From positions 463,699 through 527,698 of the forward strand of contig JAZKBR010000004.1 of assembly GCA_040388535.1 (NCBI GenBank): a DNA stretch of 64,000 nt, in the 5' to 3' direction. Origin of the DNA: Gemmatimonadota bacterium (GTDB lineage Bacteria > Gemmatimonadota > Gemmatimonadetes > Gemmatimonadales > GWC2-71-9). A program made the position numbers and the translations under genes. This document shows, in pieces, positions 1 through 64,000 of this stretch. Position 1 is the stretch's first letter. Each line of letters starts with the position of its first letter. The notes under the pieces were generated by a model, which saw nothing but the letters and a program-made list of their open reading frames with translations, made no database searches and was not told where the DNA came from.

Positions 1-74
1 TCTCGGTGCCGCTGCTGGTGATGCGGAGGGTGGCGTAGGAGTCGACGCCTGCGCCCCCGGGACAAGCAAAGCAA

Positions 75-102
75 AGCGGGCGATGCAAGTGCATCGCCCG
101 CT
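75..102 (-). terminator. Rho-independent terminator downstream of the cupredoxin gene
   Basis: Perfect 12-bp stem AGCGGGCGATGC / GCATCGCCCGCT with a 4-nt loop. On the minus strand it is followed by TTTGCTTTG. It lies about 50 nt after the stop of the 151-615 (-) gene. Confidence 0.5.
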
Positions 103-150
103 CTGTTCGTTCAGATCCCCATTCGACCGCGCGAGCGCGGTCGCTACGGG

Positions 151-615
151 TTATTGAACGGTGATCATGCCGTGCATCCCCATCGCCATGTGCGGGGTGC
201 AGGTGAAGTGGTAGGCACCCACCGGCGCGCCAGCGAACGAAACGACGAGCGAATCGCCCGGCGCCGCGATCAGGGCAGACGAGAGCGGACCCATCTTGTC
301 GGCGATCGCCGCATCAAGAATGGCCTCTGCGCCAGCCGGAATGCTGTCGGACTTGAACGCCACGTTGTGCGGGCCGCCCGAGACGTTCTTGAACACCACC
401 ACATCGCCCGCCTTGATCGTCAGGTCGGCCGGCGAGAACTTGTAGGTGGTGCCTTCCTGCATCATCTGAACTTCATGCCGGGCGCCAGTCGCCGCCGCAG
501 CCGGAGCCGCCACAGGGGCCGCAGCCGTCGTGGTATCCGCCGAAGTTTCCTTCTTCTCACCGCCGCACGCCGCCAGCACCAGCGCGACACCGGCCACGAT
601 TGCAGAAACGCGCAT
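151..615 (-). CDS. Type-1 (blue) copper protein, plastocyanin/pseudoazurin-like, probable lipoprotein
   Basis: 154 aa. Signal peptide with lipobox (VALVLAACGG). Cupredoxin ligand pattern GGPHNVAF ... YHFTCTPHMAMGMHG (His, Cys-x2-His-x4-Met). Confidence 0.85.
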   Translation of the reverse strand: MRVSAIVAGVALVLAACGGEKKETSADTTTAAAPVAAPAAAATGARHEVQMMQEGTTYKFSPADLTIKAGDVVVFKNVSGGPHNVAFKSDSIPAGAEAILDAAIADKMGPLSSALIAAPGDSLVVSFAGAPVGAYHFTCTPHMAMGMHGMITVQ

Positions 616-820
616 TCTTGTCTTGCCTCATCCCTGGTGATGTTTGTCGTCGAAACTGCCCCCCGGCAGCACCGGCTCCCGTCCACCAGGATCTCGGGAA
701 GCTTCAAGAGTAATGCGTGGACGGGTCTCCGCGGTAGTCTGTCTGCTGGCAAATCCCGCCGAGGGCGCTAGTTTCCGGCCGCGCGCGCCCTGTTGACCGC
801 ACCTCCGCACCAGGAATCCG

Positions 821-1582
821 ATGGCTCCACCGCCCTGCCGACGCTTAGGCTCCCAATGCCGCACCCTCAAGGTCACTGCCCGGGCGGCCACGCTTGAGGG
901 CCAGGAGGACCACGATGCAACCTGGTTCTTCGGCCACACCGAGCGGCTTGAGTTCGGTCGGACCTTCGTGGATGATGGCGAGCTCTGGTGCGAGACGACG
1001 ATCTTCGTGCCCTGCAAGTATCTCGAGGCCGGCGCAGGCAGCGCGGTGCGGTGCGGCGCGCATGGCTTCACTGGGCGCGTTCCGGTGCCTCGTCGCACCG
1101 CGGCGCCGCGGCGACTCGGGAAGGACCGCTTCCGTATCGTGGAAAACCGGAAGCTGGTTACCCGCGTCATCCCGCCCCCGACGCCGGTCAAGCGGGCCCT
1201 CCCGCTCGCGCCCGATACCAACCCCTGCGCCAAGGCACCCTGCCGGACCGCCGATCATACGCGTCACGCGGCGTGCTGCCGCGACCTTAATGTCGAGATC
1301 CGCTGCACTACCGAGGAGACGATGCTCGAGGCGCTGCTGCGCAGCCGGAAGTCTCCTTACCTGTGCAAAGTGGAACGCGAGGACCCCGAGGAAGGGCTCG
1401 TGAGCGCCGAGATCATCTCGGCCTGCGATTATCTCAAGGAAGACGGCCTGCATTGCGACCTCCACGGCCGCACCCGAAGCAATGGCGAGCCGGCCAAGCC
1501 GCATATGTGTACACATTGGCCTGAAACAAGGACAGGTCTGCATCCGGGGTGCGCCTTCCGGAATCGACGACTTCCTCTGTAA
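821..1582 (+). CDS. Cys-rich protein, YkgJ-like (CxxCxxCC-type) putative Zn/Fe-chelating domain; start uncertain
   Basis: C-terminal half has HAACCRDLNVEI ... ACDYLKEDGLHCDLHG ... PHMCTHWP. This resembles the YkgJ/UPF0153 cysteine-cluster pattern. The competing antisense ORFs (628-1233, 845-2146) are Arg/Ala/Gly-rich and lack motifs. Confidence 0.4.
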   Translation: MAPPPCRRLGSQCRTLKVTARAATLEGQEDHDATWFFGHTERLEFGRTFVDDGELWCETTIFVPCKYLEAGAGSAVRCGAHGFTGRVPVPRRTAAPRRLGKDRFRIVENRKLVTRVIPPPTPVKRALPLAPDTNPCAKAPCRTADHTRHAACCRDLNVEIRCTTEETMLEALLRSRKSPYLCKVEREDPEEGLVSAEIISACDYLKEDGLHCDLHGRTRSNGEPAKPHMCTHWPETRTGLHPGCAFRNRRLPL

Positions 1583-1672
1583 GTTGTTGTAACGCAATAT
1601 TTTGGACTTGGGTGTGCATGCGGGCCCGGGGTGTGCGTCTACAGGGAAGCATCCCAGACCAAAGAGGACCCG

Positions 1673-2203
1673 ATGGCCTTCGATCTCGAAGGGCTCTACC
1701 GGACCACCTACGACGCCGTTGTTCGTTTCCTTTACCGCAAGGTATGGGACGCCGACCGCGCCGAAGATCTCGCGCAGGAAGTTTTCATGCGCGCCCTCGC
1801 CCATCAGCCAGAGAAGCCCCGATCCTGGGTCTTCGCCGTCGCCGCGAATATCGCCCGTGATGAAGCGCGTTCGGCGATTCGTCGTCGCAAACATCTGGTT
1901 CTGCTGACGCACGAGCCGATCGCCTCGCCGGCGCCACTCGACAATGTCGAAGAAGATCTGGAGCACGAGGAGCAGGAGAATGAAGTCAAGCGCGCACTGG
2001 CGACCCTGAGCCCGCGCGATCGCGAAGTACTGTTGCTGTGGGATGCTGGACTCGCGTACCCCGAAATCGCCGAGCAGACCGGTCTCGCGCTGGGCGCCGT
2101 GGGCACGACGCTGGCGCGGGCTCGCAAGCGCCTGATTGCCGCACACGATGAACTGGGATCGGAGACCGAACAGGAGCCTCGCCGTGCGTCCGCACGTCCC
2201 TGA
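1673..2203 (+). CDS. ECF-type RNA polymerase sigma-70 family factor
   Basis: Region 2 (DAEDLAQEVFMRAL) and region 4 HTH (LSPRDREVLLLWDAGLAYPEIAEQTGLALGAVGTTLARARKRL). Start placed at the MAFDLEG Met inside ORF 1631-2203. Confidence 0.85.
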   Translation: MAFDLEGLYRTTYDAVVRFLYRKVWDADRAEDLAQEVFMRALAHQPEKPRSWVFAVAANIARDEARSAIRRRKHLVLLTHEPIASPAPLDNVEEDLEHEEQENEVKRALATLSPRDREVLLLWDAGLAYPEIAEQTGLALGAVGTTLARARKRLIAAHDELGSETEQEPRRASARP

Positions 2204-3101
2204 AGAGGAATTCCACGCCTACGCCGACGGGGAACTGTCGCCGGCACAGCGTGCCGAGATTGCCGAGCACCTGCTCGCTTGCCTGATCTGTCGTTCGATG
2301 TACGGCGAGGTGCAGGAAGTGCGGGCGCGGACATCGCGCCTGCTTGCCATTGCATCACCACGCACGATCAAGCGCCCTGCCCTTCCCGGCCGGACCGCGA
2401 AGCCGGTTCGCACCTGGATGGGTGGAGTCGCCGCGGCGAGCGTCGCGGTAGTCGGTCTGAGCACCTACCTCGCCCTGCAGCCGGTGCCTGCTGCGACGTC
2501 GCCAACGCGGCTCGCTGCGGCATTCGTGGCCCCGGCACTCTTTGCCACCGCCGGTTCCGCCTCGGCCACTACTCCGACCGAGCCTGCGCCATTGACGGCT
2601 GAGCAGCGCACGATGACCCTCGCCTCGCGGGCCGTCATCCGGCCGCAGGTTGTCGGTCCGGCGCCAGCGATGCAGGTCGTTCGTCGCTTCCGCCCGGTAG
2701 AGCCGCTGGCAGAGATTGATCCGTCGACCGGCTGGGAGTCGCTTTCCTGGGACGCGGCCATGACACTCGCCCACGGCTCGATTGCCCGCCTCGAGGGGTA
2801 CGCCGTCGCGGCGGTACGGATCCAGCGGTCTGCCAGCGGCGGGCGGCCCACCTTCCTCGTGCGGCACCAGCTCCCCGACGGTCGCTCGCTCTGGGTGGTC
2901 GAAGGACAGGTGGATGAAGTCGGCCCGGTGCACCAGCTGCTTGAGGCGAGCGGTCTGTCGATGAGCATCCCGCTCCGCGCGAAGCCCGACTATGTCGGGA
3001 CCGATGAGGAGCCCAAGCGCACGATCCGGATGGTGACCATTGCGGGCTACCTGCCGAGCGACTCGCTGAATGCGATGATGGGGAAGCTGACGCTGCAGTA
3101 A
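2184..3101 (+). CDS. Anti-sigma factor (zf-HC2 type N-terminus, one TM helix, extracytoplasmic domain)
   Basis: N-terminus HAYADGELSPAQRAEIAEHLLACLICRSMYGE (H-x3-C-x2-C anti-sigma zinc motif). TM segment GGVAAASVAVVGLSTYLAL. Overlaps the 3' end of the sigma gene. The start could be GTG 2184 or ATG 2136/2148 and is not resolved. Confidence 0.65.
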   Translation: MRPHVPEEEFHAYADGELSPAQRAEIAEHLLACLICRSMYGEVQEVRARTSRLLAIASPRTIKRPALPGRTAKPVRTWMGGVAAASVAVVGLSTYLALQPVPAATSPTRLAAAFVAPALFATAGSASATTPTEPAPLTAEQRTMTLASRAVIRPQVVGPAPAMQVVRRFRPVEPLAEIDPSTGWESLSWDAAMTLAHGSIARLEGYAVAAVRIQRSASGGRPTFLVRHQLPDGRSLWVVEGQVDEVGPVHQLLEASGLSMSIPLRAKPDYVGTDEEPKRTIRMVTIAGYLPSDSLNAMMGKLTLQ

Positions 3102-3110
3102 CAACAGGGT

Positions 3111-3262
3111 GATGGATGACAGAAGGATGATGGATGACAGATGACAGATGATGGATGTGTGAAGGGCCGGCTTCCCAAAGAGGAGCCGGCCCTTCCAGTT
3201 TGTATCCATCATCCATCATCCATCATCCATCATCCATCATCCATCATCCGTCATCCGTCATC
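3111..3262. repeat. Nested palindromic intergenic element, copy A: heptad array - GC hairpin - inverted heptad array
   Basis: Left arm 3111-3157 is made of GATGGAT/GATGACA/GATGATG heptads. The core hairpin is at 3161-3195. Right arm 3204-3262 is (ATCCATC)5(ATCCGTC)2, the reverse complement of the left-arm heptads. It fills the gap between the convergent anti-sigma and actF genes. Confidence 0.8.
3161..3195. terminator. Bidirectional terminator hairpin (core of element A)
   Basis: Perfect 11-bp stem GAAGGGCCGGC / GCCGGCCCTTC with a 13-nt loop, between two convergent stop codons (3101 and 3273). Confidence 0.6.
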
Positions 3263-3272
3263 TACTTGTCAG

Positions 3273-4544
3273 CTAGTGCGCCGCTTCCTTCTGCAGCGTG
3301 ATCAACGCCAGTCGCGGGGAGACCATCGGATAGGTGCGAGCGAACCAGCCAATGCAGGCGATGAAGAGCCCGAGGAAGGTCAGCGTGGGGCCGATTTCCG
3401 GGAGCCCGAAGACCGGCCCTGCTTCGGCGGTCACCGACGGCATCACCAGCAGATAGCGCTCGAGCCAGAGGGCGCAGAGCGAGATCGTGGCGAAGGCGCC
3501 GAAAATCGCCGGCGTCTTCTTGGGGCCAACGCCGAGCAGGCCGGTGAACGGAAGCACGAACATCCCCAGGAAGACCGCGCTGCCAACGACCCGCCACGGG
3601 CCCCAGAGACGCGCGAAGACGAAGCCCGTCTCTTCCGGCAGGTTGCCGTACCAGATCACCAGGAACTGGGCCCACATCAGGTAGGTCCAGAAGACGGTGA
3701 AGCCGAAACAGAGCTTGCCGAGGTCGTGGCGCTGCTTCGGCGAGATGAACTCACCGAGCTTGGCGCCGTTGTTCCGCGCAAAGATCACCATCAGGCCCAG
3801 AAGCATATGGGCGCCCAGGAACGACCCCATGAAGAACCAGCCACCGAGCAGGTTGGAGAACCAGTGCGGCTGCAGCGACATGATGCCGTCGAATGCCACG
3901 ATGGTGAAGACCAGGGCATAGACCGCTGCGAAGATCGCCGCCAGCCGGTAGATGCGGGTATGGTTCTCGGCCTCGTTGTACCCGGCAAGCATCCGTTCGT
4001 AGCGAGCCTTGCGACCATCACTGACCTTTTCCTTGGCCAGCACGAGGTCCGGAAGCATGTCGCTCCGGATCAGGCGAATGCCGAGGTAATAGAGGACGCC
4101 GAGGCCAATGAAGAGCCGCGCCGCCATCCAGCTCTTCGAGAGCCAGAGGGCCTTGCCCGGCGACACGCCGTGCAGTGCCGCCTGCATGTTGCCGTAGATG
4201 TCCTGGTAGCCGAAGGTGAAGATCAGCGCGAGGCCGATGAGCGAAACCGGGATGAAACCCGACACCGCCTGCGACAACCGCAGGATCACACCCGACCACT
4301 TGGCATTGGCGATCTTGTAAACGGCCGTGATGGCGATCGATCCGCCGGTCAGCGACGTGAAGAAGAGCCAGTTGACGTGGAAGGTCTGCCAGGCGCGATG
4401 ACTTCCTTCGCCCATGAGCGCCATCACGAAGAGCACGATACCGACCAGCGCAATCCCGCCACCGATCGTCAGGAAGGAGCCGTAATCGCTGTTGACACTC
4501 TTCTCAGCGAGGCGGTCTTCTACCACGGAAAAATCGGTCGCCAT
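3273..4544 (-). CDS. actF: Alternative Complex III subunit ActF (NrfD/PsrC-like polytopic membrane protein)
   Basis: 423 aa with about 10 hydrophobic helices. It is a paralogue-like second NrfD-type subunit at the 3' end of the act operon. Its start overlaps the actE stop by 1 nt. Confidence 0.8.
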   Translation of the reverse strand: MATDFSVVEDRLAEKSVNSDYGSFLTIGGGIALVGIVLFVMALMGEGSHRAWQTFHVNWLFFTSLTGGSIAITAVYKIANAKWSGVILRLSQAVSGFIPVSLIGLALIFTFGYQDIYGNMQAALHGVSPGKALWLSKSWMAARLFIGLGVLYYLGIRLIRSDMLPDLVLAKEKVSDGRKARYERMLAGYNEAENHTRIYRLAAIFAAVYALVFTIVAFDGIMSLQPHWFSNLLGGWFFMGSFLGAHMLLGLMVIFARNNGAKLGEFISPKQRHDLGKLCFGFTVFWTYLMWAQFLVIWYGNLPEETGFVFARLWGPWRVVGSAVFLGMFVLPFTGLLGVGPKKTPAIFGAFATISLCALWLERYLLVMPSVTAEAGPVFGLPEIGPTLTFLGLFIACIGWFARTYPMVSPRLALITLQKEAAH

Positions 4545-5146
4545 CAGCGGGCTCCCCCGGCGGCAGGTGGCAAGGGCGACTTCGCCTGGAGCGAGCGCAC
4601 ATAGTCAACGACGGCCCAGCGCTCGTCCTGACGGACGATCTTGTCGCCATACTGCGGCATACCGGCGCGGCCATAACGAATGATGCTGTAGAGGTAGCCA
4701 TCACCCCAGTGACGCGCACTCGCCGTCATCAGGGATGGGGCACCATTGTACGGCGTCACGGTACCGTCGCCAGCACCCTGATAGCCGTGACACATCGAGC
4801 AGTAGGTGTCGAAGAGCTCTTCCCCGCTCCGCGCGCCGACCTTGGCGGGCGTGGTGGGATGCTGCAACGCGTTCGCCACCAGGGTATCGAAGCCGTAGAC
4901 CGGGAAGGCCGCCGTCGGATCTCCGACGCGCCAGTCGCGCTCCCCACCGCCGAGTGGGACCACGTGGGCGGGCGTGTTGCGCGGGATGTCGAACCGCTGA
5001 TACGGGTGGACGCCCTTGGAGAGAATCATGTGGTCGAACCACGGCACCCGGTGCATGAGGTCGTCGGGGGACGGCACTTCGTTGTACCAGAAGTTGCAGC
5101 CACCGAGCGCCAGCAGCACCATCGCAGACATTGCCTTACGCATCAC
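4544..5146 (-). CDS. actE: Alternative Complex III subunit ActE (monohaem cytochrome c lipoprotein)
   Basis: Lipobox LLALGGC. Single CSMCH haem motif followed by GYQGAGDG. Position is between actD and actF. Confidence 0.8.
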   Translation of the reverse strand: MMRKAMSAMVLLALGGCNFWYNEVPSPDDLMHRVPWFDHMILSKGVHPYQRFDIPRNTPAHVVPLGGGERDWRVGDPTAAFPVYGFDTLVANALQHPTTPAKVGARSGEELFDTYCSMCHGYQGAGDGTVTPYNGAPSLMTASARHWGDGYLYSIIRYGRAGMPQYGDKIVRQDERWAVVDYVRSLQAKSPLPPAAGGAR

Positions 5147-5648
5147 GGAGCACCTCCACCGAGCCAGCCGCCGTCAGCATCCCGGCCACGGCGGCGGCCT
5201 GATCGGCACCGCAGGGGACGAAGACCCCAATCAGGTCGTCGCTGTACTTGGGATGATACGGACGGCCCTTGAGCGAGCGGCGCATCGAGAGAATGATGAT
5301 GCCGGCGATGGTCGAGAGCGCACCCACGAGAATCGTGAGTTCGAACCCGAGCACCACGAAGGCCGGAATCGCCGCGATCGGCTTGCCACCAACCAGCAGT
5401 GGCCATTCGCGCGCCATCCAGATCGTCATCGAGAAACCAGCGGTGCAGCCGGTCAGGCCACCGATGAGCGTCCACATCCGGACCGGCGAGATCGGATCGC
5501 CGAGCGCAGCTTCGAGCTCGTGATTCGGCGCAGCCGAATAGACGGTGAGGTCGGTATGCCCCTCGGCCTTGAGGCCGCGGATCGCATCACACGCCGCATC
5601 GATGTGCTGGAACGACCCGAGCACTCCGGGTACGGTCTTCGCCGCCAT
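5136..5648 (-). CDS. actD: Alternative Complex III subunit ActD (small membrane subunit)
   Basis: 170 aa starting MAAKTVPGVLGSF. Two TM helices. Its ATG overlaps the actC stop (ATGA). The longer 308-aa ORF in the track is an upstream artefact. Confidence 0.8.
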   Translation of the reverse strand: MAAKTVPGVLGSFQHIDAACDAIRGLKAEGHTDLTVYSAAPNHELEAALGDPISPVRMWTLIGGLTGCTAGFSMTIWMAREWPLLVGGKPIAAIPAFVVLGFELTILVGALSTIAGIIILSMRRSLKGRPYHPKYSDDLIGVFVPCGADQAAAVAGMLTAAGSVEVLRDA

Positions 5649-7006
5649 CAGTGTGCCCCCCCGTGGGAGTTCCGGCGCGGCATCGGGATCAGTTCCTTCA
5701 GCTCCTGGATCGCCACGATGGGGAAGTTCTTGTAGAACAGCGTGAACCAGAGCCCGAACCAGCCAAACGATCCGGCGAGCATGGACCAGTCGGCCCACGT
5801 CGGGTTCATCTGGCCCCACGCGAACGGCATGTAGTCGTTCGAGAGGGACGAGACGACGATGACGTAGCGCTCGAACCACATCCCGATGTTGATGAAGATC
5901 GAGATCACGAACAGCGAGGTCATGTTGGTTCGGATCTTCCGGAACCAGAGCAACTGCGACACGAACGCGTTGCAGGTGATCATCGTCCAGCCGGCCCACC
6001 ACATCGGGCCAAACGCGCGCCGGTAGAAGGTGACCTGTTCGAACGGCGATCCGGAGTACCACGCCACGAAGTATTCCATCGCGTAGGCGTAGAAGAGGAT
6101 CGACCCCGTGAACAGCGTCAGCTTGCCGAGGTTATCGAAATGGTAGTCGGTGATCATGTGCTCGAACTTGAGCACCTTGCGCAGCGGCACTACCAGCGTG
6201 AACACCATGCCGATGCCGGAATAGATCGCGCCGGCGACGAAGTACGGCGCGAAGATGGTGCCGTGCCAGCCCGGGACGATCGATGAGGCGAAGTCCCACG
6301 AAACGACGGAGTGGACCGAGAGCACCAGCGGCGTCGCGAGGGCGGCGAGGTAGAGATAGGCGCGGGTGTAGTGGCGCCACTGCGAATCGGCGCCGGTCCA
6401 GCCCAGCGAGAGCGCGCCATAGACCTTCTTCTTCCAGCCGCTGACATTGTCGCGAATGGCGGCGATGTCGGGGACTAGCCCGACCATCAGGAAGGTGCTC
6501 GACACCGTCAGGTAGGTCGAGATGGCGAAGACGTCCCACATCAGCGGCGACTTGAAGTTCGGCCAGAGGTAGCGCTGGTTGGGGTACGGAATCAGCCAGT
6601 AGAAGACCCACTCGCGACCGATATGGATGATCGGAAAGAGCGCGGCCGTCATGACGGCGAAGACCGTCATCGCTTCCGTTGCGCGGTACACCGCGGTGCG
6701 CCAGGGCGAGCGGAACAGGAAGAGAATCGCCGAGATCAGCGTGCCCGCGTGACCGATACCGACCCAGAATACGAAGGTCGTGATGTAGACCGACCACATG
6801 ATCGGCGGCGCGTAGCCGGCCAACCCGAGGCCGTACTTGAGCTCGGCCGTGACGGTGGCGAACATCACCAGGGTGAGGAAGGCCATCGTCGCGACCAGGA
6901 AGTAGTACCCCTTGGTCGGCTTGTCGGTGATCGACTTCAGGACGTCGCGGGTGACCTCACCGTGCGTCTGGGTCGGAATGCTCGGATCGTGCGCGATGAC
7001 GGCCAT
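5648..7006 (-). CDS. actC: Alternative Complex III subunit ActC (NrfD/PsrC-family quinol-interacting membrane subunit)
   Basis: 452 aa polytopic protein with a polysulfide-reductase NrfD-like profile, immediately downstream of actB. Confidence 0.9.
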   Translation of the reverse strand: MAVIAHDPSIPTQTHGEVTRDVLKSITDKPTKGYYFLVATMAFLTLVMFATVTAELKYGLGLAGYAPPIMWSVYITTFVFWVGIGHAGTLISAILFLFRSPWRTAVYRATEAMTVFAVMTAALFPIIHIGREWVFYWLIPYPNQRYLWPNFKSPLMWDVFAISTYLTVSSTFLMVGLVPDIAAIRDNVSGWKKKVYGALSLGWTGADSQWRHYTRAYLYLAALATPLVLSVHSVVSWDFASSIVPGWHGTIFAPYFVAGAIYSGIGMVFTLVVPLRKVLKFEHMITDYHFDNLGKLTLFTGSILFYAYAMEYFVAWYSGSPFEQVTFYRRAFGPMWWAGWTMITCNAFVSQLLWFRKIRTNMTSLFVISIFINIGMWFERYVIVVSSLSNDYMPFAWGQMNPTWADWSMLAGSFGWFGLWFTLFYKNFPIVAIQELKELIPMPRRNSHGGAH

Positions 7007-7007
7007 C

Positions 7008-10000
7008 TCAGTGCTCCCCCGCCGGCGCGTGCGCAGCTGCCGGCTCGCGGTGGAGTACCTTGGCCAGATAGGTGACCGCTGGCCGGACGTTGGTCTCTTC
7101 GAGCATCACATATCCTCGCGGGTCACGCTTCCACTTCACGACCTTGGCCTCGGGGTCCTTCACGTTGCCGAACGCCAGGGCGCCCGACGGGCAGGCCTGG
7201 GCGCAGGCGGGCTGTACTTCCTTCTCCGTCGGGTCGCGATCCTCGAGCTTTGCCGTGTTCTGCGCACCGCGAATTCGCTGGACGCAGAAGGTGCACTTCT
7301 CCATCACCCCTCGCGCGCGCACCGTGACTTCCGGATTGAGCTGAAGGTTGAGCGGCTCCGGCCACGCGAATTCACTGTAGCGCGACCAGTTGAAGTAGCG
7401 AACCTTGAACGGACAGTTGTTGCTGCAATAGCGAGTGCCGACGCAACGGTTGTAGACCTGGCCGTTGAGTCCGTCGGGCGTGTGGTACGACGCGTAGACC
7501 GGACAGACCGGTTCACACGGCGCGTTGTCGCAATGCTGGCACATCACCGGCGCGAAGCGGGCCTCGAGCGGCTCACCATTCTCGCCGCCCTCCCAGTAGC
7601 GCTCGATGCGGACCCAGCTGAGTTCACGACCCTTCAGCACGGCCTCTTCGCCGACGGTCGCGATGTTGTTCTCGGCGTAGCAGGCGGTCACGCAGGCCGA
7701 GCAGCCAGTGCAACGCGACAGATCCACCGCCATCCCCCACTTCGGATGCGGATCGGCGTAGTTGCCGAGCTTGGTGCGCTCGGTCTGGCTCTCGTACCAG
7801 CCCGCGATCGCCTCGGCTTCCTTCTCGGTGTTCACTTCGTGCGCCGGATGCCCTTCGGCCTTGATCGCCTCTTCCGGCGTCATCCCCTTCGCTGCATAGG
7901 CAAGCGGCATCGCTTCGATGATGCCACGGCCGAGCTGTCGCGGGTTCCCTTCGGTCTTGGACACCTTGCGGTAGTCGCCGGTCGTCTTGACCGACACCTT
8001 GGTGCTCACGTACGGGAGGAATCCCTGTCCGTCGGCTGCGCCAAGGAGGTCGACGGCGTTGACACCGCGGCCCTTGGCGTAGCGGCCGTATTCGGTGTGG
8101 CCGAGTCCGAGCGGCATCGCGAGTACATCCTCGCGGATGCCGGGATAGACCAGCACCTGCGCCCGGATGGTCCCGTGCGGTGAAGTGAGCTCGACGATTT
8201 CGCCCTCGCGCACGTCGATCTTCTTTGCGGTTTCCGGATTCACTTCAACCCACGACTGCCAGGTGATCTTGGTGATCGGGTCCGGGTTCTCGAGCAGCCA
8301 CGGCTTGTTGGTCCCGCGGCCATCGTGGTACATCGAGCTCGGATACGGCAGGAAGACGAACTCGCCGGTGCCATCGAAGGTCGGAACCGTGACGCTCACC
8401 GTTGCCGCCGACGACGCCATCGTGACCGTGGTCGTGGGTGAAGCGCCGAAGAGCCCGCCACGCCCGAGCGATTCACGCCAGTAGGTGTCGAAGTCGCCGG
8501 CGGGTGAGCTCTTCTGCCACTCGCGCTTGAGGTGCTCCTCGAAGCTCGGGGCGTTGAAGCCCGCGAAGGGGCCCCCGGCGAGCTGCGCGGCCTTGAGCAG
8601 CAGGTCGCCGGTGTGCATCGCCGCAAAGACCGGTTCAACCGTCGGCTGCAGCAGCCCGGTGACACCAGCGCGCGGACGGAGATCGTCCCAGCGCTCGAGG
8701 GCGTGAAGATTGGGGAGGATCAGATCACACGCGGCCGCCGTCTCATCGAGGACGGACGCGGTCGAGATCTTGAACGGCACCTTGGCCATCGCCTCGGCGA
8801 ACTTGCCGCTCTTCGGCAGGGCGTAGAGTGGATTCGCTTCGTGGACGAGGAGCACCTGCACCTGGCCACCGCGCATCGATTCGAACAGAGCCGCGACGTC
8901 GCCATATCCGGACGCGGTCGCCGGAGCAGCGGAGGCCGCTGCGAAAAGCACCGTCTTGCCGACGTTGCCCGCGGCCTCGTTGAGCAGGTTCACTGCGTGG
9001 CAGAGATCGATCGCGCCGCGATGCTGGGCTGCGACGCCACCAGCGACCGCGAGTGACGGGGTGGCGGCGGCAAAGGCCTCACCCATCGCGGTCAGTTGTG
9101 CAGCCGAGAGCCCGGTCGCCTTGGCAGCCTGTTCCGGTGCATATGCGGCAAGCGATCCGGCGAGCGCGCCGCCCTTTCGTGCGGCGACGACCTGGGCCAT
9201 TGCGAGTGCCACCATCACCTCGCTGCCGGCCGGGACATTCATCCACTCATCGGCATTCGCGCCGGTGAGCGACATCCGGGGACCGACGTACACATGCTTC
9301 GCCATGGTGCCGTCGTGGAAGCCGTGTGATTCGGCGAAGCCACGCTGCTGCTCGACGACCGCACCCCACGTTTCGAGGAAGTCGGCGCCGAACGACACGA
9401 TGTGCTTCGCGCTGGCGAAGTCATACACCGGCAGGTCGGAGCGTCCCCACGTCTTCTCGTTGGCCTTGCGTTCCGCGTCGCGACCGAAGGCCTCCCAATA
9501 GACGACCTTGCCGCCTGCCGCGCCGATAAAATCGGTGAGCAGGGTGGAAAACGTCGAGGGACCGTAGCCGTTGATCGCCGCAACCTTGCCCGACGCTGCA
9601 CCGACCTTGGCCGCGACACGCGCGGCAGCATCGTTCCACGAAATCTTGTCGAATCCGCCGGCGGCATTGCGCGCGAGCGGTCCGGCGAGGCGGTCGGGAT
9701 TGTAGAGCCCCTGCAGGCCTGCCTGGCCACGGCTGCAGAGCGTCCCGGCGTTGATCGGGTGCTCGGCGAGTCCTTCCAGCTTGATGGGGCGGGCTTCGCG
9801 GGTCTTCACGGCGATGCCACACCCGGTGCTGCACTCGGTGCAGGTGCTGGCATACCAGGTCGCCACGCCGGGCACCTGCTGCTCGGACTGGACCAGGTAA
9901 GGCACCAGCTTGGCGACCTTGTCAGTCGAGCAGCCCGAGAGGGCGGCTGCGCCAGCACCGGTCACGCCGAGCACCTTGAGGAACTTCCGTCGATCGACGC

Positions 10001-10058
10001 CGGACGTTTCGCTCTCGTCGGCCATCGCTACTCCGTGGTCGGGATGTCTGGTCGTCAT
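7008..10058 (-). CDS. actB: Alternative Complex III subunit ActB (fused molybdopterin-oxidoreductase-like and 4Fe-4S ferredoxin domains, Tat-exported)
   Basis: Tat motif DRRKFLKVLG. MopB-like N-terminal ~700 aa. C-terminal cysteine clusters CTGCSACVTAC, CQHCDNAPCEPVCP, CVGTRYCSNNCP and CAQACP. 1016 aa. Confidence 0.9.
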   Translation of the reverse strand: MTTRHPDHGVAMADESETSGVDRRKFLKVLGVTGAGAAALSGCSTDKVAKLVPYLVQSEQQVPGVATWYASTCTECSTGCGIAVKTREARPIKLEGLAEHPINAGTLCSRGQAGLQGLYNPDRLAGPLARNAAGGFDKISWNDAAARVAAKVGAASGKVAAINGYGPSTFSTLLTDFIGAAGGKVVYWEAFGRDAERKANEKTWGRSDLPVYDFASAKHIVSFGADFLETWGAVVEQQRGFAESHGFHDGTMAKHVYVGPRMSLTGANADEWMNVPAGSEVMVALAMAQVVAARKGGALAGSLAAYAPEQAAKATGLSAAQLTAMGEAFAAATPSLAVAGGVAAQHRGAIDLCHAVNLLNEAAGNVGKTVLFAAASAAPATASGYGDVAALFESMRGGQVQVLLVHEANPLYALPKSGKFAEAMAKVPFKISTASVLDETAAACDLILPNLHALERWDDLRPRAGVTGLLQPTVEPVFAAMHTGDLLLKAAQLAGGPFAGFNAPSFEEHLKREWQKSSPAGDFDTYWRESLGRGGLFGASPTTTVTMASSAATVSVTVPTFDGTGEFVFLPYPSSMYHDGRGTNKPWLLENPDPITKITWQSWVEVNPETAKKIDVREGEIVELTSPHGTIRAQVLVYPGIREDVLAMPLGLGHTEYGRYAKGRGVNAVDLLGAADGQGFLPYVSTKVSVKTTGDYRKVSKTEGNPRQLGRGIIEAMPLAYAAKGMTPEEAIKAEGHPAHEVNTEKEAEAIAGWYESQTERTKLGNYADPHPKWGMAVDLSRCTGCSACVTACYAENNIATVGEEAVLKGRELSWVRIERYWEGGENGEPLEARFAPVMCQHCDNAPCEPVCPVYASYHTPDGLNGQVYNRCVGTRYCSNNCPFKVRYFNWSRYSEFAWPEPLNLQLNPEVTVRARGVMEKCTFCVQRIRGAQNTAKLEDRDPTEKEVQPACAQACPSGALAFGNVKDPEAKVVKWKRDPRGYVMLEETNVRPAVTYLAKVLHREPAAAHAPAGEH

Positions 10059-10059
10059 A

Positions 10060-10635
10060 TCAGTAGTGGCAGACAGTGCAATCGCGCGAAACCTTCCGCT
10101 CGATGTGGCAGCTGATGCAGAAGCCCATGTTATTCACGTTGTTGACCTTGTAGACCTGCGGCATCCGCGAGACGTTGCCGTGACAGGTGGCACAGGCCGC
10201 GGGCCCGAGTGCCTTGATGTGACGCGCGTGCGGAAAGCGGACGTGGCGGGCGACGCTGTGGACGCGTACCCACTCCACCGGCTTCTTCGCGCTCCAGGCT
10301 TCCTTGAGCTTCTTGATCTCGGCCTTGTTGGCGTCGGTCTTTCCGGCGACCGCGATATGGCAGCCCATGCAGGTCTGCATGCTCGGAATGCCAGGCTCGG
10401 ACGAAACACCGACCGAGTAATGGCAGTACTGGCACTGCATCTTGAGCTGGCCAGTGTGGATGTCGTGACGGAAGAAGATCGGTTGCCGCGGACCCTTGAG
10501 GGAAGACGAATCGGCCGCACTGAGCGGTGCCGGGCCGGTGGCGGGTTTCTGTGCGACGCCGGGGAGGGCGGCAAAGGCCAGCAAGGCCGTTGCCATCGTC
10601 ACGACGCCGAGTCCGAGGACGAACCGCTTACTCAT
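10060..10635 (-). CDS. actA: Alternative Complex III subunit ActA (pentahaem cytochrome c, membrane-anchored)
   Basis: Five CXXCH motifs (CQYCH, CMGCH, CATCH, CISCH, CTVCH). N-terminal hydrophobic anchor MSKRFVLGLGVVTMATALLAFAAL. First gene of the operon. Confidence 0.85.
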   Translation of the reverse strand: MSKRFVLGLGVVTMATALLAFAALPGVAQKPATGPAPLSAADSSSLKGPRQPIFFRHDIHTGQLKMQCQYCHYSVGVSSEPGIPSMQTCMGCHIAVAGKTDANKAEIKKLKEAWSAKKPVEWVRVHSVARHVRFPHARHIKALGPAACATCHGNVSRMPQVYKVNNVNNMGFCISCHIERKVSRDCTVCHY

Positions 10636-10720
10636 ATCTGCTGACCGCCGAAGAGGATCCGAGACAGGGTTGCAACTCCTTGCCGGGCGCAAAGCTAGCC
10701 GAAGTCAGAGGTCCGTTCAA

Positions 10721-11554
10721 CTACGGGACGGATGGGTCGTCTTCCGGAGCGGGGTCCGCCGGGACCAGCTGGCCGCCCACTTTGCGCGGCAATGGGGGAA
10801 GCAGGCCCTTCCGCCGGAGAAAGTGGCCCACTTCGAGGCCGATCGCCCGGAAGAGGCCAGCCTCGCGAACGTCGAGGTCGGCGCGGAAAATGACCTCCCG
10901 GAAGCCCCGCATCACCAGATCCGCCTGTCGCTTCTTGAAGAACTCGATGGCGTGCATCGAGGCCTCCCAATCGGCAAAGAGCGCCTCGAGCTCGGCGTGA
11001 TTGGTGGGTCCGGCGGCGTGTCGCGGCCTCTTGAGGGGAATCTGGTCACCCCCACGGGCCACCCAGGTCTCGTAGGCCATCACCGCCCAGGCCTGCGCCA
11101 GGTTCAGTGAGGTGTACTCGGGGTTGGCGCTGATGGTCACCAGCTTGGCGCAGCGATCGAGTTCCTCGTTGCTGAGCCCGTGGTCCTCGCGCCCCGCGAG
11201 GATTCCCACTCGACCCTCGAGGCTCCGCTCCACCAGCTCCACCGCCGCCTCGCGGGGCCGCAGCGTGGCCCGCTTGGCGGTCCGCTCCCGACCGGTGAGC
11301 GCCAGCACGTAGCTGAGGTCGGCGAATGCCTCGTCGATGGTGGCGTGGATCGTCATCCGCTCGAGGACATCGGCGGTGTTGTGCGCCACCCCTTCGATAC
11401 GGTAGAGGTCGACCGGACACTCCGGCGCCACCAGCCGGATTTCGGTGACCCCGAAATTCTTGGCGACCCGGACACAGGAGGCGAGGTTCACGAGGTCCTG
11501 CACGGCCACCAGCACCAGCACGGGCGCCGGCGGCATGACCCGTTCCCTGGTCAT
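10721..11554 (-). CDS. SpoU/TrmH-family RNA 2'-O-methyltransferase (TrmJ/LasT-like)
   Basis: VAVQDLVNLASCVRVAKNFGV ... GILAGREDHGLSNEELDRC ... SLNLAQAWAVMAYE (SPOUT motifs). ATGA overlap with the upstream dehydrogenase gene. Confidence 0.75.
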   Translation of the reverse strand: MTRERVMPPAPVLVLVAVQDLVNLASCVRVAKNFGVTEIRLVAPECPVDLYRIEGVAHNTADVLERMTIHATIDEAFADLSYVLALTGRERTAKRATLRPREAAVELVERSLEGRVGILAGREDHGLSNEELDRCAKLVTISANPEYTSLNLAQAWAVMAYETWVARGGDQIPLKRPRHAAGPTNHAELEALFADWEASMHAIEFFKKRQADLVMRGFREVIFRADLDVREAGLFRAIGLEVGHFLRRKGLLPPLPRKVGGQLVPADPAPEDDPSVP

Positions 11555-12441
11555 GCGCGGAGTTCCACGCCCGCACGACGTTCGGCATTGCGGAAGGGGT
11601 CGAGATAGTCGGCGCTTTCGCCCAGTTCACTCCGCAGGACCCGGGCGCGCTCACGGGCGGTGCGAATCACCGGGTCGGGGATGCCGAGTTCCTGTGCCAG
11701 ATCATGGGCGATGCCGATGTCCTTCTCGAGCAGCGCGAGCCGGAAGAGCCGTGGAAAGCTGCCGCTGAGCACCCGCTCCGGCACGAGGACCTCACTGACG
11801 AATGACCGGCCGCTCGATGCATTGATCACGTCCAGCACCGCCGCCGGCGACAGACCCGCCTTGGCGAGGGTGACCATCCCCTCCGCGAGTGCCAGGATGT
11901 TGATGGCAAGGAGGGCGTTGTTGACCGCCTTGACGGCGTGCCCTGCCCCGACCGGGCCGAGGTGGATCACCTTGGCGGCGAAGGGAGCTACCACCTTCTC
12001 GGCCCGCGCAACGTCTGCCGGCGAGCCACCGCACATCACCGTGAGAGCGCCCTTGATCGCCATCGGCGGACCGCCGCTGAGCGGCGCATCGACAAAGCCA
12101 ATGCCGCGCTCGTGCAGCCGTGCGGCGATCAGCCGCGAAGTCGCCGGATCGCCCGACGTGCAGTCGACAACGAGGGCGCCGGCGGGGAGGGTCGCGAGCA
12201 GGCCATCGGGTCCGTCGAACAGGGTTGCGACGTCCGCCGAAGTCGGCAGGCAGGTCACGATGGCGTCGACGCCATCGGCAAGTTCTCGCAGAGTATGGGC
12301 CTGATTCGCGAGCGGGTGAGCCGCAACGAATTCGGCCGCACGGGCCTCCGTCCGGTTCCAGACCTTTACTTCGTAGACCTCAGCCAGTCGTGCAGCCATC
12401 GGGACTCCGATGGCGCCGAGGCCGGCAAAGCCGATCCGCAT
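11551..12441 (-). CDS. NAD(P)-dependent 3-hydroxyisobutyrate/6-phosphogluconate dehydrogenase-family oxidoreductase
   Basis: N-terminal Rossmann motif MRIGFAGLGAIGVPMA. Family-typical GPVGAGHAVKAVNN and a C-terminal all-helical domain. Confidence 0.8.
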   Translation of the reverse strand: MRIGFAGLGAIGVPMAARLAEVYEVKVWNRTEARAAEFVAAHPLANQAHTLRELADGVDAIVTCLPTSADVATLFDGPDGLLATLPAGALVVDCTSGDPATSRLIAARLHERGIGFVDAPLSGGPPMAIKGALTVMCGGSPADVARAEKVVAPFAAKVIHLGPVGAGHAVKAVNNALLAINILALAEGMVTLAKAGLSPAAVLDVINASSGRSFVSEVLVPERVLSGSFPRLFRLALLEKDIGIAHDLAQELGIPDPVIRTARERARVLRSELGESADYLDPFRNAERRAGVELRA

Positions 12442-12479
12442 CCGGGCTCCGGGTGTGTGAGACGCTAGAATGTACGGCC

Positions 12480-13673
12480 ATGGCTACCCGAATCCTGCAC
12501 CTCGATCTCGATGCCTTCTTCGTGGAGGTCTGCCGGCAGCAGCAGCCCGAGCTGCGCGAGATCGAACTGCTGGTCGTGGGTGGCAAGCGCGAGTCTCGCG
12601 GGGTGGTGCAATCGGCGAGCTACGGCGCGCGGAAATTCGGGGTCCGCTCGGGAATGCCGATCGGCCAGGCCGTGCGGCTCTGCCCCGATGCCACTTTCGT
12701 GCGTGGTGAATTCGCTGACTACCGTGACGCATCGCGACGCGTCAGGGGCGTGCTCGAAGCGCATGCGCCACTGGTGGTGATGACGGGACTCGATGAAGGG
12801 TATCTCGACTTCAGCGGCACCGACCTGTTGCATCCGGTGTCCTTGCTGGCCACGGCCACCACCATCCGGAATGCGGTGCACGCCGCCACCGGACTCGATT
12901 GCTCCATCGGCATCGGTCCGAATCGGATGATTGCGAAGATCGCGAGCGACTACGCCAAACCGCGCGGCGTCTGCGAAGTGCGCGAAGGATGGGAGCGCGA
13001 CTTTCTCGCCGGCCTCGCGCTGTCGGCACTCCCCGGCATCGGTCCGAAGACGGCACAACGCCTTCGCGATCTGGGGCTTGAGAATGTGGCTGAGGTGCAG
13101 GCGATGTCACTCGACGAACTCGCTAGCGTGCTTGGGCGCGACGAAGCAGCTGCCCTGGCTCGCCGCGCGTCGGGCAAAGGGAGCGTCACGCTGCGACCCC
13201 ACGGGCCCGCCAAGTCTGTGAGTCGTGAAACGACGTTCGGTCGCGACCTCACTGATGTGACGGAACTCGACCGGGTGCTGTTGCTCCTCACGGCGCGAAT
13301 GGCGGGTCAGCTGCGCGATGAGGGGCTGGTGGCAGGGGCTGTCGTCCTGAAGCTGCGCCATGGCGATTTCGTGACCGTGACCCGACGGAAGACGCTCACG
13401 ACACCGACTGCGTTCGATCACGAATTGCTGACCGTCGCGCGTGACCTGCTGCGCCCCGCCTTTGCTGCGGCACGGAGCCGCCGGCAGGGGATCCGGTTGC
13501 TCGGGGTCGCGGCGACCTCGCTGCTGCCGGTCGAGGCGCCGGATCTCTTCGAATCGGCCGACCGGGGGCGCCAGCGGGAGGTGGTCCGCGCGATGGATTC
13601 GGTTCGGGCGAAGTTCGGCTTTGACGCCCTCCGGAGCGGTCGGCTCGTCCGGCCGCCAAAGCCGGTGGATTAG
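12480..13673 (+). CDS. dinB: DNA polymerase IV (Y-family)
   Basis: MATRILHLDLDAFFVEV ... SYGARKFGVRSGMP ... SIGIGPNRMIAKIASD ... LPGIGPKT. Start taken at an in-frame ATG within the longer ORF 12120-13673. Confidence 0.9.
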   Translation: MATRILHLDLDAFFVEVCRQQQPELREIELLVVGGKRESRGVVQSASYGARKFGVRSGMPIGQAVRLCPDATFVRGEFADYRDASRRVRGVLEAHAPLVVMTGLDEGYLDFSGTDLLHPVSLLATATTIRNAVHAATGLDCSIGIGPNRMIAKIASDYAKPRGVCEVREGWERDFLAGLALSALPGIGPKTAQRLRDLGLENVAEVQAMSLDELASVLGRDEAAALARRASGKGSVTLRPHGPAKSVSRETTFGRDLTDVTELDRVLLLLTARMAGQLRDEGLVAGAVVLKLRHGDFVTVTRRKTLTTPTAFDHELLTVARDLLRPAFAAARSRRQGIRLLGVAATSLLPVEAPDLFESADRGRQREVVRAMDSVRAKFGFDALRSGRLVRPPKPVD

Positions 13674-13704
13674 CTTTGCTGTAAGACTTTACGTGGAGCA
13701 GGCG

Positions 13705-14100
13705 ATGGCAACAGCAGAAGGTCGGACGATCCCGTTCGTGGGACCCGAGGCAATCGACACTACGGTACTGGAAACTTTCCCGTATGAGGGCCCCGATCAG
13801 GAGATCGTGACCAGCACCGGAGAGTTCAGCGCCGTCTGTCCATTCAGCGGCCTTCCCGATATTGCCGTACTGACGCTACGCTACGTGCCCGGCGATTGCT
13901 GCATCGAACTGAAGAGCCTCAAGTACTATGTGATGAGTTATCGAAACGTCGGCATCTTCCAGGAACACGCGACGGCCCGACTCGCGCAGGACCTGCAACA
14001 GGTGCTCCGCGCCAAGACGCTCACGGTCACTACGCGCTACAATGTCCGTGGCGGTTTCGAGACCACCTGCAGCGTCACGTTGCCGGGCAAGCCACTGTAG
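13705..14100 (+). CDS. queF: NADPH-dependent 7-cyano-7-deazaguanine (preQ0) reductase, type I
   Basis: 131 aa. Catalytic Cys context FSAVCPFSGLPD. QueF motif IELKSLKYYVMSYR. Confidence 0.85.
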   Translation: MATAEGRTIPFVGPEAIDTTVLETFPYEGPDQEIVTSTGEFSAVCPFSGLPDIAVLTLRYVPGDCCIELKSLKYYVMSYRNVGIFQEHATARLAQDLQQVLRAKTLTVTTRYNVRGGFETTCSVTLPGKPL

Positions 14101-14205
14101 GACCACCACGAGGCACCCCCGATCGCCTTCTCCGCCGAGTCCGTCGCACTTCAGGAACTCCTGCTCGGTCGCTTTTCGCTGGAACGCGAGCTGGGGCGCG
14201 GCGGG

Positions 14206-16053
14206 ATGGGCACGGTCTACCTCGCTCGTGATGTCCGGCTCGACCGGCCGGTGGCGCTGAAGGTTCTCCATCGCGAACTCGCCGGACAGCTCGACTCGCG
14301 CGCCCGCTTCCTGCGCGAGGCTCGCACCGCCGCCAGACTCGCCCACCCCCACATCGTCCCGATCTTCGCGGTTGAGGAACACCCCGACTGCGTGGTCATC
14401 GTGATGGCCTACGTCGATGGTGAGACACTCGGCGAGCGACTGCGGCGGCGTGGCACGCTCCCTCCTGATGATGCCGAACGGATGCTCCGCGAAACGGCCT
14501 GGGCACTGGGGTATGCCCACGCACACGGGGTCATTCACCGCGATCTCACGCCGGCCAACATCCTGCTCGAACGGGGAACTGGTCGGGCCGTGCTCGCCGA
14601 CTTCGGCATTGCCACCCGGCGCGACGATCTGGAGCAGGGACCGGTCTTCGGCACCCCGGGGTATCTCGCACCGGAAACCATTCGCGGCGACCCGGCGACG
14701 ATGGCCTCCGACCTCTATGCCCTCGGTGCGGTGGGCTACCTGGCCCTTGCGGGCACGCCGCCGCTCGAAGCCGAGTCACCGGCCCAGCTGCTGGCGCGGC
14801 ACCTGGTACAGCCGCATCGGCCGCTGGCCCCCAAGGCGCGCGGAGCATCGCGGCGAATGATCGACGCGGTGGAACGGTGCCTCGCAAAGGACCCGGATGC
14901 GCGGCCCGCCGATACCGCCGCGTTCCTGACGCTGCTCGAGCGACCACCCGAACCGGTGGCGATCGCGCCGGCACTGCGAAGCTGGTTCACGCGATGGGAT
15001 CGCATCCGTTCGATCTACGCGCTGGCAACGCCGCTGCTCGCGATGCAGACCTGGCTGCTGATCCAGAGCGCGTTCGAAGAAGGCAAGCGCGAGCTGCTGA
15101 CGGTCGCCCTCATCACCACCGCCCTCTCCCTCACGGCGATCCCGATCATCACCCACCTGCTGTTCGAGGCCGCCGAGCTGCGGCGGTTGCGGCGCGTCGG
15201 CTTCGGCATCGATGACATTCGCTCGGCGCTGCCACACTGGCGCGCGGAGATGGTGCGCGAGCGCCGGCGGGAAGGGCTGGCGCCGTTGGGCGGTCGAGTC
15301 ATCTGGGACCTCACGGTGATCGGTGCCCTGACGCTCATTGTGTCGCTTGGAGTGATCTGGCCCAACCTCGAGACGTGGAATGTTGCCGACGTCAGCATTG
15401 TCCGCGATGCGATGGTGTGGATGCTCTCCGGAGTCTACTTCGGCACGCTCACCGGCGTCGGCATCGGCTTCCTCCTGCCCGGTCACCGACCGAAGCCGGA
15501 TGGCTGGATCAACGCCATGAAGGAAGCGTTCTGGCGGTCGCGCGTTGCCGGAACTCTGGCGCGTCTCTCGGCAGCGGGACAGCGCGCCGTCATCGCCGCG
15601 TCGTCGACGCTGCACCGCAATACCGAACTCGTACTCGGGCTCGCCGTCGATGATCTCTGGAAGGTCATCCCGCCCGCGACGCGCACCGAGCTGGGCGATG
15701 TTCCCTCGCTCGCGCATGCCCTGCAAGGGAGCGCGACCGAACTGCGCGACCTGATTGATCGGCTGCGCGAGAGTGAGCGCGAACTGTCGACCGATTCGTT
15801 CGAGTTCACCCAGATCAGCGAAGCGCTGGTCCCGCTCGAGGCGCGCCACCGCGAGACGGTGGCATCGCTTGAGCGCATCCGGCTGCAGCTGCTGCGGTTG
15901 CTGGCGACGCGCGAGCATACCGCGGAGCTGACCCAGCAACTCGAGGCCGCCCGATTGCTCGAATCGGCGCTGCTTTGTGAGGTCGGCGGCCACGCCGAAT
16001 TGCGGAAGCTGCTTGGCCGCACCCGCCGGCCCGGCGCGGGCACCCCGACGTGA
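14206..16053 (+). CDS. Membrane-spanning Hanks-type Ser/Thr protein kinase, paralogue 1 (true start probably upstream and non-canonical)
   Basis: VALKVL, HRDLTPANILL, ADFGIA and GYLAPE motifs, then ~5 TM helices and a coiled-coil-like C-terminus. The first ATG lies inside the Gly-loop (LGRGGMGTVY). The frame is open back to 14101. Confidence 0.8.
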   Translation: MGTVYLARDVRLDRPVALKVLHRELAGQLDSRARFLREARTAARLAHPHIVPIFAVEEHPDCVVIVMAYVDGETLGERLRRRGTLPPDDAERMLRETAWALGYAHAHGVIHRDLTPANILLERGTGRAVLADFGIATRRDDLEQGPVFGTPGYLAPETIRGDPATMASDLYALGAVGYLALAGTPPLEAESPAQLLARHLVQPHRPLAPKARGASRRMIDAVERCLAKDPDARPADTAAFLTLLERPPEPVAIAPALRSWFTRWDRIRSIYALATPLLAMQTWLLIQSAFEEGKRELLTVALITTALSLTAIPIITHLLFEAAELRRLRRVGFGIDDIRSALPHWRAEMVRERRREGLAPLGGRVIWDLTVIGALTLIVSLGVIWPNLETWNVADVSIVRDAMVWMLSGVYFGTLTGVGIGFLLPGHRPKPDGWINAMKEAFWRSRVAGTLARLSAAGQRAVIAASSTLHRNTELVLGLAVDDLWKVIPPATRTELGDVPSLAHALQGSATELRDLIDRLRESERELSTDSFEFTQISEALVPLEARHRETVASLERIRLQLLRLLATREHTAELTQQLEAARLLESALLCEVGGHAELRKLLGRTRRPGAGTPT

Positions 16054-17966
16054 CCGACACTCCGCCGGGCGCGACGCTCGAAGCAGTACAGGATGCCTTT
16101 GCCGGTGCCTGGTCGCTCGAGCGCGTACTCGGGATCGGTGGCATGGGAACGGTCTTTCTCGCCCGCGACGTTTCGCTCGACCGACCGGTGGCGATGAAGG
16201 TGCTCCACCCCGCCCTCGCGGCACGCGACGAGCAGCGTGAACGCTTCCTGCGCGAGGCTCGCACCGGCGCGCGACTCTCGCATCCGCATATCGTTCCGAT
16301 CTTTGCCGTCGACGAACTCGGTGGCTTCGTCTTCTTCGTGATGGGACTCGTTGACGGCGAATCGCTGGGCAGCCGCCTCCGACGTGAAGGCCCGGTGCCT
16401 GGTGCAGACGCCGAACGGATCCTCCACGAAGTGGGGTGGGGCCTGGCCTATGCACACGCGATGGGAATCGTGCACCGCGATGTCACGCTCGACAACATCC
16501 TGCTCGAGCGGAGCACCGGTCGCGCGCTGCTCGCTGATTTCGGCATCGCCGCCGAGGTCGATCGCGCCGATCACGGCCCGCTGCTCGGAACACCGGCCTA
16601 CCTCGCCCCCGAATTGATTCGCGGCGAAAGCGCCGGACCGGCAAGCGACATCTATGCACTCGGCATCACTGCGTGGACGATACTGGCCGGGCGCTTTCCG
16701 TTCGATGGCGACGATACCGCCGCCGTCCTGTTGCAGCACGTCACCGCCCCGCTGCCATCGCTCGCCAGCGCCGCACCGGCCACATCGCCTCGAGTCGTTC
16801 GCGCGATCGAACGCTGCCTCGAACGTGATCCGCTCGCGCGACCCGAGAGCGTCGAGGCACTTCTGGCGCTGCTGCAACGCCCTGGCACTGGTGCCACCCT
16901 CGCGGCCCCGATGCAGCGATGGATCGTGCGGGGCGCACGGATTCGGCCGGCGTGGGCTTTCGCGGCTCCGCTGGTTGGCATGCTTTCGATCTCGGCATTT
17001 ACAGCCGCGATGATGACCCTGGATCCGTTCGACCTCCTCGGCACGCTTCTCCGGAGCGCACTCCTCGTCCTGATCCCGACGCTGCTGTTGCAGGCGATCT
17101 TCGAGTGGCGCGAACTTCGACTCGCCCTGCGTGCGGGCTACGGGCTCGAGGATCTGCGCCTCGCGCTCCAGCGCCACGCTGCCGAACGCGAAATCGAAGT
17201 CGCGCCGCTGCTGGGACGGGTGATGCACGACGTGGCCTGGCTCTCGGTGGGCGCCATCCTGCTGATGACGCAGGCAATCCGGTACGGTCCGCTGCTGGTC
17301 CGCGACTGGGAATCCTTCGTGCCGTTCGTGAAGGCCGTCGTCGATCTCGCTCGCTGGTGCTGGATGCTGCTCTGGACCGGCGTCGGCGCCGCCTTCGTCA
17401 TCCGGATGCGCCGCTCGCTTCCGCGTCGCAACGCGACCCTGACGGAGCGATTCTGGGGCTCGCGACTCGGGGCGCTCGCCGCGCGCCTCGCCGGGATTGG
17501 CCTCCGCAATGCCGTGCCACCCGAGACGACCCTGCATCGACCGACCGAACTGGTGCTCGATCTCGCCATCGAAGAGTTGTGGGCCGCGCTGCCCGAATCG
17601 AGCCGCGTCTCGCTCGACGACCTCCCGACGCTTGCGACCGCCCTGCGGCATCGGATCGCCGAAATGAAGGCACTGCGGCGACACCTGTCCGACCCGGCCC
17701 TGCCGCAGTCGCCGGGTCATCTGTTGCTGGAACGCCAGCTGGGCGAACGGGAAGCCGCCGCCATCACCGCGCTCGAGGGGCTGCGCCTGCAGCTCGCGCG
17801 ACTCACGCTCGATGTCGCCTCGGCCGGCGAGTTCACCGGACAACTTGCCGACGTGCGGACGCTCGAGATGGAATTGCTGGAGGAACTGGGCGGCCACGGC
17901 GCACTCCGTCGGGTGCTGCGGAGCGAGCGACCGCGCGAAGGGACCCCAGTGACGACTCCTGGCTGA
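16050..17966 (+). CDS. Membrane-spanning Hanks-type Ser/Thr protein kinase, paralogue 2
   Basis: LGIGGMGTVFLARD, VAMKVL, HRDVTLDNILL, ADFGIA, AYLAPE. Same TM and coiled-coil C-terminal architecture as paralogue 1. Its GTG start overlaps the paralogue-1 stop (GTGA). Confidence 0.85.
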   Translation: MTDTPPGATLEAVQDAFAGAWSLERVLGIGGMGTVFLARDVSLDRPVAMKVLHPALAARDEQRERFLREARTGARLSHPHIVPIFAVDELGGFVFFVMGLVDGESLGSRLRREGPVPGADAERILHEVGWGLAYAHAMGIVHRDVTLDNILLERSTGRALLADFGIAAEVDRADHGPLLGTPAYLAPELIRGESAGPASDIYALGITAWTILAGRFPFDGDDTAAVLLQHVTAPLPSLASAAPATSPRVVRAIERCLERDPLARPESVEALLALLQRPGTGATLAAPMQRWIVRGARIRPAWAFAAPLVGMLSISAFTAAMMTLDPFDLLGTLLRSALLVLIPTLLLQAIFEWRELRLALRAGYGLEDLRLALQRHAAEREIEVAPLLGRVMHDVAWLSVGAILLMTQAIRYGPLLVRDWESFVPFVKAVVDLARWCWMLLWTGVGAAFVIRMRRSLPRRNATLTERFWGSRLGALAARLAGIGLRNAVPPETTLHRPTELVLDLAIEELWAALPESSRVSLDDLPTLATALRHRIAEMKALRRHLSDPALPQSPGHLLLERQLGEREAAAITALEGLRLQLARLTLDVASAGEFTGQLADVRTLEMELLEELGGHGALRRVLRSERPREGTPVTTPG

Positions 17967-18002
17967 TGCGATCGGTTGCCAGGGTAGCGTAGCTGGCGGT
18001 AA

Positions 18003-18018
18003 CTTGCTGACCAGCAAG
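18003..18018. promoter_or_regulatory. Candidate TetR operator (inverted repeat CTTGCT-N4-AGCAAG)
   Basis: 6-bp perfect inverted repeat about 20 nt upstream of the TetR gene start at 18039. Confidence 0.3.
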
Positions 18019-18038
18019 CAAGCTATCGGAGGGCCCCT

Positions 18039-18710
18039 GTGCCTCGTGCCGCCGCTTCCCCGCCCCGACCCCGTGACGCTGAGCGTACTCGCAGCGCCGT
18101 GCTCGACGCCGCCGAGACGCTTTTCTCGGAGCGCGGCTTCGCTGCCACGTCCATGGCAGATGTTGGCGCCCACGCGGGCGTTTCCCGCGGCACGCCGGGC
18201 TACTTCTTCCGGTCCAAAGCTGAGCTCTATCGGGCCGTGATCGACCGCGCCTTCGCCGACGCGCTCGATGCCGTCCGGGTGGGGCGCGCGCGCGCCATGC
18301 GCAGCGGTCGACCTGCGGCCGACGTGCTCGCGGGGGCAGTGAGCGACTACGTCGACTTCGTCGAGGCGCACCCGAAATTCGTCCGGCTGATCCAGCGCCA
18401 GGCGCTCGGCGAGGCCTCGGGCCTCGGCAACCTCCCACTTGGGCAGGCGGTCGGTGCGGAAGCCGTCGCGGCGCTGGCTCAGGAACTCGGTTTCCCGCCG
18501 CGTGCGCGTTCCGCGGCGATGCACGTCTTTCTGTCGCTGATCGCCCTCACCTGGTTCCCGTTGATTCACGCCACCACGCTGATCCCTGCGATCGGCTTCG
18601 ATGCGGACGACCCGCGATTCGGGGTCGCGCGCAAGAAGCACATCACCGCCCTGCTCCTCGGCGCCTTGCCCCCACGACGCACGCCTTCCGCTCGACGGAG
18701 TTCACGATGA
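18039..18710 (+). CDS. TetR/AcrR-family transcriptional regulator
   Basis: N-terminal HTH RSAVLDAAETLFSERGFAATSMADVGAHAGVSRGTPGYFFRSKAELY. 4-nt overlap with the downstream acyl-CoA dehydrogenase gene. Confidence 0.85.
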   Translation: MPRAAASPPRPRDAERTRSAVLDAAETLFSERGFAATSMADVGAHAGVSRGTPGYFFRSKAELYRAVIDRAFADALDAVRVGRARAMRSGRPAADVLAGAVSDYVDFVEAHPKFVRLIQRQALGEASGLGNLPLGQAVGAEAVAALAQELGFPPRARSAAMHVFLSLIALTWFPLIHATTLIPAIGFDADDPRFGVARKKHITALLLGALPPRRTPSARRSSR

Positions 18711-20572
18711 CTGAAGTGCTCGCTTCCACACCGCGGATGCCGTCGGCGGCCCCGCATGTCGCTCCGAGCGTTGACGAGGCACGCGCCGTCGCCGAGGCGG
18801 CGAGGGAGACCGAATGGAGCGCCCCGAGCTTCGTGCGCGAGCTCTTCGAAGGCCGACTCCGGCTCGACCTGATCCATCCGTTTCCCGCGGCGAGTGCCGA
18901 GGAGATTGCCAAAGCGAAGCCGTTCCTCTCGGCCCTCGAAGCGTTCCTCCACGCGAACGTTGACAGTGACCGGATCGATCGCGAGGGGAAGATCCCCGAT
19001 GAGGTGATCGAGGGATTGCGCGCCCTGGGAGCCTTCGGGATCAAGATCCCCGAGTCGTACGGCGGTCTCGGACTCTCGCAGCTCTCCTACACGCACGCGA
19101 TCGCCATGGTGACCTCGCACGACGGCTCGCTGACGGCGCTGCTCTCTGCGTCGCAATCGATTGGCGTTGCCGTGCCGCTCAGGCTCTTCGGTACCGAGGC
19201 GCAGAAGCAGCGCTACCTGCCGCGGCTCGCGCTCGGCGCAATTTCCGCATTCGCATTGACTGAACGGCAAGTCGGCTCCGATCCCGCCGGCGTCGCGACG
19301 ACCGCCGAGAAGAGCGACGACGGCAGCCACTGGATCCTCAACGGCGAAAAACTCTGGTGTACCAACGGCCCCATCGCCGAGGTGATGGTGGTGATGGCGC
19401 GCACCGGGAAGCGGATCACTGCGTTCGTGGTCGAGTCCGACTGGCCCGGGGTGGAGCTCGTCCACCGGCTCCATTTCATGGGACTCAAAGCGATCGAGAA
19501 CGGCGTGCTCCGCTTCACCAACGTGCGCGTCCCGGCAGAAAACGTGATCTGGGGCGAGGGCAAGGGGCTCAAGCTCGCGCTGACGACGCTCAACACCGGG
19601 CGGCTCACGCTCCCGGCGTCGTGCGCGGCCGGCGCCAAGCGTGCGCTCGAAATCACGCGACGCTGGGCGGCCGAGCGGGTGCAATGGGGGAAGCCGATCG
19701 GGAAACACGATGCCGTCGCGCAGATGCTGGGGACGATGGCAGCCGACACCTTTGCGATGCAGGCCGTGAGCGATCTCGCATCGCTGCTGGCCGATCGGGG
19801 CGATGCCGACATCCGGCTGGAGGCTGCGCTGGCGAAGTTGTGGAACTCGGAAATGGGGGATCGGATCATTGACGACTGCCTGCAGATCAAGGGCGGCCGC
19901 GGCTATGAAACCGCCGACTCACTCCGCCTGCGGGGGGAGCGGCCCGATCCAGTGGAGCGGATGTATCGCGATTTCCGAATCAACCGGATCTTCGAGGGCT
20001 CCAGCGAGATCATGCGCCTCTTCATTGCTCGCGAGGCGGTCGACACCCATCTGAAAGTGGCCGGCGACATGATCGACCCGAAGGCCACCACGTCGACGAA
20101 ACTCAAGAGCCTGCTTCGCGCCGGCGTGTTCTACGCCGGGTGGTATCCACGGCTCTGGTTCGGCGCGGCCTTTCTCAAGCATGGTGAGTTCGGCCCACTC
20201 GCGCGTCACCTCCGGTTCGTCGAACGACGCTCTCGCAAGCTGGCCAGAACGCTCTTCCACGCCATGGTGCGCTTCGGTCCGAAACTCGAGCAGCGGCAAT
20301 CGGTGCTCTTCCGGCTGGTGGATATCGGTGCCGAACTGCTGGCCATGAGTGCCGCCGTCGCCCGGGCCGACGCGCTCATGAAAGCCGGCAACCGCAATGC
20401 GACCGAGCTGGCGGACATCTTCTGCCGTCACGCCGCGCATCGCGTGGATGTCCTGTTCGGTGAGACCTTCGGGCCGGACGATCTGGCGACGTATCGCGCC
20501 GCGCAGCAGGTGATGGCGGGAGAATTCGCCTGGCTTGAGGAGGGGATGGTCCGCGAACCCGAAGCGCGCTAG
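18707..20572 (+). CDS. Long acyl-CoA dehydrogenase (FadE-like with C-terminal extension)
   Basis: 621 aa. Shows ACAD N-terminal, middle and C-terminal domain signatures (GLSQLSY..., FALTERQVGSDPAG, WILNGEKLWCTNG, QIKGGRGYE). Confidence 0.85.
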   Translation: MTEVLASTPRMPSAAPHVAPSVDEARAVAEAARETEWSAPSFVRELFEGRLRLDLIHPFPAASAEEIAKAKPFLSALEAFLHANVDSDRIDREGKIPDEVIEGLRALGAFGIKIPESYGGLGLSQLSYTHAIAMVTSHDGSLTALLSASQSIGVAVPLRLFGTEAQKQRYLPRLALGAISAFALTERQVGSDPAGVATTAEKSDDGSHWILNGEKLWCTNGPIAEVMVVMARTGKRITAFVVESDWPGVELVHRLHFMGLKAIENGVLRFTNVRVPAENVIWGEGKGLKLALTTLNTGRLTLPASCAAGAKRALEITRRWAAERVQWGKPIGKHDAVAQMLGTMAADTFAMQAVSDLASLLADRGDADIRLEAALAKLWNSEMGDRIIDDCLQIKGGRGYETADSLRLRGERPDPVERMYRDFRINRIFEGSSEIMRLFIAREAVDTHLKVAGDMIDPKATTSTKLKSLLRAGVFYAGWYPRLWFGAAFLKHGEFGPLARHLRFVERRSRKLARTLFHAMVRFGPKLEQRQSVLFRLVDIGAELLAMSAAVARADALMKAGNRNATELADIFCRHAAHRVDVLFGETFGPDDLATYRAAQQVMAGEFAWLEEGMVREPEAR

Positions 20573-21057
20573 TCGCCTTCGCTGATGAGGGCGATGGGGA
20601 GGCCGACCATCACCATGTGGCCGACCACCATCGCCACCAGCACGGCGGAGAACTTCAGCGGTCCGCTTGGCGCGTGGGAGAGCGGCACCACGATGAATCG
20701 CATGGCTGCCCACACCACGAGTCCGAAGATGAGGCCGGTGCGCGCCGGTCCGAGCGCGAGTCGTAGTTCCCGGAGCGGTGCGATCCGTCGCGTTGACACA
20801 GCGTAAATCGCGGCCCAGATCAGCGCGATCGTGAAGTGCAGCACGGCCCCTGCCGCCCAGATCCGCATCCCCCCTTCCTTCGCCGCATCGCCCACCGCAC
20901 CCGCGGCAATCGACTGCAGCACCTTGCCCGGGATGAACGTCCCCCGCACCGCGAACGAAATCGACAGCGCCAGCACCAGATCGAGCGCTCCTGCGGCCAG
21001 GCCGGCGCGAATGACGCGATCGAGGGGCACGGGACGGAGCGACGAATCCAGCATCAT
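20569..21057 (-). CDS. Hypothetical integral membrane protein (4 predicted helices)
   Basis: 162 aa with four long hydrophobic segments and no recognised motif. Its stop overlaps the convergent acyl-CoA dehydrogenase stop in the palindrome CTAG. Confidence 0.5.
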   Translation of the reverse strand: MMLDSSLRPVPLDRVIRAGLAAGALDLVLALSISFAVRGTFIPGKVLQSIAAGAVGDAAKEGGMRIWAAGAVLHFTIALIWAAIYAVSTRRIAPLRELRLALGPARTGLIFGLVVWAAMRFIVVPLSHAPSGPLKFSAVLVAMVVGHMVMVGLPIALISEGD

Positions 21058-21148
21058 GGCATTCCGGGCTTCGGGTCAGTTGGCAGGGTGAAGCCAACGA
21101 TACCGGAGGCACCGGGGAGTCGCTGTCAGCGGGGTGTCAGAAACACCG

Positions 21149-22057
21149 TCAGGTTGGAGCCAGGCGACGCGCCAGCGCCGCTCGCAGCGTCGCCTCTTCG
21201 GCGCCTGCCTCGAGCCAGGGTGCCGGCCACACGGTCACGCCATCTCGCGCCCCGAGGAGGGCGCCGAGGACGGCGCCGACCGTCGGTGAGATTCCTCCCT
21301 GCAACGCCATCGCAGCCAGGGTGTCGAGGGGTCTTGGTCGATGATGCGCGGTCCAGAGCAACCAGGCGATCGCCACTTCGGGAGATGGCGCCGCGCCGAG
21401 CGGAACCGGCGGCGGCGTTCCAGGGTCTCGAGGAATCAGGCGAATCGCATCGAGCAGCGTCGCGGGAGCATCATTGGCCCGCAGCACCGCGATGACGTCG
21501 GGAATGAAATCCCGACTCCCCTCGAGAAATCTCGACGCGGCGACGACCACCGCGACCGTGGCGAGTGCCGTCGTTTCGCTCGGGTCGATCAATCGCGCAA
21601 CGTGAAACGCACCGGCAATCATGGCCTGGGGCGACGCGCTCGCGAGCGCGGCCGGGAGGGCAGCCGCCAGCGGCGCGATCCCGGGCGCGGGGAGGTCTGC
21701 GATGGGCGCATCGAAGTCCCGCAGGTGATCGAGCGCAAGCGCGAGGAGGGGGTCCACGTCGGTGCCGTCAGCGGAACGCCACTCGACCCATCGGCCGGCG
21801 AGTCGGCGCAGGTCGACTCCGCCCGCAACAAGCTGCTCCAGCAATGCATCGGCGAGCGCGGTAGCTGCCCGGCGGTGGCCATGGGGCGCCGGGAGTGCCT
21901 GGGGCACGCCTGCCGCGCCGAGGCGCTCTCGGATGGCCTGCGGATCGGTCAGGTCGGCGGTGCTGGCGGCCAGGGCGGCGCCGAGAACGGCGCCGACGAG
22001 GAAGCCTTCGCAGCGCTCGGCGCGCGTCGGATCGGTGGGGAGACGCTGGGCGGTCAT
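21149..22057 (-). CDS. ADP-ribosylglycohydrolase-fold protein with degenerate metal-binding motifs
   Basis: N-terminal CEGFLVGAVLGAALAAS (family consensus G-x3-G-x3-GDALG). C-terminal LQGGISPTVGAVLGALLGARDG (family consensus GGDTDT-x-GA-x-GAL-x-GA). Start taken at MTAQRLP to avoid overlap with gltA. Confidence 0.55.
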   Translation of the reverse strand: MTAQRLPTDPTRAERCEGFLVGAVLGAALAASTADLTDPQAIRERLGAAGVPQALPAPHGHRRAATALADALLEQLVAGGVDLRRLAGRWVEWRSADGTDVDPLLALALDHLRDFDAPIADLPAPGIAPLAAALPAALASASPQAMIAGAFHVARLIDPSETTALATVAVVVAASRFLEGSRDFIPDVIAVLRANDAPATLLDAIRLIPRDPGTPPPVPLGAAPSPEVAIAWLLWTAHHRPRPLDTLAAMALQGGISPTVGAVLGALLGARDGVTVWPAPWLEAGAEEATLRAALARRLAPT

Positions 22058-22160
22058 CCCGACAAGATACCGGAGGTCAGCGCCGCTTCCAGCCCCGTGT
22101 AGATTTCCCCTGCCAGCTATTTCGGCATCACGCTCCACCCTCCTTTTCAGGGGCCCGTCC

Positions 22161-23444
<1,284 letters not shown>

Positions 23445-23453
23445 AGGATCTTG

Positions 23454-23557
23454 GATGACAGATGACAGATGACAGATAACAGCCGAAGGGCCGGCCCCTC
23501 ACTTGGACGCCGGCCCTTCGTGTCTTCTCCACCATCTGTCATCTGTCATCTGTCATC
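23454..23557. repeat. Nested palindromic intergenic element, copy B: (GATGACA)n - GC hairpin - (TGTCATC)n
   Basis: Left arm 23454-23482 is GATGACAGATGACAGATGACAGATAACAG. The core hairpin is at 23484-23520. Right arm 23533-23557 is CATCTGTCATCTGTCATCTGTCATC. The last heptad contains the cyclophilin stop codon. Confidence 0.8.
23484..23520. terminator. Bidirectional terminator hairpin (core of element B)
   Basis: 12-bp stem CGAAGGGCCGGC / GCCGGCCCTTCG with a 13-nt loop, between convergent gltA and the cyclophilin gene. The 11-bp stem sequence is identical to that of copy A. Confidence 0.6.
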
Positions 23558-24131
23558 GTCTCACGATTTCGATAATCCGGATCGCCGGCGTCAGCGCCTG
23601 CCCCGTTGCCGGCGAGTGCTGAATCGCGCGAACGATGGCCATTCCCCCGGTAACCCGGCCGAACGCGGCGAAGCCTTCACCATCGGGATTCCGCTTCCCC
23701 CCGGCATCAAGTTCCGGCTGCGAGCCGATGACAATGAAGAACGAGGAGGTGGCCGTGTTGGCGCCGGCGCGGGCCATGGAGAGCGTGCCATCGACGTGGT
23801 GCAGCCCGGTGACGCGGGTGCCTTCCATGGCGATCGGCGGGAAGTCATCGCTGGCGCGCTCGGACGCCACCGATCCCTGAATCACCTCGATCTTCACCGG
23901 TGAGTCGGGCTGGTTCTGCATCGTGACGGTGCGGTGGAACTGCCCGCCGTGGAAATGACCGCCATCGACATAGCGGAGAAAGTTCGCCGCCGTCCGTGGT
24001 GCGTGCGTGCTATCCACCTCGACAGAGATCTCCCCCATCGAGGTCCTGATCACCAATGGCACAGTGCCCTGTCCCTCGGCACGCACTGCCGCCAGGACAA
24101 GCCCGATCCCGACCACGCGAAGCAATCTCAC
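23553..24131 (-). CDS. Cyclophilin-type peptidyl-prolyl cis-trans isomerase, secreted
   Basis: Signal peptide MRLLRVVGIGLVLAAVRAEG. Cyclophilin motifs FHRTV ... GTLSMARAG ... SSFFIV ... FGRV. GTG start. Confidence 0.85.
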   Translation of the reverse strand: MRLLRVVGIGLVLAAVRAEGQGTVPLVIRTSMGEISVEVDSTHAPRTAANFLRYVDGGHFHGGQFHRTVTMQNQPDSPVKIEVIQGSVASERASDDFPPIAMEGTRVTGLHHVDGTLSMARAGANTATSSFFIVIGSQPELDAGGKRNPDGEGFAAFGRVTGGMAIVRAIQHSPATGQALTPAIRIIEIVRR

Positions 24132-24139
24132 CGGAACAC

Positions 24140-24171
24140 CTCGCTTCTCGCTTCTCCCTTCTCGCTTCTCG
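24140..24171 (-). repeat. Heptanucleotide tandem array, (GAGAAGC)-like x4-5 on the coding strand, between the speA stop and the cyclophilin start
   Basis: Plus strand reads CTCGCTT CTCGCTT CTCCCTT CTCGCTT CTCG. On the minus strand this is a purine-only tract ending in AGCGAGGTG just upstream of the GTG start at 24131. Confidence 0.75.
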
Positions 24172-24173
24172 TC

Positions 24174-26111
24174 CTACTCCTCGAGATACGTATACCCCTC
24201 AAGCCCCGCCACATAATCCGCGATGTAGGCGTTCGCTTCCTGCCGCGACAAGCCATTGGCGCGATTCACCTTGCGGCGGAAGGTCGCCAGCAGGTCGGAA
24301 GCGTGGAACTGCACGTAGGTGAGCACCTCGGTCACGGTGTCGCCGTGCACCAGATCGGTGATTTCGTAGCCATCGTCTTTCTGCCGGACGTGGACCGCGT
24401 TGGTATCACCAAAGAGGTTGTGCAGGTCGCCAAGGATTTCCTGATACGCGCCGGTGAGGAAGATGCCGAGGATGTACGGCTCCCCCTCCTTCCAGGGATG
24501 CAGCTCGAGGGAGGGCTTCCCCTTGCGACCACCGGTGAATCGGTCGATCACGCCATCGGAGTCGCAGGTGACGTCCTGAATAGTGCCGCGGCGCGCCGGC
24601 ATCTCACCGAGACGATGAATCGGCATGATCGGAAAGAGCTGATCGATGGCCCAGTTATCCGGCAGCGACTGAAAGAGCGAGAAATTGCAGAAGTACCGAT
24701 CGACCAGTGCCGTTTCGAGGTGGGCCGCGAGCTCCGGATACGAGGCCCGGTCATCACCCATCGAGGCCGCCAGCGCGTTCAGCGTCGTGATATAGAGCTG
24801 TTCGGCGTTCGCGCGGTCGCGCAGCGAGTAGACACCGCTCGCAAAGAGTTCCTGCGAGCGCTCCTTGGCGAAGACTGCGTCGTGGAAGGCTTCTTCGATC
24901 CGGTCCGGACTCAGGGTGTCAAGGTTCTCCTGCATCTCCAGCAGCAGCGGCTGGTCTTCCTCCTTGAGCACGACCGGGGCGGACTGGTTCTGCGATTCGC
25001 AGTCGATGACGTTGATGAGCAGCAGCGAATGGTGCGCCGTGATCGCGCGACCGGATTCGGAAATGAGATGCGGCATCGGCAGTTCTTCATTCCGGCACAC
25101 GCCGCCGATGGTGTACACCACGTCGTTGGCATACTCGCGCATGGTGTAATTCATCGAGGCAGGCCGTGTGCTGCGTGAGCCGTCGTAGTCCACGCCCAGC
25201 CCGCCACCAACATCCACGTAGTCGATCTCGAATCCCATCTTGCGCAGTTCCACGTAGTACCGACCGACTTCCTCCAGCCCTGCCTTCACGAACCGGATGT
25301 CGGTGATCTGCGACCCGAGGTGGAAATGGACCAGCTTGAGAATGTGCTGCTTGCCGCTCTTCTCGAGCATGTCGAGCAACCGGACAAGCTCCACCGCGGA
25401 GAGGCCGAACTTCGACTTCTCTCCCCCGCTCTTGGCCCAGCGGCCGGAACCCTCGGTCGCCAGCTTGATGCGCACACCCACCGTGGGCTCGATCTTCATC
25501 TCATCGGCGACCTTGAGCAGCACCTCGAGCTCGTTGAGCTGCTCCAGTACAATGACCACCTTGTGCCCCAGCTGCTGCCCGATCAGGGCGAGGCGCATGA
25601 ACTCCTCGTCCTTGTAGCCATTGCAGATGATCAGGTGGCGGGCGCTTTCGTTGAGCCCGAGCACTGCCATCAGCTCGGGCTTGGAGCCGCACTCGAGCCC
25701 GACGCCGTGCGGTGTGCCGAATTCGACGATCTCCTGCACCACATGCCGCTGCTGGTTCACCTTGACCGGATAGACCGTGGTGTACTTCCCTTCGTACCCG
25801 AAATCGTCGATGGCAACACGGAAGCGTTCGGCGAGCTCGGCGATCCGTGAGCGGAGGATGTCGGAGAAGCGGAGCAGGAGCGGGAGCCCGACGCCCTGCG
25901 CGCTGAGGTCCATCGCGATGTGATAGAGATCGATGCCGCCCGTCGCCGCGCCGTCGGGATGCACCATCACATGCCCTTCGTCACTGATCCGGAAATACCC
26001 CAGTCCCCAGCCCTGCATATTGTAGAGCTTCTCGGCATCACGAACCGACCACTTGGAAGGATCCGCCGAGGGCGACAGGACGAACGGGGAACTGGAGGAA
26101 GCGGCCATCAA
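24174..26111 (-). CDS. speA: Biosynthetic arginine decarboxylase
   Basis: 645 aa. N-terminus WSVRDAEKLYNMQGWGLGYFRISDEGHV and PLP-dependent Orn/DAP/Arg decarboxylase family-2 body (YPVKVNQ, HFHLGSQI, DVGGGLGVDYDG). Confidence 0.9.
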   Translation of the reverse strand: MMAASSSSPFVLSPSADPSKWSVRDAEKLYNMQGWGLGYFRISDEGHVMVHPDGAATGGIDLYHIAMDLSAQGVGLPLLLRFSDILRSRIAELAERFRVAIDDFGYEGKYTTVYPVKVNQQRHVVQEIVEFGTPHGVGLECGSKPELMAVLGLNESARHLIICNGYKDEEFMRLALIGQQLGHKVVIVLEQLNELEVLLKVADEMKIEPTVGVRIKLATEGSGRWAKSGGEKSKFGLSAVELVRLLDMLEKSGKQHILKLVHFHLGSQITDIRFVKAGLEEVGRYYVELRKMGFEIDYVDVGGGLGVDYDGSRSTRPASMNYTMREYANDVVYTIGGVCRNEELPMPHLISESGRAITAHHSLLLINVIDCESQNQSAPVVLKEEDQPLLLEMQENLDTLSPDRIEEAFHDAVFAKERSQELFASGVYSLRDRANAEQLYITTLNALAASMGDDRASYPELAAHLETALVDRYFCNFSLFQSLPDNWAIDQLFPIMPIHRLGEMPARRGTIQDVTCDSDGVIDRFTGGRKGKPSLELHPWKEGEPYILGIFLTGAYQEILGDLHNLFGDTNAVHVRQKDDGYEITDLVHGDTVTEVLTYVQFHASDLLATFRRKVNRANGLSRQEANAYIADYVAGLEGYTYLEE

Positions 26112-26201
26112 GCGACTCCTGCGGGGTCCGGGACTATAGAGGGCACAATTCTAACATCCGTCCTGTCAATTGCTCGACCTGCGCCTGGAGAAACCACCGC
26201 G

Positions 26202-27122
26202 ATGTCGGCTTCGAACACGATTGCGATCACCGGCGCCTCCGGGATGATTGGCCAGGCCCTCACGGCGGCGCTGCAGGCGGACGGGCGGACGATCCTCCCC
26301 ATCTCGCGGCACGCGATCCCCGGCGGCACGCGCTGGGACCCGGGTCGCGGAATTCTGGATACCGGCGCACTCGAAGGAGTCGACGCCATCATCCATCTCG
26401 CGGGGGAGAGCATCGCCGCCGGCCGCTGGACGCCAGCGCGCAAGACCCTGCTCCGCGAGTCCCGGCTCACGCCGACCCGCTTGCTCGCGGAGACGATCGG
26501 GCGGCTCACTCAGCCACCCCGAGTCCTCATCTCGGCATCGGCAGTAGGGATCTACGGGAACCGTGGCGATGAACGGCTCGACGAGCGCGCCACCTTTGGC
26601 ACCGACTTCCTGGCGCGCCTCGGGCAGGAGTGGGAGGCCGCCGCGGACCCGGCGCGGGCAGTTGGGGTGCGTGTCGTGCACCCGCGCTTCGGTGTGGTCC
26701 TCTCGACGACCGGCGGCGCACTGAAGAAACTGCTGCCCCCGTTCAGGCTTGGCCTGGGGGGTCCGGTCGGCGATGGCAAGCAGTGGCTCGCGTGGATTGC
26801 CATTTCGGATGTGGTGGGAGTGGTGCGGCACCTGTTGGCGAACGCCGACCTGGCTGGCCCCGTGAACGCGGTCGCCCCGGGAGAGGTGACTAATGGAGAG
26901 TTCGGTCGGATCCTCGGCCGGGTGCTGCACCGGCCGGCGGTGTTGCCGCTCCCCGCATTCGCGCTGAAGCTGGCCTTCGGGGAGATGGCCGAGGCGACGT
27001 TACTGGCGAGCCAGCGCGTCGTCCCGGCCGTGCTTTCGCAAAGCGGCTATCAGTGGAGTTTTCCGGAGCTCGAGCCTGCGCTGCAGGCGATCGTGCATCC
27101 GACGGCGGTCGATCGGCGTTAG
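26202..27122 (+). CDS. TIGR01777/YfcH-like NAD-dependent epimerase-family protein (SDR fold plus DUF1731-type C-terminus)
   Basis: IAITGASGMIGQAL Rossmann motif. Length of 306 aa and a C-terminal VVPAVLSQSGYQWSFPELEPAL tail are typical of the family. Start at MSASNT within ORF 25920-27122. Confidence 0.8.
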   Translation: MSASNTIAITGASGMIGQALTAALQADGRTILPISRHAIPGGTRWDPGRGILDTGALEGVDAIIHLAGESIAAGRWTPARKTLLRESRLTPTRLLAETIGRLTQPPRVLISASAVGIYGNRGDERLDERATFGTDFLARLGQEWEAAADPARAVGVRVVHPRFGVVLSTTGGALKKLLPPFRLGLGGPVGDGKQWLAWIAISDVVGVVRHLLANADLAGPVNAVAPGEVTNGEFGRILGRVLHRPAVLPLPAFALKLAFGEMAEATLLASQRVVPAVLSQSGYQWSFPELEPALQAIVHPTAVDRR

Positions 27123-27880
27123 AGCTGCTCGTCGCGGGCAGGACGCTTCCGGCGCTTCACGCCGGCGCCGGCGAGCCCGAGCAGACCGGTGGCCAGCAGC
27201 GACATTGTCGCCGGCTCCGGCACGATTTCAGTGGCACCGACTGGCGTATCGCCCGTCAACCAGAGGCCGTCTGTCTGGCCATCGCCCTTGAGGGTGACCT
27301 TGAGCGTATTGGAGCCGGCGAGGAGGCCGGGCAGCGAGAAGTTCGCGGTGCAGAGCGGGTAATCACTGCTGTTGAAAATGGCGTCCCCGTCGCGACAGAA
27401 GCCGAAGTGATTGCCAATGGCGCGGTCAGTGGATGACGTCAGCGCGGTCGTCGGATTGAACGTGGTGCCGTTGAGCACGAATCCGGTGAGGATGTTATCC
27501 CAGCCGGCGCTCAGGAGCAGGTTCCCGGCAAAGAGCGAGTTGAAGGTGACTTCAAACGTGTAGAAGTACCGGAGCCCGGCATCGGTGTCCTTGTTGTAGT
27601 CGCCCACCCCACCGACTGCAGAGGAGGAGGGCCAGGCGCTGATCCACTTGGCGCCGGAGCCGACTTCATCCGGTTCCCAGACGCCACCAACCGCCGGAAC
27701 GACCCACGCTCCGTACGAGCCGCCCGAGTTGCCGCCTGGACCGTACGGCCCCGACGTCCAGGAGACCAGCCAGTTCGCGTCCTGCGTGCCGACGGCCGAG
27801 GTGCCCGTCTGGAAAGTCTGGGCCGCAAGCGGTGAAGCAATCAGGACCGAGATCAGGGCAACCGAAGAGATGTGACGCAC
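27119..27880 (-). CDS. PEP-CTERM-anchored secreted protein
   Basis: N-terminal signal peptide (VALISVLIASPLAAQT). C-terminal VPEPATMSLLATGLLGLAGAGVKRRKR (PEP motif, TM helix, basic tail). Confidence 0.75.
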   Translation of the reverse strand: MRHISSVALISVLIASPLAAQTFQTGTSAVGTQDANWLVSWTSGPYGPGGNSGGSYGAWVVPAVGGVWEPDEVGSGAKWISAWPSSSAVGGVGDYNKDTDAGLRYFYTFEVTFNSLFAGNLLLSAGWDNILTGFVLNGTTFNPTTALTSSTDRAIGNHFGFCRDGDAIFNSSDYPLCTANFSLPGLLAGSNTLKVTLKGDGQTDGLWLTGDTPVGATEIVPEPATMSLLATGLLGLAGAGVKRRKRPARDEQL

Positions 27881-27905
27881 GCGCGACTCCTTGGATCAGT
27901 GGGTA

Positions 27906-28673
27906 TCAGACGGTCGAGCGACGGCGGCGAACCTTGCCGAGCACACCTGCAAGGCCAGTACCGAAGAGCAGCATCGTGCTCGGCTCGGGTACGACTTCCT
28001 CGGTGTTCGCCGGCGGATCGTAGGCGATATTGAACATCATGTCCTGATAGTCCTTGTCCGAACCGCCACCTGCACCAGTGTAGATGTCTTCGATGCCGGC
28101 AATCCAGTTGCTGCCGGCATTCCCGGGAGGGGCGAAGCCGAAGAGCGCGAACTGATTGTCGAGCCCGGAGTAGGCGTAGTTGCCGTTCGTCAGCAGGACG
28201 TAGAGCCCCCAATTCCCGCCGAACGTGATGGGCGACCCTGGCAGACCACCGTTGAGGGAAGTCCGCAGGCTCGTGGACGCGTCGTAGTAACCCCAATCGG
28301 TATTGGCGCCGGCGATGTCGCCTCCGGCGAGATTGCCACTCAACAGCGAGAAGGAGTAGCTGCCCGCGCCGAAGAGGAACGCCTGAAAACCACCGCCCGC
28401 ACCCTCGAGGTACGTCGTCGGCGTCGGGCCACCATATGGCAGCCAGTTTCCGGGGCGCTGATTGGCGCAGCTCTTACCCGACGTTCCCGCGAGGCCGGTG
28501 ACCACGTAGCCGGAGTTGCAGTAGGTGCCATCGGCGGAGACGTTATCCCAGAATTGCTGGCCGGCGCTGACGTTGTTGGGCGACCCGATGGCGGTCCACG
28601 ACTGGGCGGTCATTGGTGACGCCAGAACGGCCAAAGCCGCCAAGCCATAGAATGATTCCTTGATCGAGCGCAT
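27906..28673 (-). CDS. PEP-CTERM-anchored secreted protein (second, non-identical)
   Basis: Signal peptide (LAALAVLASPMTAQS). C-terminal VVPEPSTMLLFGTGLAGVLGKVRRRR. The GGSDKDYQDMMFNI segment resembles DUF4114-type modules. Confidence 0.75.
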   Translation of the reverse strand: MRSIKESFYGLAALAVLASPMTAQSWTAIGSPNNVSAGQQFWDNVSADGTYCNSGYVVTGLAGTSGKSCANQRPGNWLPYGGPTPTTYLEGAGGGFQAFLFGAGSYSFSLLSGNLAGGDIAGANTDWGYYDASTSLRTSLNGGLPGSPITFGGNWGLYVLLTNGNYAYSGLDNQFALFGFAPPGNAGSNWIAGIEDIYTGAGGGSDKDYQDMMFNIAYDPPANTEEVVPEPSTMLLFGTGLAGVLGKVRRRRSTV

Positions 28674-29074
28674 CAGGACTTCTCCGGGGGTCGGTTACTG
28701 CTGCAGGCCGTGAATTCGCATCGGGATCGGTGTCGTTGGGAGGAAGAGGAGGCAACTGACGTGCCGCGGTACTCGATCCTGGCGAGGACCGGGTTTTCCA
28801 GGCTAACACGTTGAGACTCAATGGTTTATGAATTGCACGATCGACGCGATAGCGGTCGGGTGTGGCGTAGTTGCCCGTTGCCGGTGCGCCACAGACTGTC
28901 GTTTTCCTCCTGCCCCTGTGGCATCCGTGGCACTACCGACGATTCACGAGATCTTCATAAAGTCTTCATCGAGCCGGGGCGATCATCATCCCACATCCTT
29001 TTGGGCGATTGCCGGGAACCGTACAATCCCGGATACTGCCGAGGATGATGGCTGTATGTCCCCCCGGAGGGAGC

Positions 29075-30625
29075 ATGTCGATTCTACCGCGTCGTGGTCA
29101 CGTCCTCGGATTGATCTTCCTCCTTGCCGGATGCAGTTCCTCCGACATCGTCTATCGCGATCGAGCGCCATTCAATGCCGCGCCCGACGTCGCCAGCGGC
29201 CTCCTCGGCTATTACACCACCAGCACCAAACAGACGACTTGCGGCAATTGCCACTCCGGTCACCAGAAAGACTGGTCGACGACGCATCACGCCAAGGCGT
29301 ACTCCACCCTCGTCGCGAGCGGCAAGGCCAGCGCGACCTGCTATACCTGTCACACGCTGACCGGGAACGGCAACGGACTGGTAGGTAATGTCGGCTGGAA
29401 CATGACCCCCGACCCAGGCTATCAGGACGTGCAGTGCGAAAGTTGCCATGGCCCGGGCACCGAGCACGTCAAGCTGCCCGAGAACAAGGCGACCTGGCCG
29501 CTGGCGCGACTCTCGCTCACCAAGGCGAGCGCCAGTTGCGCGGCATGTCACACCGGCATCCACACGCCGTTCGCGGAAGAGTGGGCCAGCAGTGGCCACG
29601 CGAAGCTTGAGGCCCCGCCGCTCGCGAACACCACGTCGAACTGCAAGAATTGCCACGAGGGTCGCACGGCCCTGAAGGCGTGGGGTGTTTCGACCAACTA
29701 TTCCGAACGCGATTCGGCGAGCGTCAACATCGCGACGACTTGCGCGGTATGCCACAATCCACATGGCTCGTCCAACGAGCACCAGCTGCGGTATCCGATC
29801 AATACGCCGGATCCCGACCAGAACCTCTGCATGAAGTGTCACCTCAATCGTGGATCGCCCACGGTGTCGTCGAGTTCCCCGCACGGGGCCGCAGGCTACG
29901 TACTCCTTGGCATCGCGGGATATCGTCCGGCGGGAGTCTCGGTGGACACGCAGGCGGTGCTGTCGACGCACTCGAGTGAGGCGAATCCCAAGTTGTGCGC
30001 GGGCTGTCATGTCGTCGCCTTTGATGTGACCGACCCGGCCAGCGGTGCCACCGTCTTCCATTCGACCGGTCACTCGTTCCGGCCGATCCCCTGTGTCGAC
30101 GGGACGGGCAAGCCGACCGGCCTCACGGACTGCGCCTACACTCCGGCCGCACGGACGTTCAAGTCCTGCACCGCGTCTGGCTGCCATGGTTCTGCAGCGG
30201 TTGCCTCGCAACTCCTGAATACCCTGCGCTCGAGCCTCGCGATCATGTCCGACCAGATCTGGCTCGACCTCAACGGCAACAAGACCGTGGATGCGGCACC
30301 GACGGATGGCGGCTACCTCGCGATCATCAAGCGTGATCGGCCGACCGAACTCTCGACGGTTACCGTGATCACGCCGGCCAAGGGTGCGCTGTTCAACGTC
30401 AGTCTCTTCGGCGAGAATCGGAACGGTCACGGCGACGGCTCGTTTGGAGTGCACAATCCCGTCCTTGCCAGGGCCCTGCTGGCGGCGAATATCACTGAAC
30501 TCCGTGCGGCGTATGCGCTCCCTGCCCCGCCTGCCGCGGTCAATGCGGCCGTCCAGAAGGCGATCGGCGACGCCAAGGTGCGCTTCCCCGCCGCGATGCA
30601 GCAGTCGCTCTCGATGCAGAAGTAG
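29075..30625 (+). CDS. Multihaem c-type cytochrome lipoprotein (8 CXXCH + 1 CX4CH)
   Basis: Lipobox LIFLLAGCSS. Haem motifs CGNCH, CYTCH, CESCH, CAACH, CKNCH, CAVCH, CMKCH and CAGCH, plus CTASGCH. Cytochrome c554-like spacing (CH-x6-W-x2-S/T-x-HA). No CXXCK motif. Confidence 0.85.
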   Translation: MSILPRRGHVLGLIFLLAGCSSSDIVYRDRAPFNAAPDVASGLLGYYTTSTKQTTCGNCHSGHQKDWSTTHHAKAYSTLVASGKASATCYTCHTLTGNGNGLVGNVGWNMTPDPGYQDVQCESCHGPGTEHVKLPENKATWPLARLSLTKASASCAACHTGIHTPFAEEWASSGHAKLEAPPLANTTSNCKNCHEGRTALKAWGVSTNYSERDSASVNIATTCAVCHNPHGSSNEHQLRYPINTPDPDQNLCMKCHLNRGSPTVSSSSPHGAAGYVLLGIAGYRPAGVSVDTQAVLSTHSSEANPKLCAGCHVVAFDVTDPASGATVFHSTGHSFRPIPCVDGTGKPTGLTDCAYTPAARTFKSCTASGCHGSAAVASQLLNTLRSSLAIMSDQIWLDLNGNKTVDAAPTDGGYLAIIKRDRPTELSTVTVITPAKGALFNVSLFGENRNGHGDGSFGVHNPVLARALLAANITELRAAYALPAPPAAVNAAVQKAIGDAKVRFPAAMQQSLSMQK

Positions 30626-30737
30626 TGCTGCCGGTTTGACGATCACGCCCGTCATTCTCGCCCTTCAGCACCCCCGGGACACCGTGACAGGTGTCCCGGG
30701 GGGCTCGGCGTTTCAGGTCCACGATTCGCTCGGTGGA

Positions 30738-32675
30738 ATGGCGGGGGCGCTGCGCGACACCCTGGTGCCACCGCCGCTACCTGAAGGCGTTGCGCGCTTC
30801 GTCCGGATGATCTTCGCCGTGCCGCGCTGGATCCAGATCGGCGGCGTGGTGCTTGGGGCAGTGGTTGCGATGGTATTGCTGACGCTGGCGTGGCGACATC
30901 GCACCGCAATCCTGCTGTGGATCCGGACCCGGAGTCGCCCGCTGCAGGTCACCTTTGCCGGCGGCGTCGCGGTCGTGTTGCTCGTCGCCGCATTTGCCGG
31001 CAAGACCAGTTGGGACTACATGCAGCACGACAACGGCTTCTGTACCGGCTGCCACGTGATGGAAAAGCCATTCGGCAAATTCCAGCAGACCGCCGGCAAG
31101 CATAGCGACCGGAAATGTCACGACTGCCACCAGCAGTCGATCTTTGCGAGCACGCGGCAACTGGTGCTCTGGGTGAGCAATCGTCCGACGGATATCGGCA
31201 AGCACGCGCCCGTGCCGAACTCCCGATGCGAAGGGTGCCACCAACTGATGCAGGGCAAGAAGGCCTGGGAGCACATCCGCAATCTGGCCGGTCACAAGGC
31301 CCACTTCGAGTCGGACTCGAGCGCGCTCAAGGATCTCCAGTGCGTGACCTGCCACGGCGCGGAGGTGCACCGCTTTCTCCCGTCGGCGCGGACCTGTCAG
31401 CAAAGTGGCTGCCATGTCAACCAGTCCATCAAGCTGGCTGGAATGAAGTCGCTCCCCGAGATCAACTGCGTGACCTGTCATGCATTTACCGCCGACCTGC
31501 CGGCGCTGGCCGATCGCGACTCCGCTCGCAAGGCGTTGGTACCGTCGGAGAAGCAGTGCCGCAGTTGTCACCAGATGGATGGCAAGCCGACGGGCTTCGT
31601 GCTGGCCAAGGATCCGCACAAGGGCAGCTGTGGGTCGTGTCACGACGTTCACGCCCACGCGCTCCCCATCGACGCGAAAGCGAGTTGCACGAAGTGCCAC
31701 ACCGATCTGGCGAGCAGTGCCTTCCACAACGGCAAGAACCATCAGCGCGTGAAGACGGAGTGCCTGACCTGTCACAATCCGCACGCTGCCTCGGTCGATG
31801 CCTCCGATTGTGTGGGTTGCCACACCTCGGTGCGAGCGCGCGGCAAGTTCCGGCCACCGTTGCCGTTCGACACCAATGCAGTGCTCAAGCGGCGAGTCGC
31901 GATGAACCCGACGCCGATGCCGTTGCACGCCACGGTAGAGAGCAGCAGTCAAGGAGAGGTCGACGTGCCCGAGCATCGCGGCAAGGGCGATGCGCTGCCG
32001 GAGGATCCTCCGCCCGGAAGTGGACCCCGGGCGGAGACATCCGCCCGCGCCACGCTTGACTCCTTTCCGCACGCCCGCCACACCTCGCTTCCCTGCCTCA
32101 CCTGCCATACCGTCAACCGCGCAAAGAACGGCCTTGTCTTCGAGGCGCCGCGGGGCTGTGACCTCTGTCACCATCAATCCGCCATGGCCGGCAAGGTGGC
32201 CGCGAGCGACTGTCTTCGCTGCCACGCCGCCGCGAAAATCGCGGTCGCGAAACCCACGACGGTGGCAGTGCGCGTCGGGACTCGCGCTCCGGTCCCGCGG
32301 CAGGTGCTCTTCCGGCACGAGATCCACCAGAAGCTTGACTGCGCCGCCTGCCACCAGGCACCGAACATCGTCCCGCCAGACAGCGTCCGGAGCTGCGTGG
32401 CCTGCCACGACCAGCACCACGCCGAGCAACGCGATTGCAGCTCGTGCCACAGTCGCGCCGAAAACCGGACGGCGCACACCCGGGCCACACACACGGGGTG
32501 TGACGCCTGCCACACGGCGACCCGCATCGCGATACTCACGCCATCACGCACCTTCTGTCTCACCTGCCATCAACCACAACGGAATCACCAGCCTGCGGCC
32601 GAGTGCTCGAGTTGTCATTTCCTTGAATCACCAGCCGACTATCGCAAGCACCTGATGCGGGGGAAGGCCGGGTGA
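30738..32675 (+). CDS. Membrane-anchored NapC/NirT-headed giant multihaem cytochrome (19 CXXCH + 1 CX4CH)
   Basis: Two N-terminal hydrophobic helices (IQIGGVVLGAVVAMVLLTLAW; VTFAGGVAVVLLVAAFAG). NapC/NirT-type head follows (FCTGCHVMEKPF...KCHDCH...CEGCH...CVTCH), then 15 more CXXCH. A Pro/Gly-rich linker (EDPPPGSGP) splits it into two modules. Start taken at MAGALRD. Confidence 0.85.
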   Translation: MAGALRDTLVPPPLPEGVARFVRMIFAVPRWIQIGGVVLGAVVAMVLLTLAWRHRTAILLWIRTRSRPLQVTFAGGVAVVLLVAAFAGKTSWDYMQHDNGFCTGCHVMEKPFGKFQQTAGKHSDRKCHDCHQQSIFASTRQLVLWVSNRPTDIGKHAPVPNSRCEGCHQLMQGKKAWEHIRNLAGHKAHFESDSSALKDLQCVTCHGAEVHRFLPSARTCQQSGCHVNQSIKLAGMKSLPEINCVTCHAFTADLPALADRDSARKALVPSEKQCRSCHQMDGKPTGFVLAKDPHKGSCGSCHDVHAHALPIDAKASCTKCHTDLASSAFHNGKNHQRVKTECLTCHNPHAASVDASDCVGCHTSVRARGKFRPPLPFDTNAVLKRRVAMNPTPMPLHATVESSSQGEVDVPEHRGKGDALPEDPPPGSGPRAETSARATLDSFPHARHTSLPCLTCHTVNRAKNGLVFEAPRGCDLCHHQSAMAGKVAASDCLRCHAAAKIAVAKPTTVAVRVGTRAPVPRQVLFRHEIHQKLDCAACHQAPNIVPPDSVRSCVACHDQHHAEQRDCSSCHSRAENRTAHTRATHTGCDACHTATRIAILTPSRTFCLTCHQPQRNHQPAAECSSCHFLESPADYRKHLMRGKAG

Positions 32676-34162
32676 AGCGTCCGGCCATTGCCGTGTGCTG
32701 CCTACTCATCGGGGCCTTGACGACGACACCCCTCGTCGCGCAGGGGTGGCGCCTCCGCTTCGACGCCTATGCCCAGCGGGTCTCGTTCCGGGGCGTCACG
32801 CCCGACAGCGTCACAGCGGGGGAAGTCATCCTCTCCGACAGTGCCGGGCCGGTGACGCGCGACGGGTTCGCGGCGACCTGCGGCTTCGACTCGTGGTGCC
32901 GCTTCTATCGACCGGGCGACATCCATACTGGCATTCCGGCGAGTGTCGGCGTCGACCTCGCGATGTGGGGGCTCGGCATTCCCGGTCTGAGTGTGCGAGT
33001 GAGTGGCCGCAGCATGGGCGATCTCAGCGGTGACCGGCTCTGGCCTGGTACTGCGCCGGCACTCCGCCTCGTCGAGGGCTACGCCGAATACCTGAGAGGC
33101 GGACTCACGGCGCGTGCGGGCCGGCTGTTGCAGCTCGGCCGTCTCGCTGCGACTGGCTCCAGCGGCCTCGACGGAATTCGCAGCACCATTCGCACCAGTA
33201 AAGACCGCCTCGAGTTCGGCGCCTACGCCGGGTGGGGGCTCGCTCGTGGTGCCATCCTGCCGGTCACCTCGCCCGCGGTCAACCCGCTGCTCGACTTCCA
33301 GCCCGGCAATCGCCAGATCGTTGTGGGCGTCACCACTGGCGTCCATCTGGCCAGTTTCGATGCCGAGGCCGAGTACCGGCGCGAACTCGATCCGGCGACC
33401 AACTACATCGTGGCCGAGCGCGCCGCGCTCAGCGCGCAGTACCGCCCGCTGTCGCGCGTCCGCATTGTGACCGGTGCCGACTATGACATCGCACAGGGGC
33501 GGCTGGGCTCGGCCGATGCCACCATCGGGTACAACGGCAAGCGGCTGTGGGCGACGCTCGGCGCCCGACACTATCGACCCTTCTTCGATCTCTGGACAGT
33601 CTGGGGAGTCTTCAGCGCGGTGCCATATGATGGCGCGACGGCGACCGTCGCTGTGACGCCGATTGCTCCGCTGCAGCTTCGGGGACGGGCGGAGTGGTTC
33701 AAGTACCACGATGCCGAGGCGAATACCCCGGCCGTGCCGCTGAAGGATCGCGGGTATCGCTGGGAGCTGGAAGCCACCCTCACGCCGTTGAAGGCGTGGA
33801 CCGTGGAAGTCGGTGGTCACGGTGAACTCCAGCCGGGCGCGTCCTCGAGCGGGATCGATGGGCGGGTGGCCTGGCGCGTGCGCGAGCGACTCGACCTTTC
33901 CGTCAATGGCGGATCACTGGAACGTCCCCTCGAACTGCGATTTCAGGACGCTGGCGTGACCTGGGCCGGTGCCGCGGCGGACTATCGGTTCACGGATCGC
34001 TGGCGCGCGGGGATTTCGGCCGATCAATACTGGGAATCGCGCGACCGTCCAGACGCGCTCTCGTTCGACTGGAATCAGTGGCGTCTCAGCGCGCGCCTCA
34101 GCGTGACATTGAAGTCGTCCGCCGATCGCTGGCAGCTTCCCCCCGCGAGCCGTACCCCGTGA
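32672..34162 (+). CDS. Haem-free secreted protein, putative outer-membrane beta-barrel (porin-like partner of the cytochromes)
   Basis: Signal peptide MKRPAIAVCCLLIGALTTTPLVAQG. No CXXCH motif. Long runs of alternating hydrophobic/polar residues rich in G, Y, R and D (e.g. AEYRRELDPATNYIVAERAALSAQYRPLSRVRIVTGADYDIAQGRLGSADATIGYNG). GTGA overlaps with both flanking cytochrome genes. The function is inferred, not recognised by motif. Confidence 0.5.
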   Translation: MKRPAIAVCCLLIGALTTTPLVAQGWRLRFDAYAQRVSFRGVTPDSVTAGEVILSDSAGPVTRDGFAATCGFDSWCRFYRPGDIHTGIPASVGVDLAMWGLGIPGLSVRVSGRSMGDLSGDRLWPGTAPALRLVEGYAEYLRGGLTARAGRLLQLGRLAATGSSGLDGIRSTIRTSKDRLEFGAYAGWGLARGAILPVTSPAVNPLLDFQPGNRQIVVGVTTGVHLASFDAEAEYRRELDPATNYIVAERAALSAQYRPLSRVRIVTGADYDIAQGRLGSADATIGYNGKRLWATLGARHYRPFFDLWTVWGVFSAVPYDGATATVAVTPIAPLQLRGRAEWFKYHDAEANTPAVPLKDRGYRWELEATLTPLKAWTVEVGGHGELQPGASSSGIDGRVAWRVRERLDLSVNGGSLERPLELRFQDAGVTWAGAAADYRFTDRWRAGISADQYWESRDRPDALSFDWNQWRLSARLSVTLKSSADRWQLPPASRTP

Positions 34163-35616
34163 TCCGTCGCCTCGGATTGTTGTTCGCGGCGGCAGTCACG
34201 CTGTTCACGACGCCGGGCGTCGCCCAGCAGCGTGCCGAGCGGTTCGATCATACCCGGCACGCCAGGCTCTTCGTGAGCTGCGCGCTCTGCCATGCCGGTA
34301 TCGATGCAGCAGACGCCGCCATCTTCCCGCCGTCAACAAGTTGCGTCAGCTGTCACAACGGCGCAGTCCAGCCCCGAGTCGAGTGGCAGCCGCGTAGCGT
34401 GCCGCGCGTATCGAATCTCCGCTTCGACCATCGAGCGCACTCAGCAGCGCGCCGGAACCGCGGCGATACCACCTCCACTTGTTCTGATTGTCACGCCCCG
34501 CCCGCGAGCGGGTGGATGCAGGTACGAGCCCCGGTCGCCCCGCAATGCGTGAGCTGTCACACCGCCGGTGGAGGCGATCATCTCACCCTGCCCGATACGG
34601 CGTGCGCGACCTGCCACCTGCCGCTGGCACAGGCTCGCGCCCTGACCCGCGAACGCATCAGCGCCTTCCCGGCTCCGCCCTCGCACCAGCTGGCCAACTT
34701 CGTCACGTCGTCGGGACATGGTGCGCTGGCGAAGCGCACCACGGGAGCAAACCGCGTGGCGCAGAGCTGTGCCACCTGCCACGCGCGCGACTTCTGTGCG
34801 TCGTGCCACGTGAATGCTTCGGAGCTTGGGGCCATCCAGGCGCTGCTGCCAGACCCGCGCTCACTGCTCGCCCCCCACGTGCTGAAGGCGCCGGCGTCGC
34901 ACGCCGCGACCGATTTCGAGACCCGTCACGGCAAGCTCGCAGGCACCAACGCGGCCACGTGTCGGAGCTGCCACACGCAGGAGAGCTGCGCGACCTGTCA
35001 CTCGGGGGCGATGCCCGCAGCAGCACGGGCACTCCTCGCTGCGGCGCCGGGCCGGGCTGCGGGAGCGCAGACCGTGGCCAGGATGCCCGCGAGTCACACA
35101 CCCACGTGGCGCAAGGCCGGACACGGGCCGGTCGCAGCCGCGTCGAACCGCAGTTGTAGCTCGTGCCATCAACGCCAGGAGTGCCTGACCTGTCACGTGC
35201 CCAACACCGCACGGCGCGGGGCGTTTCACCCGGCGGGCTACCTCACCAGGCATCCGGCGGATGGCTACTCGCGCGCCAGTTCCTGCGCCGATTGCCACAA
35301 TACGGGTGAGTTCTGCCAGAGCTGCCACAATCAGGCCGGCGTGACAGCCAAACGCACCTTGCTCGGCGCCTCAGGGTATCACGACAACAATCGGCAGTTC
35401 TTCCTCGGGCACGGCAAGGCAGCGCGCCAGGGGCTGGAGAGCTGTGTCTCCTGCCACGTCGAGCGCGACTGCCTCACCTGTCACTCGGTAGTAGGAGGGC
35501 GCGGCTTCAACCCGCACGGCCCCGGGTTCAATGCCGAACTGATGCTTCGCAAGAATCCGCAGCTCTGCACTGCGTGTCATGGCACGGCGATTCCGCGGCG
35601 ACGGGCCACGCCCTGA
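34159..35616 (+). CDS. Secreted 16-haem c-type cytochrome (cytochrome c3/c7-like paired-CXXCH arrays)
   Basis: Signal peptide VIRRLGLLFAAAVTLFTTPGVAQQ. 16 CXXCH motifs, five of them as CXXCH-x4/5-CXXCH pairs (e.g. CATCHARDFCASCH). GTG start overlaps the upstream stop. Confidence 0.85.
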   Translation: MIRRLGLLFAAAVTLFTTPGVAQQRAERFDHTRHARLFVSCALCHAGIDAADAAIFPPSTSCVSCHNGAVQPRVEWQPRSVPRVSNLRFDHRAHSAARRNRGDTTSTCSDCHAPPASGWMQVRAPVAPQCVSCHTAGGGDHLTLPDTACATCHLPLAQARALTRERISAFPAPPSHQLANFVTSSGHGALAKRTTGANRVAQSCATCHARDFCASCHVNASELGAIQALLPDPRSLLAPHVLKAPASHAATDFETRHGKLAGTNAATCRSCHTQESCATCHSGAMPAAARALLAAAPGRAAGAQTVARMPASHTPTWRKAGHGPVAAASNRSCSSCHQRQECLTCHVPNTARRGAFHPAGYLTRHPADGYSRASSCADCHNTGEFCQSCHNQAGVTAKRTLLGASGYHDNNRQFFLGHGKAARQGLESCVSCHVERDCLTCHSVVGGRGFNPHGPGFNAELMLRKNPQLCTACHGTAIPRRRATP

Positions 35617-35632
35617 TTGCCCGCGGGCGCCG

Positions 35633-36721
<1,089 letters not shown>

Positions 36722-36735
36722 CGAGATGCCCTTCC

Positions 36736-38088
36736 TTGTCTGAGACTATCCGCTTTCCCGCCGGTTTCCTCTGGGGTGCCGCCACCTCGGCCTATCAGGT
36801 CGAAGGCTCGCCACTCGCCGATGGCGCTGGCCCCAGCAACTGGCACCGCTTCGTGCACGAGCCCGGCCGGATCGACAACGGCGATAGCGGTGACATTGCC
36901 TGCGATCACTACCACCGCTGGGCCGACGATGTGGTACTGATGCGCGGGCTCGGACTCAACGCCTACCGCTTCAGCGTCTCCTGGAGCCGGATTCTCCCCA
37001 GCGGGCGCGGGTCGATCAACAAACCCGGACTCGACTTCTATGACCGTCTGGTCGATCGCCTGCTTCAGTATGGTATCGCACCGTCAGTCACCCTCTACCA
37101 CTGGGATCTTCCCGCTGCGCTCGACGACCTCGGCGGCTGGCTCAACCGCGATGTGGCCGGCTGGTTTGCCGACTACGCCGGAGTTGTCGTGCGCGCGCTC
37201 GGCGATCGAGTGCCGATGTGGACGACCCTGAACGAGCCGTGGGTCGTCTCCGATGCCGGATACCTGCACGGTGTTCATGCCCCCGGCCACCGCAGCACCG
37301 CCGGGACCCCGCTGGTCAGTCACAACCTGCTGCGGGCGCACGGCGCCGGGATGCAGGCGATTCGTGCCGAAGGCGGCAAGTCGGCCGGACTGGTCGTAAA
37401 CCTTGAACCGAAGTACCCCGCCACGGACCGCGCTGCTGATGTCGCCGCCACTCGGCGCGCCGACGCCTATATGAATCGCCAGTTTCTCGACCCGGTATTC
37501 CTCGGAAGTTACCCCGAAGAACTTGCCGAGATTTTTGGCGTCGACTGGCCCCGCTTTCCGGACGAGGACTTCGCACTCATCCAGCAACCGCTCGACTTTC
37601 TTGGCGTCAACTACTACACCAGGAACGTGGTCTGCGATGATCCGTCGGCGCTCCCCATTCGCGCCGGCCGCGTCCGCCAGAATGCAGCACTGCACACGAC
37701 ACTCGACTGGGAAGTCTACCCGGCGGCACTCACCGATGTACTGCTCTGGATCACGGAGCGCTATCCATCACTACCATTGTATATCACCGAGAACGGTGCG
37801 GCCTTCCTGGATACCGACCCCGCCGACGCCGAACTCGTGCATGATCCGCTGCGCGTCGACTATTTCCGCTCTCATCTGATGGCCGTGCACGATGCGATCT
37901 ACCAGGGCGCCGATGTTCGCGGCTACTTCGCCTGGTCACTGCTCGACAACTTCGAGTGGAGCGCCGGCTTCGCCAAGACCTTCGGCCTCTTCCGCGTGGA
38001 CAAGCCGAGCCAGCGCCGAATTCCCAAAGCCAGTTCTCGCTTCTACACGGATGTGATTCGTTCTCACGGCGAAGCGCTCGGTCGGTAG
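36736..38088 (+). CDS. GH1 beta-glucosidase
   Basis: FPAGFLWGAATSAYQVEG, acid/base TLNEPW, nucleophile YITENGAA. TTG start only 14 nt from the divergent ATPase start. Confidence 0.9.
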   Translation: MSETIRFPAGFLWGAATSAYQVEGSPLADGAGPSNWHRFVHEPGRIDNGDSGDIACDHYHRWADDVVLMRGLGLNAYRFSVSWSRILPSGRGSINKPGLDFYDRLVDRLLQYGIAPSVTLYHWDLPAALDDLGGWLNRDVAGWFADYAGVVVRALGDRVPMWTTLNEPWVVSDAGYLHGVHAPGHRSTAGTPLVSHNLLRAHGAGMQAIRAEGGKSAGLVVNLEPKYPATDRAADVAATRRADAYMNRQFLDPVFLGSYPEELAEIFGVDWPRFPDEDFALIQQPLDFLGVNYYTRNVVCDDPSALPIRAGRVRQNAALHTTLDWEVYPAALTDVLLWITERYPSLPLYITENGAAFLDTDPADAELVHDPLRVDYFRSHLMAVHDAIYQGADVRGYFAWSLLDNFEWSAGFAKTFGLFRVDKPSQRRIPKASSRFYTDVIRSHGEALGR

Positions 38089-41000
38089 CGGGTCCCAACG
38101 TCATCGCCCAGGTCGATCTCGACCGGATGCTCACGACCGTCGCGCACGAGGTCGATGATGACTGCACCATCGGTCACCCGTGTCGGTGATGTAGTGGATT
38201 GCACCGTTGTCGACCCGGCAGACCGCCTCACGACGATGCGGTAGCGCGTGCCCTCGCCCGGGAGCCGATACGTCACCGTGAATCCGGGCCAATTGCCCGG
38301 GATGCAGGGCCGCAGCACCAGCATCTTGCCGTCGACCGTCGTCACACCCAGCAGTGATTCGAAGGCGACCCGGAACATCCACCCCGCCGAACCCGTGTAC
38401 CACGTCCAGCCGCCGCGACCGGTATGCGGCGCCTCGCCGTAGACATCGGCCGCCACGACATACGGTTCCACCTGGTAGGTCGCGATGGCCTCGACCGAGC
38501 CGCCGCGGGTGACCGGGCTGAGCATTTCGAAGAGGTGTACTGCCCGCTCGCGTCGACCCGCCTCTGCCAATGCACGAACCGCCCAGAGCGCCGCGTGAGT
38601 GTATTGCCCACCATTCTCACGGACGCCAGGCAGATACCCCTTGATGTAGCCGGGGTCGTGCGGCGTCTTGTCGAAGGGCGGGGTCAACAGGCGGATGATG
38701 CCGGCCCGCTCATCGACCAGTCGCAGCTCCATCGCATCGAGCGCTGTGGCGGCCCGCTCTGGCGAGGCCACACCCGCAAGTACCGACCATGCCTGCGCGA
38801 TCGCATCGATCTGGCATTCGTCACTCGACGCGGATCCGATCGGCGCACCATCATCGTAGTAGGCGCGACGATACCAGCCGCCATCCCACCCACCGTCATT
38901 GAGCGCCACGTGCAGCGTCCGCATCCGTTCACGGTACCGCTCGGCGCGTTCAACCTCACCCCGCGCAACCACGGTGGGGAGGAAGCGCTCGAGAATCAGG
39001 TAGAGGAAGAAGCCCATCCAGACCGACTCGCCGCGGCCGAGTCGTCCGACGCGATTCATGCCGTCGTTCCAGTCACCGGTGCCGATGAACGGGAGGTTGT
39101 GGACCCCGCCAGCGAGAGACCGATCGAGCGCCCGACAGCAATGTTCGTAGACGGATCCCGAGGTGCCCGAATCCGTTGGTGCCAGGAAGGCCTCGTCTTC
39201 CCCTTCATGCAGCGCGCACGCAGTGAGAAAGCGGGCCCGCTCATCATAGACCGACGAATCACCCGTGGTGTCGACGTAGTATTGCGTCAGCAGCGGCAGC
39301 CAGAGGAGGTCATCGGCAAACCGGGTGCGAATGCCACGCCCCGCCGGAGGATGCCACCAGTGCATCACGTCGCCCTCGACGAACTGATTGGCGGCGTGCA
39401 GCACGATCTGCTCGCGAGTGAGATGCGGCGCGTGGTAGACGAGCGAGGCCGCGTCCTGGAGCTGGTCACGATAGCCGAAGGCACCTCCCGACTGATACAT
39501 CGCGGAGCGGGCCCAGATGCGGCAACTCAGGTTCTGGTACGCCAGCCAGCCATTGACCATCAAGTCGATCGCCGGCACCGGCGTCTCGATCTGCACGGCA
39601 CCCAGCCGTTCCCGCCAGGCCGCCTGCACGACGTCGAGCTCCGCCTCGATCGCATCGGGTGACCCGAACCGGGCAATGATTTCCAGCGCTGCCGCGCGCG
39701 ACGGCGATTGTCCGAGAAGCATCGACCATTCGACGGTGGCACCCGGCGCTACGTCGGCGGTGACGCGAAACGCCGCGCACGGATCGAGGCCGGGACCAGT
39801 GCGTCCGTCGAGCGGCAGGTCCCGGCGGATCGCGTCGGGCGCGGCTGCACTGCCGTAGCGCCCAAGGAAGGTCGCACGATCACCGGTGAACTCGACCGGA
39901 GCGATCGACTCACCATTGATGGCGGCGAAGGCAACCGCGCTCCCGAAATCCTGGCTCGCCGCGTTCCGCGCGAGCAACACGCGACCGGCCCCGGCCGACT
40001 CCGTGACCGTGGTGGCAGCCGTCGCCGATCGCACGCCGCCGAGGACCCATTCGCCGAACCAGGCGAGGGCCAGGGAGCGACTCTCGGTCCCGCGATTGGT
40101 AACCCGCACTCGCACAATTTTCACCGGAAGTTCATCCGCGACGAACGCGACGACCTCCTGTACCAGATCACTGGAGAGATGATCCCACTTCGTGTACCCG
40201 AAGCCGTGCCTGGTCTCATATGCACCGTTACCAGGAACGGGCGCCGGCGTGGGTGACCAGTAGACTCCGTTGCTACGGTCGACGAGATAGAGCGCCTCGC
40301 CGGCCGGGTCGCTGACGGGGTCGTTGAACCATGGGGTGAGCCGGTTCTCCCGGCTGTTGCCGACCCAGGTGAAGCCGAGCCCGGTCTCCGATGCCACGAA
40401 GCCGACGTTCGGGTTGGCCACGACGTTGGTCCAGGGAAGCGGCGGGAGTCGAAGGCCATCTGCCGTGCGATCGATCCGGATGACATACTCGTTTCCAGCA
40501 GTATTGAAGCCGCCGAAGCCGTTCGGAAATTGCAGCCCATCGCCAGACGCGGCGACCACCTCACCCCCAGCAGCGGGGAGCACCGTAGGCGGACGTTCGC
40601 GTGCCAGCATCTCGAGCGAATCAATGATCCCTTCAGTGGTTGCGCCGCTATGATCGACGGGCCGGGCCGCGGCATCGCGCAGCAGCTGCAGGACTTCGTC
40701 GCGAGTGTGGCCCGCGGCGAGAATCCCCACCAGCTGAATCGATGCGCCCGCAGGAATGCTGAAGCGGCGGCGCACCGCGAAGAGCGGGTCCAGCACATTG
40801 CCAGTGGTCCCGGAGAGCGAGCTGGTGGCGGTCAGGGCGACCGGATTGGCGAGCGACCGACCGCGACCAATAAAGCGCGCGCGATCGGTTTCGAATTCCG
40901 GTGCGCCAAGAGTCACCGACGCCGGGTCAACCAGGGCATGGCCGAGAAAGAGGGTCGGATCTTCGGGGCTGCGCTGACGACGACGCGCGAGCAATCCCGA

Positions 41001-41468
41001 GAACTCAGGAAGTGATTCAGTCTGAACAAACAGCTTCGAGAATGCGGGGTGGCCGGCGTCGGCACCTGCCACATTGAGGACGACTTCCAGACAGGTGGTC
41101 AGTTCGAGGTGCCGTGCCACCTTCCCCATGTTGTGGATGGTGTAGCTGCGCTGCTCGAAATTCCCCGCCGCGCCAACGGAGACCTCGGTGCGAACCTCGA
41201 TCCCCTCATCGTGGCGAACGATGCGCACCAGTCCTGGGGCGAGGCTGACGCGATACCAGCCGGGTCGCTGGGGAGCAGGCTGCACTCCCGCCGACCAGAA
41301 GTGACCGCTCTCGACATCGCGCAGGTAGGCGAAGAACCCTTCGGCATCACGGGTGTCGTCACCCGACCAACGGGTAAGCTCGATCTCGCCAAGTCGTGAA
41401 TAGCCGGCGCCGGCCGAGGAAATCCCGAGGTGATATTCACCGTTGGATAGCAGGTGCTTCTGGGTCAT
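38064..41468 (-). CDS. GH94 phosphorylase of the NdvB/1,2-beta-oligoglucan phosphorylase type
   Basis: 1134 aa. N-terminus LSNGEYHLGISSAGAGYSRLGEIELTRWSGDDTRDAEGFFAYLRDVESGHFWSAG matches the phosphorylase part of cyclic beta-1,2-glucan synthases. Catalytic region GTGDWNDGMN. Start ATG overlaps the upstream stop (ATGA). Confidence 0.8.
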   Translation of the reverse strand: MTQKHLLSNGEYHLGISSAGAGYSRLGEIELTRWSGDDTRDAEGFFAYLRDVESGHFWSAGVQPAPQRPGWYRVSLAPGLVRIVRHDEGIEVRTEVSVGAAGNFEQRSYTIHNMGKVARHLELTTCLEVVLNVAGADAGHPAFSKLFVQTESLPEFSGLLARRRQRSPEDPTLFLGHALVDPASVTLGAPEFETDRARFIGRGRSLANPVALTATSSLSGTTGNVLDPLFAVRRRFSIPAGASIQLVGILAAGHTRDEVLQLLRDAAARPVDHSGATTEGIIDSLEMLARERPPTVLPAAGGEVVAASGDGLQFPNGFGGFNTAGNEYVIRIDRTADGLRLPPLPWTNVVANPNVGFVASETGLGFTWVGNSRENRLTPWFNDPVSDPAGEALYLVDRSNGVYWSPTPAPVPGNGAYETRHGFGYTKWDHLSSDLVQEVVAFVADELPVKIVRVRVTNRGTESRSLALAWFGEWVLGGVRSATAATTVTESAGAGRVLLARNAASQDFGSAVAFAAINGESIAPVEFTGDRATFLGRYGSAAAPDAIRRDLPLDGRTGPGLDPCAAFRVTADVAPGATVEWSMLLGQSPSRAAALEIIARFGSPDAIEAELDVVQAAWRERLGAVQIETPVPAIDLMVNGWLAYQNLSCRIWARSAMYQSGGAFGYRDQLQDAASLVYHAPHLTREQIVLHAANQFVEGDVMHWWHPPAGRGIRTRFADDLLWLPLLTQYYVDTTGDSSVYDERARFLTACALHEGEDEAFLAPTDSGTSGSVYEHCCRALDRSLAGGVHNLPFIGTGDWNDGMNRVGRLGRGESVWMGFFLYLILERFLPTVVARGEVERAERYRERMRTLHVALNDGGWDGGWYRRAYYDDGAPIGSASSDECQIDAIAQAWSVLAGVASPERAATALDAMELRLVDERAGIIRLLTPPFDKTPHDPGYIKGYLPGVRENGGQYTHAALWAVRALAEAGRRERAVHLFEMLSPVTRGGSVEAIATYQVEPYVVAADVYGEAPHTGRGGWTWYTGSAGWMFRVAFESLLGVTTVDGKMLVLRPCIPGNWPGFTVTYRLPGEGTRYRIVVRRSAGSTTVQSTTSPTRVTDGAVIIDLVRDGREHPVEIDLGDDVGTRYRPSASP

Positions 41469-44400
41469 TGGTCGAATTCGATGCGGGCGGGGAGTGCTCG
41501 GAGTGTCACGGTACCATCCGGTGAAATCGGTACAGCAGCGCCGTTGACGAGGGCTCGCGTCGGACGCACACTCCCGGGAGCGTGAAGAAGCACACCGCCT
41601 GGCGGCACGGCAACCCCGGCAGCGATGGTGACCACCGTGGCGGCGCCGACATGCTTCGCCGTGTAGCTGAGCGGCCCCCACCAGGTGCTCAGCCGATTGA
41701 CTGCGACACCACTATCGGCGAGCCAGGCATCACGGATCCCGGCGCCAACGATCAGCGCGCTGTCTGCCTCGCGTTCGTAGACGAAGAGATCGGCAGCGGA
41801 CCTGAGGAAATCCGATCCGACCCAGGTATGGGGCAGATCGCCGAGGAACTTCGGCGCGGTGCGGTCGTGCCACACCACCTCAGGCCACTGATTCCATGCC
41901 GTGGGCTCCTGGTCGGCGAGGAAGGTATCGAGCATGGTGAGTGCGCGCTCTTTCCAGCCCAGGCGGAGCATGGCGCCGACGGTTCGCAGCTCGTAGGGCG
42001 TGTAGTTCACCCAGGCGTTGCCGGCGACGCTGCGGGCGCTCGCATTGGCGAAGTAGCGCTCGAATGTTCGCTCCAGCGCAGCTCGCGGAAGCCGCGGCAG
42101 TTCGTCCGCCGGCGACAACGCGATCGTCGTTGAGGTCGCATCGAAATCCCCGAGGTCTGCCGCACCGGGAATGAAATCGATCTTTCGCGCCTTCATCACG
42201 CCGTCGATCGAGGCGTAGAGGTCGGCCGCAAACTCGTCCCGACTGGCGGCGAGCCGGTGCGCATCTTCAGTCTGGCCGAGCAGCGCCGCCATTGTGGTAG
42301 CATCCTTGAAACCGCGCAGGGCAAAGAAATCATCCCAGTAGGAATGCATGGCCTTTGCCGAATACCCTTCGTGGCTGATCGAGGGCGGCAGCAGTCCGAA
42401 ATAGAGGGCCTGCTCGCCACTCCGGTATTCCGCGGTCCGGTGAGTCCGCCGGAGCGAGTCGAGATAGCCGACGGCAGCCCGCACGTTGGGCCAGAGGTGT
42501 GCGAGCAGGGCGCGATCGCCCGTATGCCGGAAGTACTCCATCACCAGATAGATGAACTCCCCGTGACTGTCGTGCTCTGCCACCGGGTCGGCCCCGCGGC
42601 GATCGACGCAACAGGGAATCTTGCCGTCAGGATACTGATAGCGGGCGTACCAGAGCAGAAAATCACGCACTTCGCTGGCGTGCCCGAACCGGAGCAGCGC
42701 GGTCGAGGTCAGCGCCCCATCGCGGATCCAGGAGCGCTCATAGGAACGGGAACCGGGCTGGAGGGCCGCGCTATCCCGATTGACGAGGATGTAGCCGATC
42801 GTGCTGGCAATGCTGTTCGTGATGCGCGCACCCTCACCCGGCAGCGTGATGCTCGCGGCATCGACCGAGTGCGCCCATCCGGCGGTCACCTGTTGCAAGG
42901 CGGTGTCGACCCCGGCCGCGCGAAGCGGCGGCAGGAAGCCGCGATCGAAAGGCACTTCGATGTCGACGGTGGTACTCGCGCCTGGTGCAAGGTTGACGGG
43001 CCACGACAGCGCCCCCGAGGCCGCGCCAAAGGCATCCTGCACCGTGGTGCCGACCGGCAGCGCCCGCGCACGGAGATACTCCACGATATCGCCGCGGGCA
43101 AAGGGAACGGCGCCGAAACGTGCGCCGGCGGTAAGTGCCCGGACCTCGCGCAGCCCGTTCACCACCACCTGACTCCGATCCCAGCGTAACGAGTCGATCC
43201 GGCTGGTTCCGCCCGGTGTGCCGAGGAATTGCCAGGGCGGGTTGACCTGGAACGGTCGGATCGCGAGGTAGAGCGTCGTCCGCAACGGCGACGCGCCGTG
43301 GTTGGTGATGCGATAGCGGCCGATGAGGCTGGATGCCGTCGCCGAACCGCGCGCGAATGCGGTCACGTCGAGGGTGGCGTCGCCCACGCGCCAGCTCACC
43401 GTCGGAATCGGCAGCCGTCCCTGGGCCAGCGAAGCGCTCCGCTGAGCGTCGTTCCAGCTTCGTAGCTTCCCTTCCAGATACAGAAATGGCTCGATGCTGA
43501 AGGCACCGGTCCCGGGCTCGAGCGCACCGTCTTCCCCGAGCAGTGCTTCGTCGCGCGCGCCATTGACACCGACGACGGTCCACGCTGCCGCCTCACCACT
43601 CAGGTACCGCGGGAAGGTGCCTCGTGCTGCATCACTGGCGACCAGTTTGAAGAACGCATTTCGTGATGCGGCCGACTCGAGGGGCTCGATGCGCCACTCG
43701 CGGAGGCCGACGGGTCGGCTAGCGGAACCCGCCACGACGTCGAGTCGCAGATAGCGCACGTCACTGTCGGGAAGGTAGAAGTGATCCGAAAGCCCTCGCC
43801 CACGTTGCCGCGACTCGACCACGTGCCAGCGTCTTGCGTCTTCGGAGGCGAGCAGAGTCAGCCGCACGGGAGCGTGTTCTGGCTCCCAGACTAACGAAAC
43901 CGCGCCGAATTCGCGGCTCCGCAGGAAGTCGAGAGTGAGAGATGCCCGCGCGCGACCCGCCCGCCAAACAGTGATACCATTGCCATCGATCGCAGCGCTC
44001 GCCGTGTGGCCTGCCTCACTGCTCGTCGCCGTGATGGCAGGGGTCAGCGTGTAGGGCCCGCTGTCGGGCAAGGGCGCAATCGCGAGATCGTCGAACCAGA
44101 CGCTCCCCTTCCCACCACCGCTGCCGGCGGTGATCACCAGCTCGAGGGACGCCACCTCCCTGAGTTCCCCGCCCCCCTTGGGACCCCAGGCGAATGCGAT
44201 CTGTCGCTTGCGGATGGTGATCTTCTCCCACGCGCCGGAAAAGTGACGATCGCGCTCGGTGTACCACCAGACATTCTCGCCGCTCGCATCAATCAGCTTG
44301 AATTCGAGTGTATTTGGCGCCGCACTCCCCTTGATCCAGAAGGTGAAGGCATAGTTGTCGTGCAGCGGCAGAGCGAGTGCTCGGCGAGCGATGGCGTACC

Positions 44401-44590
44401 CTCCGCCGGTGAAGCCGAAGTCCAGCCTCATCGCTCGGCCTCGACGTCCCACATCGCCGTGGAGAGTGAGTGCCACGCCATCGGCCGGGTGGGCGCTCCA
44501 GCCTTCGATCCGGTCGAAGGCATCGAGCACCTGCGCGGTGTCCCCCCGCAAAGGCACCAGCAGCGAGGCGAGCAGCAAGGCGCTCATCAT
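41465..44590 (-). CDS. Secreted multidomain putative glycoside hydrolase: N-terminal beta-sandwich, F5/8 type C (discoidin) domain and (alpha/alpha)6 GH15-like catalytic domain
   Basis: Signal peptide MMSALLLASLLVPLRG. Discoidin-like AIDGNGITVWRAG...FGAVSLVWE. GH15-like SYERSWIRDGALTSTALLRFGH...YQYPDGKIPC. Activity unknown. Confidence 0.6.
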   Translation of the reverse strand: MMSALLLASLLVPLRGDTAQVLDAFDRIEGWSAHPADGVALTLHGDVGRRGRAMRLDFGFTGGGYAIARRALALPLHDNYAFTFWIKGSAAPNTLEFKLIDASGENVWWYTERDRHFSGAWEKITIRKRQIAFAWGPKGGGELREVASLELVITAGSGGGKGSVWFDDLAIAPLPDSGPYTLTPAITATSSEAGHTASAAIDGNGITVWRAGRARASLTLDFLRSREFGAVSLVWEPEHAPVRLTLLASEDARRWHVVESRQRGRGLSDHFYLPDSDVRYLRLDVVAGSASRPVGLREWRIEPLESAASRNAFFKLVASDAARGTFPRYLSGEAAAWTVVGVNGARDEALLGEDGALEPGTGAFSIEPFLYLEGKLRSWNDAQRSASLAQGRLPIPTVSWRVGDATLDVTAFARGSATASSLIGRYRITNHGASPLRTTLYLAIRPFQVNPPWQFLGTPGGTSRIDSLRWDRSQVVVNGLREVRALTAGARFGAVPFARGDIVEYLRARALPVGTTVQDAFGAASGALSWPVNLAPGASTTVDIEVPFDRGFLPPLRAAGVDTALQQVTAGWAHSVDAASITLPGEGARITNSIASTIGYILVNRDSAALQPGSRSYERSWIRDGALTSTALLRFGHASEVRDFLLWYARYQYPDGKIPCCVDRRGADPVAEHDSHGEFIYLVMEYFRHTGDRALLAHLWPNVRAAVGYLDSLRRTHRTAEYRSGEQALYFGLLPPSISHEGYSAKAMHSYWDDFFALRGFKDATTMAALLGQTEDAHRLAASRDEFAADLYASIDGVMKARKIDFIPGAADLGDFDATSTTIALSPADELPRLPRAALERTFERYFANASARSVAGNAWVNYTPYELRTVGAMLRLGWKERALTMLDTFLADQEPTAWNQWPEVVWHDRTAPKFLGDLPHTWVGSDFLRSAADLFVYEREADSALIVGAGIRDAWLADSGVAVNRLSTWWGPLSYTAKHVGAATVVTIAAGVAVPPGGVLLHAPGSVRPTRALVNGAAVPISPDGTVTLRALPARIEFDQ

Positions 44591-45408
44591 CCCTTGACGC
44601 TCCCCGCCATGATCCCCTGGATGTAGTAGCGCTGCAGGAAGAGGAAGGCGATGAACACCGGCACCACCGTGACCACGGCGCCGGCCATCATCAGCTCGAC
44701 ATCCTGGACGTGTTCACCGGCAAGATTCGCGAGCGCCACGGGAAGATTGTAGCGCGCATCGTCGCTCAGGACGATGAGCGGCCACATGAAGTCATTCCAG
44801 GCACTCAGGAAGGTGAAGACGCCTAGTGTCGCGAGCACGGGACCGAGCGACGGGAGCACGATCGAGCGGAAGACGCGGAATTCACTGGCGCCATCGAGCC
44901 GCGCGGCATCGAGCAGATCGTCAGGGATCGAGAGGGCATACTGCCGCACCAGGAAGATGCCGTAGATCGGCGCCAGCACCGGGATCATCGCTCCGAAGAG
45001 CGTGTTGATCAGCCCCATCTCGCGGAGCAGGATGAACATCGGCAGCATGGCGACCTGCCCCGGGATCACCATCCCGGCCAGCAGCGCGCGGAAGATCGCC
45101 TTGCTACCTCGGAAGCGCAGCTTCGCGAAGGCATAGCCCGCCATTCCGGTGATCAGGACGGCGAGGATCGTCCCGCCGAGGGCGATGATCAGCGAGTTGG
45201 CGAAGTAGCGCCCCATGTTCTGCGACAAAAAGAGCGCGCGATAGTGCTCGAGCGAGGGATGGTGCGGCAGCAGCGGTGGCGGCGAGGTGTTGGCCTCCCC
45301 CGACCGCATCAACGACGCGGAGACCATCCACAGCAACGGACTCGCCGCGAGGAGTGCCCCCACGAAGAGCAGGGCATGGAGCCCAACCGAACGCCAGCGG
45401 AGCTTCAC
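44587..45408 (-). CDS. Carbohydrate ABC transporter permease (MalG-like)
   Basis: 6 TM helices and EAA-type loop (AARLDGASEFRVFRSIVLP). GTG start overlaps the upstream stop (GTGA). Confidence 0.85.
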   Translation of the reverse strand: MKLRWRSVGLHALLFVGALLAASPLLWMVSASLMRSGEANTSPPPLLPHHPSLEHYRALFLSQNMGRYFANSLIIALGGTILAVLITGMAGYAFAKLRFRGSKAIFRALLAGMVIPGQVAMLPMFILLREMGLINTLFGAMIPVLAPIYGIFLVRQYALSIPDDLLDAARLDGASEFRVFRSIVLPSLGPVLATLGVFTFLSAWNDFMWPLIVLSDDARYNLPVALANLAGEHVQDVELMMAGAVVTVVPVFIAFLFLQRYYIQGIMAGSVKG

Positions 45409-46298
45409 GGGGCACTCTGCCGCTGCAACCGCAGCTGAATCAAGGTGCCCAGCAGTGTGAGCAGGAAGAGCACGACCGCAATGGACGCCGAGAAGCCAAG
45501 GCGCCACCAGCGGAAGCCTTCCTCATACATATAGAGCACCAGCGTCAGCGTGCTCTTGAGCGGGCCGCCCTGGGTCATCACATACGGCTCGCTGAAGATC
45601 TGGAACGAGGCAATCATCGTTACCACGCCCACGAACACAAACGTCGGCCCGAGCATCGGCAAGGTGACGTGCCGGAACCGGCTCCAGGCCCCTGCCCCAT
45701 CGAGCGACGCGGCCTCGTAGAGCTCATCGGGAATGCTCTGCAACCCGGCGAGAAAGACCAGCATGTTGTAGCCGAAGTTCTTCCAGACCGAGAGCAGAAT
45801 CAACGAGGGCATCGCCCAGTGCGGGTCGCCAAGCCAGTCGATCGGCCCGACGCCAACCACCCCGAGGGCCGCGTTGAGCAGACCATACTGCGGGTGGTAG
45901 ATGTATCGCCATACCAGCGCCATCGCGACCAGCGTCGTGACCCACGGCGCGAAGAAGGCACTTCGGAAGAACGGCTTGAAGCGAACCAGCTTGGCGTTGA
46001 TCGCAATGGCGGCGGCGAGCGAGACCGCCGCCGACAGCGGGCCGCCGACGACCACGAAGTAGAGCGTGTTCTTGAGCGCCTTCCAGAAGAGTGGCGACGT
46101 GGCCAGGTCGTGATAGTTCTTGAGGCCGATGAAGCGGGTGTTGCCGAGGTCGGCGATGGAATAGAGATCGAAGTCGGTGAAGCTCAGCACGAACGCGCCG
46201 AGCACCGGGATCGCGAAGAAGATCCCGATCAGCAGCAGCGCCGGCGCCACGAAGGCCCACCCTGCCCTCGCCTCGGCCCGTGCCTCCGCTTCGATCAC
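45405..46298 (-). CDS. Carbohydrate ABC transporter permease (MalF-like)
   Basis: EAA loop EAASLDGAGAWSRFRHVTLP. 6 TM helices. GTG start overlaps the SBP stop (GTGA). The 587-aa ORF in the track is an upstream artefact. Confidence 0.85.
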   Translation of the reverse strand: MIEAEARAEARAGWAFVAPALLLIGIFFAIPVLGAFVLSFTDFDLYSIADLGNTRFIGLKNYHDLATSPLFWKALKNTLYFVVVGGPLSAAVSLAAAIAINAKLVRFKPFFRSAFFAPWVTTLVAMALVWRYIYHPQYGLLNAALGVVGVGPIDWLGDPHWAMPSLILLSVWKNFGYNMLVFLAGLQSIPDELYEAASLDGAGAWSRFRHVTLPMLGPTFVFVGVVTMIASFQIFSEPYVMTQGGPLKSTLTLVLYMYEEGFRWWRLGFSASIAVVLFLLTLLGTLIQLRLQRQSAP

Positions 46299-47554
46299 GG
46301 CTTCACCCCTGGGCGACGCGCGAGCAGATAGCGACGCCGCTCGAGCAACCGATCGACATCGGCATCGAGCGAGGCGAGCGCTGCAGCCTGGGTCTGGCTG
46401 CCGCGCACGGCGGTCTCGGTGCGATCCATCACCTTGGTGGTGACCTGTTCCCACTCGGGTACCATCGGTGTCGGCACTGCGCGGCCAAGCTGGATCCGGA
46501 ATGCATCCGCCTCGCGATCCGCGGCGAGAGCGGAATCCGCCCACGCTTCCTTGCGCGCCGGCAAATCCCCGCTGAGACGGTAGAACTTCGCCTGCTGATC
46601 CGGGCGCGAGAGGTAGCGCACCAACTCGAGCGCCAGCGCCGTGTGCTTCGACGATTTGAACACCACCAGCGACGCCCCGCCAGCGAGCGACACTCCGGAA
46701 GCCGCACCAGTCGGCCCTGGCAGCGGCGCGGTGGCCCAGGCGTCCTGCAATTCCGGTGGCAGGCGCCGGCGGAATTCGCCGAGATTCCACGGGCCGGTGA
46801 TGTACATCGAGAAAGTCGCGCGACCGAATTCCTGATAGAGGTTTGCGATCTCGGTGCTGCTCACCGGCGGGGCGAGCCCCTCGCGAAAGAGTGCCACGAG
46901 GAACGCGAACGCCTTGGCATACTCGGCCTGCCGGAAGACGCCGAAGCCATTGGAGTCGATGAGGGCGGAGCCTTGTTGCAACCCGAGGATCGCCATCGGC
47001 GGCCATTCGTTCACGGGCAAGTAGAGCGCGTACTTGTCGGGGCCCACCACGCGCTTCACGGCCCGCATCGCCGCGAGCCAGTCGGTCCAATTGTCGGGCA
47101 TCGTCGCGTAGCCCGCCTTCGCGAGGATGTCCTTCCGGTAGAAGAGCACGCGGGTGTCGACGTACCACGGCACGCCGTAGATGGTGTCGTTAACGCGATT
47201 GGTCGCAAGAATGCCCGGGAAGTAGGAGCTGTCGGGAAGCCCGCCTGCCACCGGCGCCAGCGCACCAAGGGTCACCATCTCCGGGATCCAGGTGTTACCG
47301 AGCTGAGCGACATCGGGCGTCGCGCGACCGACGATGGCGGTCAGCAGTTTCTCGTGTGCCGCCGTCCACGGGATCTGCTGCACCCGCACGTGCACGCCGG
47401 GGTGCTCGCGCTCGAAGCCACGCACGAGCTCCTGCACCACTTCGCCTTCACGACCAAAGGCCCAGAAGCGAAGCGTTGCCTCCTGTCGTGGACCACCACA
47501 CCCCGATGCAGCTGCCAGCAGGGCGAGCGCGCCCAGCGCGATACGATGATTCAC
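46295..47554 (-). CDS. ABC transporter extracellular sugar-binding lipoprotein (family 1 SBP)
   Basis: Lipobox ALLAAASGCGG, then ATLRFWAFGREGEVV...IPWTAAHEKLLTA...DVAQLGNTWIPE. GTG start overlaps the GH144-like stop (GTGA). Confidence 0.8.
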   Translation of the reverse strand: MNHRIALGALALLAAASGCGGPRQEATLRFWAFGREGEVVQELVRGFEREHPGVHVRVQQIPWTAAHEKLLTAIVGRATPDVAQLGNTWIPEMVTLGALAPVAGGLPDSSYFPGILATNRVNDTIYGVPWYVDTRVLFYRKDILAKAGYATMPDNWTDWLAAMRAVKRVVGPDKYALYLPVNEWPPMAILGLQQGSALIDSNGFGVFRQAEYAKAFAFLVALFREGLAPPVSSTEIANLYQEFGRATFSMYITGPWNLGEFRRRLPPELQDAWATAPLPGPTGAASGVSLAGGASLVVFKSSKHTALALELVRYLSRPDQQAKFYRLSGDLPARKEAWADSALAADREADAFRIQLGRAVPTPMVPEWEQVTTKVMDRTETAVRGSQTQAAALASLDADVDRLLERRRYLLARRPGVKP

Positions 47555-48987
47555 TTCGCCTGGTCCAGCCAGCCGCCGCGGAAACCGGCGCGCTTGAGGC
47601 CCTGCACCAGATAGGGGCTCTTGCGCATGTACTTCCAGACCAGATCGGAGCGGTGATTGGCGATCATCGCGACAATGGGCCCCTGGTCGATACCGAGGTA
47701 GTCGGTGTCGAACCACCCCTTGCCGGGAATGAGACGTCCCTGGGACACCGGCACATCGGTCCATTGCCACGTCGGGTTGAAGGCATCGACGAACCCGTAC
47801 TCACCGAATAGCGCGTCGCCGTAACTCTCGCGCATCGTGACCAGTGCGGGTCCGACGATTTCAGGCGCGAAGGCGATCGAGCCGCCAGCTGCGGTTGGCG
47901 CGATGGTGCCGTCGTCGCGGATCTCGGTGTAGCTCGCCCCGCGCGCGGCGTAGGTAAAGAAGCGACGGTCGCGCCCCTTCACTGCGTGCGTCGCATCGGC
48001 CGGACCATCGGATGCCGAGAGTCCCCACGTATTGGCGCCATAACCTGTCCAGCCATCCGGGTTGGCGACGGCGTAGTTGCGTTGGGCAATGGTGGCGCGA
48101 CGTGAATTCTCGAAGTAATCGATCCCCTTGCCGCGCATGAAGCTGTCGGCAATGCCGCGGAAGTCGACCCAGACTTGCGAGTAGTGGTGGCCGAACATCG
48201 GCGCGAAGCCGACGTGCTGCTGCCCCTGGAACTCACCCCAGGTATAGGTGGAGGTCCAGGCATCCCACGCCTCGTTCGCCACAGGGTGCGTTGGAGAACC
48301 GAGTGCGAGGAGGTAGACCAGCATCGCCTCGTTCATCCCGCGCCAGTCGAGATGGTGGAACCCCTGCTCGGGATACCACCCCATCGTCACAAGTGGCGGC
48401 CGCGGCTGTGCCCATGCCCAGTCGACTCGGCGGTAGAGCGAATCGGCATAGGCGCGAATGGCGGGCTCAGAACCGCTCTCGCGATCGAAGTACTGCTGGG
48501 CGAAGAGCACCCCGGCCATCAGCAGCGCCGTGTCGATGGTCGAGAGTTCCACGGTCTGGAACCGGGTGCCGTCCGCAGGGTTGAGAAAATGATAGAAGAA
48601 GCCCTGGTATCCACCGGTCCCGGAGGCCGCCGCCCCCTGCCGAAGATTCCAGAAGAAGCGCAGTGTGGTCAGAGTACGCTCAGCCGCGGCCTCGCGGCTG
48701 ACGTACCCCTGCTCCGCGCCGATCCCGTAGGCCGTGAGCGCGAAGCCAACGGCGGCAATGCTCGAGAATGACTGTGTCGGCCAGCGATCCGGCGTGAGGC
48801 CGGTGTTCGCCGGAGTCTTCTCCCAGAAGAACTTGAAGGTGCGCTGGGAAAGGGTATCGAGGAATGCATCGACCCGCGGCGCGGTGACCGTGGCGGCCGG
48901 TTCCATCGTCGTGGTACTGCAGCCGGCCAGCACGGCGACGACAAAGGTTGCGGCAAGGATGGGGCGAGTGGTGCAGAGTGAGCTCAT
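47551..48987 (-). CDS. GH144-like protein (endo-beta-1,2-glucanase family, often annotated 'putative glucoamylase'), lipoprotein
   Basis: Lipobox VAVLAGCS. Family-like segments FKFFWEKTPANTGLTPDRWP, SIAAVGFALTAYG, GFFYHFLNPADGTRF...ELSTIDTALLMAGVLF. The assignment is from memory of the family and needs an HMM check. Confidence 0.55.
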   Translation of the reverse strand: MSSLCTTRPILAATFVVAVLAGCSTTTMEPAATVTAPRVDAFLDTLSQRTFKFFWEKTPANTGLTPDRWPTQSFSSIAAVGFALTAYGIGAEQGYVSREAAAERTLTTLRFFWNLRQGAAASGTGGYQGFFYHFLNPADGTRFQTVELSTIDTALLMAGVLFAQQYFDRESGSEPAIRAYADSLYRRVDWAWAQPRPPLVTMGWYPEQGFHHLDWRGMNEAMLVYLLALGSPTHPVANEAWDAWTSTYTWGEFQGQQHVGFAPMFGHHYSQVWVDFRGIADSFMRGKGIDYFENSRRATIAQRNYAVANPDGWTGYGANTWGLSASDGPADATHAVKGRDRRFFTYAARGASYTEIRDDGTIAPTAAGGSIAFAPEIVGPALVTMRESYGDALFGEYGFVDAFNPTWQWTDVPVSQGRLIPGKGWFDTDYLGIDQGPIVAMIANHRSDLVWKYMRKSPYLVQGLKRAGFRGGWLDQAK

Positions 48988-49050
48988 CGGATCGCCCCAG
49001 AGGGTGGAGCAGCGATGGGGCACCGGTCTGGTGCCCCACCGCCATTCAGG

Positions 49051-51990
49051 TCAGAAAGTGTATTCGGCGCCGAGCTGGATCCGGCGAGCATCGGTCACGA
49101 CGCAGCCGGCCTTGCCGAAGTTCTCCTTGTCGTTCGGGTCGCCCGTATTGTAGCAACCGAGGTTGGCGCGGTTGAACGCATTGAACATATCCACCGTCAG
49201 GCCCAACGTGCCGCGGCCGAACGACGGCAAGTCTTTCCGCAACCGCATATCGACATTCCGGTACGGGAAGGTCCCCGGCACGGTGTAGCCGCCGCGAATG
49301 TACCCAGCCCCGCAGAAGCGACCCGGGCAGCCGACGTCGATCTTGTACTTGCCGCCGAAGGTGGCAAGGCCCGAGAACTGGATGCCGAAAAGATACGGCA
49401 GATCGACAATCCAGTTCGCCACGACGCGATGCTGCTCGTCGTTGGACGGGTGCTTCGGGATCCCCAGCGCGTTCGGGAAGGCGAAGACATCACCCAGATT
49501 GTCGACACCCTGCAACGAGCGGGTTGCGTACGTGTACGCTACGCCGACGCCCCAGCCGAGATCCTTGGTCGACGCGCGACGATACGGGCGGTCGATCTGC
49601 ACCTGGAGTGCGTCGTACCAGGTCTTTCCGTCGTTGGTGCTGTAAATGAAGTTGCTGAAGCCGTGCGCACCGAGATCGAAGTTGTCGCAGCAACCGCCGG
49701 TGGAGTTCAGCTTGAAGTTGGCCCAGTTGAGGGTCATCTGGTCCACACCGCGAACGCCCGCATAGGTCGCCGACACCGCCCAGTCCGCGATCAGCTGACG
49801 AAGCCCGACGTTGAACTGCGTCGACTTGGGGCTCTTGGCCTTGTTGTCGATGAGCCAGGCCTCCGGCGTACCGACGCTGTGCACCAATGCGTCGAGCGTG
49901 GACTTGCTCGCCGTGAGGTATGCGTCGCTCCACGCCACCTGATTCCCGGTCGGTGCCACGCCGCGCGGTGCGAACTTCACCGTATAGGTCGGGTGGGCGA
50001 GCTTCTGGGTCTCGTCGACAGCGAAGAGGTCGAACTGCGACCGGTCGTAGTAGATGCCGAATCCGCCGAAGAGCGTGGTCTTGCCGGCCTTGTCGAACGA
50101 GTACGAGAAGCCGAGGCGCGGCTGGATCGCGCCATAGAATGGCTTCCGCTGCGAGCCATCGGTGGTGTACCGGGTCAGGTCGAGCGGCGTCATCAGCTGA
50201 TTGTTGTAGCGCGTCAGCGTGTCGACGACGTTCTTCGGAGTCACGTAGTCATAGTTGAGCATGTGCGACTCGTAATCCCAGCGCACGCCGAGGTTGAACG
50301 TGAGGCGCTCGGACGGGCTCCAGTCATCCTGCAGGTAGAGACCGACCTGATTGTTGTTCGCGTTCAGGTTCGGGTCGCCGGTGCCGTACCGGAGTTCACC
50401 CGGGGAACCGAAGTTGTAGGTCGAGCCGTCCTGCGTCGCGTTGTAGACGAAGCGCGGCGTGCCGTCGTTGTCCTTGAGAATGTCGTACTTCACGAGGTCG
50501 AACGAGGCCCCCATCTTGATCACGTGCCGACCAGCCATCTCGAGGCCTGAGTAGGTCAGGTCATCGCGGAAGCCGATGCGCTTCTGGAGGAAGTCCTGGG
50601 TGCTCGAGTTGCTGCCGATGACCGCCTGCCCACCGCTGTAGTTGTACTCGCGGGTCGCGATGCCGGCCTCGTTCGGGCTCGGGTTCCGGCGGAAACGCGA
50701 GTAATCCACCTTCGCCTCGTTGAGCCATGCGCCCATGAACGAGTTGTACTTGAGCTGGGCGATGGTCACGTTCTGGCGGTAGTTGACGGCGGTCTGGAAG
50801 GCGTTGTTACCGCCGAAGTCGCGGATGTCGGTCTCGTGGCGATTGCTGAACGAGAGCTCCATCTGTGACTTGGTCGACGGGGCATAGTCGAGCTTGGTGA
50901 AGATCAGCGACTCCCGGAATGGTGAGCCGAATTCGCCGTTGTACTTCGCGAGATTCACGGTGTCGAGCGCCGGGAAGCCGGTTGGCGGGGTGTTGATCGC
51001 CACGCGGTTGTTGCGATTCTGGGTATTGCCTTCGTACGACGCGAAGATGTGCGCCTTGTCCTTGATGATCGGACCGCCGAACGAGAGCGCCATCAGCGTG
51101 CGGTTGTAATCCGGCTTCTTGTAGTTCGGATTGGTGCTCTTGTCCTTGACCTGGAACGAGTCGAGCGCGACGAAACCTTCATTCTGGTATCCGACCAGTG
51201 CGTTGCCGGTCCAGATGTTCGAGCCCGACTTGGTGGTCGCGGTGATGATCGCGCTCGAGGACTTCTGATACTCGGCCTTGAAGTTCTGCGAGATGACCCG
51301 GTATTCCTGGATCGCGTTGCGCGGGAACGGATTGCCGCGCGAGGCGTCCTGTCCGCTCACACCACCGGCCGTGAGGTCGTTCTTGAGCGAGGTCCCGTCA
51401 ATGAACAGGTTGACGGAGCTGGGTCCCTGACCGCCGGCCGAGAATGTCCGGAAGTTGCCGCTCACGCGATCCTCGGTGACCGTGACGCCCGGGGCCAGCG
51501 CGGCAAGATCGAGGAAGTTGCGGCTCGGCGTGGGCAGCTTGCTGATCTGCGCCGAGCTCACGTTGGTGGCGACTTCGGAGGTGCGTGTCTCCGTGGTCGG
51601 CGCCGCTGTGACAGCGATTTCGGCCAGGGTGACGGCGCGCTGCTCCAGCGCGAAGTTCTGCTCGATCGTGGTGCCGATCTGCACCACCACGACACGGCTC
51701 TGGGCACCACTGCCGACCCGGCGAGCGGTGAGTTCATAGGTGGCCGGAATCAGGCCTGGCAGCACATAGCCACCGTCGCCGCGTGCCTGTGCGGTGCGAA
51801 CGACGCCGCTCGCGATGTTCTTCGCGATCACCTCGGCCCCAGTCGCCGCCTTGCCGTCGAGGGTGATCGTCCCTCGAATGGTGCCGGTCGAATTCTGGGC
51901 GGACACCGGACCGACCAGCAACACGGCGAAGAGCGCCATACTGATGGCCAGAAACCGGTTGAGGTGGTTACGCATTCCTCGAGTGTTCAT
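49051..51990 (-). CDS. TonB-dependent outer-membrane receptor with N-terminal carboxypeptidase-regulatory-like domain
   Basis: Signal peptide. [24 protein letters not shown] (CarbopepD_reg-like). Plug and 22-strand barrel length. C-terminal aromatic terminus ...[10 protein letters not shown]. Confidence 0.85.
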
Positions 51991-52024
51991 ACAACCTCCC
52001 TCCAAGGTGGACTACGGTACTGCG

Positions 52025-53056
52025 CTATTGCGGAATCGGGGGCCCGGCCGGTGCAGCCCGGGCACCGCAAGACCGGCGCACGACGAGGGTCGTCGTGGCG
52101 GTTTCACGGATGAGAGCGCGGCGGCCCGGGTGACGAAGCTCCGAGACCAGTGCCGCTGTAGCGCGCTCCCCGAGCGCGCTGATGTCAACGTGTACCGAAC
52201 TGAGCGCCGGCTCGACATAGCGCGCCATGGGGATGTCGTCGAACCCCCCGATGGCGATGTCATCCGGGACCCGGAGTCCGGCCTCACGCAGGGCGAAGAG
52301 CGCCCCGATGGCCATGCCGTCGTTGGCCGCGAAGATCGCGGTCGGGCGTGGTTGCAGTCGCAGTAGTGTCTGCGCTCCGGCAGCGCCGGCGGCTTCGCTG
52401 AAGTCGCCGGGCACGATGAGTTCATCGAGCACCGGGAGTCCGCTGTCGGCAAGTGCCGCGCGATAGCCACGCAGCCGCTCGGTCGCGTCGAAGTTCCCCG
52501 CTTCTCCGGTCAGGATCGCAATGCGCTGGTGGCCGAGGGACGCGAGGTGACGGACCATGCTGTAGGCCCCCTCGTAGTTCTCGACGTTGATGGCATTGTG
52601 GGGTGTTTCGGAGGGCGGGCAGTTCAGCAGGACGACAGGGAAACCGGCGGGGAGCGCTCGCCGGGAAAGCTCACCGGTAAACTCGGGCGACATCAGCACC
52701 AGGCCGTCGACCCGGCCGCGCATCGCGCGAAGCGCTGCCTCCAGGGTCGGGCCACTATGGCGCGCGCTGGAGACAATGCATTGGTACCCCTCGAGCTGGG
52801 CCGTCTGGTCGATGCCGCGCATCACTTCCGAGAAGAACTCGCCGTAGAGGTCCGGGAGCAGGACGCCGATGGTATGGGTCCGGTTGGTGATCAGTGAACG
52901 GGCGCCACCGTGCGGGGTGTAATGCAGCCTGGCCGCCGCGGCCCTGACCCGGTCGCGGGTCTCGGGGGCCACCAGATCGTCGCGATTGAGGGCGCGCGAA
53001 GCAGTGGCGATCGAGACCCCGGCATCCCGGGCGACTTCCCTGATGGTGACGCTCAA
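52025..53056 (-). CDS. LacI-family transcriptional regulator
   Basis: HTH VTIREVARDAGVSIATASRALN, followed by a periplasmic-binding-protein-like sugar-binding core. TTG start at 53056 inferred. The longer ORF upstream is Arg/Pro/Gly-rich. Confidence 0.85.
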   Translation of the reverse strand: MSVTIREVARDAGVSIATASRALNRDDLVAPETRDRVRAAAARLHYTPHGGARSLITNRTHTIGVLLPDLYGEFFSEVMRGIDQTAQLEGYQCIVSSARHSGPTLEAALRAMRGRVDGLVLMSPEFTGELSRRALPAGFPVVLLNCPPSETPHNAINVENYEGAYSMVRHLASLGHQRIAILTGEAGNFDATERLRGYRAALADSGLPVLDELIVPGDFSEAAGAAGAQTLLRLQPRPTAIFAANDGMAIGALFALREAGLRVPDDIAIGGFDDIPMARYVEPALSSVHVDISALGERATAALVSELRHPGRRALIRETATTTLVVRRSCGARAAPAGPPIPQ

Positions 53057-53141
53057 GAGGACTCTGCCGGGCTCGTGGGAGGTGAGCGGACCGGGCACCC
53101 GACCGGATCGCCCGCCGGGGTGCCGGCGAGCTGATTGAGCG

Positions 53142-53179
53142 AATGCAAACGTTTTCGGTGATATGTAAACGTTTGCATT
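53142..53179. promoter_or_regulatory. Two tandem LacI-type operators inside a perfect 13-bp inverted repeat
   Basis: AATGCAAACGTTT - N12 - AAACGTTTGCATT. Each arm contains a TGNAAACGTTTNCA-like palindrome (TGCAAACGTTTTCG and TGTAAACGTTTGCA), with centres about 20 bp apart. It lies in an AT-richer patch ~90 nt upstream of the lacI-family start. Confidence 0.55.
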
Positions 53180-53350
53180 TGTTCGGATTTGCGCAAGGGG
53201 GAGGGCGCAGAGACTAATGCCACCACCGCAGTGCTCCCCCTCCCTGATCCCTGGTCTCCTGTCTCTAGTCTCTGGTCGGATGTCGCCCCCGGCAGGGATC
53301 CCCCGCATCTCCCGGTACTGATCCCTACCCTCCGACCCGGAGTCTTACCG

Positions 53351-54016
53351 ATGTCCCAACTGATCCGCCGCAGCGGGTTTGCCAATACCCTGCTCCTTGC
53401 CACTACAGTCGTCAGCGGCGCGCTGCTCCTCCGCGGCGCGACCCCGGCCGCCCCTGCCACCACCGCGACTGTTCCCGCCGGCGATGCCTGGCTCACCAAG
53501 CTCACCGCCAAGCACCGGCAGCTCTTCGACACCCCGACCTCGAACGGTGGCGTCCCGCTGGTGCACCTGATGAACTACTACGACACCTGGAACAAGGCGT
53601 ACGCGGTTCCCGACAAGGAGATCAACGGTGTCCTGACCTTTTACGGCGCCACAACCTTCTTCGGACTCTCGGATGCGATGTGGTCGAAGTACCAGCTGGG
53701 CGCCTTCCTGAACGAGAAGGACGCGGCCGGCACGCCGTTCACCGCCAATCCCTGGCGCAGCAACCCGGTGATTCTCGGGATGAAGCTCGCCCCGGCGAGT
53801 ATCGAATCGATGCAGAAGCGCGGCGCGACCTTCATCATCTGCAATAACGCGCTGACGATCTTCTCCGGCATGGTCGCGCAGGCGCGCGGGCTCGACGCTA
53901 ACGCCGTCTATGCGGACATGAAGTCGAACATCCTGCCTAACGTCACGCTGGTTCCGGGTATGGTGGTGGCGATCGAGCAGGCGCAGCGTGCGGGTCTCAC
54001 CTATCACCGCCAGTAA
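53351..54016 (+). CDS. Tat-exported DsrE/DsrF-like family protein (tentative)
   Basis: Twin-arginine motif MSQLIRRSGFANTLLLA. The body (KHRQLFD..., GATFIICNNAL, VPGMVVAIEQAQRAGLTY) resembles periplasmic DsrE-fold proteins. The assignment is from pattern memory only. Confidence 0.4.
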   Translation: MSQLIRRSGFANTLLLATTVVSGALLLRGATPAAPATTATVPAGDAWLTKLTAKHRQLFDTPTSNGGVPLVHLMNYYDTWNKAYAVPDKEINGVLTFYGATTFFGLSDAMWSKYQLGAFLNEKDAAGTPFTANPWRSNPVILGMKLAPASIESMQKRGATFIICNNALTIFSGMVAQARGLDANAVYADMKSNILPNVTLVPGMVVAIEQAQRAGLTYHRQ

Positions 54017-54047
54017 ACTGCTGCGACTGGTCCGCGACGAGCCGCGT

Positions 54048-54917
54048 ATGGCATTTCCTTGCGACAACAGTACCGGCGGCGCCGTCGCGCGGCTGACCCT
54101 GGTGGCGAGCGATGGCTTCCCGCTCGCCGCCATTCGTTACCGGGCGCAGGGCGAGACGAAAGGCGTCGTGATCATCGCCCCGGCGACCGGCGTCCGGCAG
54201 AAGTACTACGGCGCCTTCGCATCCTGGCTCGCCAGTCGTGGTTACGACGCGATTACCTGGGACTGGCGCGGCGTCGGTGATTCCCGTCACGAGATGGTGC
54301 CAGGTGACCAACGGCTCACTATGCGAGCCTGGGGTGAGCGCGACCTCGAGGCGGCGCTGGTCTGGGGAAAGTGTCGCGCCGCCGGTCGACCGCTGCACTT
54401 CGTGGGACACTCCTTCGGCGGCCAGGCCCTCGGCCTCGCTGCGTCGGCCCCGGCGGTGACACGGGCCGTGATGATTGGCGCAGGCGAGGGGTATTTCGGA
54501 CATTGGCCGGTGCCGACTCGGTGGGCCCTCGCGGCGTTCTGGTACGGAGTCATGCCGACCCTCGCCTCGCTCCTTGGTTATTTCCCGTCGTCCCGGTTCG
54601 GTCTGGGTGAAGATCTGCCCAGCGGAGTCGCCCGGGACTGGGCGCGATGGTGCCGGAACCCGGAGTATCTCGGGACCTGGGGAGGACACGCCCGGCTCAC
54701 CCTGCCGGTGATGGCCTACTCCTTCAGCGACGACTGGATCGCCCCCCACCGCGCCGTCGATGCCTTGCTCGGGCGCTATCCCTCGGCGCGAAAGACTCAC
54801 TGGCACCTCACCCCGCGCCATCTGGGAACCGAGGCAATCGGCCATTTCGGCTTCTTCCGCGAAGGGGTGACACCGAAGCTCTGGCGGGAAAGCGCCGACT
54901 TCTTCGACGCCGGATAA
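54048..54917 (+). CDS. Alpha/beta-hydrolase fold protein
   Basis: Nucleophile elbow FVGHSFGG. Upstream VVIIAPATGV...WDWRGVGDS, typical of the fold. Start taken at MAFPCDN. Confidence 0.7.
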   Translation: MAFPCDNSTGGAVARLTLVASDGFPLAAIRYRAQGETKGVVIIAPATGVRQKYYGAFASWLASRGYDAITWDWRGVGDSRHEMVPGDQRLTMRAWGERDLEAALVWGKCRAAGRPLHFVGHSFGGQALGLAASAPAVTRAVMIGAGEGYFGHWPVPTRWALAAFWYGVMPTLASLLGYFPSSRFGLGEDLPSGVARDWARWCRNPEYLGTWGGHARLTLPVMAYSFSDDWIAPHRAVDALLGRYPSARKTHWHLTPRHLGTEAIGHFGFFREGVTPKLWRESADFFDAG

Positions 54918-54991
54918 CCGTGCCGGGCCGGGACGATCGGCAAGGCTTTGTGGACGAATTTCCACTGCCCTGAACAGGGCGGGGGGCTAAA

Positions 54992-55585
54992 TTGATCGCT
55001 CAACTTGACGGGCCGGGTATCCAGATGACACCTGCGGCGCTTCCTCACCGTTCCTACGAGCTCGACGCCTCGACCGAGGCGCTCTTCCTGCGTTTGTACA
55101 GCGAGCTGCGCCGAATCGCCGACCACCTGCTTCGGCGCGAAGCCGTCGGTCATACCCTCCAGCCCACCGCCCTCGTCCACGAAGCCTGGTTCAAGCTCGC
55201 CGGCCCCGGCGCGCCCGAGCCGGTTGACAGGGGTCACTTCCTGGCGCTTGCCGCCCGCGCCATGCGGCAGGTGCTCGTCGACAGCGCACGTCGGCGGCGC
55301 GCCGCCAAGCGAAAGGGCGAGCCGGTCCATATCAGTGTGGCTGATGGTGCCTTGACCTTCGCCCTGCCACTTGATGACCTCATCGCCGTCGATGATGCAC
55401 TGGTTCGCCTCGCGAGCAACGACGAACGACTGGCACGCGTGGTCGAGCTGCGCTTCTTCGCCGGGCTCTCCGAGGACGAAATCGCCGCGGCGCTGAATGT
55501 GACCACCCGGACGGTGCAACGCGACTGGGTGAAGGCCCGCGCCTGGCTGCATTCCGAATTGGCAAGCGAGCCGCCCGCGAAATGA
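54992..55585 (+). CDS. ECF sigma factor of the kinase-associated type (ECF43/TIGR02999-like)
   Basis: LYSELRRIADHLLRRE..GHTLQPTALVHEAWFKL, and region 4 ARVVELRFFAGLSEDEIAAALNVTTRTVQRDWVKARAWL. ATGA overlap with the downstream Ser/Thr kinase. No anti-sigma gene is present. Confidence 0.8.
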   Translation: MIAQLDGPGIQMTPAALPHRSYELDASTEALFLRLYSELRRIADHLLRREAVGHTLQPTALVHEAWFKLAGPGAPEPVDRGHFLALAARAMRQVLVDSARRRRAAKRKGEPVHISVADGALTFALPLDDLIAVDDALVRLASNDERLARVVELRFFAGLSEDEIAAALNVTTRTVQRDWVKARAWLHSELASEPPAK

Positions 55586-58281
55586 TCGCGGATCCGCAGT
55601 GGACCGAGCTCAACCAGCTCTTCGATGAAGCGGTTGAGCTCCCGGCCGAGCAGCGTGCCCGGCTGCTGGGTGCACTGCGGTTGCGAAATGCTCCCCTGGG
55701 CGAGCGGCTTGCGCGAATGCTCGACGCGCACGATCACCCCGGTCCGCTCGACCAGCGCATCACCCCGATGGATGACAGCTCGCTGCAGGAGCACGCCGCC
55801 GCCGCGTTGCGCGATCGCTACCGGCTCGACGAACCGCTCGGTGTCGGCGGCATGGCCGCCGTCTTCCTCGCCCACGAGACCAAACACGATCGCAAGGTCG
55901 TGGTGAAGGTGTTGCAGCCCCGGCTCGCTGCCGCGATCGGCACTGCCCGCTTTCTCGATGAGATCAGGATCAGTGCCAAGCTCTCCCACCCGCACATCCT
56001 CGCACTGATCGATTCGGGCGAGGCCGACGGACTGCTCTACTACGTGACTCCGTTCGTCGGTGGCGAGACCCTGCGCGAACGACTCGCTCGCCGTGGGGCG
56101 TTGCCGTTGTCGGATGCCGTTGCATTGCTTCGCGATGTCGCCGATGCCCTCGCGCACGCGCACGACGCAGGCGTGGTGCATCGCGACCTCAAACCGGAAA
56201 ACGTGCTCTGCGTCGGGAGTCACGCCTTCCTGCTCGACTTCGGCGTGGCGAAGCTCGAAGCGGGCGCCGCCGTGTCGCGGCCCACCGACCCCGGTCTCGC
56301 CATCGGAACGCCGGGGTACATGGCGCCGGAGCAGGCGGCTGGCGTTACCGTCGATCATCGCGCCGACATCTACGTATGGGGATTGCTCGCGCGCGAACTG
56401 CTGACCGGCCAGCGACTCCTCGATGCGCCACTCGCGAGCCTCCGCGCCGATGTGCCGCGCTCGCTGGTAGCCCTGATCGAAGCGTGCGTCGCGCTCGATC
56501 CGGTGGAACGCCCCTCGACGGCGGCGTCGCTCGTCGCCGCGCTCGACGGCGTGTTGGCCCCGGTGAAGGTGGCGCCACGCTGGCCCTGGCTCGTGGCAGC
56601 GGCAATCGCGCCGATCGCGATCGGACTCCTCCTTGCCAGCAGGCCGGCGAAGCCCGTCGTCCCCGCGCTGACTGGTCCGATCGCCGTCACCCCGCTCGAC
56701 GATGAGACCGCAGATACTTCGCTCGCCGGCTGGGGACGACTCGCCGGCGACTGGATGACCCAGGGGCTGCACGAAGCGAACCTGCTCCCGGTTGTCCCGT
56801 GGGAATCGGCGCTGCTAGCGACCGAGCGACACCATAGCGAGGCGGCGGCCGGCCGCCTGCAGGATTTCAACAAGCTGGTGCGCGAGGAGACGGGCGCCGG
56901 AGCGATCGTACGCGGCAGCTACTACCGCACTGGCGACTCGCTCCGGTTCCAGGCCACCGTGGTCGATGCCCGCTCCGGTGCACTACTGATCGCCGTCACG
57001 CCAGTGGTCGTCCTCCGTGATTCGGCCAACGCAGGCGTGCGACAACTCCGCGATCGGGTGATGGGCGCGATCGGGCTCGCCCTCGACCAGCGCGTCGCTG
57101 CCGGAAGTGCCTTCGCCACTCAGCCACCGACGTACGAGGCCTACCGCTCCTTCGACCGCGGTCTCGCGCATTTCAATCGTTATGAGTATGCCGCTGCACG
57201 GGTCGACCTGCAGGATGCCTGGCACCACGACTCGACCTTCTTCCCGGCGCTGATCCTCGGATCCTACGCTGCCGCGAATGACAACGACTGGGTCGCCGCC
57301 GACACCCTGATCCGGCTCGCGCTCTGGCACCGGCCGCTCCTCAACGACTTCTACCTCTCGTTTGCCGAGATGATGGCCGGCACAGTGAAGGGCGACAAGG
57401 AACGCGCGCTCCGCGGCGCGCTGCGGGGGAGTGCTCTCGCGCCCGGCTCCCGGCTCCCGTACAACGCGGCGCACTTGCTGGAGCAGCTCAATCGCCCGCG
57501 CGAAGCGGATTCGGTCCTGGCCGCAATGGATGCGGACCACGGCCCGATGCGCGACTGGCCCGCCTACTGGAGCCAGCGCGCCTTCAGCAACCATCTGCTC
57601 GGCGACTACGATCAGGAATTGAAGATGGCGCGCACGATGCGGGCGCGGCATCCGATGCAGCGAGTGAGCTGGGTGATCGAGGCCCGTGCCTATGCCGCTC
57701 TGGGTCGGCAGCAGGAACTCGACTCGCTCGTCGCGGTGGCGCGATCGCTCGAACCCGATGTCTACTGGTCGGTGGGAGCAATGCTCGTGATCGCAGGCCA
57801 GGAAGCGATGGTGCACCAGCACGGCAACCCGGCGCTGCTCTTCCAGCAGGCCGTCGACTTCCTGACGCCCCGGCTCGCGCTGGACCCGACCGATCGCAAC
57901 CATCGTAACTGGCTCGCGAACGCACTGATCGGACTCGGCCAGCGCGACTCGGCCGAGCGCGTCCTGCTCGCCCTCGACCGCGACGAGCCGAACAGGCTGG
58001 CGACCCGCGGTCGACTCGCCGTGCTGGCTGCGCGACGTGGCAACCGCGCCAGCGCCGAGCAATGGCTGCTCGACGCTCCCGCACACCAGCGCGGCGAGGC
58101 GCTGCTCTATGAAGCCCGGATGGCCGCCGTCCTCGGCGACAAGGAGACCGCGCTTACCCGCCTCGCCGACGCCCTCCGCGCTGGCGTCGACAACTGGCAC
58201 TGGAACATCCACTACGCCCTGCCCGACTTCGCCGCTCTCTCGCGGGATCCCCGGTTTACCTCGCTGGTCACACCGCATTAG
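55582..58281 (+). CDS. Ser/Thr protein kinase with TM helix and large extracytoplasmic/TPR-like C-terminal domain
   Basis: Canonical Hanks motifs LGVGGMAAVFLA, VVKVL, HRDLKPENVL, DFGVAK, GYMAPE. TM helix WPWLVAAAIAPIAIGLLLA. About 540 aa of helical repeat-like sequence follows. Confidence 0.85.
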   Translation: MIADPQWTELNQLFDEAVELPAEQRARLLGALRLRNAPLGERLARMLDAHDHPGPLDQRITPMDDSSLQEHAAAALRDRYRLDEPLGVGGMAAVFLAHETKHDRKVVVKVLQPRLAAAIGTARFLDEIRISAKLSHPHILALIDSGEADGLLYYVTPFVGGETLRERLARRGALPLSDAVALLRDVADALAHAHDAGVVHRDLKPENVLCVGSHAFLLDFGVAKLEAGAAVSRPTDPGLAIGTPGYMAPEQAAGVTVDHRADIYVWGLLARELLTGQRLLDAPLASLRADVPRSLVALIEACVALDPVERPSTAASLVAALDGVLAPVKVAPRWPWLVAAAIAPIAIGLLLASRPAKPVVPALTGPIAVTPLDDETADTSLAGWGRLAGDWMTQGLHEANLLPVVPWESALLATERHHSEAAAGRLQDFNKLVREETGAGAIVRGSYYRTGDSLRFQATVVDARSGALLIAVTPVVVLRDSANAGVRQLRDRVMGAIGLALDQRVAAGSAFATQPPTYEAYRSFDRGLAHFNRYEYAAARVDLQDAWHHDSTFFPALILGSYAAANDNDWVAADTLIRLALWHRPLLNDFYLSFAEMMAGTVKGDKERALRGALRGSALAPGSRLPYNAAHLLEQLNRPREADSVLAAMDADHGPMRDWPAYWSQRAFSNHLLGDYDQELKMARTMRARHPMQRVSWVIEARAYAALGRQQELDSLVAVARSLEPDVYWSVGAMLVIAGQEAMVHQHGNPALLFQQAVDFLTPRLALDPTDRNHRNWLANALIGLGQRDSAERVLLALDRDEPNRLATRGRLAVLAARRGNRASAEQWLLDAPAHQRGEALLYEARMAAVLGDKETALTRLADALRAGVDNWHWNIHYALPDFAALSRDPRFTSLVTPH

Positions 58282-58379
58282 GTCCTGCTGCGACTGGCGC
58301 TCCAGGAAACCGGTGCCACACAAGCGCCGTAAATCGTCATAGCTTTCGAGATGCGCCTACTCCAACCTCGAGGACCTCA

Positions 58380-58637
58380 ATGACGATCAAGAAGGCTGCC
58401 AGGAAGGTTGCGGAAGAGACCGCGGCCGCGGTCGTGAAGAAGACCACCAGCGCGGGGACAGCGGCCAAGGCGGCAGCGAAGTCTGCGGCCACTCGCCTTG
58501 CCGACAAGGTCAGCGGTCGTGAAGCGAAGCGGAAGAAGGTCAAGAAGGCCGCGGCCGTCTTCCTCGGCGCCGCAGCCGCTGTCGGGGCCGGCGTCGCCAT
58601 CGCCAAGGCCGCCAAGATGAAGAAGAAGGGTCGCTAG
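58380..58637 (+). CDS. Small Lys/Ala-rich basic protein with C-terminal hydrophobic segment
   Basis: 85 aa preceded by GAGGACCTCA ATG. Composition is dominated by A and K (AAKAAAKSAA, KRKKVKKAAA). Contains a hydrophobic stretch AVFLGAAAAVGAGVAIA and a KMKKKGR tail. It could still be a compositional artefact. Confidence 0.4.
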   Translation: MTIKKAARKVAEETAAAVVKKTTSAGTAAKAAAKSAATRLADKVSGREAKRKKVKKAAAVFLGAAAAVGAGVAIAKAAKMKKKGR

Positions 58638-59554
58638 CGAGCACCCGCGGTCGCTGGCACCAGCACATCGAGGGCCAGCGGCCGGATCTTGTACTCCAGG
58701 GGCGCCTTCAGCACCGCGACTTCCCCATCGACCGCCACCCTGACGAAGTGGTGGCGCGCCTCGATCGTGACACTCTCCGCACTCACCATCTCGAGCTGAC
58801 CTGTCAGTTCTCCCTTCGACAGCATCCGCCAGACCAGCCGAAGCAGATGCCAGCGGCGCCTCGCCTGCACGACGTAGACGCCGAGCTCTCCGGTGGTGAG
58901 CGAATCGCGGCCGCCCGCGTCGAGCCCGGTCATCCGGTAGGGATTGTTGCCGATCATCACGAGCGAGGTCCGCCGTAACACCGGTTCACCGTCGACCACC
59001 AGCCGCAGCCCGAGGGTCGGGTTGTGCCGGAGGACACGGAAGGTGGCCCACCCGGCAATGATCCACTTCCGCATTCCGTGCGCGGGAAAGCGCTGCCGCA
59101 GCTCGACAATTCTCGGATAGAGCCCCAGCGACGAGTTGTTCAGGAAGAGTCGGCCATTCACTTCGGCGACATCCACCTGTGTGCGGTGGCCGGCGACAAT
59201 CACTGCGACTGCCTGGGCCAGCTCCTGGGGAATCCCGAGATCCTTGGAGAAGTGATTGAGGGTGCCGAGCGGTAACACGCCGAGCGTGATGTCATGACCC
59301 TGCATCGCGGAGACCACGCTGTTCACCGTGCCGTCACCGCCTGCCGCGACTATTACCTTCGCCCCGGAAGCGATCGCCGCCGCGGTCGCAGTCGCGAGTT
59401 CGCTGCCAGAGTGCGCCGCGAGTACCGTCGCCTCGCGCCCCGCTGCCCTGAAAAGCTGCTCGACCTCCTGCACACGCTCATCGGTCGCACGCGCACCGGC
59501 GGTGACGTTGAGGATGACCGCAGTCGCTTCGTCGGGCGCTAGCATTCCAGGCAC
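58634..59554 (-). CDS. Diacylglycerol-kinase-family lipid kinase (YegS/BmrU-like)
   Basis: VIVAAGGDGTVNSVVSAM and LGVLPLGTLNHFSKDLGIP catalytic-domain motifs. 306 aa. Confidence 0.8.
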   Translation of the reverse strand: MPGMLAPDEATAVILNVTAGARATDERVQEVEQLFRAAGREATVLAAHSGSELATATAAAIASGAKVIVAAGGDGTVNSVVSAMQGHDITLGVLPLGTLNHFSKDLGIPQELAQAVAVIVAGHRTQVDVAEVNGRLFLNNSSLGLYPRIVELRQRFPAHGMRKWIIAGWATFRVLRHNPTLGLRLVVDGEPVLRRTSLVMIGNNPYRMTGLDAGGRDSLTTGELGVYVVQARRRWHLLRLVWRMLSKGELTGQLEMVSAESVTIEARHHFVRVAVDGEVAVLKAPLEYKIRPLALDVLVPATAGAR

Positions 59555-59751
59555 GCCTCCTCACTTGAACATCTGCGGCAGATCGGACATCCTGCAGGCC
59601 CTGGCTCGAGACCGTACCGGCTGGGACGTTCACGGTGACCCTGGACGCACCCTTTTCGCGAGCCGGGAAGCCGGCACATTGTGCGCGAAGCGCCCCGAGC
59701 CGCGTCCACGGAAGGAGAACGCGCCCAACCACCCTTCCCAATGGATCCCGA

Positions 59752-60045
59752 ATGTCGAGCACGCCACAGCTGCAGGTTCTCGGTTGGCTGATCTTCGTCT
59801 GGGGGCTCGCGCTGATGGTGATCGCAGCTCGACGCGGCAAGGAGCAGGTCCGTTCGACGACATTGCGGATCTCGGGTGCGCTCGGCGGCCTGGCCTTCTG
59901 TCTGTTGGCGGCGATCCTGATCTGGGCCGAGACCTCAGTGACACGAAAGGGGCTCCTGACCGGAGCAGTCGTCGCCCTCGCCGCGAGCTGGTATCTCGGT
60001 CGTCATTCTCGCAAGATGGATCGGGCGATCAAGCATACCGCCTGA
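59752..60045 (+). CDS. Small hypothetical membrane protein (3 predicted helices)
   Basis: 97 aa from MSSTPQLQVLGWLIFVWGLALMVIAA, with three hydrophobic segments and no motif. Confidence 0.35.
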   Translation: MSSTPQLQVLGWLIFVWGLALMVIAARRGKEQVRSTTLRISGALGGLAFCLLAAILIWAETSVTRKGLLTGAVVALAASWYLGRHSRKMDRAIKHTA

Positions 60046-60153
60046 TCGCGAAGTGGGCTCGGCGGGCTTGCCCCGGCCGAGCCAGCGCGGGCAGTATTGT
60101 GGTGCTCCCCGCACCCATTCTGTTCCGCTCGATTCAGCCCCGGACCCGCCTCG

Positions 60154-61689
60154 ATGACATCACGGCTCAAGCTCCTCGCGCTCTCGCTCTGCCTGCTCGC
60201 TACCACGGCGATGACGGGCAATGCACCGCAGATCGACTGGGCGATGGTGGCCCGGATCCGCGAGGAAGGGTTGCAGCACTCCCAGGTGATGGAGTTCGAG
60301 GGGTACATCGTCGATGTGCTCGGCGCCCGACTGACACTCTCCGAAGACATGAAGCGAGCCCAGGGATGGCTCAAGGGCGAACTCAGCCGCATCGGCCTCG
60401 TGAATGTGGCGGCCGAACCGTTCATGGATTTCGGAGTCACCTGGGACAACGAGTACACCTCGGTTCACATGCTCGAGCCGGACTATACGCCGATGGTCGG
60501 CTATCCGATCTCGCACACGCCGGGCACCGAGGGGAAGGTGGTGGCGCAGGCGGTGATCGTGGATCTCGTCGGCCGGGCCGACCTCGAGAAGTATCGCGGG
60601 ACACTCAAGGGAAAGGCGGTGCTCGTCACGCCACCAGCCGCCATCGACCTGGTCGCGATGACCAACGGCGTGCCACGGCGGAGTGAAGAAGATCTCCGGA
60701 AAATGGAAGAGACCGTCATCGTGCCGCCGCGAGCCGTCGCGGCACGGAGCGTTCGCAATCCCGATCTGCTCACGGCCGAGGAGAAGCTCGTCTTCTACAA
60801 GTCGGAAGGGGTGGCGGCCGTACTGCAGTGCGAGAGTGGCTGGCTTGGCGCCTGCCGCGGCTATGCCTCTCCCATTGCCCGACGGATGAATTGGTCACGC
60901 GAGGGGATTCTTGCGGCTCCGCCAATGATTGCCATCACACCCGAGCACTACAACCGGATGTACCGGATACTCAAGCGGGACATTCCGGTGAAGGTCGAAC
61001 TCGAAGTCCGCAACCGGATCGGCGACAAGGTCGAGCAGGCGATGAATATCGTGGGCGAAATCCCGGGCAGCGACCTCAAGGATGAGGTCGTGATGATCGG
61101 CGCCCACTTCGACAGCTGGCACGCGTCACCCAACGCGAGCGACAACGCATCGGGCGTCGCAGTGGCGCTCGAGGCGATGCGCATTCTCAAGAAGCTTGGC
61201 GCCAAGCCGCGGCGGACGATTCGGGTGGCGCTCTGGGCCGGTGAAGAACAGGGGCTCTTCGGTTCGCGCGCATATGTGAAGCAGCACTTCGGCACCGCGG
61301 CGGCCCCGACGCCGGCCTACGAAAAGCTCTCGGCGTATTTCAATCAGGACTATGGCTCGGGGCAGTATCGCGGCATTGCGTTGCAGGGGAACGAAGCTGC
61401 GCGCGAGTTGCTGACCGCGTGGATGACGCCATTCAAGGATTTCGGGATGACCACGGTCACCAACCAGAGCCTGGGCAGCACCGATCACGTCGCCTTCGAC
61501 GACATCGGCCTCCCTGGATTCCAGTTCCTGCAAGATCCGACTCCCGGCCAGGGCGGGCACTCCAATCTCGACTTCCTCGACACCATCCAGCCCAACGACC
61601 TGATGAAGAATGCGGTGGTGATGGCGTCATACGCGTGGCACGCCGCGATGGCCGATGCGCGGGTACCGCGGAAGAGCGTGCGTCAGTAG
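60154..61689 (+). CDS. Secreted M28-family aminopeptidase with protease-associated (PA) insert
   Basis: Signal peptide MTSRLKLLALSLCLLATTAMTG. Zinc-ligand contexts IGAHFDSWH, NASDNASGVA, WAGEEQGLFGS and GSTDHVAFD. Confidence 0.8.
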   Translation: MTSRLKLLALSLCLLATTAMTGNAPQIDWAMVARIREEGLQHSQVMEFEGYIVDVLGARLTLSEDMKRAQGWLKGELSRIGLVNVAAEPFMDFGVTWDNEYTSVHMLEPDYTPMVGYPISHTPGTEGKVVAQAVIVDLVGRADLEKYRGTLKGKAVLVTPPAAIDLVAMTNGVPRRSEEDLRKMEETVIVPPRAVAARSVRNPDLLTAEEKLVFYKSEGVAAVLQCESGWLGACRGYASPIARRMNWSREGILAAPPMIAITPEHYNRMYRILKRDIPVKVELEVRNRIGDKVEQAMNIVGEIPGSDLKDEVVMIGAHFDSWHASPNASDNASGVAVALEAMRILKKLGAKPRRTIRVALWAGEEQGLFGSRAYVKQHFGTAAAPTPAYEKLSAYFNQDYGSGQYRGIALQGNEAARELLTAWMTPFKDFGMTTVTNQSLGSTDHVAFDDIGLPGFQFLQDPTPGQGGHSNLDFLDTIQPNDLMKNAVVMASYAWHAAMADARVPRKSVRQ

Positions 61690-62795
61690 CCGGTGACGCG
61701 GTAGCGCACGACCCCACGGAGTCCGTCATCGTCGGTCACCAGTCCCCATAACGTGCCGCGCTCCGCGACTTCCAGCGATACGCCGTCGGGCAGCAGGACC
61801 GTGCCGAGCGAGATGCCGCGGGGATCCAGCGCCAGCCAGCGATGGCCCCCTGATTCGGTCCGCAATTCGAGCCAGACGGTGTTGTCGCGGCCCAGCACGA
61901 CCCGGCGCACGGGAGGGTAGGTTCGCGCCGGCACCACCACTGGGCGCGCCGCCCAGCTCGCGGCACTGCTGATCTTTCGAATTTCCTGCTCCCGCTCCCG
62001 GAGAGTGTCCAGCGCCCCTTTTGTGACTGCAATCGGTGCGAAGGGGAAAACCTTCACGAAAAGGGTGTCATCGTTTGCGCCGATCGAGGTGACTCGGAAG
62101 CTCTCGTCGCTGACTTCGACAAATGCGAATCCGGCGGTCGCGAAAGACTCCGTACTGAGACGTTCAGGGCAGAACGGAATCGCCATATTCGTGATCAGGG
62201 ACCCGACAGCCCTCGACACCTGACAATGCGACCTGGGGAAGAACCCGATAGGCTTGCGAATGGCGCCGGCCGCACTCACGCGGACCAGCATCGTCGTTCC
62301 CGAGTCCGCACGTGCCGCCCAAGCGGGGCGCCTCAGCGTGGGAATGAATGAGACGGCAGCTCGCAAGTCGCCATTGGGAAGGAGCGCCTGCGGCCAGAGA
62401 CGCGAGACACCAACCTCTTTGGAGACCGGCTCCGCAAACGACCGCACGAATTTGTAGCCAGGGGAAAAGACGCTCACTCGCGAAAGCGCCGGATCGAAGG
62501 TCCAGAGCGAATCCTGTTTGAAGCCAATCCTCGTTACGCGCCGGAACTCGCCTGGCCCCTCTCCCTTCCGGCCAACCGTGCTGACCACACCCACCGGACT
62601 GAATACCTTGATGAGCCCATCATTGGCCTGTCCGACCAGGATATCCCCTCGTGGCGACACCGCCACATTGAACAGCACGGCGCTCAGATCCGCCGTGGCC
62701 GGGTCCACCAGCAGATCTCTGCGGACCGACAGCGTTCGCGGCACCTGCACTTGCACCGCCACCGAGAGCAGGAGTCCAGCGGCGAGTGCGATCAT
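61683..62795 (-). CDS. Secreted hypothetical protein, beta-propeller-like, tandem paralogue 2
   Basis: Signal peptide MIALAAGLLLSVAVQV. Shares long blocks with the upstream gene (GEGPGEFRRVTRIGF, YPPVRRVVLGRDNTVWLELRTESGGHRW, GVVRYRV). Confidence 0.55.
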   Translation of the reverse strand: MIALAAGLLLSVAVQVQVPRTLSVRRDLLVDPATADLSAVLFNVAVSPRGDILVGQANDGLIKVFSPVGVVSTVGRKGEGPGEFRRVTRIGFKQDSLWTFDPALSRVSVFSPGYKFVRSFAEPVSKEVGVSRLWPQALLPNGDLRAAVSFIPTLRRPAWAARADSGTTMLVRVSAAGAIRKPIGFFPRSHCQVSRAVGSLITNMAIPFCPERLSTESFATAGFAFVEVSDESFRVTSIGANDDTLFVKVFPFAPIAVTKGALDTLREREQEIRKISSAASWAARPVVVPARTYPPVRRVVLGRDNTVWLELRTESGGHRWLALDPRGISLGTVLLPDGVSLEVAERGTLWGLVTDDDGLRGVVRYRVTGY

Positions 62796-63958
62796 CAGGT
62801 CCCCACCTTGTAGCGTACCACCCCCTGCACGCCATCCTCATCCGTGGTGAGGCCCCAGATGGTGCCGCGCTCGGCGGCCTTGAGCGTGACATCGGTCGGT
62901 AGCTGGAACGCACCGAGCACGTTCCCCCGCGGATCGAGCACCTGCCACCGATGCCCGCCAGCCGAAGTGCGCATTTCAAGCCAGACAGTATTGTCGCGAC
63001 CGAGCACGACACGTCGCACTGGGGGATAAGTCGGCTCGGGCTTGGGCTTCGGCATCGCTTCCGCCATCGGTGGCGGAAGTTGTTTGCGAAGGCCCGCATC
63101 CCACGCTTCGGCACTGTCCCGCGCAGCGGTGGTAATGGCGATTGGCGTGAACGCGTAAGCACGTGAGAACAGCGTGTCGCCGGTCTCACGAATCAGGGTG
63201 ACCCGGTACGTAGCGCCCTTCGCGCCAGATCCCAGCACGTCGACGAGGGCGAGTCCGAGGGCTCCATCCCAATCGGTACTCAGTCGTTCCGGGCAGTACG
63301 GGACCCTGGTGCTGCCCTGACTCTTTCCCACGGTGTAGGAAATGCTGCACCGTGAGGGCGGGGAGACTGCGAGTCGGCGCTGGTATTCGCCAGTCGCTGA
63401 AATTCTCACGAAGAGTGAAGCGCCAGAATCGATGTCAGCAGCCCATGCCGGCTTCGGCGTGCCGTTCCGCATCGAGGCGAGCGCCCGAAGGTCACCACCG
63501 GGGAGCACCGCCTGAGTGAAGAAGTTCACCACCGGTTGCTCGGCAACCTTGGCCTGAAACGCTTTCATCGCCGAAAATGGCTCTGGGAAACTTCGCAGCA
63601 ACTTGTAGTCGGGCCCGAAAAGGGTGATCCGTGCGGTGCTGGGGTCGAGGACCCAGAGCGAGTCTCCGACAAAGCCCACGCGAGTGACGCGCCGGAATTC
63701 CCCGGGCCCTTCACCGGCCCTGCCAATCACACTCATCGCCCCCGTTGGCGAAAAGATCTTGATGTTGCTCTGGCCCGGTTGAGGAACGACGATCTCGCCC
63801 CGCCGGGAGACGGCGATATTGAAGGCTTCGCTCAGGTCGGCCTTGTCGGGCGACACAAGCAGGTCTCGGGTGACGGTGAGTATCCGCGGCGCTTGCGCGG
63901 AAAGTCCGGGCGGGAGGATACCAACGGCGAGTAGCAGAAGTGGCAGGAATCGCTTCAC
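62795..63958 (-). CDS. Secreted hypothetical protein, beta-propeller-like, tandem paralogue 1
   Basis: Signal peptide MKRFLPLLLLAVGILPPGLSAQA. Same conserved blocks (GEGPGEFRRVTRVGF, YPPVRRVVLGRDNTVWLEMRTSAGGHRW, GVVRYKV). 1-nt stop/start overlap with paralogue 2. Confidence 0.55.
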   Translation of the reverse strand: MKRFLPLLLLAVGILPPGLSAQAPRILTVTRDLLVSPDKADLSEAFNIAVSRRGEIVVPQPGQSNIKIFSPTGAMSVIGRAGEGPGEFRRVTRVGFVGDSLWVLDPSTARITLFGPDYKLLRSFPEPFSAMKAFQAKVAEQPVVNFFTQAVLPGGDLRALASMRNGTPKPAWAADIDSGASLFVRISATGEYQRRLAVSPPSRCSISYTVGKSQGSTRVPYCPERLSTDWDGALGLALVDVLGSGAKGATYRVTLIRETGDTLFSRAYAFTPIAITTAARDSAEAWDAGLRKQLPPPMAEAMPKPKPEPTYPPVRRVVLGRDNTVWLEMRTSAGGHRWQVLDPRGNVLGAFQLPTDVTLKAAERGTIWGLTTDEDGVQGVVRYKVGT

Positions 63959-64000
63959 ATCGGGCTCCAGGCAGGGGGACAGGAGTGTGCGGCGGGACCG

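Follow-up and report, generated by a model that had tools for sequence, protein, structure and literature searches.

The question raised by this locus is whether four adjacent genes in a stretch of Gemmatimonadota DNA of 64,000 nucleotides (the window from here on) build a device that carries electrons across the whole cell envelope, as the initial annotation had proposed, and in which direction the electrons would travel. The genes, named g1 to g4 here, and the elements discussed below are the following:

29075-30625, forward strand: g1, lipoprotein nonahaem cytochrome of 516 aa, with 8 CXXCH and 1 CX4CH
29123-29134, forward strand: lipobox of g1 (L17-A18-G19-C20, Ser at +2), read from the sequence, Cys20 conserved
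30636-32675, forward strand: g2 in its favoured long form, membrane-anchored cytochrome of 679 aa with 20 haems (19 CXXCH and 1 CX4CH)
30738-32675, forward strand: short form of g2 from ATG 30738, 645 aa, the start chosen initially
30671-30703, forward strand: GC-rich hairpin with a perfect 13-bp stem, past the g1 stop and within the probable 5' end of g2
30828-31001, forward strand: two hydrophobic helices of g2 (long-form residues ca. 65-86 and 103-122), from a Kyte-Doolittle scan
30939-31133, forward strand: putative NapC/NirT/NrfH-type head of g2, comprising the second helix, haem 1 in FCTGCHVM (CXXCHxM) and haem 2
32672-34162, forward strand: g3, predicted outer-membrane beta-barrel of 496 aa, with no haem motifs and 4 Cys
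34159-35616, forward strand: g4, secreted 16-haem cytochrome of 485 aa, with 16 CXXCH
32672-32675, forward strand: GTGA overlap of g2 stop and g3 start, read from the sequence
34159-34162, forward strand: GTGA overlap of g3 stop and g4 start, read from the sequence

A recount confirmed the four open reading frames first proposed, their haem motifs (9, 20, 0 and 16 in g1 to g4, 45 in total) and both GTGA overlaps; none of the frames contains an internal stop codon. When each protein was shuffled, g1, g2 and g4 gave on average 0.04–0.18 CXXCH (maximum 3), against the real 8, 19 and 16, and in g4 all the cysteines (32/32) lie within haem motifs. Only one other ORF of the window has two or more CXXCH, a pentahaem one at 10063-10704 on the reverse strand. 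ACIII-like genes are also found in the window. In g2 and g4 there are 30–32 residues per haem (30.3 in g4), close to the ca. 33 of MtrA that have been cited as a hallmark of haem wires (PMC5566968), a density in line with a possible wire role for both proteins.

For g2, the reading frame, the motif counts and the two N-terminal helices described initially stand, while the start codon has been revised, since it is probably TTG 30636, located 10 nt past the g1 stop, and not ATG 30738. In close relatives a start codon is found -99 to -108 nt from this ATG, most of them lack one at the ATG position itself, and a conserved protein block (D-S/T-L-x-x-A-A-G-x-x-R-D-T-L) straddles it, all of which favours the TTG. 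The long form was also picked by gene callers. With this start all four genes would be tightly packed. The g1/g2 junction holds the hairpin listed above, with a minimum free energy of -36.4 kcal/mol in 50 nt. Seventeen relatives have similar hairpins in this position (-23 to -37 kcal/mol), and an alignment of 13 relatives revealed compensatory double changes at 7 of the 13 pairs. A hairpin also trails the g1-like gene where a different gene follows (loci L084 and L053). The window hairpin has a CCCCCG...CGGGGG pattern with no second copy in the window, and no Rfam family matches it.

The NapC/NirT-type quinol-dehydrogenase head claimed for g2 has gained support. FCTGCHVM comes directly after the second helix, and a profile of the g2 head (A3) aligned this helix and haems 1-2 with the NrfH structure 2j7a_C (E 2.6e-6). 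Pfam PF03264 (Cytochrom_NNT) was matched by 9 of 16 relatives (best E 3.9e-7), the g2 of the window staying at 19.8–19.9 bits, under the cut-off of 24.1; the NCBIfam NrfH model was matched by the latter over positions 3-133 of 138 (E 4.6e-6, under the NCBIfam cut-off). Judging from its sequence, g2 consists of a quinol-dehydrogenase head of NapC/NirT/NrfH type to which 16 more haems are appended. The two helices are separated by an Arg-rich loop (RHRTAILLWIRTRSRP), and given the positive-inside rule and the need of periplasmic haem attachment, the N-terminal tail and the haem domain would both be periplasmic. As in NrfH, CymA and NapC, haem 1 (CXXCHxM) comes immediately after the helix, with three more haems behind it. 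However, the fusion to 16 additional haems (679 aa vs. ca. 160–200) and, at the N-terminus, the additional helix and a conserved tail of ca. 64 aa set g2 apart. Geobacter ImcH is another multihaem cytochrome of the inner membrane that combines a NapC/NirT-like region with more than one helix at the N-terminus, but g2 has two helices, a membrane-adjacent CXXCH and 20 haems, whereas ImcH homologues have three helices, a membrane-adjacent CX3CH and 5–9 CXXCH in ca. 450–520 aa (PMC6295460). Two ImcH homologues have been reported from Gemmatimonadetes; with 475–476 aa, they are proteins other than g2.

By its sequence, g4 is best described as a 16-haem wire of the c3/c7 type, whose gene is, with few exceptions, coupled translationally to that of the barrel. 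After a signal peptide (residues ca. 1-22) come five N-terminal haems of c3/c7 type and then repeated CXXCH-x4/5-CXXCH pairs. Among PDB sequences its profile (A4) matched HmcA (2e84_A, E 5e-11) and ACIII ActA (6lod_A, E 1.7e-9), the matches being confined to the N-terminal 160 residues. Alignments of homologues contained 15 conserved non-motif His for the 16 haems of g4 and 21, plus 2 Met, for the 20 haems of g2, i.e., a second His ligand is conserved for nearly every haem of both proteins.

The gene between them was thought from the start to code for a barrel and not for a soluble protein, and the AlphaFold2 model of g3 agrees, being all-beta with ca. 22 strands and without a plug domain (pLDDT 79.5, pTM 0.71). 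A large outer-membrane beta-barrel is thus predicted. All of the best 50 Foldseek matches listed are outer-membrane barrels, MtrB included, and many kinds of them fit the model about equally (TMq 0.49 for FimD, 0.47 for OprC and 0.42 for MtrB 6r2q_B). No Pfam or NCBIfam model matched the g3 of the window, and among 43 relatives none matched MtrB_PioB and eight weakly matched the generic OMP_b-brl. At the protein level g3 shows 100% identity to an NCBI entry derived from a Gemmatimonadota MAG. A signal peptide (residues ca. 1-23) precedes a long first loop (41-88) that carries the conserved pair Cys70/Cys76. Loops 190-214 and 302-318 are highly conserved, and so is the C-terminal tail D-R-W-x-L-P-P-A. 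That conservation peaks in loops rather than in the strands facing the membrane suggests a specific partner protein.

The lipoprotein cytochrome described initially in g1 was borne out, with a conserved lipobox (all of 39 relatives share Cys20, as do at least 90% of 51 homologues taken from the loci) and nearest solved relatives that are extracellular terminal reductases. Its N-terminal part is c554-like (33.7 bits with Pfam Cytochrome_C554, cut-off 20.8), and among PDB sequences its profile (A2) matched OmhA (6qvm_A, E 6.6e-13) and OcwA (6i5b_A, E 1.8e-12) and, weakly, MtrA (6r2q_A, E 2.8e-8). These profile matches point to g1 as remotely related to OcwA and OmhA, cell-surface terminal reductases of Gram positive metal reducers, within the OcwA/c554/NrfA superfamily, which has enzymes among its members. 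Like OcwA of Thermincola potens, an extracellular terminal reductase (PMC6703420), g1 has nine haem motifs in ca. 520 aa, and collinear pieces match from haem 1 to the C-terminal D-x-S-x-G-V-H-N (E ca. 1e-12), although identity to OcwA and OmhA is low and the likeness is one of sequence profiles. The C-terminal motif lies in a helical bundle modelled with pLDDT 85-97; the whole model was poor (pLDDT 59), and a structural search with it gave no match. Differences are that OcwA and OmhA (Carboxydothermus ferrireducens) belong to monoderm hosts and have no porin partner, while g1 is a lipoprotein of a diderm, that one of its motifs is CX4CH, and that the distal His-His motifs of OcwA were not seen conserved in g1. 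By analogy g1 would face outwards, but a lipoprotein of a diderm cell, g1 included, may face the periplasm instead.

The co-occurrence of the four genes was found to be extensive. Of the 80 Gemmatimonadales loci with enough DNA, nearly all keep the order g1-g2-g3-g4, and the 4-nt NTGA overlaps are conserved in 67 of 76 (g2/g3) and 77 of 80 (g3/g4) related loci. Relatives of the barrel are encoded by 430 GTDB species, and the family was located only within multihaem clusters. Even in Longimicrobiales and Eisenbacteria, where more distant relatives of the barrel occur, multihaem cytochrome genes invariably lie next to the barrel gene and a g4-like protein of 10 or 16 haems comes after it, and the pair formed by barrel and g4-like protein is retained where g2 is replaced or missing. 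Such distant loci often have a HydC/FdnI-type or bc-type cytochrome b, an alternative quinol module, and in some the place of g2 is taken by a multihaem cytochrome of the classical single-helix NapC type. The flanks of the operon are variable, with ccmE/ccmH and uptake [NiFe] hydrogenase as recurrent neighbors; in ca. 8 of the 80 loci the operon is back-to-back with an uptake hydrogenase feeding the quinone pool. The attachment to a known N- or S-oxyanion reductase that had been considered initially was not found, nor was any Mo, Cu or sirohaem reductase present in the flanks examined. The claim that the operon has no catalytic subunit holds for the Mo, Cu and sirohaem types, and must be softened for g1, whose superfamily includes enzymes. 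Neither the named relatives nor the 80 listed loci included a cultured organism.

We favor, with moderate confidence, the reading of the four genes as one operon for a porin-cytochrome conduit across the whole envelope, with electrons flowing outwards. The head of g2 would draw electrons from quinol at the inner membrane and its further 16 haems would lead them into the periplasm, where g4 would take over, threading into the lumen of g3 as MtrA does in MtrB. The OcwA-like g1 would dock at the barrel and hand the electrons to an extracellular or cell-surface acceptor, for which Fe(III)/Mn(IV) minerals, humic substances, electrodes or partner cells are candidates. Every structural element of the parts list drawn up initially (quinol-linked cytochrome, wire, barrel and lipoprotein cytochrome) passed the tests applied to it, and the NrfH-type head, the barrel model, the haem density, the coupling and the flanks support the conduit, whose function we infer from them. 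Against it weigh the Pfam score of g2 below the cut-off, the poor model of g1 and the even fit of g3 to many kinds of barrel; in addition, cultured Gemmatimonadota are mostly aerobes, and the superfamily of g1 (c554, NrfA, ONR, HAO, MccA) is largely catalytic.

Among known systems, MtrCAB with CymA of Shewanella also combines a NapC/NirT-type quinol dehydrogenase, a wire in a large barrel and a lipoprotein cytochrome outside, and MtrB aligns with the g3 model at the TMq given above. However, g3 falls outside MtrB_PioB and has ca. 22 strands, against 26 in the solved structure of MtrB. For the latter, 28 had been predicted from sequence (PMC4245776). In addition, the wire here has 16 haems instead of 10, the quinol dehydrogenase carries a further 16 haems in one polypeptide and lies in the same operon, which encodes no soluble periplasmic shuttle, and the outer cytochrome is OcwA-like and not MtrC/OmcA-like; none of the NCBIfam decahaem models reached its cut-off with the operon proteins. 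The Geobacter Pcc type (OmaB-OmbB-OmcB) has porins of 18–22 strands beside a secreted multihaem cytochrome, and its lipoprotein cytochromes often carry atypical CX3-15CH motifs (PMC4245776), so that the ca. 22 strands of g3 and the CX4CH of g1 fit by architecture. The Pcc cluster of Ignavibacterium album, whose host belongs like Gemmatimonadota to the FCB group, has a periplasmic partner with 14 haems. The differences are a 16-haem partner, beyond the reported 5–14, a 20-haem quinol dehydrogenase inside the operon, the gene order, and detectable g1 relatives that are OcwA and OmhA, OmbB/OmaB/OmcB having been compared by architecture. The bioinformatically defined PCC3/PCC4 of Fe(II) oxidisers, whose periplasmic partner has a median of 21 haems and which include a redox module of the inner membrane (PMC5566968), are similarly haem-rich porin-cytochrome clusters. 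Nevertheless, their five-helix inner-membrane protein with two WX3HX13H motifs is absent here, most PCC3 porins have many strands (up to 42), and the PCC3/PCC4 hosts are mostly Proteobacteria.

The same hardware could work in reverse, with Fe(II), Mn(II), reduced minerals, humic substances or partner cells outside the cell as electron donors and the quinone pool or periplasmic carriers as recipients, as in MtoAB/PioAB and the predicted PCC3/PCC4. We regard this reading as rather unlikely. Electrons gained in this way could be of use to the many Gemmatimonadota that live as aerobes or reduce N2O, and the ACIII-like genes of the window count on the same side. Sequence cannot assign the direction of porin-cytochrome clusters (PMC5566968, PMC11316326), and proteins of the NapC/NirT type, CymA among them, are known from Fe(III) reducers as well as from Fe(II) oxidisers and are considered bidirectional (PMC6295460). 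However, OcwA and OmhA, the nearest characterised relatives of g1, are terminal reductases, the uptake hydrogenase found back-to-back with the operon in ca. 8 of the 80 loci fits the need for an electron outlet, and MtoAB- and PioAB-type systems usually have no outer lipoprotein cytochrome (PMC4245776).

A different function, which we consider improbable, would make g1 and g2 a periplasmic NrfHA-like quinol:substrate oxidoreductase, with g1 as its lipid-anchored catalytic subunit facing the periplasm, acting on a soluble N or S substrate (e.g., nitrite, hydroxylamine, sulfite or tetrathionate), g3 as substrate porin and g4 as periplasmic electron store or relay. The superfamily of g1, its weak matches to octahaem nitrite reductase and HAO and the NrfH-type head of g2 are compatible with this, and OcwA itself reduces nitrite and turns over hydroxylamine, slowly (PMC6703420). 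The nine conserved non-motif His found for the nine haems of g1 do not exclude catalysis, because OcwA has two haems with open coordination in spite of having enough His for all nine (PMC6703420). Yet CXXCK is absent from g1, no conserved distal His-His motif was seen in its consensus, and the nitrite and hydroxylamine enzymes among PDB sequences were matched by the g1 profile at E 4e-4 to 0.05, 8 to 11 orders of magnitude more weakly than OcwA and OmhA. Besides, a tetrahaem NrfH would suffice for such an enzyme, so that 32 extra wire haems and a 22-strand barrel coupled to g4 are hard to explain, and the barrel and g4-like pair persists without g2. A periplasmic electron buffer (capacitor) or redox network that does not cross the outer membrane, the barrel being an unrelated general porin sharing the operon, seems very improbable to us. 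Electron storage has been proposed elsewhere for high haem counts (PMC11495043), and g3 has no sequence link to MtrB/PioB, but its gene is coupled by 4 nt to cytochrome genes on both sides in ca. 90% or more of the loci, the family was found only within multihaem clusters, and its conserved loops suggest a protein partner.

Genes for extracellular electron transfer had already been predicted in Gemmatimonadota by surveys, as MtrCAB in one or a few MAGs and as FeGenie hits (PMC8805035, PMC11316326), and none of them is the present cluster. The four-gene set is conserved across Gemmatimonadota, a soil phylum, and has not been described previously.

The operon consists of four genes on the forward strand, with one structural element at the first junction:

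29075-30625 (+): g1, lipoprotein nonahaem cytochrome, 516 aa, 8 CXXCH and one CX4CH
30671-30703 (+): GC hairpin with a 13-bp stem, directly 3' of the g1 stop, seen by folding and pattern search
30636 (or 30738)-32675 (+): g2, membrane-anchored 20-haem cytochrome, 645 aa if read from 30738, 19 CXXCH and one CX4CH
32672-34162 (+): g3, predicted barrel, 496 aa, no haem motif
34159-35616 (+): g4, 16-haem cytochrome, 485 aa, 16 CXXCH

The ORFs and haem-motif counts agree with the initial annotation, as do the GTGA overlaps of 4 nt at the g2/g3 and g3/g4 junctions. Shuffled versions of the proteins contained a mean of less than 0.2 CXXCH each, against 8, 19 and 16 in g1, g2 and g4. All 32 Cys of g4 are used in its motifs, and just one other ORF of the 64-kb window has at least two CXXCH. 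The G+C content is ca. 65% all along the window, and an NCBI entry from a MAG of Gemmatimonadota matches the g3 protein with 100% identity. We have used the porin-cytochrome class in its published sense, i.e., an outer-membrane barrel gene adjoining the gene of a secreted multihaem cytochrome (PMC5566968, PMC4245776). The operon belongs to this class by architecture, since g3, the gene of the predicted barrel, overlaps by 4 nt with g4, which codes for a signal peptide and 16 CXXCH.

The one point of the gene structure that did not hold was the start of g2 at ATG 30738. In three assemblies the gene callers placed the start of the orthologue 11-24 nt past the g1 stop, giving proteins of 672-679 aa. 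Nearly every locus of the window's clade has a start codon 99-108 nt upstream of the ATG 30738 position, most of them have none at or just after it, and the peptide D-S/T-L-x-x-A-A-G-x-x-R-D-T-L spanning this position is conserved in the clade. The gene most likely begins at TTG 30636, 10 nt past the g1 stop, so that all four genes would be packed together. We grade this long start as probable and not certain because the equivalent ATG does serve as the start in a few loci that are more distant.

The g2 protein has two hydrophobic helices with an Arg-rich loop between them, the second leading directly into FCTGCHVM. Its head reads ...AAFAGKTSWDYMQHDNGFCTGCHVM... and contains four CXXCH within ca. 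105 residues, which is the layout of the NapC/NirT/NrfH quinol dehydrogenases (an N-terminal helix, then haem 1 in CXXCHxM, and four head haems); sixteen more haems follow. The profile of the head matched the NrfH structure 2j7a_C (E 2.6e-6) over the helix and haems 1-2. The window protein itself scored 19.9 bits with Pfam PF03264 (cut-off 24.1) and 26.7 bits with NCBIfam NrfH (cut-off 134); PF03264 (NapC/NirT) was matched by 9 of 16 g2 relatives (best E 3.9e-7), and the homologue in the variant locus L084 has a confident precomputed NapC/NirT match. We also considered ImcH, which has three N-terminal helices, a membrane-adjacent CX3CH and 5-9 CXXCH (PMC6295460); the two helices of g2, its lack of CX3CH and its 19 CXXCH plus one CX4CH rule this out. 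Residues 1-64 of the long form (window 30636-30830) make up a conserved tail without signal peptide, located before both helices. If the haem domain is periplasmic, this tail of ca. 64 residues must be periplasmic as well, an unusual topology; alternatively, the first hydrophobic stretch would be no simple membrane span.

For g3, an AlphaFold2 model was built from an alignment of 43 homologues. The model is all-beta (pLDDT 79.5, pTM 0.71), with 22 barrel strands counted from the strand list (26-40, 89-99 ... 469-481), short periplasmic turns, long loops on the putative outside and no plug domain. The first loop has 48 residues and an invariant pair, Cys70/Cys76. Foldseek against the PDB gave 345 matches at E <= 0.001, the best 50 of which were all outer-membrane barrels; the best TM-scores among the matches listed were 0.49 for the 24-strand FimD usher, 0.45-0.47 for 22-strand TonB-dependent receptors and 0.42 for MtrB. 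The model thus backs the earlier reading of g3 as an outer-membrane barrel. In TonB-dependent receptors the 22-strand barrel houses a plug domain of ca. 150 residues, and therefore a barrel like the one predicted here would not be too narrow for a haem wire. At the level of sequence, the window protein had no Pfam or NCBIfam match at E up to 1, the generic OMP_b-brl family was matched weakly by 8 of the 43 relatives and MtrB_PioB by none of them, and the g3 profile found nothing among PDB sequences, MtrB included. The family is an orphan by sequence, and the kinship of the barrel rests on the predicted structure.

The most conserved residues of g3 are found not in the strands but in the loops 190-214 and 302-318 and in the C-terminal tail. 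A lumen or rim that holds a specific protein partner would predict conservation of this kind, and we consider the two loops and the tail as candidate cytochrome contact sites. These two long loops read P-V-T-S-P-A-V-N-P-L-x-D-F-Q-P and Y-R-P-F-F-D-L-W-T-V-W-G-V-F-S-P-V-P-Y, and both are modelled with low confidence. The tail (482-496, past the last strand) has a conserved D-R-W-x-L-P-P-A, and the protein lacks the aromatic residue with which outer-membrane proteins usually end.

The first five haems of g4 resemble the c3/c7 modules of HmcA and of ActA from Alternative Complex III (ACIII), with no solved likeness beyond them; the remainder consists of repeated paired motifs. Both g2 and g4 have 30-32 residues per haem and conserved non-motif His in approximately the number of their haems. 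We have taken g4 as the probable barrel-inserted partner of g3 because it stays attached to the barrel gene in every variant, its signal peptide is ordinary, and in the related locus L087 it is reduced to an MtrA-like 10 haems.

The N-terminus of g1 (MSILPRRGHVLGLIFLLAGC) has a lipobox Cys that is invariant among relatives. Its AlphaFold model was poor (pLDDT 59, below 50 in the haem-rich N-terminal half), with a confidently modelled C-terminal helical region, and Foldseek with this model returned no match below E = 1. The fold search being uninformative, kinship was taken from sequence profiles. Against PDB sequences the family profile matched OmhA (6qvm, E 6.6e-13) and OcwA (6i5b, E 1.8e-12), then MtrA (E 2.8e-8) and cytochrome c554 (E 1.5e-5), and weakly the octahaem nitrite reductases and HAO; Pfam Cytochrome_C554 is also present above cut-off. 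The match to OcwA is collinear from haem 1 through the C-terminal D-x-S-x-G-V-H-N helix. OcwA of Thermincola potens is a nonahaem cell-surface terminal reductase with c554-like and NrfA-like modules and a helical bundle (PMC6703420). The likeness extends to the haem number, the size, the c554 module and the C-terminal helical region, and by these profiles g1 conforms to the OcwA/OmhA nonahaem pattern (c554-like tetrahaem plus NrfA-like pentahaem, helical bundle). By analogy, g1, with its conserved lipobox, may be located on the cell surface and may reduce extracellular acceptors. It may also be catalytic, because most of its superfamily consists of enzymes, and in OcwA two haems are open although enough His are available (PMC6703420); this last point led us to downgrade conserved second His ligands as proof of pure electron transfer.

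The initial annotation had drawn a parallel to MtrCAB, MtoAB/PioAB and the Geobacter conduits. The common porin-cytochrome architecture stands. The operon falls outside the Mtr family, as g3 has no PF11854/TIGR03509 match and no protein reached the cut-off of a decahaem family. With the MtrA/DmsE model TIGR03508 (cut-off 192 bits) the scores were 49.3 bits for g1, 20.8 for g4 and 14.8 for g2, and the haem counts are 9, 16 and 20 respectively, against 10 in the decahaem family. MtrB resembles the g3 model in general fold alone (TMq 0.42). In the Geobacter Pcc systems the porin-like protein has 18-22 strands and the periplasmic cytochrome 5-14 haems, while the outer-membrane lipoprotein cytochrome often has atypical motifs (PMC4245776). 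Going by these described features, the ca. 22 strands and the CX4CH lipoprotein agree with OmaB/OmbB/OmcB, but the 16-haem partner falls outside the range; the sole Geobacter-related match was a weak one of g1 to the GSU2203 family (49.5 bits, cut-off 325). PCC3 and PCC4 share a conserved inner-membrane protein (ca. 300 aa) that has five helices and contains the motif WX3HX13H twice (PMC5566968). We rejected them since this defining protein is absent: the operon contains g1-g4 only, and its neighbours code for PEP-CTERM proteins and an ABC ATPase. The clusters DFE_0448-0451 and DFE_0461-0465 of Desulfovibrio ferrophilus were considered since FeGenie reports such matches in Gemmatimonadota, and were discarded as well, because they have NHL beta-propeller proteins (PMC5815863) in place of a barrel. 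Previous reports include general surveys of MAGs for porin-cytochrome clusters (PMC13264449), an Mtr-based survey with MtrCAB in a single Gemmatimonadetes MAG, horizontally acquired (PMC8805035), and FeGenie-type surveys with scattered matches in marine Gemmatimonadota (PMC11316326). In our literature searches we found no description of this four-gene cluster.

A scan with one genome per GTDB species found a barrel relative in 430 species, and the best 80 of these 430 genomes were all Gemmatimonadales MAGs, bar one labelled Bacillota. Among these 80 loci the order g1-g2-g3-g4 is retained wherever the DNA suffices, with 4-nt overlaps between g2 and g3 in 67 of 76 loci and between g3 and g4 in 77 of 80. 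The MAG labelled Bacillota (L056, JBLMWC010000189.1) has the full cluster with 42-53% identity to the window, and here a binning or labelling error is most likely, rather than transfer into a monoderm. Five loci, L084 (= L060), L052, L053, L067 and L081, have an expanded cluster. In L084 (1132-12987) the g1-like gene comes first, and next are the genes for a membrane protein of 153 aa and a cytochrome b of bc type (PF00033). Three multihaem cytochromes follow, with 9, 22 and 11 haem motifs, of which the one with 22 motifs is NapC-type and has a single helix. After them come a cytochrome b resembling HydC/FdnI, then the barrel, then the 16-haem protein. Judging by these sequences, the function of g2 appears to have been split and duplicated in the expanded clusters.

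Among 1.84 billion representative proteins, a profile search retrieved only 491 relatives, including a more distant full-length tier whose named members belong to Longimicrobiales, Gemmatimonas and Candidatus Eisenbacteria. All three distant loci inspected lie within cytochrome clusters: L087 has a g1-like gene, the barrel and a 10-haem g4-like gene; L090 has a cytochrome b, a lipoprotein multihaem cytochrome, a NapC-type 20-motif cytochrome (17 CXXCH and 3 CX4CH), the barrel and a 16-haem protein; and L091 has a similar arrangement to L090. Directly upstream of the L090 cluster, on a single long-read contig, one 801-aa ORF (3890-6295) combines a sigma-54 response regulator (receiver, AAA+, HTH_8), a signal-anchor-like stretch, 11 CXXCH and a C-terminal helix. 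Either the regulator and the multihaem cytochrome are truly fused into a redox-wired transcription factor, or a stop codon was lost through an assembly error.

The genes flanking the operon are not conserved among relatives. Clustering of the flanking ORFs gave as recurrent neighbours a zinc-ribbon membrane protein with a TPR-like tail (21 loci, the commonest immediate neighbour), glycerol kinase (15), CcmH/CcmE (10-11) and hydrogenase (ca. 8). No Mo, Cu or sirohaem reductase recurs among these clustered ORFs, and the flanks carry no N- or S-oxyanion reductase. The CcmH-like and CcmE-like ORFs are found in the upstream flanks (e.g., L038 2775-4055, L073 4881-5411), which fits the demand of the operon for 45 haems. 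In two loci (L001 1-6151, L085 1105-6306) a complete membrane-bound uptake [NiFe] hydrogenase, with small and large subunits, cytochrome b, HycI and HypA/B/F, is divergent from g1. HycI-like ORFs occur in ca. 8 of the 80 loci, and hydrogenase is absent from the window. The divergent arrangement suggests that H2 oxidation and electron export may be co-regulated.

In the window itself we observed the following around the operon:

3273-10704 (-): probable Alternative Complex III operon, ca. 19 kb from the conduit operon, a linkage absent in relatives
7008-10058 (-): within it, 1016-aa ActB-like protein with molybdopterin-oxidoreductase fold and 4Fe-4S domains
10063-10704 (-): pentahaem ORF (5 CXXCH) just upstream of the ActB-like gene; further ORFs lie downstream
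14206-17966 (+) and 55582-58281 (+): three Ser/Thr protein kinase genes: a tandem pair whose ends overlap, and one with TPR repeats
27119-28673 (-): two paralogous secreted proteins of ca. 254 aa with PEP-CTERM sorting signals, on the strand opposite to the operon and immediately upstream of it, not conserved beside it in relatives
35633-44590: beta-glucan utilisation neighbourhood downstream of the operon, with a MalK-type ABC ATPase, a possible GH1 beta-glucosidase (by eye), a 1205-aa GH94 phosphorylase-family protein and a 1041-aa F5/8 type C protein
49051-52005 (-): large TonB-dependent-receptor-like barrel

The hairpin at the g1/g2 junction is the only one of its kind in the window. Stems of 11-18 bp, mostly CCCCCG...CGGGGG, are found at the same position in relatives (L001, L003, L004, L008, L011, L012, L014-L016, L021, L031, L035 and others), mostly at -29 to -37 kcal/mol, against a median best of -19 and a strongest value of -26.6 in random windows of this sequence. 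Compensatory changes affect 7 of 13 stem pairs (13 relatives). It seems tied to the 3' end of g1, because similar hairpins follow g1-like genes where the next gene is not g2 (L084 2739-2780, L053 ca. 2741-2776). In the clade of the window its position falls among the first ca. 23 codons of the probable g2 reading frame. A terminator that would make g1 a separate unit was rejected on account of this position and of the lack of a U-tract; a consensus scan of the junction gave no promoter-like site and no terminator. The Rfam scan of the operon had no match, and the inverted-repeat search did not list the hairpin, although folding and pattern search did show it. Its role may be to adjust how much g1 is made relative to g2-g4, by partial termination (as an attenuator), by stabilising the transcript or by controlling g2 translation.

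A trans-envelope conduit is the simplest way to account for all parts. The g2 head would oxidise quinol, electrons would pass along the g2 wire to the g4 wire, seated in the g3 barrel, and from there to g1 at the outer face and on to an external acceptor. In MtrA ten haems span ca. 80-100 Å (PMC5566968), and by analogy the 20 and 16 haems of g2 and g4 could bridge the periplasm and the outer membrane without soluble carriers. Tentatively, and a little on the doubtful side of even, we propose a new porin-cytochrome family native to Gemmatimonadota and having relatives among Longimicrobiales and Candidatus Eisenbacteria. In this family an OcwA-like terminal reductase of Gram-positive type would have turned into a lipoprotein, and a new barrel of 22 strands and two very long haem wires would connect it to the quinol pool directly, without a soluble shuttle.

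Two points favour outward electron flow: the characterised relatives of g1 work as reductases, and in some loci hydrogenase genes lie beside the operon. The same hardware is reversible in principle, so we leave some room for inward flow, which seems unlikely. An NrfHA-like enzyme formed by g1 and g2 would account for these two proteins, but it leaves the barrel, g4 and 32 extra haems unexplained and we regard it as quite improbable. The conduit with outward flow is the reading followed here.

Gemmatimonadota are among the more abundant soil phyla, and to our knowledge their anaerobic energy metabolism is poorly known. The cluster escapes the Pfam and NCBIfam Mtr models tested because its barrel and cytochromes lie outside those families, and the Mtr and FeGenie surveys miss it in spite of its conserved order in the Gemmatimonadales loci examined and the breadth of barrel occurrence across GTDB species. 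Conceptually it is no surprise, its interest being for specialists and as a marker: if the system works as proposed, the barrel family would provide a specific marker gene for environmental surveys. It would likewise represent a NapC-type quinol dehydrogenase fused to a wire long enough to replace soluble periplasmic shuttles, and would link Gram-positive terminal reductases with diderm porin-cytochrome systems. A major lineage would be added to the mineral electron exchangers, affecting models of soil iron, manganese and humic-substance cycling. If true, respiration of minerals, humic substances or electrodes could be open to hundreds of Gemmatimonadota species from soil and sediment that now pass for ordinary aerobic heterotrophs, and in some lineages it might be H2-driven.

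Follow-up and report, generated by a model that had tools for sequence, protein, structure and literature searches.

The sequence described here is a 64-kb window (the whole stretch of DNA that was analysed) from the metagenome-assembled genome of a soil-dwelling member of the Gemmatimonadota. It carries a tightly packed and conserved cassette of four genes, MHC9, MHC20, OMP496 and MHC16, the second of which encodes the multihaem cytochrome that is the main subject of this study (Table 1). Start and stop codons overlap as GTGA at the MHC20/OMP496 and OMP496/MHC16 junctions, and a gap of 10 nt separates MHC9 from MHC20. A promoter and terminator scan was uninformative, with no promoter-like site, no terminator-like site on the plus strand and one on the minus strand. 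Genes for PEP-CTERM proteins and an ABC ATPase flank the cassette. Its neighbours in the window have carbohydrate and housekeeping functions, and an operon resembling that of Alternative Complex III (ACIII) lies in the window as well.

The synteny and taxonomic label counts given here rest on the best 80 of 388 loci. MHC9 lies upstream of the MHC20 relative in 73 of these 80, OMP496 lies downstream in 73, and MHC16 is present in 67. The four-gene order is retained in 67 to 73 of the 80 loci, while the flanking genes vary. A β-barrel gene thus adjoins, and is conserved together with, cytochrome genes that include one for a secreted protein and one for a lipoprotein, which is the arrangement of a porin-cytochrome cluster. 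This context is the strongest clue to the function of MHC20.

Table 1. Coordinates of the genes of the cassette and of the segments of MHC20 within the window
Feature	Coordinates	Strand	Description and basis
MHC9, lipoprotein cytochrome with 9 haem motifs (8 CXXCH + 1 CX4CH), gene 1	29075..30625	+	motif count, lipobox
MHC20, ORF as first noted, gene 2	30738..32675	+	645 aa, 20 haem-binding motifs, >120 full-length homologues
N-terminal extension of MHC20, 34 codons from TTG 30636	30636..30737	+	probable; NCBI call, upstream similarity, tblastn
TM helix 1, aa ~31-52, conserved PPLPGGV motif just before	30828..30893	+	alignments; AF2 helix 30-53, pLDDT >90
Arg-rich loop joining the TM helices, aa 53-68, predicted cytoplasmic	30894..30941	+	K+R content
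TM helix 2, aa ~69-89, NapC/NirT-type anchor immediately 5' of haem 1	30942..31004	+	alignment, AF2, matches NrfH TM helix
NrfH-like head, haems 1-4 (C102 CXXCHxM, C127, C164, C202) and fifth conserved CX4CH (C220)	31005..31415	+	profile searches
Rest of N-module, six haems (C244-C358), c7/c3-like	31416..31874	+	Pfam Cytochrome_C7 at 241-303
Variable linker, aa 380-440, probably disordered, with EDPPPGSGPRAE and a majority RGKGD motif	31875..32057	+	length variation, pLDDT
C-module, nine haems (C453-C623), c3/c7-like units	32058..32672	+	Pfam matches
OMP496, outer-membrane β-barrel of ~24 strands with signal peptide, gene 3	32672..34162	+	AF2, Foldseek
MHC16, secreted cytochrome with 16 haem motifs (16 CXXCH), gene 4	34159..35616	+	motif count, Pfam

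Translation of the MHC20 ORF gave 645 aa with no internal stop. The protein contains 19 CXXCH motifs, with their first Cys at aa 102, 127, 164, 202, 244, 274, 298, 317, 342, 358, 453, 474, 492, 535, 553, 567, 588, 607 and 623, and a single CX4CH motif at aa 220. These numbers agree with an earlier reading of the same DNA made from the sequence only, which had counted four CXXCH motifs in a head followed by 15 more and one CX4CH in an extension. All 40 Cys residues fall within the 20 motifs. Across 112 homologues sharing 46-79% identity, all 20 motifs are kept apart from four single-sequence deviations, and the motif at aa 317 is CX4CH instead of CXXCH in 58 of them. Outside the motifs, 22 His and 4 Met are conserved in the same alignment, which would be enough to supply distal ligands if the predicted haems are loaded.

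The sequence-only reading had taken ATG 30738 as the start codon. The start probably lies instead at TTG 30636, giving a protein of 679 aa, because the Met of ATG 30738 (Met35 of the longer form) aligns to Ala in most homologues, the similarity to homologues extends upstream of it (both in alignment A1), the NCBI call on the contig is a 679-aa protein corresponding to TTG 30636 (P0001), and tblastn matches begin at residues 1-3 of the 679-aa form (loci L001-L003 and L012). This TTG sits 10 nt past an upstream stop, and the frame is open from 30384.

An ORF of this length could in principle be the product of an assembly error or frameshift that joined two genes, one for a normal tetrahaem NapC/NirT protein and one for a periplasmic cytochrome, given that the source is a metagenome-assembled genome and that certain database relatives are visibly frameshifted or truncated. 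This explanation is effectively refuted. The same architecture of 620-690 aa recurs in over 100 independent clusters drawn from NCBI, JGI, ENA and Logan assemblies, relatives are encoded in the genomes of at least 388 species, and tblastn produced near full-length matches in a single frame among the best 80 loci. Furthermore, conservation is continuous over the boundary between head and extension in the homologue alignments, and short head-only matches were contig-end fragments where examined. The fusion is thus one genuine ORF and not a one-off; the best 80 loci are all labelled Gemmatimonadota except two contigs of a Vicinamibacterales-labelled bin. Several candidates for stand-alone, ImcH-like or N-module-only relatives were rejected: P0340, P0370, P0310 and P0281 (about 480 aa, matching haems 3-5 only) are frameshifted or truncated family copies, P0241 (411 aa) stops at a contig end, and P0294 (4 haems) falls in a 90% cluster with a 323-aa member. 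Since these short candidates are fragments or truncations, they provide no good evidence for stand-alone heads.

Profile comparisons place the head in the NapC/NirT superfamily as an NrfH-like member, in line with the NapC/NirT-like N-terminus proposed in the sequence-only reading. A profile of 37 heads searched against the PDB with HMMER gave Desulfovibrio vulgaris NrfH (2j7a_C/2vr0) as the top match (E=3.1e-9), spanning the TM helix and haems 1-3, and hhalign aligned the head to NrfH with 97.9% probability (E=3.4e-13). In the NrfH model TIGR03153, aa 74-206 of MHC20 cover model positions 3-133 of 138, but the score is 26.7 bits where the equivalog cut-off is 134.2, which marks the protein as a relative of NrfH rather than an orthologue. 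The full-length protein scores 19.9 bits with the Pfam model PF03264 (Cytochrom_NNT), under the gathering score of 24.1, and long fused members thus escape standard NapC/NirT models; the head on its own (aa 66-232) reaches 24.5 bits, marginally over that score, and all 37 diverse heads of the clade match at E<=0.01, the best at 1e-10. The homology to NrfH surfaced with profiles only (HMMER and hhalign) and not with single-sequence phmmer. With the full-length sequence, phmmer gave weak c3/NapB matches in the PDB and NrfH was absent. With the head as the query, a phmmer search of 1.84 billion proteins gave 243 relatives, and those inspected were multihaem proteins sharing the head, or fragments, with no canonical tetrahaem protein of the NapC/CymA/NrfH type among them. 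The fifth haem site of the head (C220), a CX4CH in MHC20, is CXXCH in distant relatives.

Compared to NrfH, the head of MHC20 shows several similarities. In both, a TM helix is followed directly by haem 1 with CXXCHxM, a conserved S-x-H stands ahead of haem 2, and the spacing of haems 1-4 is equal. NrfH, however, docks to NrfA and has four haems and a single TM helix in about 160 aa, whereas MHC20 has 20 predicted haems in 645-679 aa and a two-helix hairpin, with no NrfA nearby. It thereby also departs from the size of the NapC/NirT family, which is about 20 kDa with four or five haems.

The anchor is a conserved hairpin of two hydrophobic helices, aa ~31-52 and ~69-89, and not the single TM helix assumed in the sequence-only reading, as alignments and the AlphaFold2 (AF2) model agree. 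The hairpin comes first, with TM helix 2 followed by C102 and four CXXCH motifs within aa 102-206, and with the extra TM helix upstream. In the 112 homologues, the loop between the helices (aa 53-68) has a mean of 5.4 Lys and Arg per 16 residues, compared with per-residue values of 0.06 in the N-tail and 0.05 past TM helix 2. By the positive-inside rule, this distribution places the loop inside and the N-tail and haem domain outside. The hairpin would thus anchor the multihaem cytochrome c (645-679 aa) in the cytoplasmic membrane and leave its N-tail and haem domain in the periplasm. It counts against such an arrangement that N-tails of 50-64 aa are not usually moved across a membrane when there is no signal peptide.

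The first-haem motif, C102-T-G-C-H106-V-M108, bears on the axial ligands of the head: Met108 is invariant in the 112 homologues, occurs in 90% or more of the 37 distant heads and aligns to Met49 of NrfH. The roles of the NrfH quinol-site residues were reportedly described by Rodrigues et al. in 2006 and 2008. These residues are not kept in MHC20, contrary to what its designation as a quinol dehydrogenase in the sequence-only reading would lead one to expect. Asp89 of NrfH aligns to an invariant Gln141 of the family, Lys82 of NrfH lies within a 9-residue segment missing from MHC20, and no invariant Lys was found between haems 2 and 3 in the 112 homologues and 37 distant heads. The quinol site, if any, would thus be built differently from that of NrfH. 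The CymA counterpart of NrfH Lys82 is Lys91, and the roles of quinol-site residues in the two proteins have been documented (PMC2762525).

Beyond the head, the conserved candidates for distal ligands in the N-module include His 294, 305, 330, 335 and 349 (112 homologues). The Pro/Gly-rich linker noticed in the sequence-only reading is real and divides an N-module of 11 haem sites from a C-module of nine. Between the invariant T379 and D441 it measures 32-77 aa across homologues, is poorly conserved save for RGKGD and has a pLDDT below 50 in the AlphaFold model. With roughly 50 aa of flexible linker, the two modules could fold back onto each other. In the C-module, Pfam matches to Cytochrom_c3_2 (473-558) and Cytochrom_CIII (519-611) were found, and aa 521-594 resemble a tetrahaem c3. 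The AlphaFold2 model of the whole protein, built from the 112-sequence alignment, has a mean pLDDT of 64.5 and a pTM of 0.40 and is poor beyond the anchor/head and the C-terminal part; a Foldseek search of the PDB with it returned no meaningful match (best E=5.3). The haem density of MHC20 is about 32 aa per haem. MtrA has about 33 aa per haem and extends about 100 Å with 10 haems (PMC5566968), and PCC3 cytochromes of 21-27 haems have been argued to be long enough to span the periplasm (PMC9900912).

The other three genes of the cassette encode plausible partners. MHC9 starts at ATG 29075 after GGAGGGAGC, and its N-terminus, MSILPRRGHVLGLIFLLAG followed by C, carries a lipobox. Its top PDB match is the MtrA chain 6r2q_A (E=1.9e-5), and its NCBIfam matches to the DmsE/GSU2203 decahaem models are weak (DmsE, 49 bits against a cut-off of 192). 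The AF2 model of OMP496 has a pLDDT of 82.8, a pTM of 0.74 and 24 long strands, and its structural matches in Foldseek include the FimD usher, TonB-dependent receptors and, 14th in rank, MtrB (6r2q_B, E=3.7e-7). OMP496 itself has no Pfam or NCBIfam match and no sequence homology to MtrB; the Pfam model OMP_b-brl matches 13 of 79 OMP496 homologues. For MHC16, the start GTG 34159 yields VIRRLGLLFAAAVTLFTTPGVAQQ, and its Pfam matches are Cytochrome_C7, MtrC/F domain II/IV and Paired_CXXCH. An MtrA-like lipoprotein with nine haem sites, MHC20, a barrel and a 16-haem cytochrome together have the layout of a porin-cytochrome electron conduit.

Based on these observations, MHC20 is proposed, with somewhat better than even confidence, to be the inner-membrane, NrfH-headed haem wire of a trans-envelope porin-cytochrome conduit that carries electrons from quinol to an extracellular acceptor. 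Haem 1 of the head (CXXCHxM) would lie at the membrane surface and, by homology, exchange electrons with the quinol/quinone pool. A further 16 haems, probably bis-His and arranged in c3/c7-like units, would form the wire into the periplasm, with the 11-haem N-module and the 9-haem C-module connected via the flexible linker. MHC20 would be co-transcribed and translationally coupled with the genes for the barrel, MHC16 and MHC9, and a trans-envelope conduit is the most likely product. In the favoured flow, quinol would be oxidised at the head, and electrons would pass from haem to haem along the wire to barrel-embedded or surface cytochromes and finally to extracellular Fe(III)/Mn(IV) minerals or humic matter.

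A different and rather improbable explanation is that the NrfH-like protein serves within the periplasm as an anchor, electron store and donor to soluble substrates or reductases, the barrel being a substrate channel or unrelated. In its favour, NrfH, NapC, TorC and CymA usually supply electrons to reductases of the periplasm (PMC4251993, PMC3279761), it has been proposed that large numbers of haems serve as capacitors (PMC9900912), and the barrel is without sequence homology to MtrB. However, no catalytic subunit (NrfA, a molybdoenzyme or an HAO/OTR-like protein) was found in or next to the cassette, and translational coupling links the barrel gene to two cytochrome genes, with which it has been conserved in about 70 of 80 loci. 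Furthermore, the conserved ligands all look like those of electron-transfer haems, and a barrel of 24 strands is far wider than a diffusion porin requires.

The direction of flow in the proposed conduit is a separate issue. Known members of the Gemmatimonadota are mostly aerobes and the window contains the ACIII-like operon, so that an anaerobic outward pathway is not a given. Electrons could instead be taken up from an extracellular donor, such as Fe(II), Mn(II), reduced humics, a cathode or a partner cell, with the NrfH-like head acting as a quinone reductase or the wire feeding periplasmic acceptors that lead to oxidases. Uptake appears unlikely, although less so than a purely periplasmic role. 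Porin-cytochrome systems are bidirectional, CymA and MtoAB/PioAB homologues have been assigned to Fe(II) oxidisers (PMC6295460, PMC5566968), and PCC3, the closest analogue in layout, comes from Fe(II) oxidisers (PMC5566968, PMC9900912). The ACIII-like operon, as part of an aerobic chain, would fit uptake, and no sequence or structure result here fixes the direction. On the other hand, quinone reduction by Fe(II) is uphill, no genes for carbon fixation or other lithotrophy were seen within the 64-kb window, where the neighbours are carbohydrate and housekeeping genes, and the fused NapC/NirT relatives of the ImcH type have so far been linked only to the reduction of extracellular acceptors (PMC6295460).

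Compared to known systems, MHC20 would be a variation on the NapC/NirT, ImcH and PCC-type themes. First, ImcH (GSU3259) of Geobacter sulfurreducens, an inner-membrane c-type cytochrome implicated in extracellular electron transfer, resembles MHC20 in combining a NapC/NirT-like region with additional haems and at least two TM helices (PMC4251993, PMC6295460). ImcH homologues, which are about 500 aa long and carry 6-10 haem motifs, begin their haem series with an atypical CX3CH and have three TM helices (PMC6295460, PMC4251993), and their genes never adjoin mtrAB-type genes (PMC6295460). MHC20 differs from this published description in having two TM helices, a CXXCHxM first motif, 20 haem sites and a place inside a porin-cytochrome operon. 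The ImcH architecture was not seen among the head relatives inspected.

Second, PCC3 clusters (He et al. 2017) encode a large β-barrel porin alongside cytochromes with very many haems and a low aa-per-haem ratio (PMC5566968, PMC9900912), and the present cassette shares with them a β-barrel and haem-rich cytochromes in one cluster and a cytochrome that could bridge the periplasm. In PCC3, which occurs mainly in Proteobacteria, a separate five-TM protein serves as the inner-membrane module; it is about 300 aa long, contains two HX13H motifs and may, as has been proposed, be a dihaem-b cytochrome. The quinol-facing module of MHC20 would instead be a c-type NrfH-like head covalently fused to the wire. 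Membership in PCC3 was rejected, as the four-gene cassette has no five-TM inner-membrane protein and its flanks are not conserved.

Third, MtrCAB, MtoAB or Pcc (OmaB-OmbB-OmcB) together with CymA follow the same order, from an inner-membrane NapC/NirT protein via periplasmic haems to a barrel cytochrome and a lipoprotein cytochrome. The weak similarity of MHC9 to MtrA/DmsE and the presence of MtrB among the structural matches of OMP496 are in keeping with this. However, CymA is a tetrahaem protein in its own right whose gene lies elsewhere, the soluble shuttles STC, FccA and PpcA bridge the periplasm in those systems, and the haem numbers are 9/20/16 here versus 10/4/10 in a system of the MtrCAB-CymA type. 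OMP496 has about 24 strands in 496 aa and lacks sequence homology to MtrB, the barrel of which has 26 strands. Fourth, pentahaem NapC/NirT proteins such as TorC/DorC also have a head bearing an extra C-terminal haem domain, but TorC gains one haem only. Finally, the dodecahaem GSU1996 and the 16-haem HmcA concatenate c7/c3 units into long periplasmic wires, and the extension of MHC20 matches the Pfam C7, c3_2 and CIII models. These two proteins are soluble and without a quinol-facing head, and HmcA needs separate membrane subunits.

How electrons cross the 15-25 nm of the periplasm in extracellular electron transfer is still debated, and in model organisms small cytochromes, diffusing or loosely associated, carry them across. 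A covalent quinol-facing head with a 16-haem extension, encoded beside genes for outer-membrane partners, would offer an alternative that is both simple and genetically compact. The sequence-only reading had suggested that one protein could take electrons from the quinol pool, carry them across the periplasm and replace separate shuttles. The number of haem motifs and the neighbouring porin and cytochrome genes make such a span plausible, whereas the replacement of shuttles is more speculative, as the operon also encodes a separate 16-haem secreted cytochrome. It is put forward only tentatively, with the odds leaning against it, that a single polypeptide taps the quinol pool, spans the whole periplasm and plugs into a barrel-embedded cytochrome, making a hard-wired cassette of 45 haems without a soluble shuttle and a previously undescribed type of porin-cytochrome system.

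The Gemmatimonadota form a major phylum in soil and are known chiefly as aerobic heterotrophs. If the proposed function is correct, soil and sediment members would have a respiratory capacity for the reduction of minerals or humic matter, or for electron uptake, and extracellular electron transfer would extend to a major soil phylum. The cassette turned up in hundreds of species-level genomes, where 'hypothetical protein' is its only annotation. No published description of this protein or cassette was found in full-text literature searches; the nearest reports concern porin-cytochrome clusters in metagenome-assembled genomes in general and, in a Gemmatimonadetes bin, a single 'putative mtrABC' (PMC4411801). 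The NrfH-like head also occurs elsewhere, including in other phyla, fused to 10-34 haems, and if the hard-wired arrangement holds, these proteins would form a wider class of quinol-coupled 'anchored wires'. Other proteins with this head are likewise encoded in cytochrome-rich clusters.

The reading frame of MHC20 is open from 30738 to 32675 on the forward strand, and its 645-aa translation carries 19 CXXCH and one CX4CH motif, which together account for all 40 of its cysteines, far from what chance would give. Among 5.8 billion proteins, a word-indexed search picked out 644 relatives. The best 120 of these are nearly all 600–690 aa in length, with query coverage of 96–100% and identity of 45–79%, and when 112 of these were aligned, every one of the 20 haem motifs proved conserved, in agreement with the sequence-only reading, which had described this 20-motif frame. 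Besides the motifs, 22 His and 4 Met are conserved in the family, a number sufficient for the distal ligands of 20 haems. At one haem site (aa 317–323, window ~31686..31706), the homologues are divided between CXXCH (54) and CX4CH (58), an indel polymorphism within a haem-binding motif inside one family.

The ATG at 30738, previously taken as the start codon, is probably internal. First, its Met is aligned with mostly Ala in the homologues, and the similarity extends upstream of it. Second, the NCBI record for the same contig (hypothetical protein V4558_12200, "Gemmatimonadota bacterium" MAG) gives a protein of 679 aa, which corresponds to a start at TTG 30636, 10 nt past the stop of the upstream gene. 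Third, tblastn matches in related genomes begin at residue 1–3 of the 679-aa form.

The N-terminal head of the protein had been assigned to the NapC/NirT superfamily, and profile comparisons uphold this. Pfam Cytochrom_NNT gives 19.9 bits on the full-length protein, under the threshold of 24.1, while the isolated head narrowly exceeds it (PF03264, 24.5 bits); the NCBIfam NrfH model gives only 26.7 bits, with aa 74–206 on model positions 3–133 of 138. When aa 66–232 were searched exhaustively with phmmer, 1.84 billion representatives yielded only 243 relatives, and the inspected members are multihaem proteins with the same head or fragments of such proteins, with no canonical NapC, CymA or NrfH among them. 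A profile built from a 37-sequence alignment of these relatives had Desulfovibrio vulgaris NrfH (2j7a_C/2vr0) as its top match among all PDB sequences (E=3.1e-9). The match takes in the TM helix, the first three haems (the first as FC-x-x-CH-x-M) and the S-x-H motif, and it aligns Met108 with NrfH Met49. Furthermore, hhalign with NrfH gave a probability of 97.9% (E=3.4e-13), and PF03264 was matched by all 37 heads (best E=1e-10). Collectively, these matches place the head in the superfamily as a divergent, NrfH-like member. A fifth haem site, CX4CH here and CXXCH in distant members, follows directly after the four NrfH-type sites and is conserved in the head clade.

The quinol-site residues of NrfH and CymA, in contrast, are not conserved here. 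NrfH Asp89 corresponds to an invariant Gln141, and Lys82, the equivalent of CymA Lys91 (PMC2762525), falls in a 9-residue stretch that is absent here. Quinol chemistry of the head would thus rest on its fold family and position rather than on conserved catalytic residues. Since size, haem number and quinol-site residues all depart from the pattern, MHC20 is related to NrfH yet is neither an NrfH orthologue nor a typical family member.

The anchor consists of two conserved hydrophobic helices (aa ~31–52 and ~69–89) and not of a single TM helix, as had been proposed. The 16-residue loop between them contains on average 5.4 Lys+Arg, compared to 0.06 Lys+Arg per residue in the N-tail and 0.05 in the segment after TM2. 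This charge pattern, with the c-type haem domain necessarily periplasmic, gives a hairpin with N-out, loop-in and C-out topology. The proposed Pro/Gly-rich linker was also confirmed: between the invariant T379 and D441 it varies from 32 to 77 aa among homologues, is poorly conserved except for a majority RGKGD motif, and has pLDDT <50. It separates an 11-haem N-module from a 9-haem C-module.

Several Pfam Cytochrome_C7, Cytochrom_c3_2 and Cytochrom_CIII matches lie along aa 241–611, and aa 521–594 align weakly with tetrahaem cytochrome c3; the extension is thus a series of c3/c7-like units, each haem taking up about 32 aa. The corresponding figure for MtrA is about 33 aa, and its 10 haems span about 100 Å (PMC5566968); for the 21–27-haem PCC3 cytochromes, a length sufficient to bridge the periplasm has been argued (PMC9900912). 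If extended, the 20-haem chain could by analogy reach 150–200 Å. The AlphaFold2 model of the protein is poor (mean pLDDT 64.5), and Foldseek with this model found no match.

MHC20 is the second of four genes on the same strand (see the table), and GTGA start/stop overlaps couple it to the barrel gene (32672..32675) and the barrel gene to MHC16 (34159..34162). The top PDB match of MHC9 is the MtrA chain 6r2q_A (E=1.9e-5), with weak DmsE/GSU2203 matches. In the sequence table this 333-aa chain of the Mtr complex entry is labelled "Cystathionine beta-synthase", a label that looks wrong, as the chain is presumably MtrA. Pfam had no match to OMP496 itself, and OMP_b-brl was matched by 13 of its 79 homologues. 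AlphaFold2 predicted a signal helix and 24 long β-strands (pLDDT 82.8, pTM 0.74), for which Foldseek found the 24-strand FimD usher, TonB-dependent receptors and MtrB (6r2q_B, E=3.7e-7). The final residue of OMP496 is not the usual aromatic residue of a β-signal, and beyond its last strand lies a conserved low-pLDDT tail (ADRWxLPPAxR..P) whose coding region overlaps the start of MHC16.

Features of the window
Feature	Position	Strand	Remarks
MHC9	29075..30625	+	9-haem lipoprotein: 8 CXXCH + 1 CX4CH; lipobox LLAG/C
MHC20	30636 or 30738..32675	+	20 haem motifs
OMP496	32672..34162	+	β-barrel with signal peptide; C-terminus at 34090..34162
MHC16	34159..35616	+	16 CXXCH; signal peptide
Long antisense ORFs (372–578 aa)	29084..30655, 30777..32513, 32702..33820	-	taken as the common artefact of about 65% G+C DNA and not as genes
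Alternative Complex III-like operon	3273..10692	-	
ActA-like ORF	10060..10692	-	pentahaem, 5 CXXCH
ActB-like ORF	7008..10058	-	1016 aa; fused molybdopterin/4Fe-4S
ActC	5648..7006	-	NrfD-like
Monohaem ORF	4544..5146	-	lipoprotein-like
Further membrane ORF	3273..4544	-	polytopic
PEP-CTERM-sorted secreted proteins	27119..27880, 27906..28673	-	paralogous
Ser/Thr protein kinase genes	14206..17966, 55582..58281	+	three large, two adjacent
Carbohydrate-use block	35633..53308		ABC ATPase, GH1, GH94, two permeases, glucoamylase-like gene, TonB-dependent receptor, LacI regulator

With one genome scanned per species, relatives of MHC20 turned up in at least 388 genomes. Among the best 80 of the 388 loci, the same gene order was found for MHC9 in 73, MHC20 in 80, the barrel gene in 73 and MHC16 in 67, and most loci missing a gene have a contig end nearby. 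The flanking speA, ABC ATPase and GH1 genes recur in just 3–4 close relatives among these loci. The cassette is self-contained and conserved, with the composition of a porin-cytochrome conduit. All of the best 80 loci are labelled Gemmatimonadota/Gemmatimonadales bar two contigs. These two (L035 and L055, DATJFF01) carry the cassette in one bin labelled Vicinamibacterales (Acidobacteriota), which could reflect mis-binning or lateral transfer. The head itself recurs more widely, for example in a Chloroflexota MAG protein and in a protein from Myxococcales that carries the NCBI name "NapC/NirT family cytochrome c".

In this wider family, the same head (TM helix and CXXCHxM) is fused to widely differing haem numbers: about 10–12 in proteins of 270–330 aa, 17 in about 444 aa, about 20 in the MHC20 family and in a 586-aa Gemmatimonadota variant with one TM helix, and 24, 27, 30 and 34 in proteins of up to 831 aa. 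Proteins that looked like the head or the N-module alone proved, wherever checkable, to be fragments cut off by a contig end or frameshifted copies, and in this clade the head seems as a rule to be fused to a wire. The 30-haem relative P0305 lies in a cytochrome-rich cluster (metagenome contig L081, 1647..12150). Another gene of this cluster encodes a 712-aa cytochrome with collagen-like and CarboxypepD_reg domains, and its 416-aa ORF without Pfam match could be a porin. The 17-haem Chloroflexota protein is complete (L084 100..17335, MAG JACQUK010000008.1), and its neighbours include the ResB, CcsA and DsbD genes of system II cytochrome c maturation, NrfD/4Fe-4S gene pairs and multihaem cytochromes, one with collagen/CarboxypepD_reg domains. 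This locus suggests that the anchored-wire head also serves a lineage that is probably monoderm and has no porin.

Neither fused NapC/NirT cytochromes nor porin-cytochrome clusters in MAGs are new. Compared to ImcH, MHC20 likewise combines a NapC/NirT-like region, several TM helices and extra haems, but it lacks the defining three TM helices, CX3CH and 6–10 haem motifs of ImcH, which never adjoins mtrAB-type genes (PMC6295460). Compared to PCC3, the cassette shares a very haem-rich periplasmic cytochrome but has no separate five-TM inner-membrane protein (PMC5566968), whose role would be taken by the fused c-type head. No description of the protein or cassette was found in full-text literature searches. 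Most of the database names found for MHC20 and close homologues read "hypothetical protein", and a few are generic cytochrome labels. The original observation is confirmed and its interpretation partly supported. A predicted 20-haem quinol-anchored wire, part of a putative four-gene conduit that is compact and widespread among a major phylum of soil bacteria, offers a good experimental entry point to the question of how electrons traverse the periplasm.

In the mechanism we propose, the head would give electrons to, or take them from, the quinone pool at the inner membrane's periplasmic face, and electrons would hop through the 20 haems. The C-module, on its flexible linker, would deliver the electrons to MHC16 and/or MHC9; one of these two cytochromes may occupy the 24-strand barrel, and the lipoprotein and/or MHC16 would extend to the cell exterior. 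The same cassette might carry electrons inward, a less favoured direction. Outward flow, in which Fe(III), Mn(IV) or humics would be reduced anaerobically, is favoured because fused NapC/NirT relatives such as ImcH are linked to reduction (PMC6295460, PMC4251993) and the gene neighbourhood is heterotrophic.

Elsewhere in the window, the Alternative Complex III-like operon provides a second quinol:cytochrome c route, of the conventional kind, to the organism. The two PEP-CTERM genes lie immediately upstream of the cassette in divergent orientation, and among the best 80 loci one such gene also adjoins it in the two closest relatives (L001 and L002) and nowhere else.
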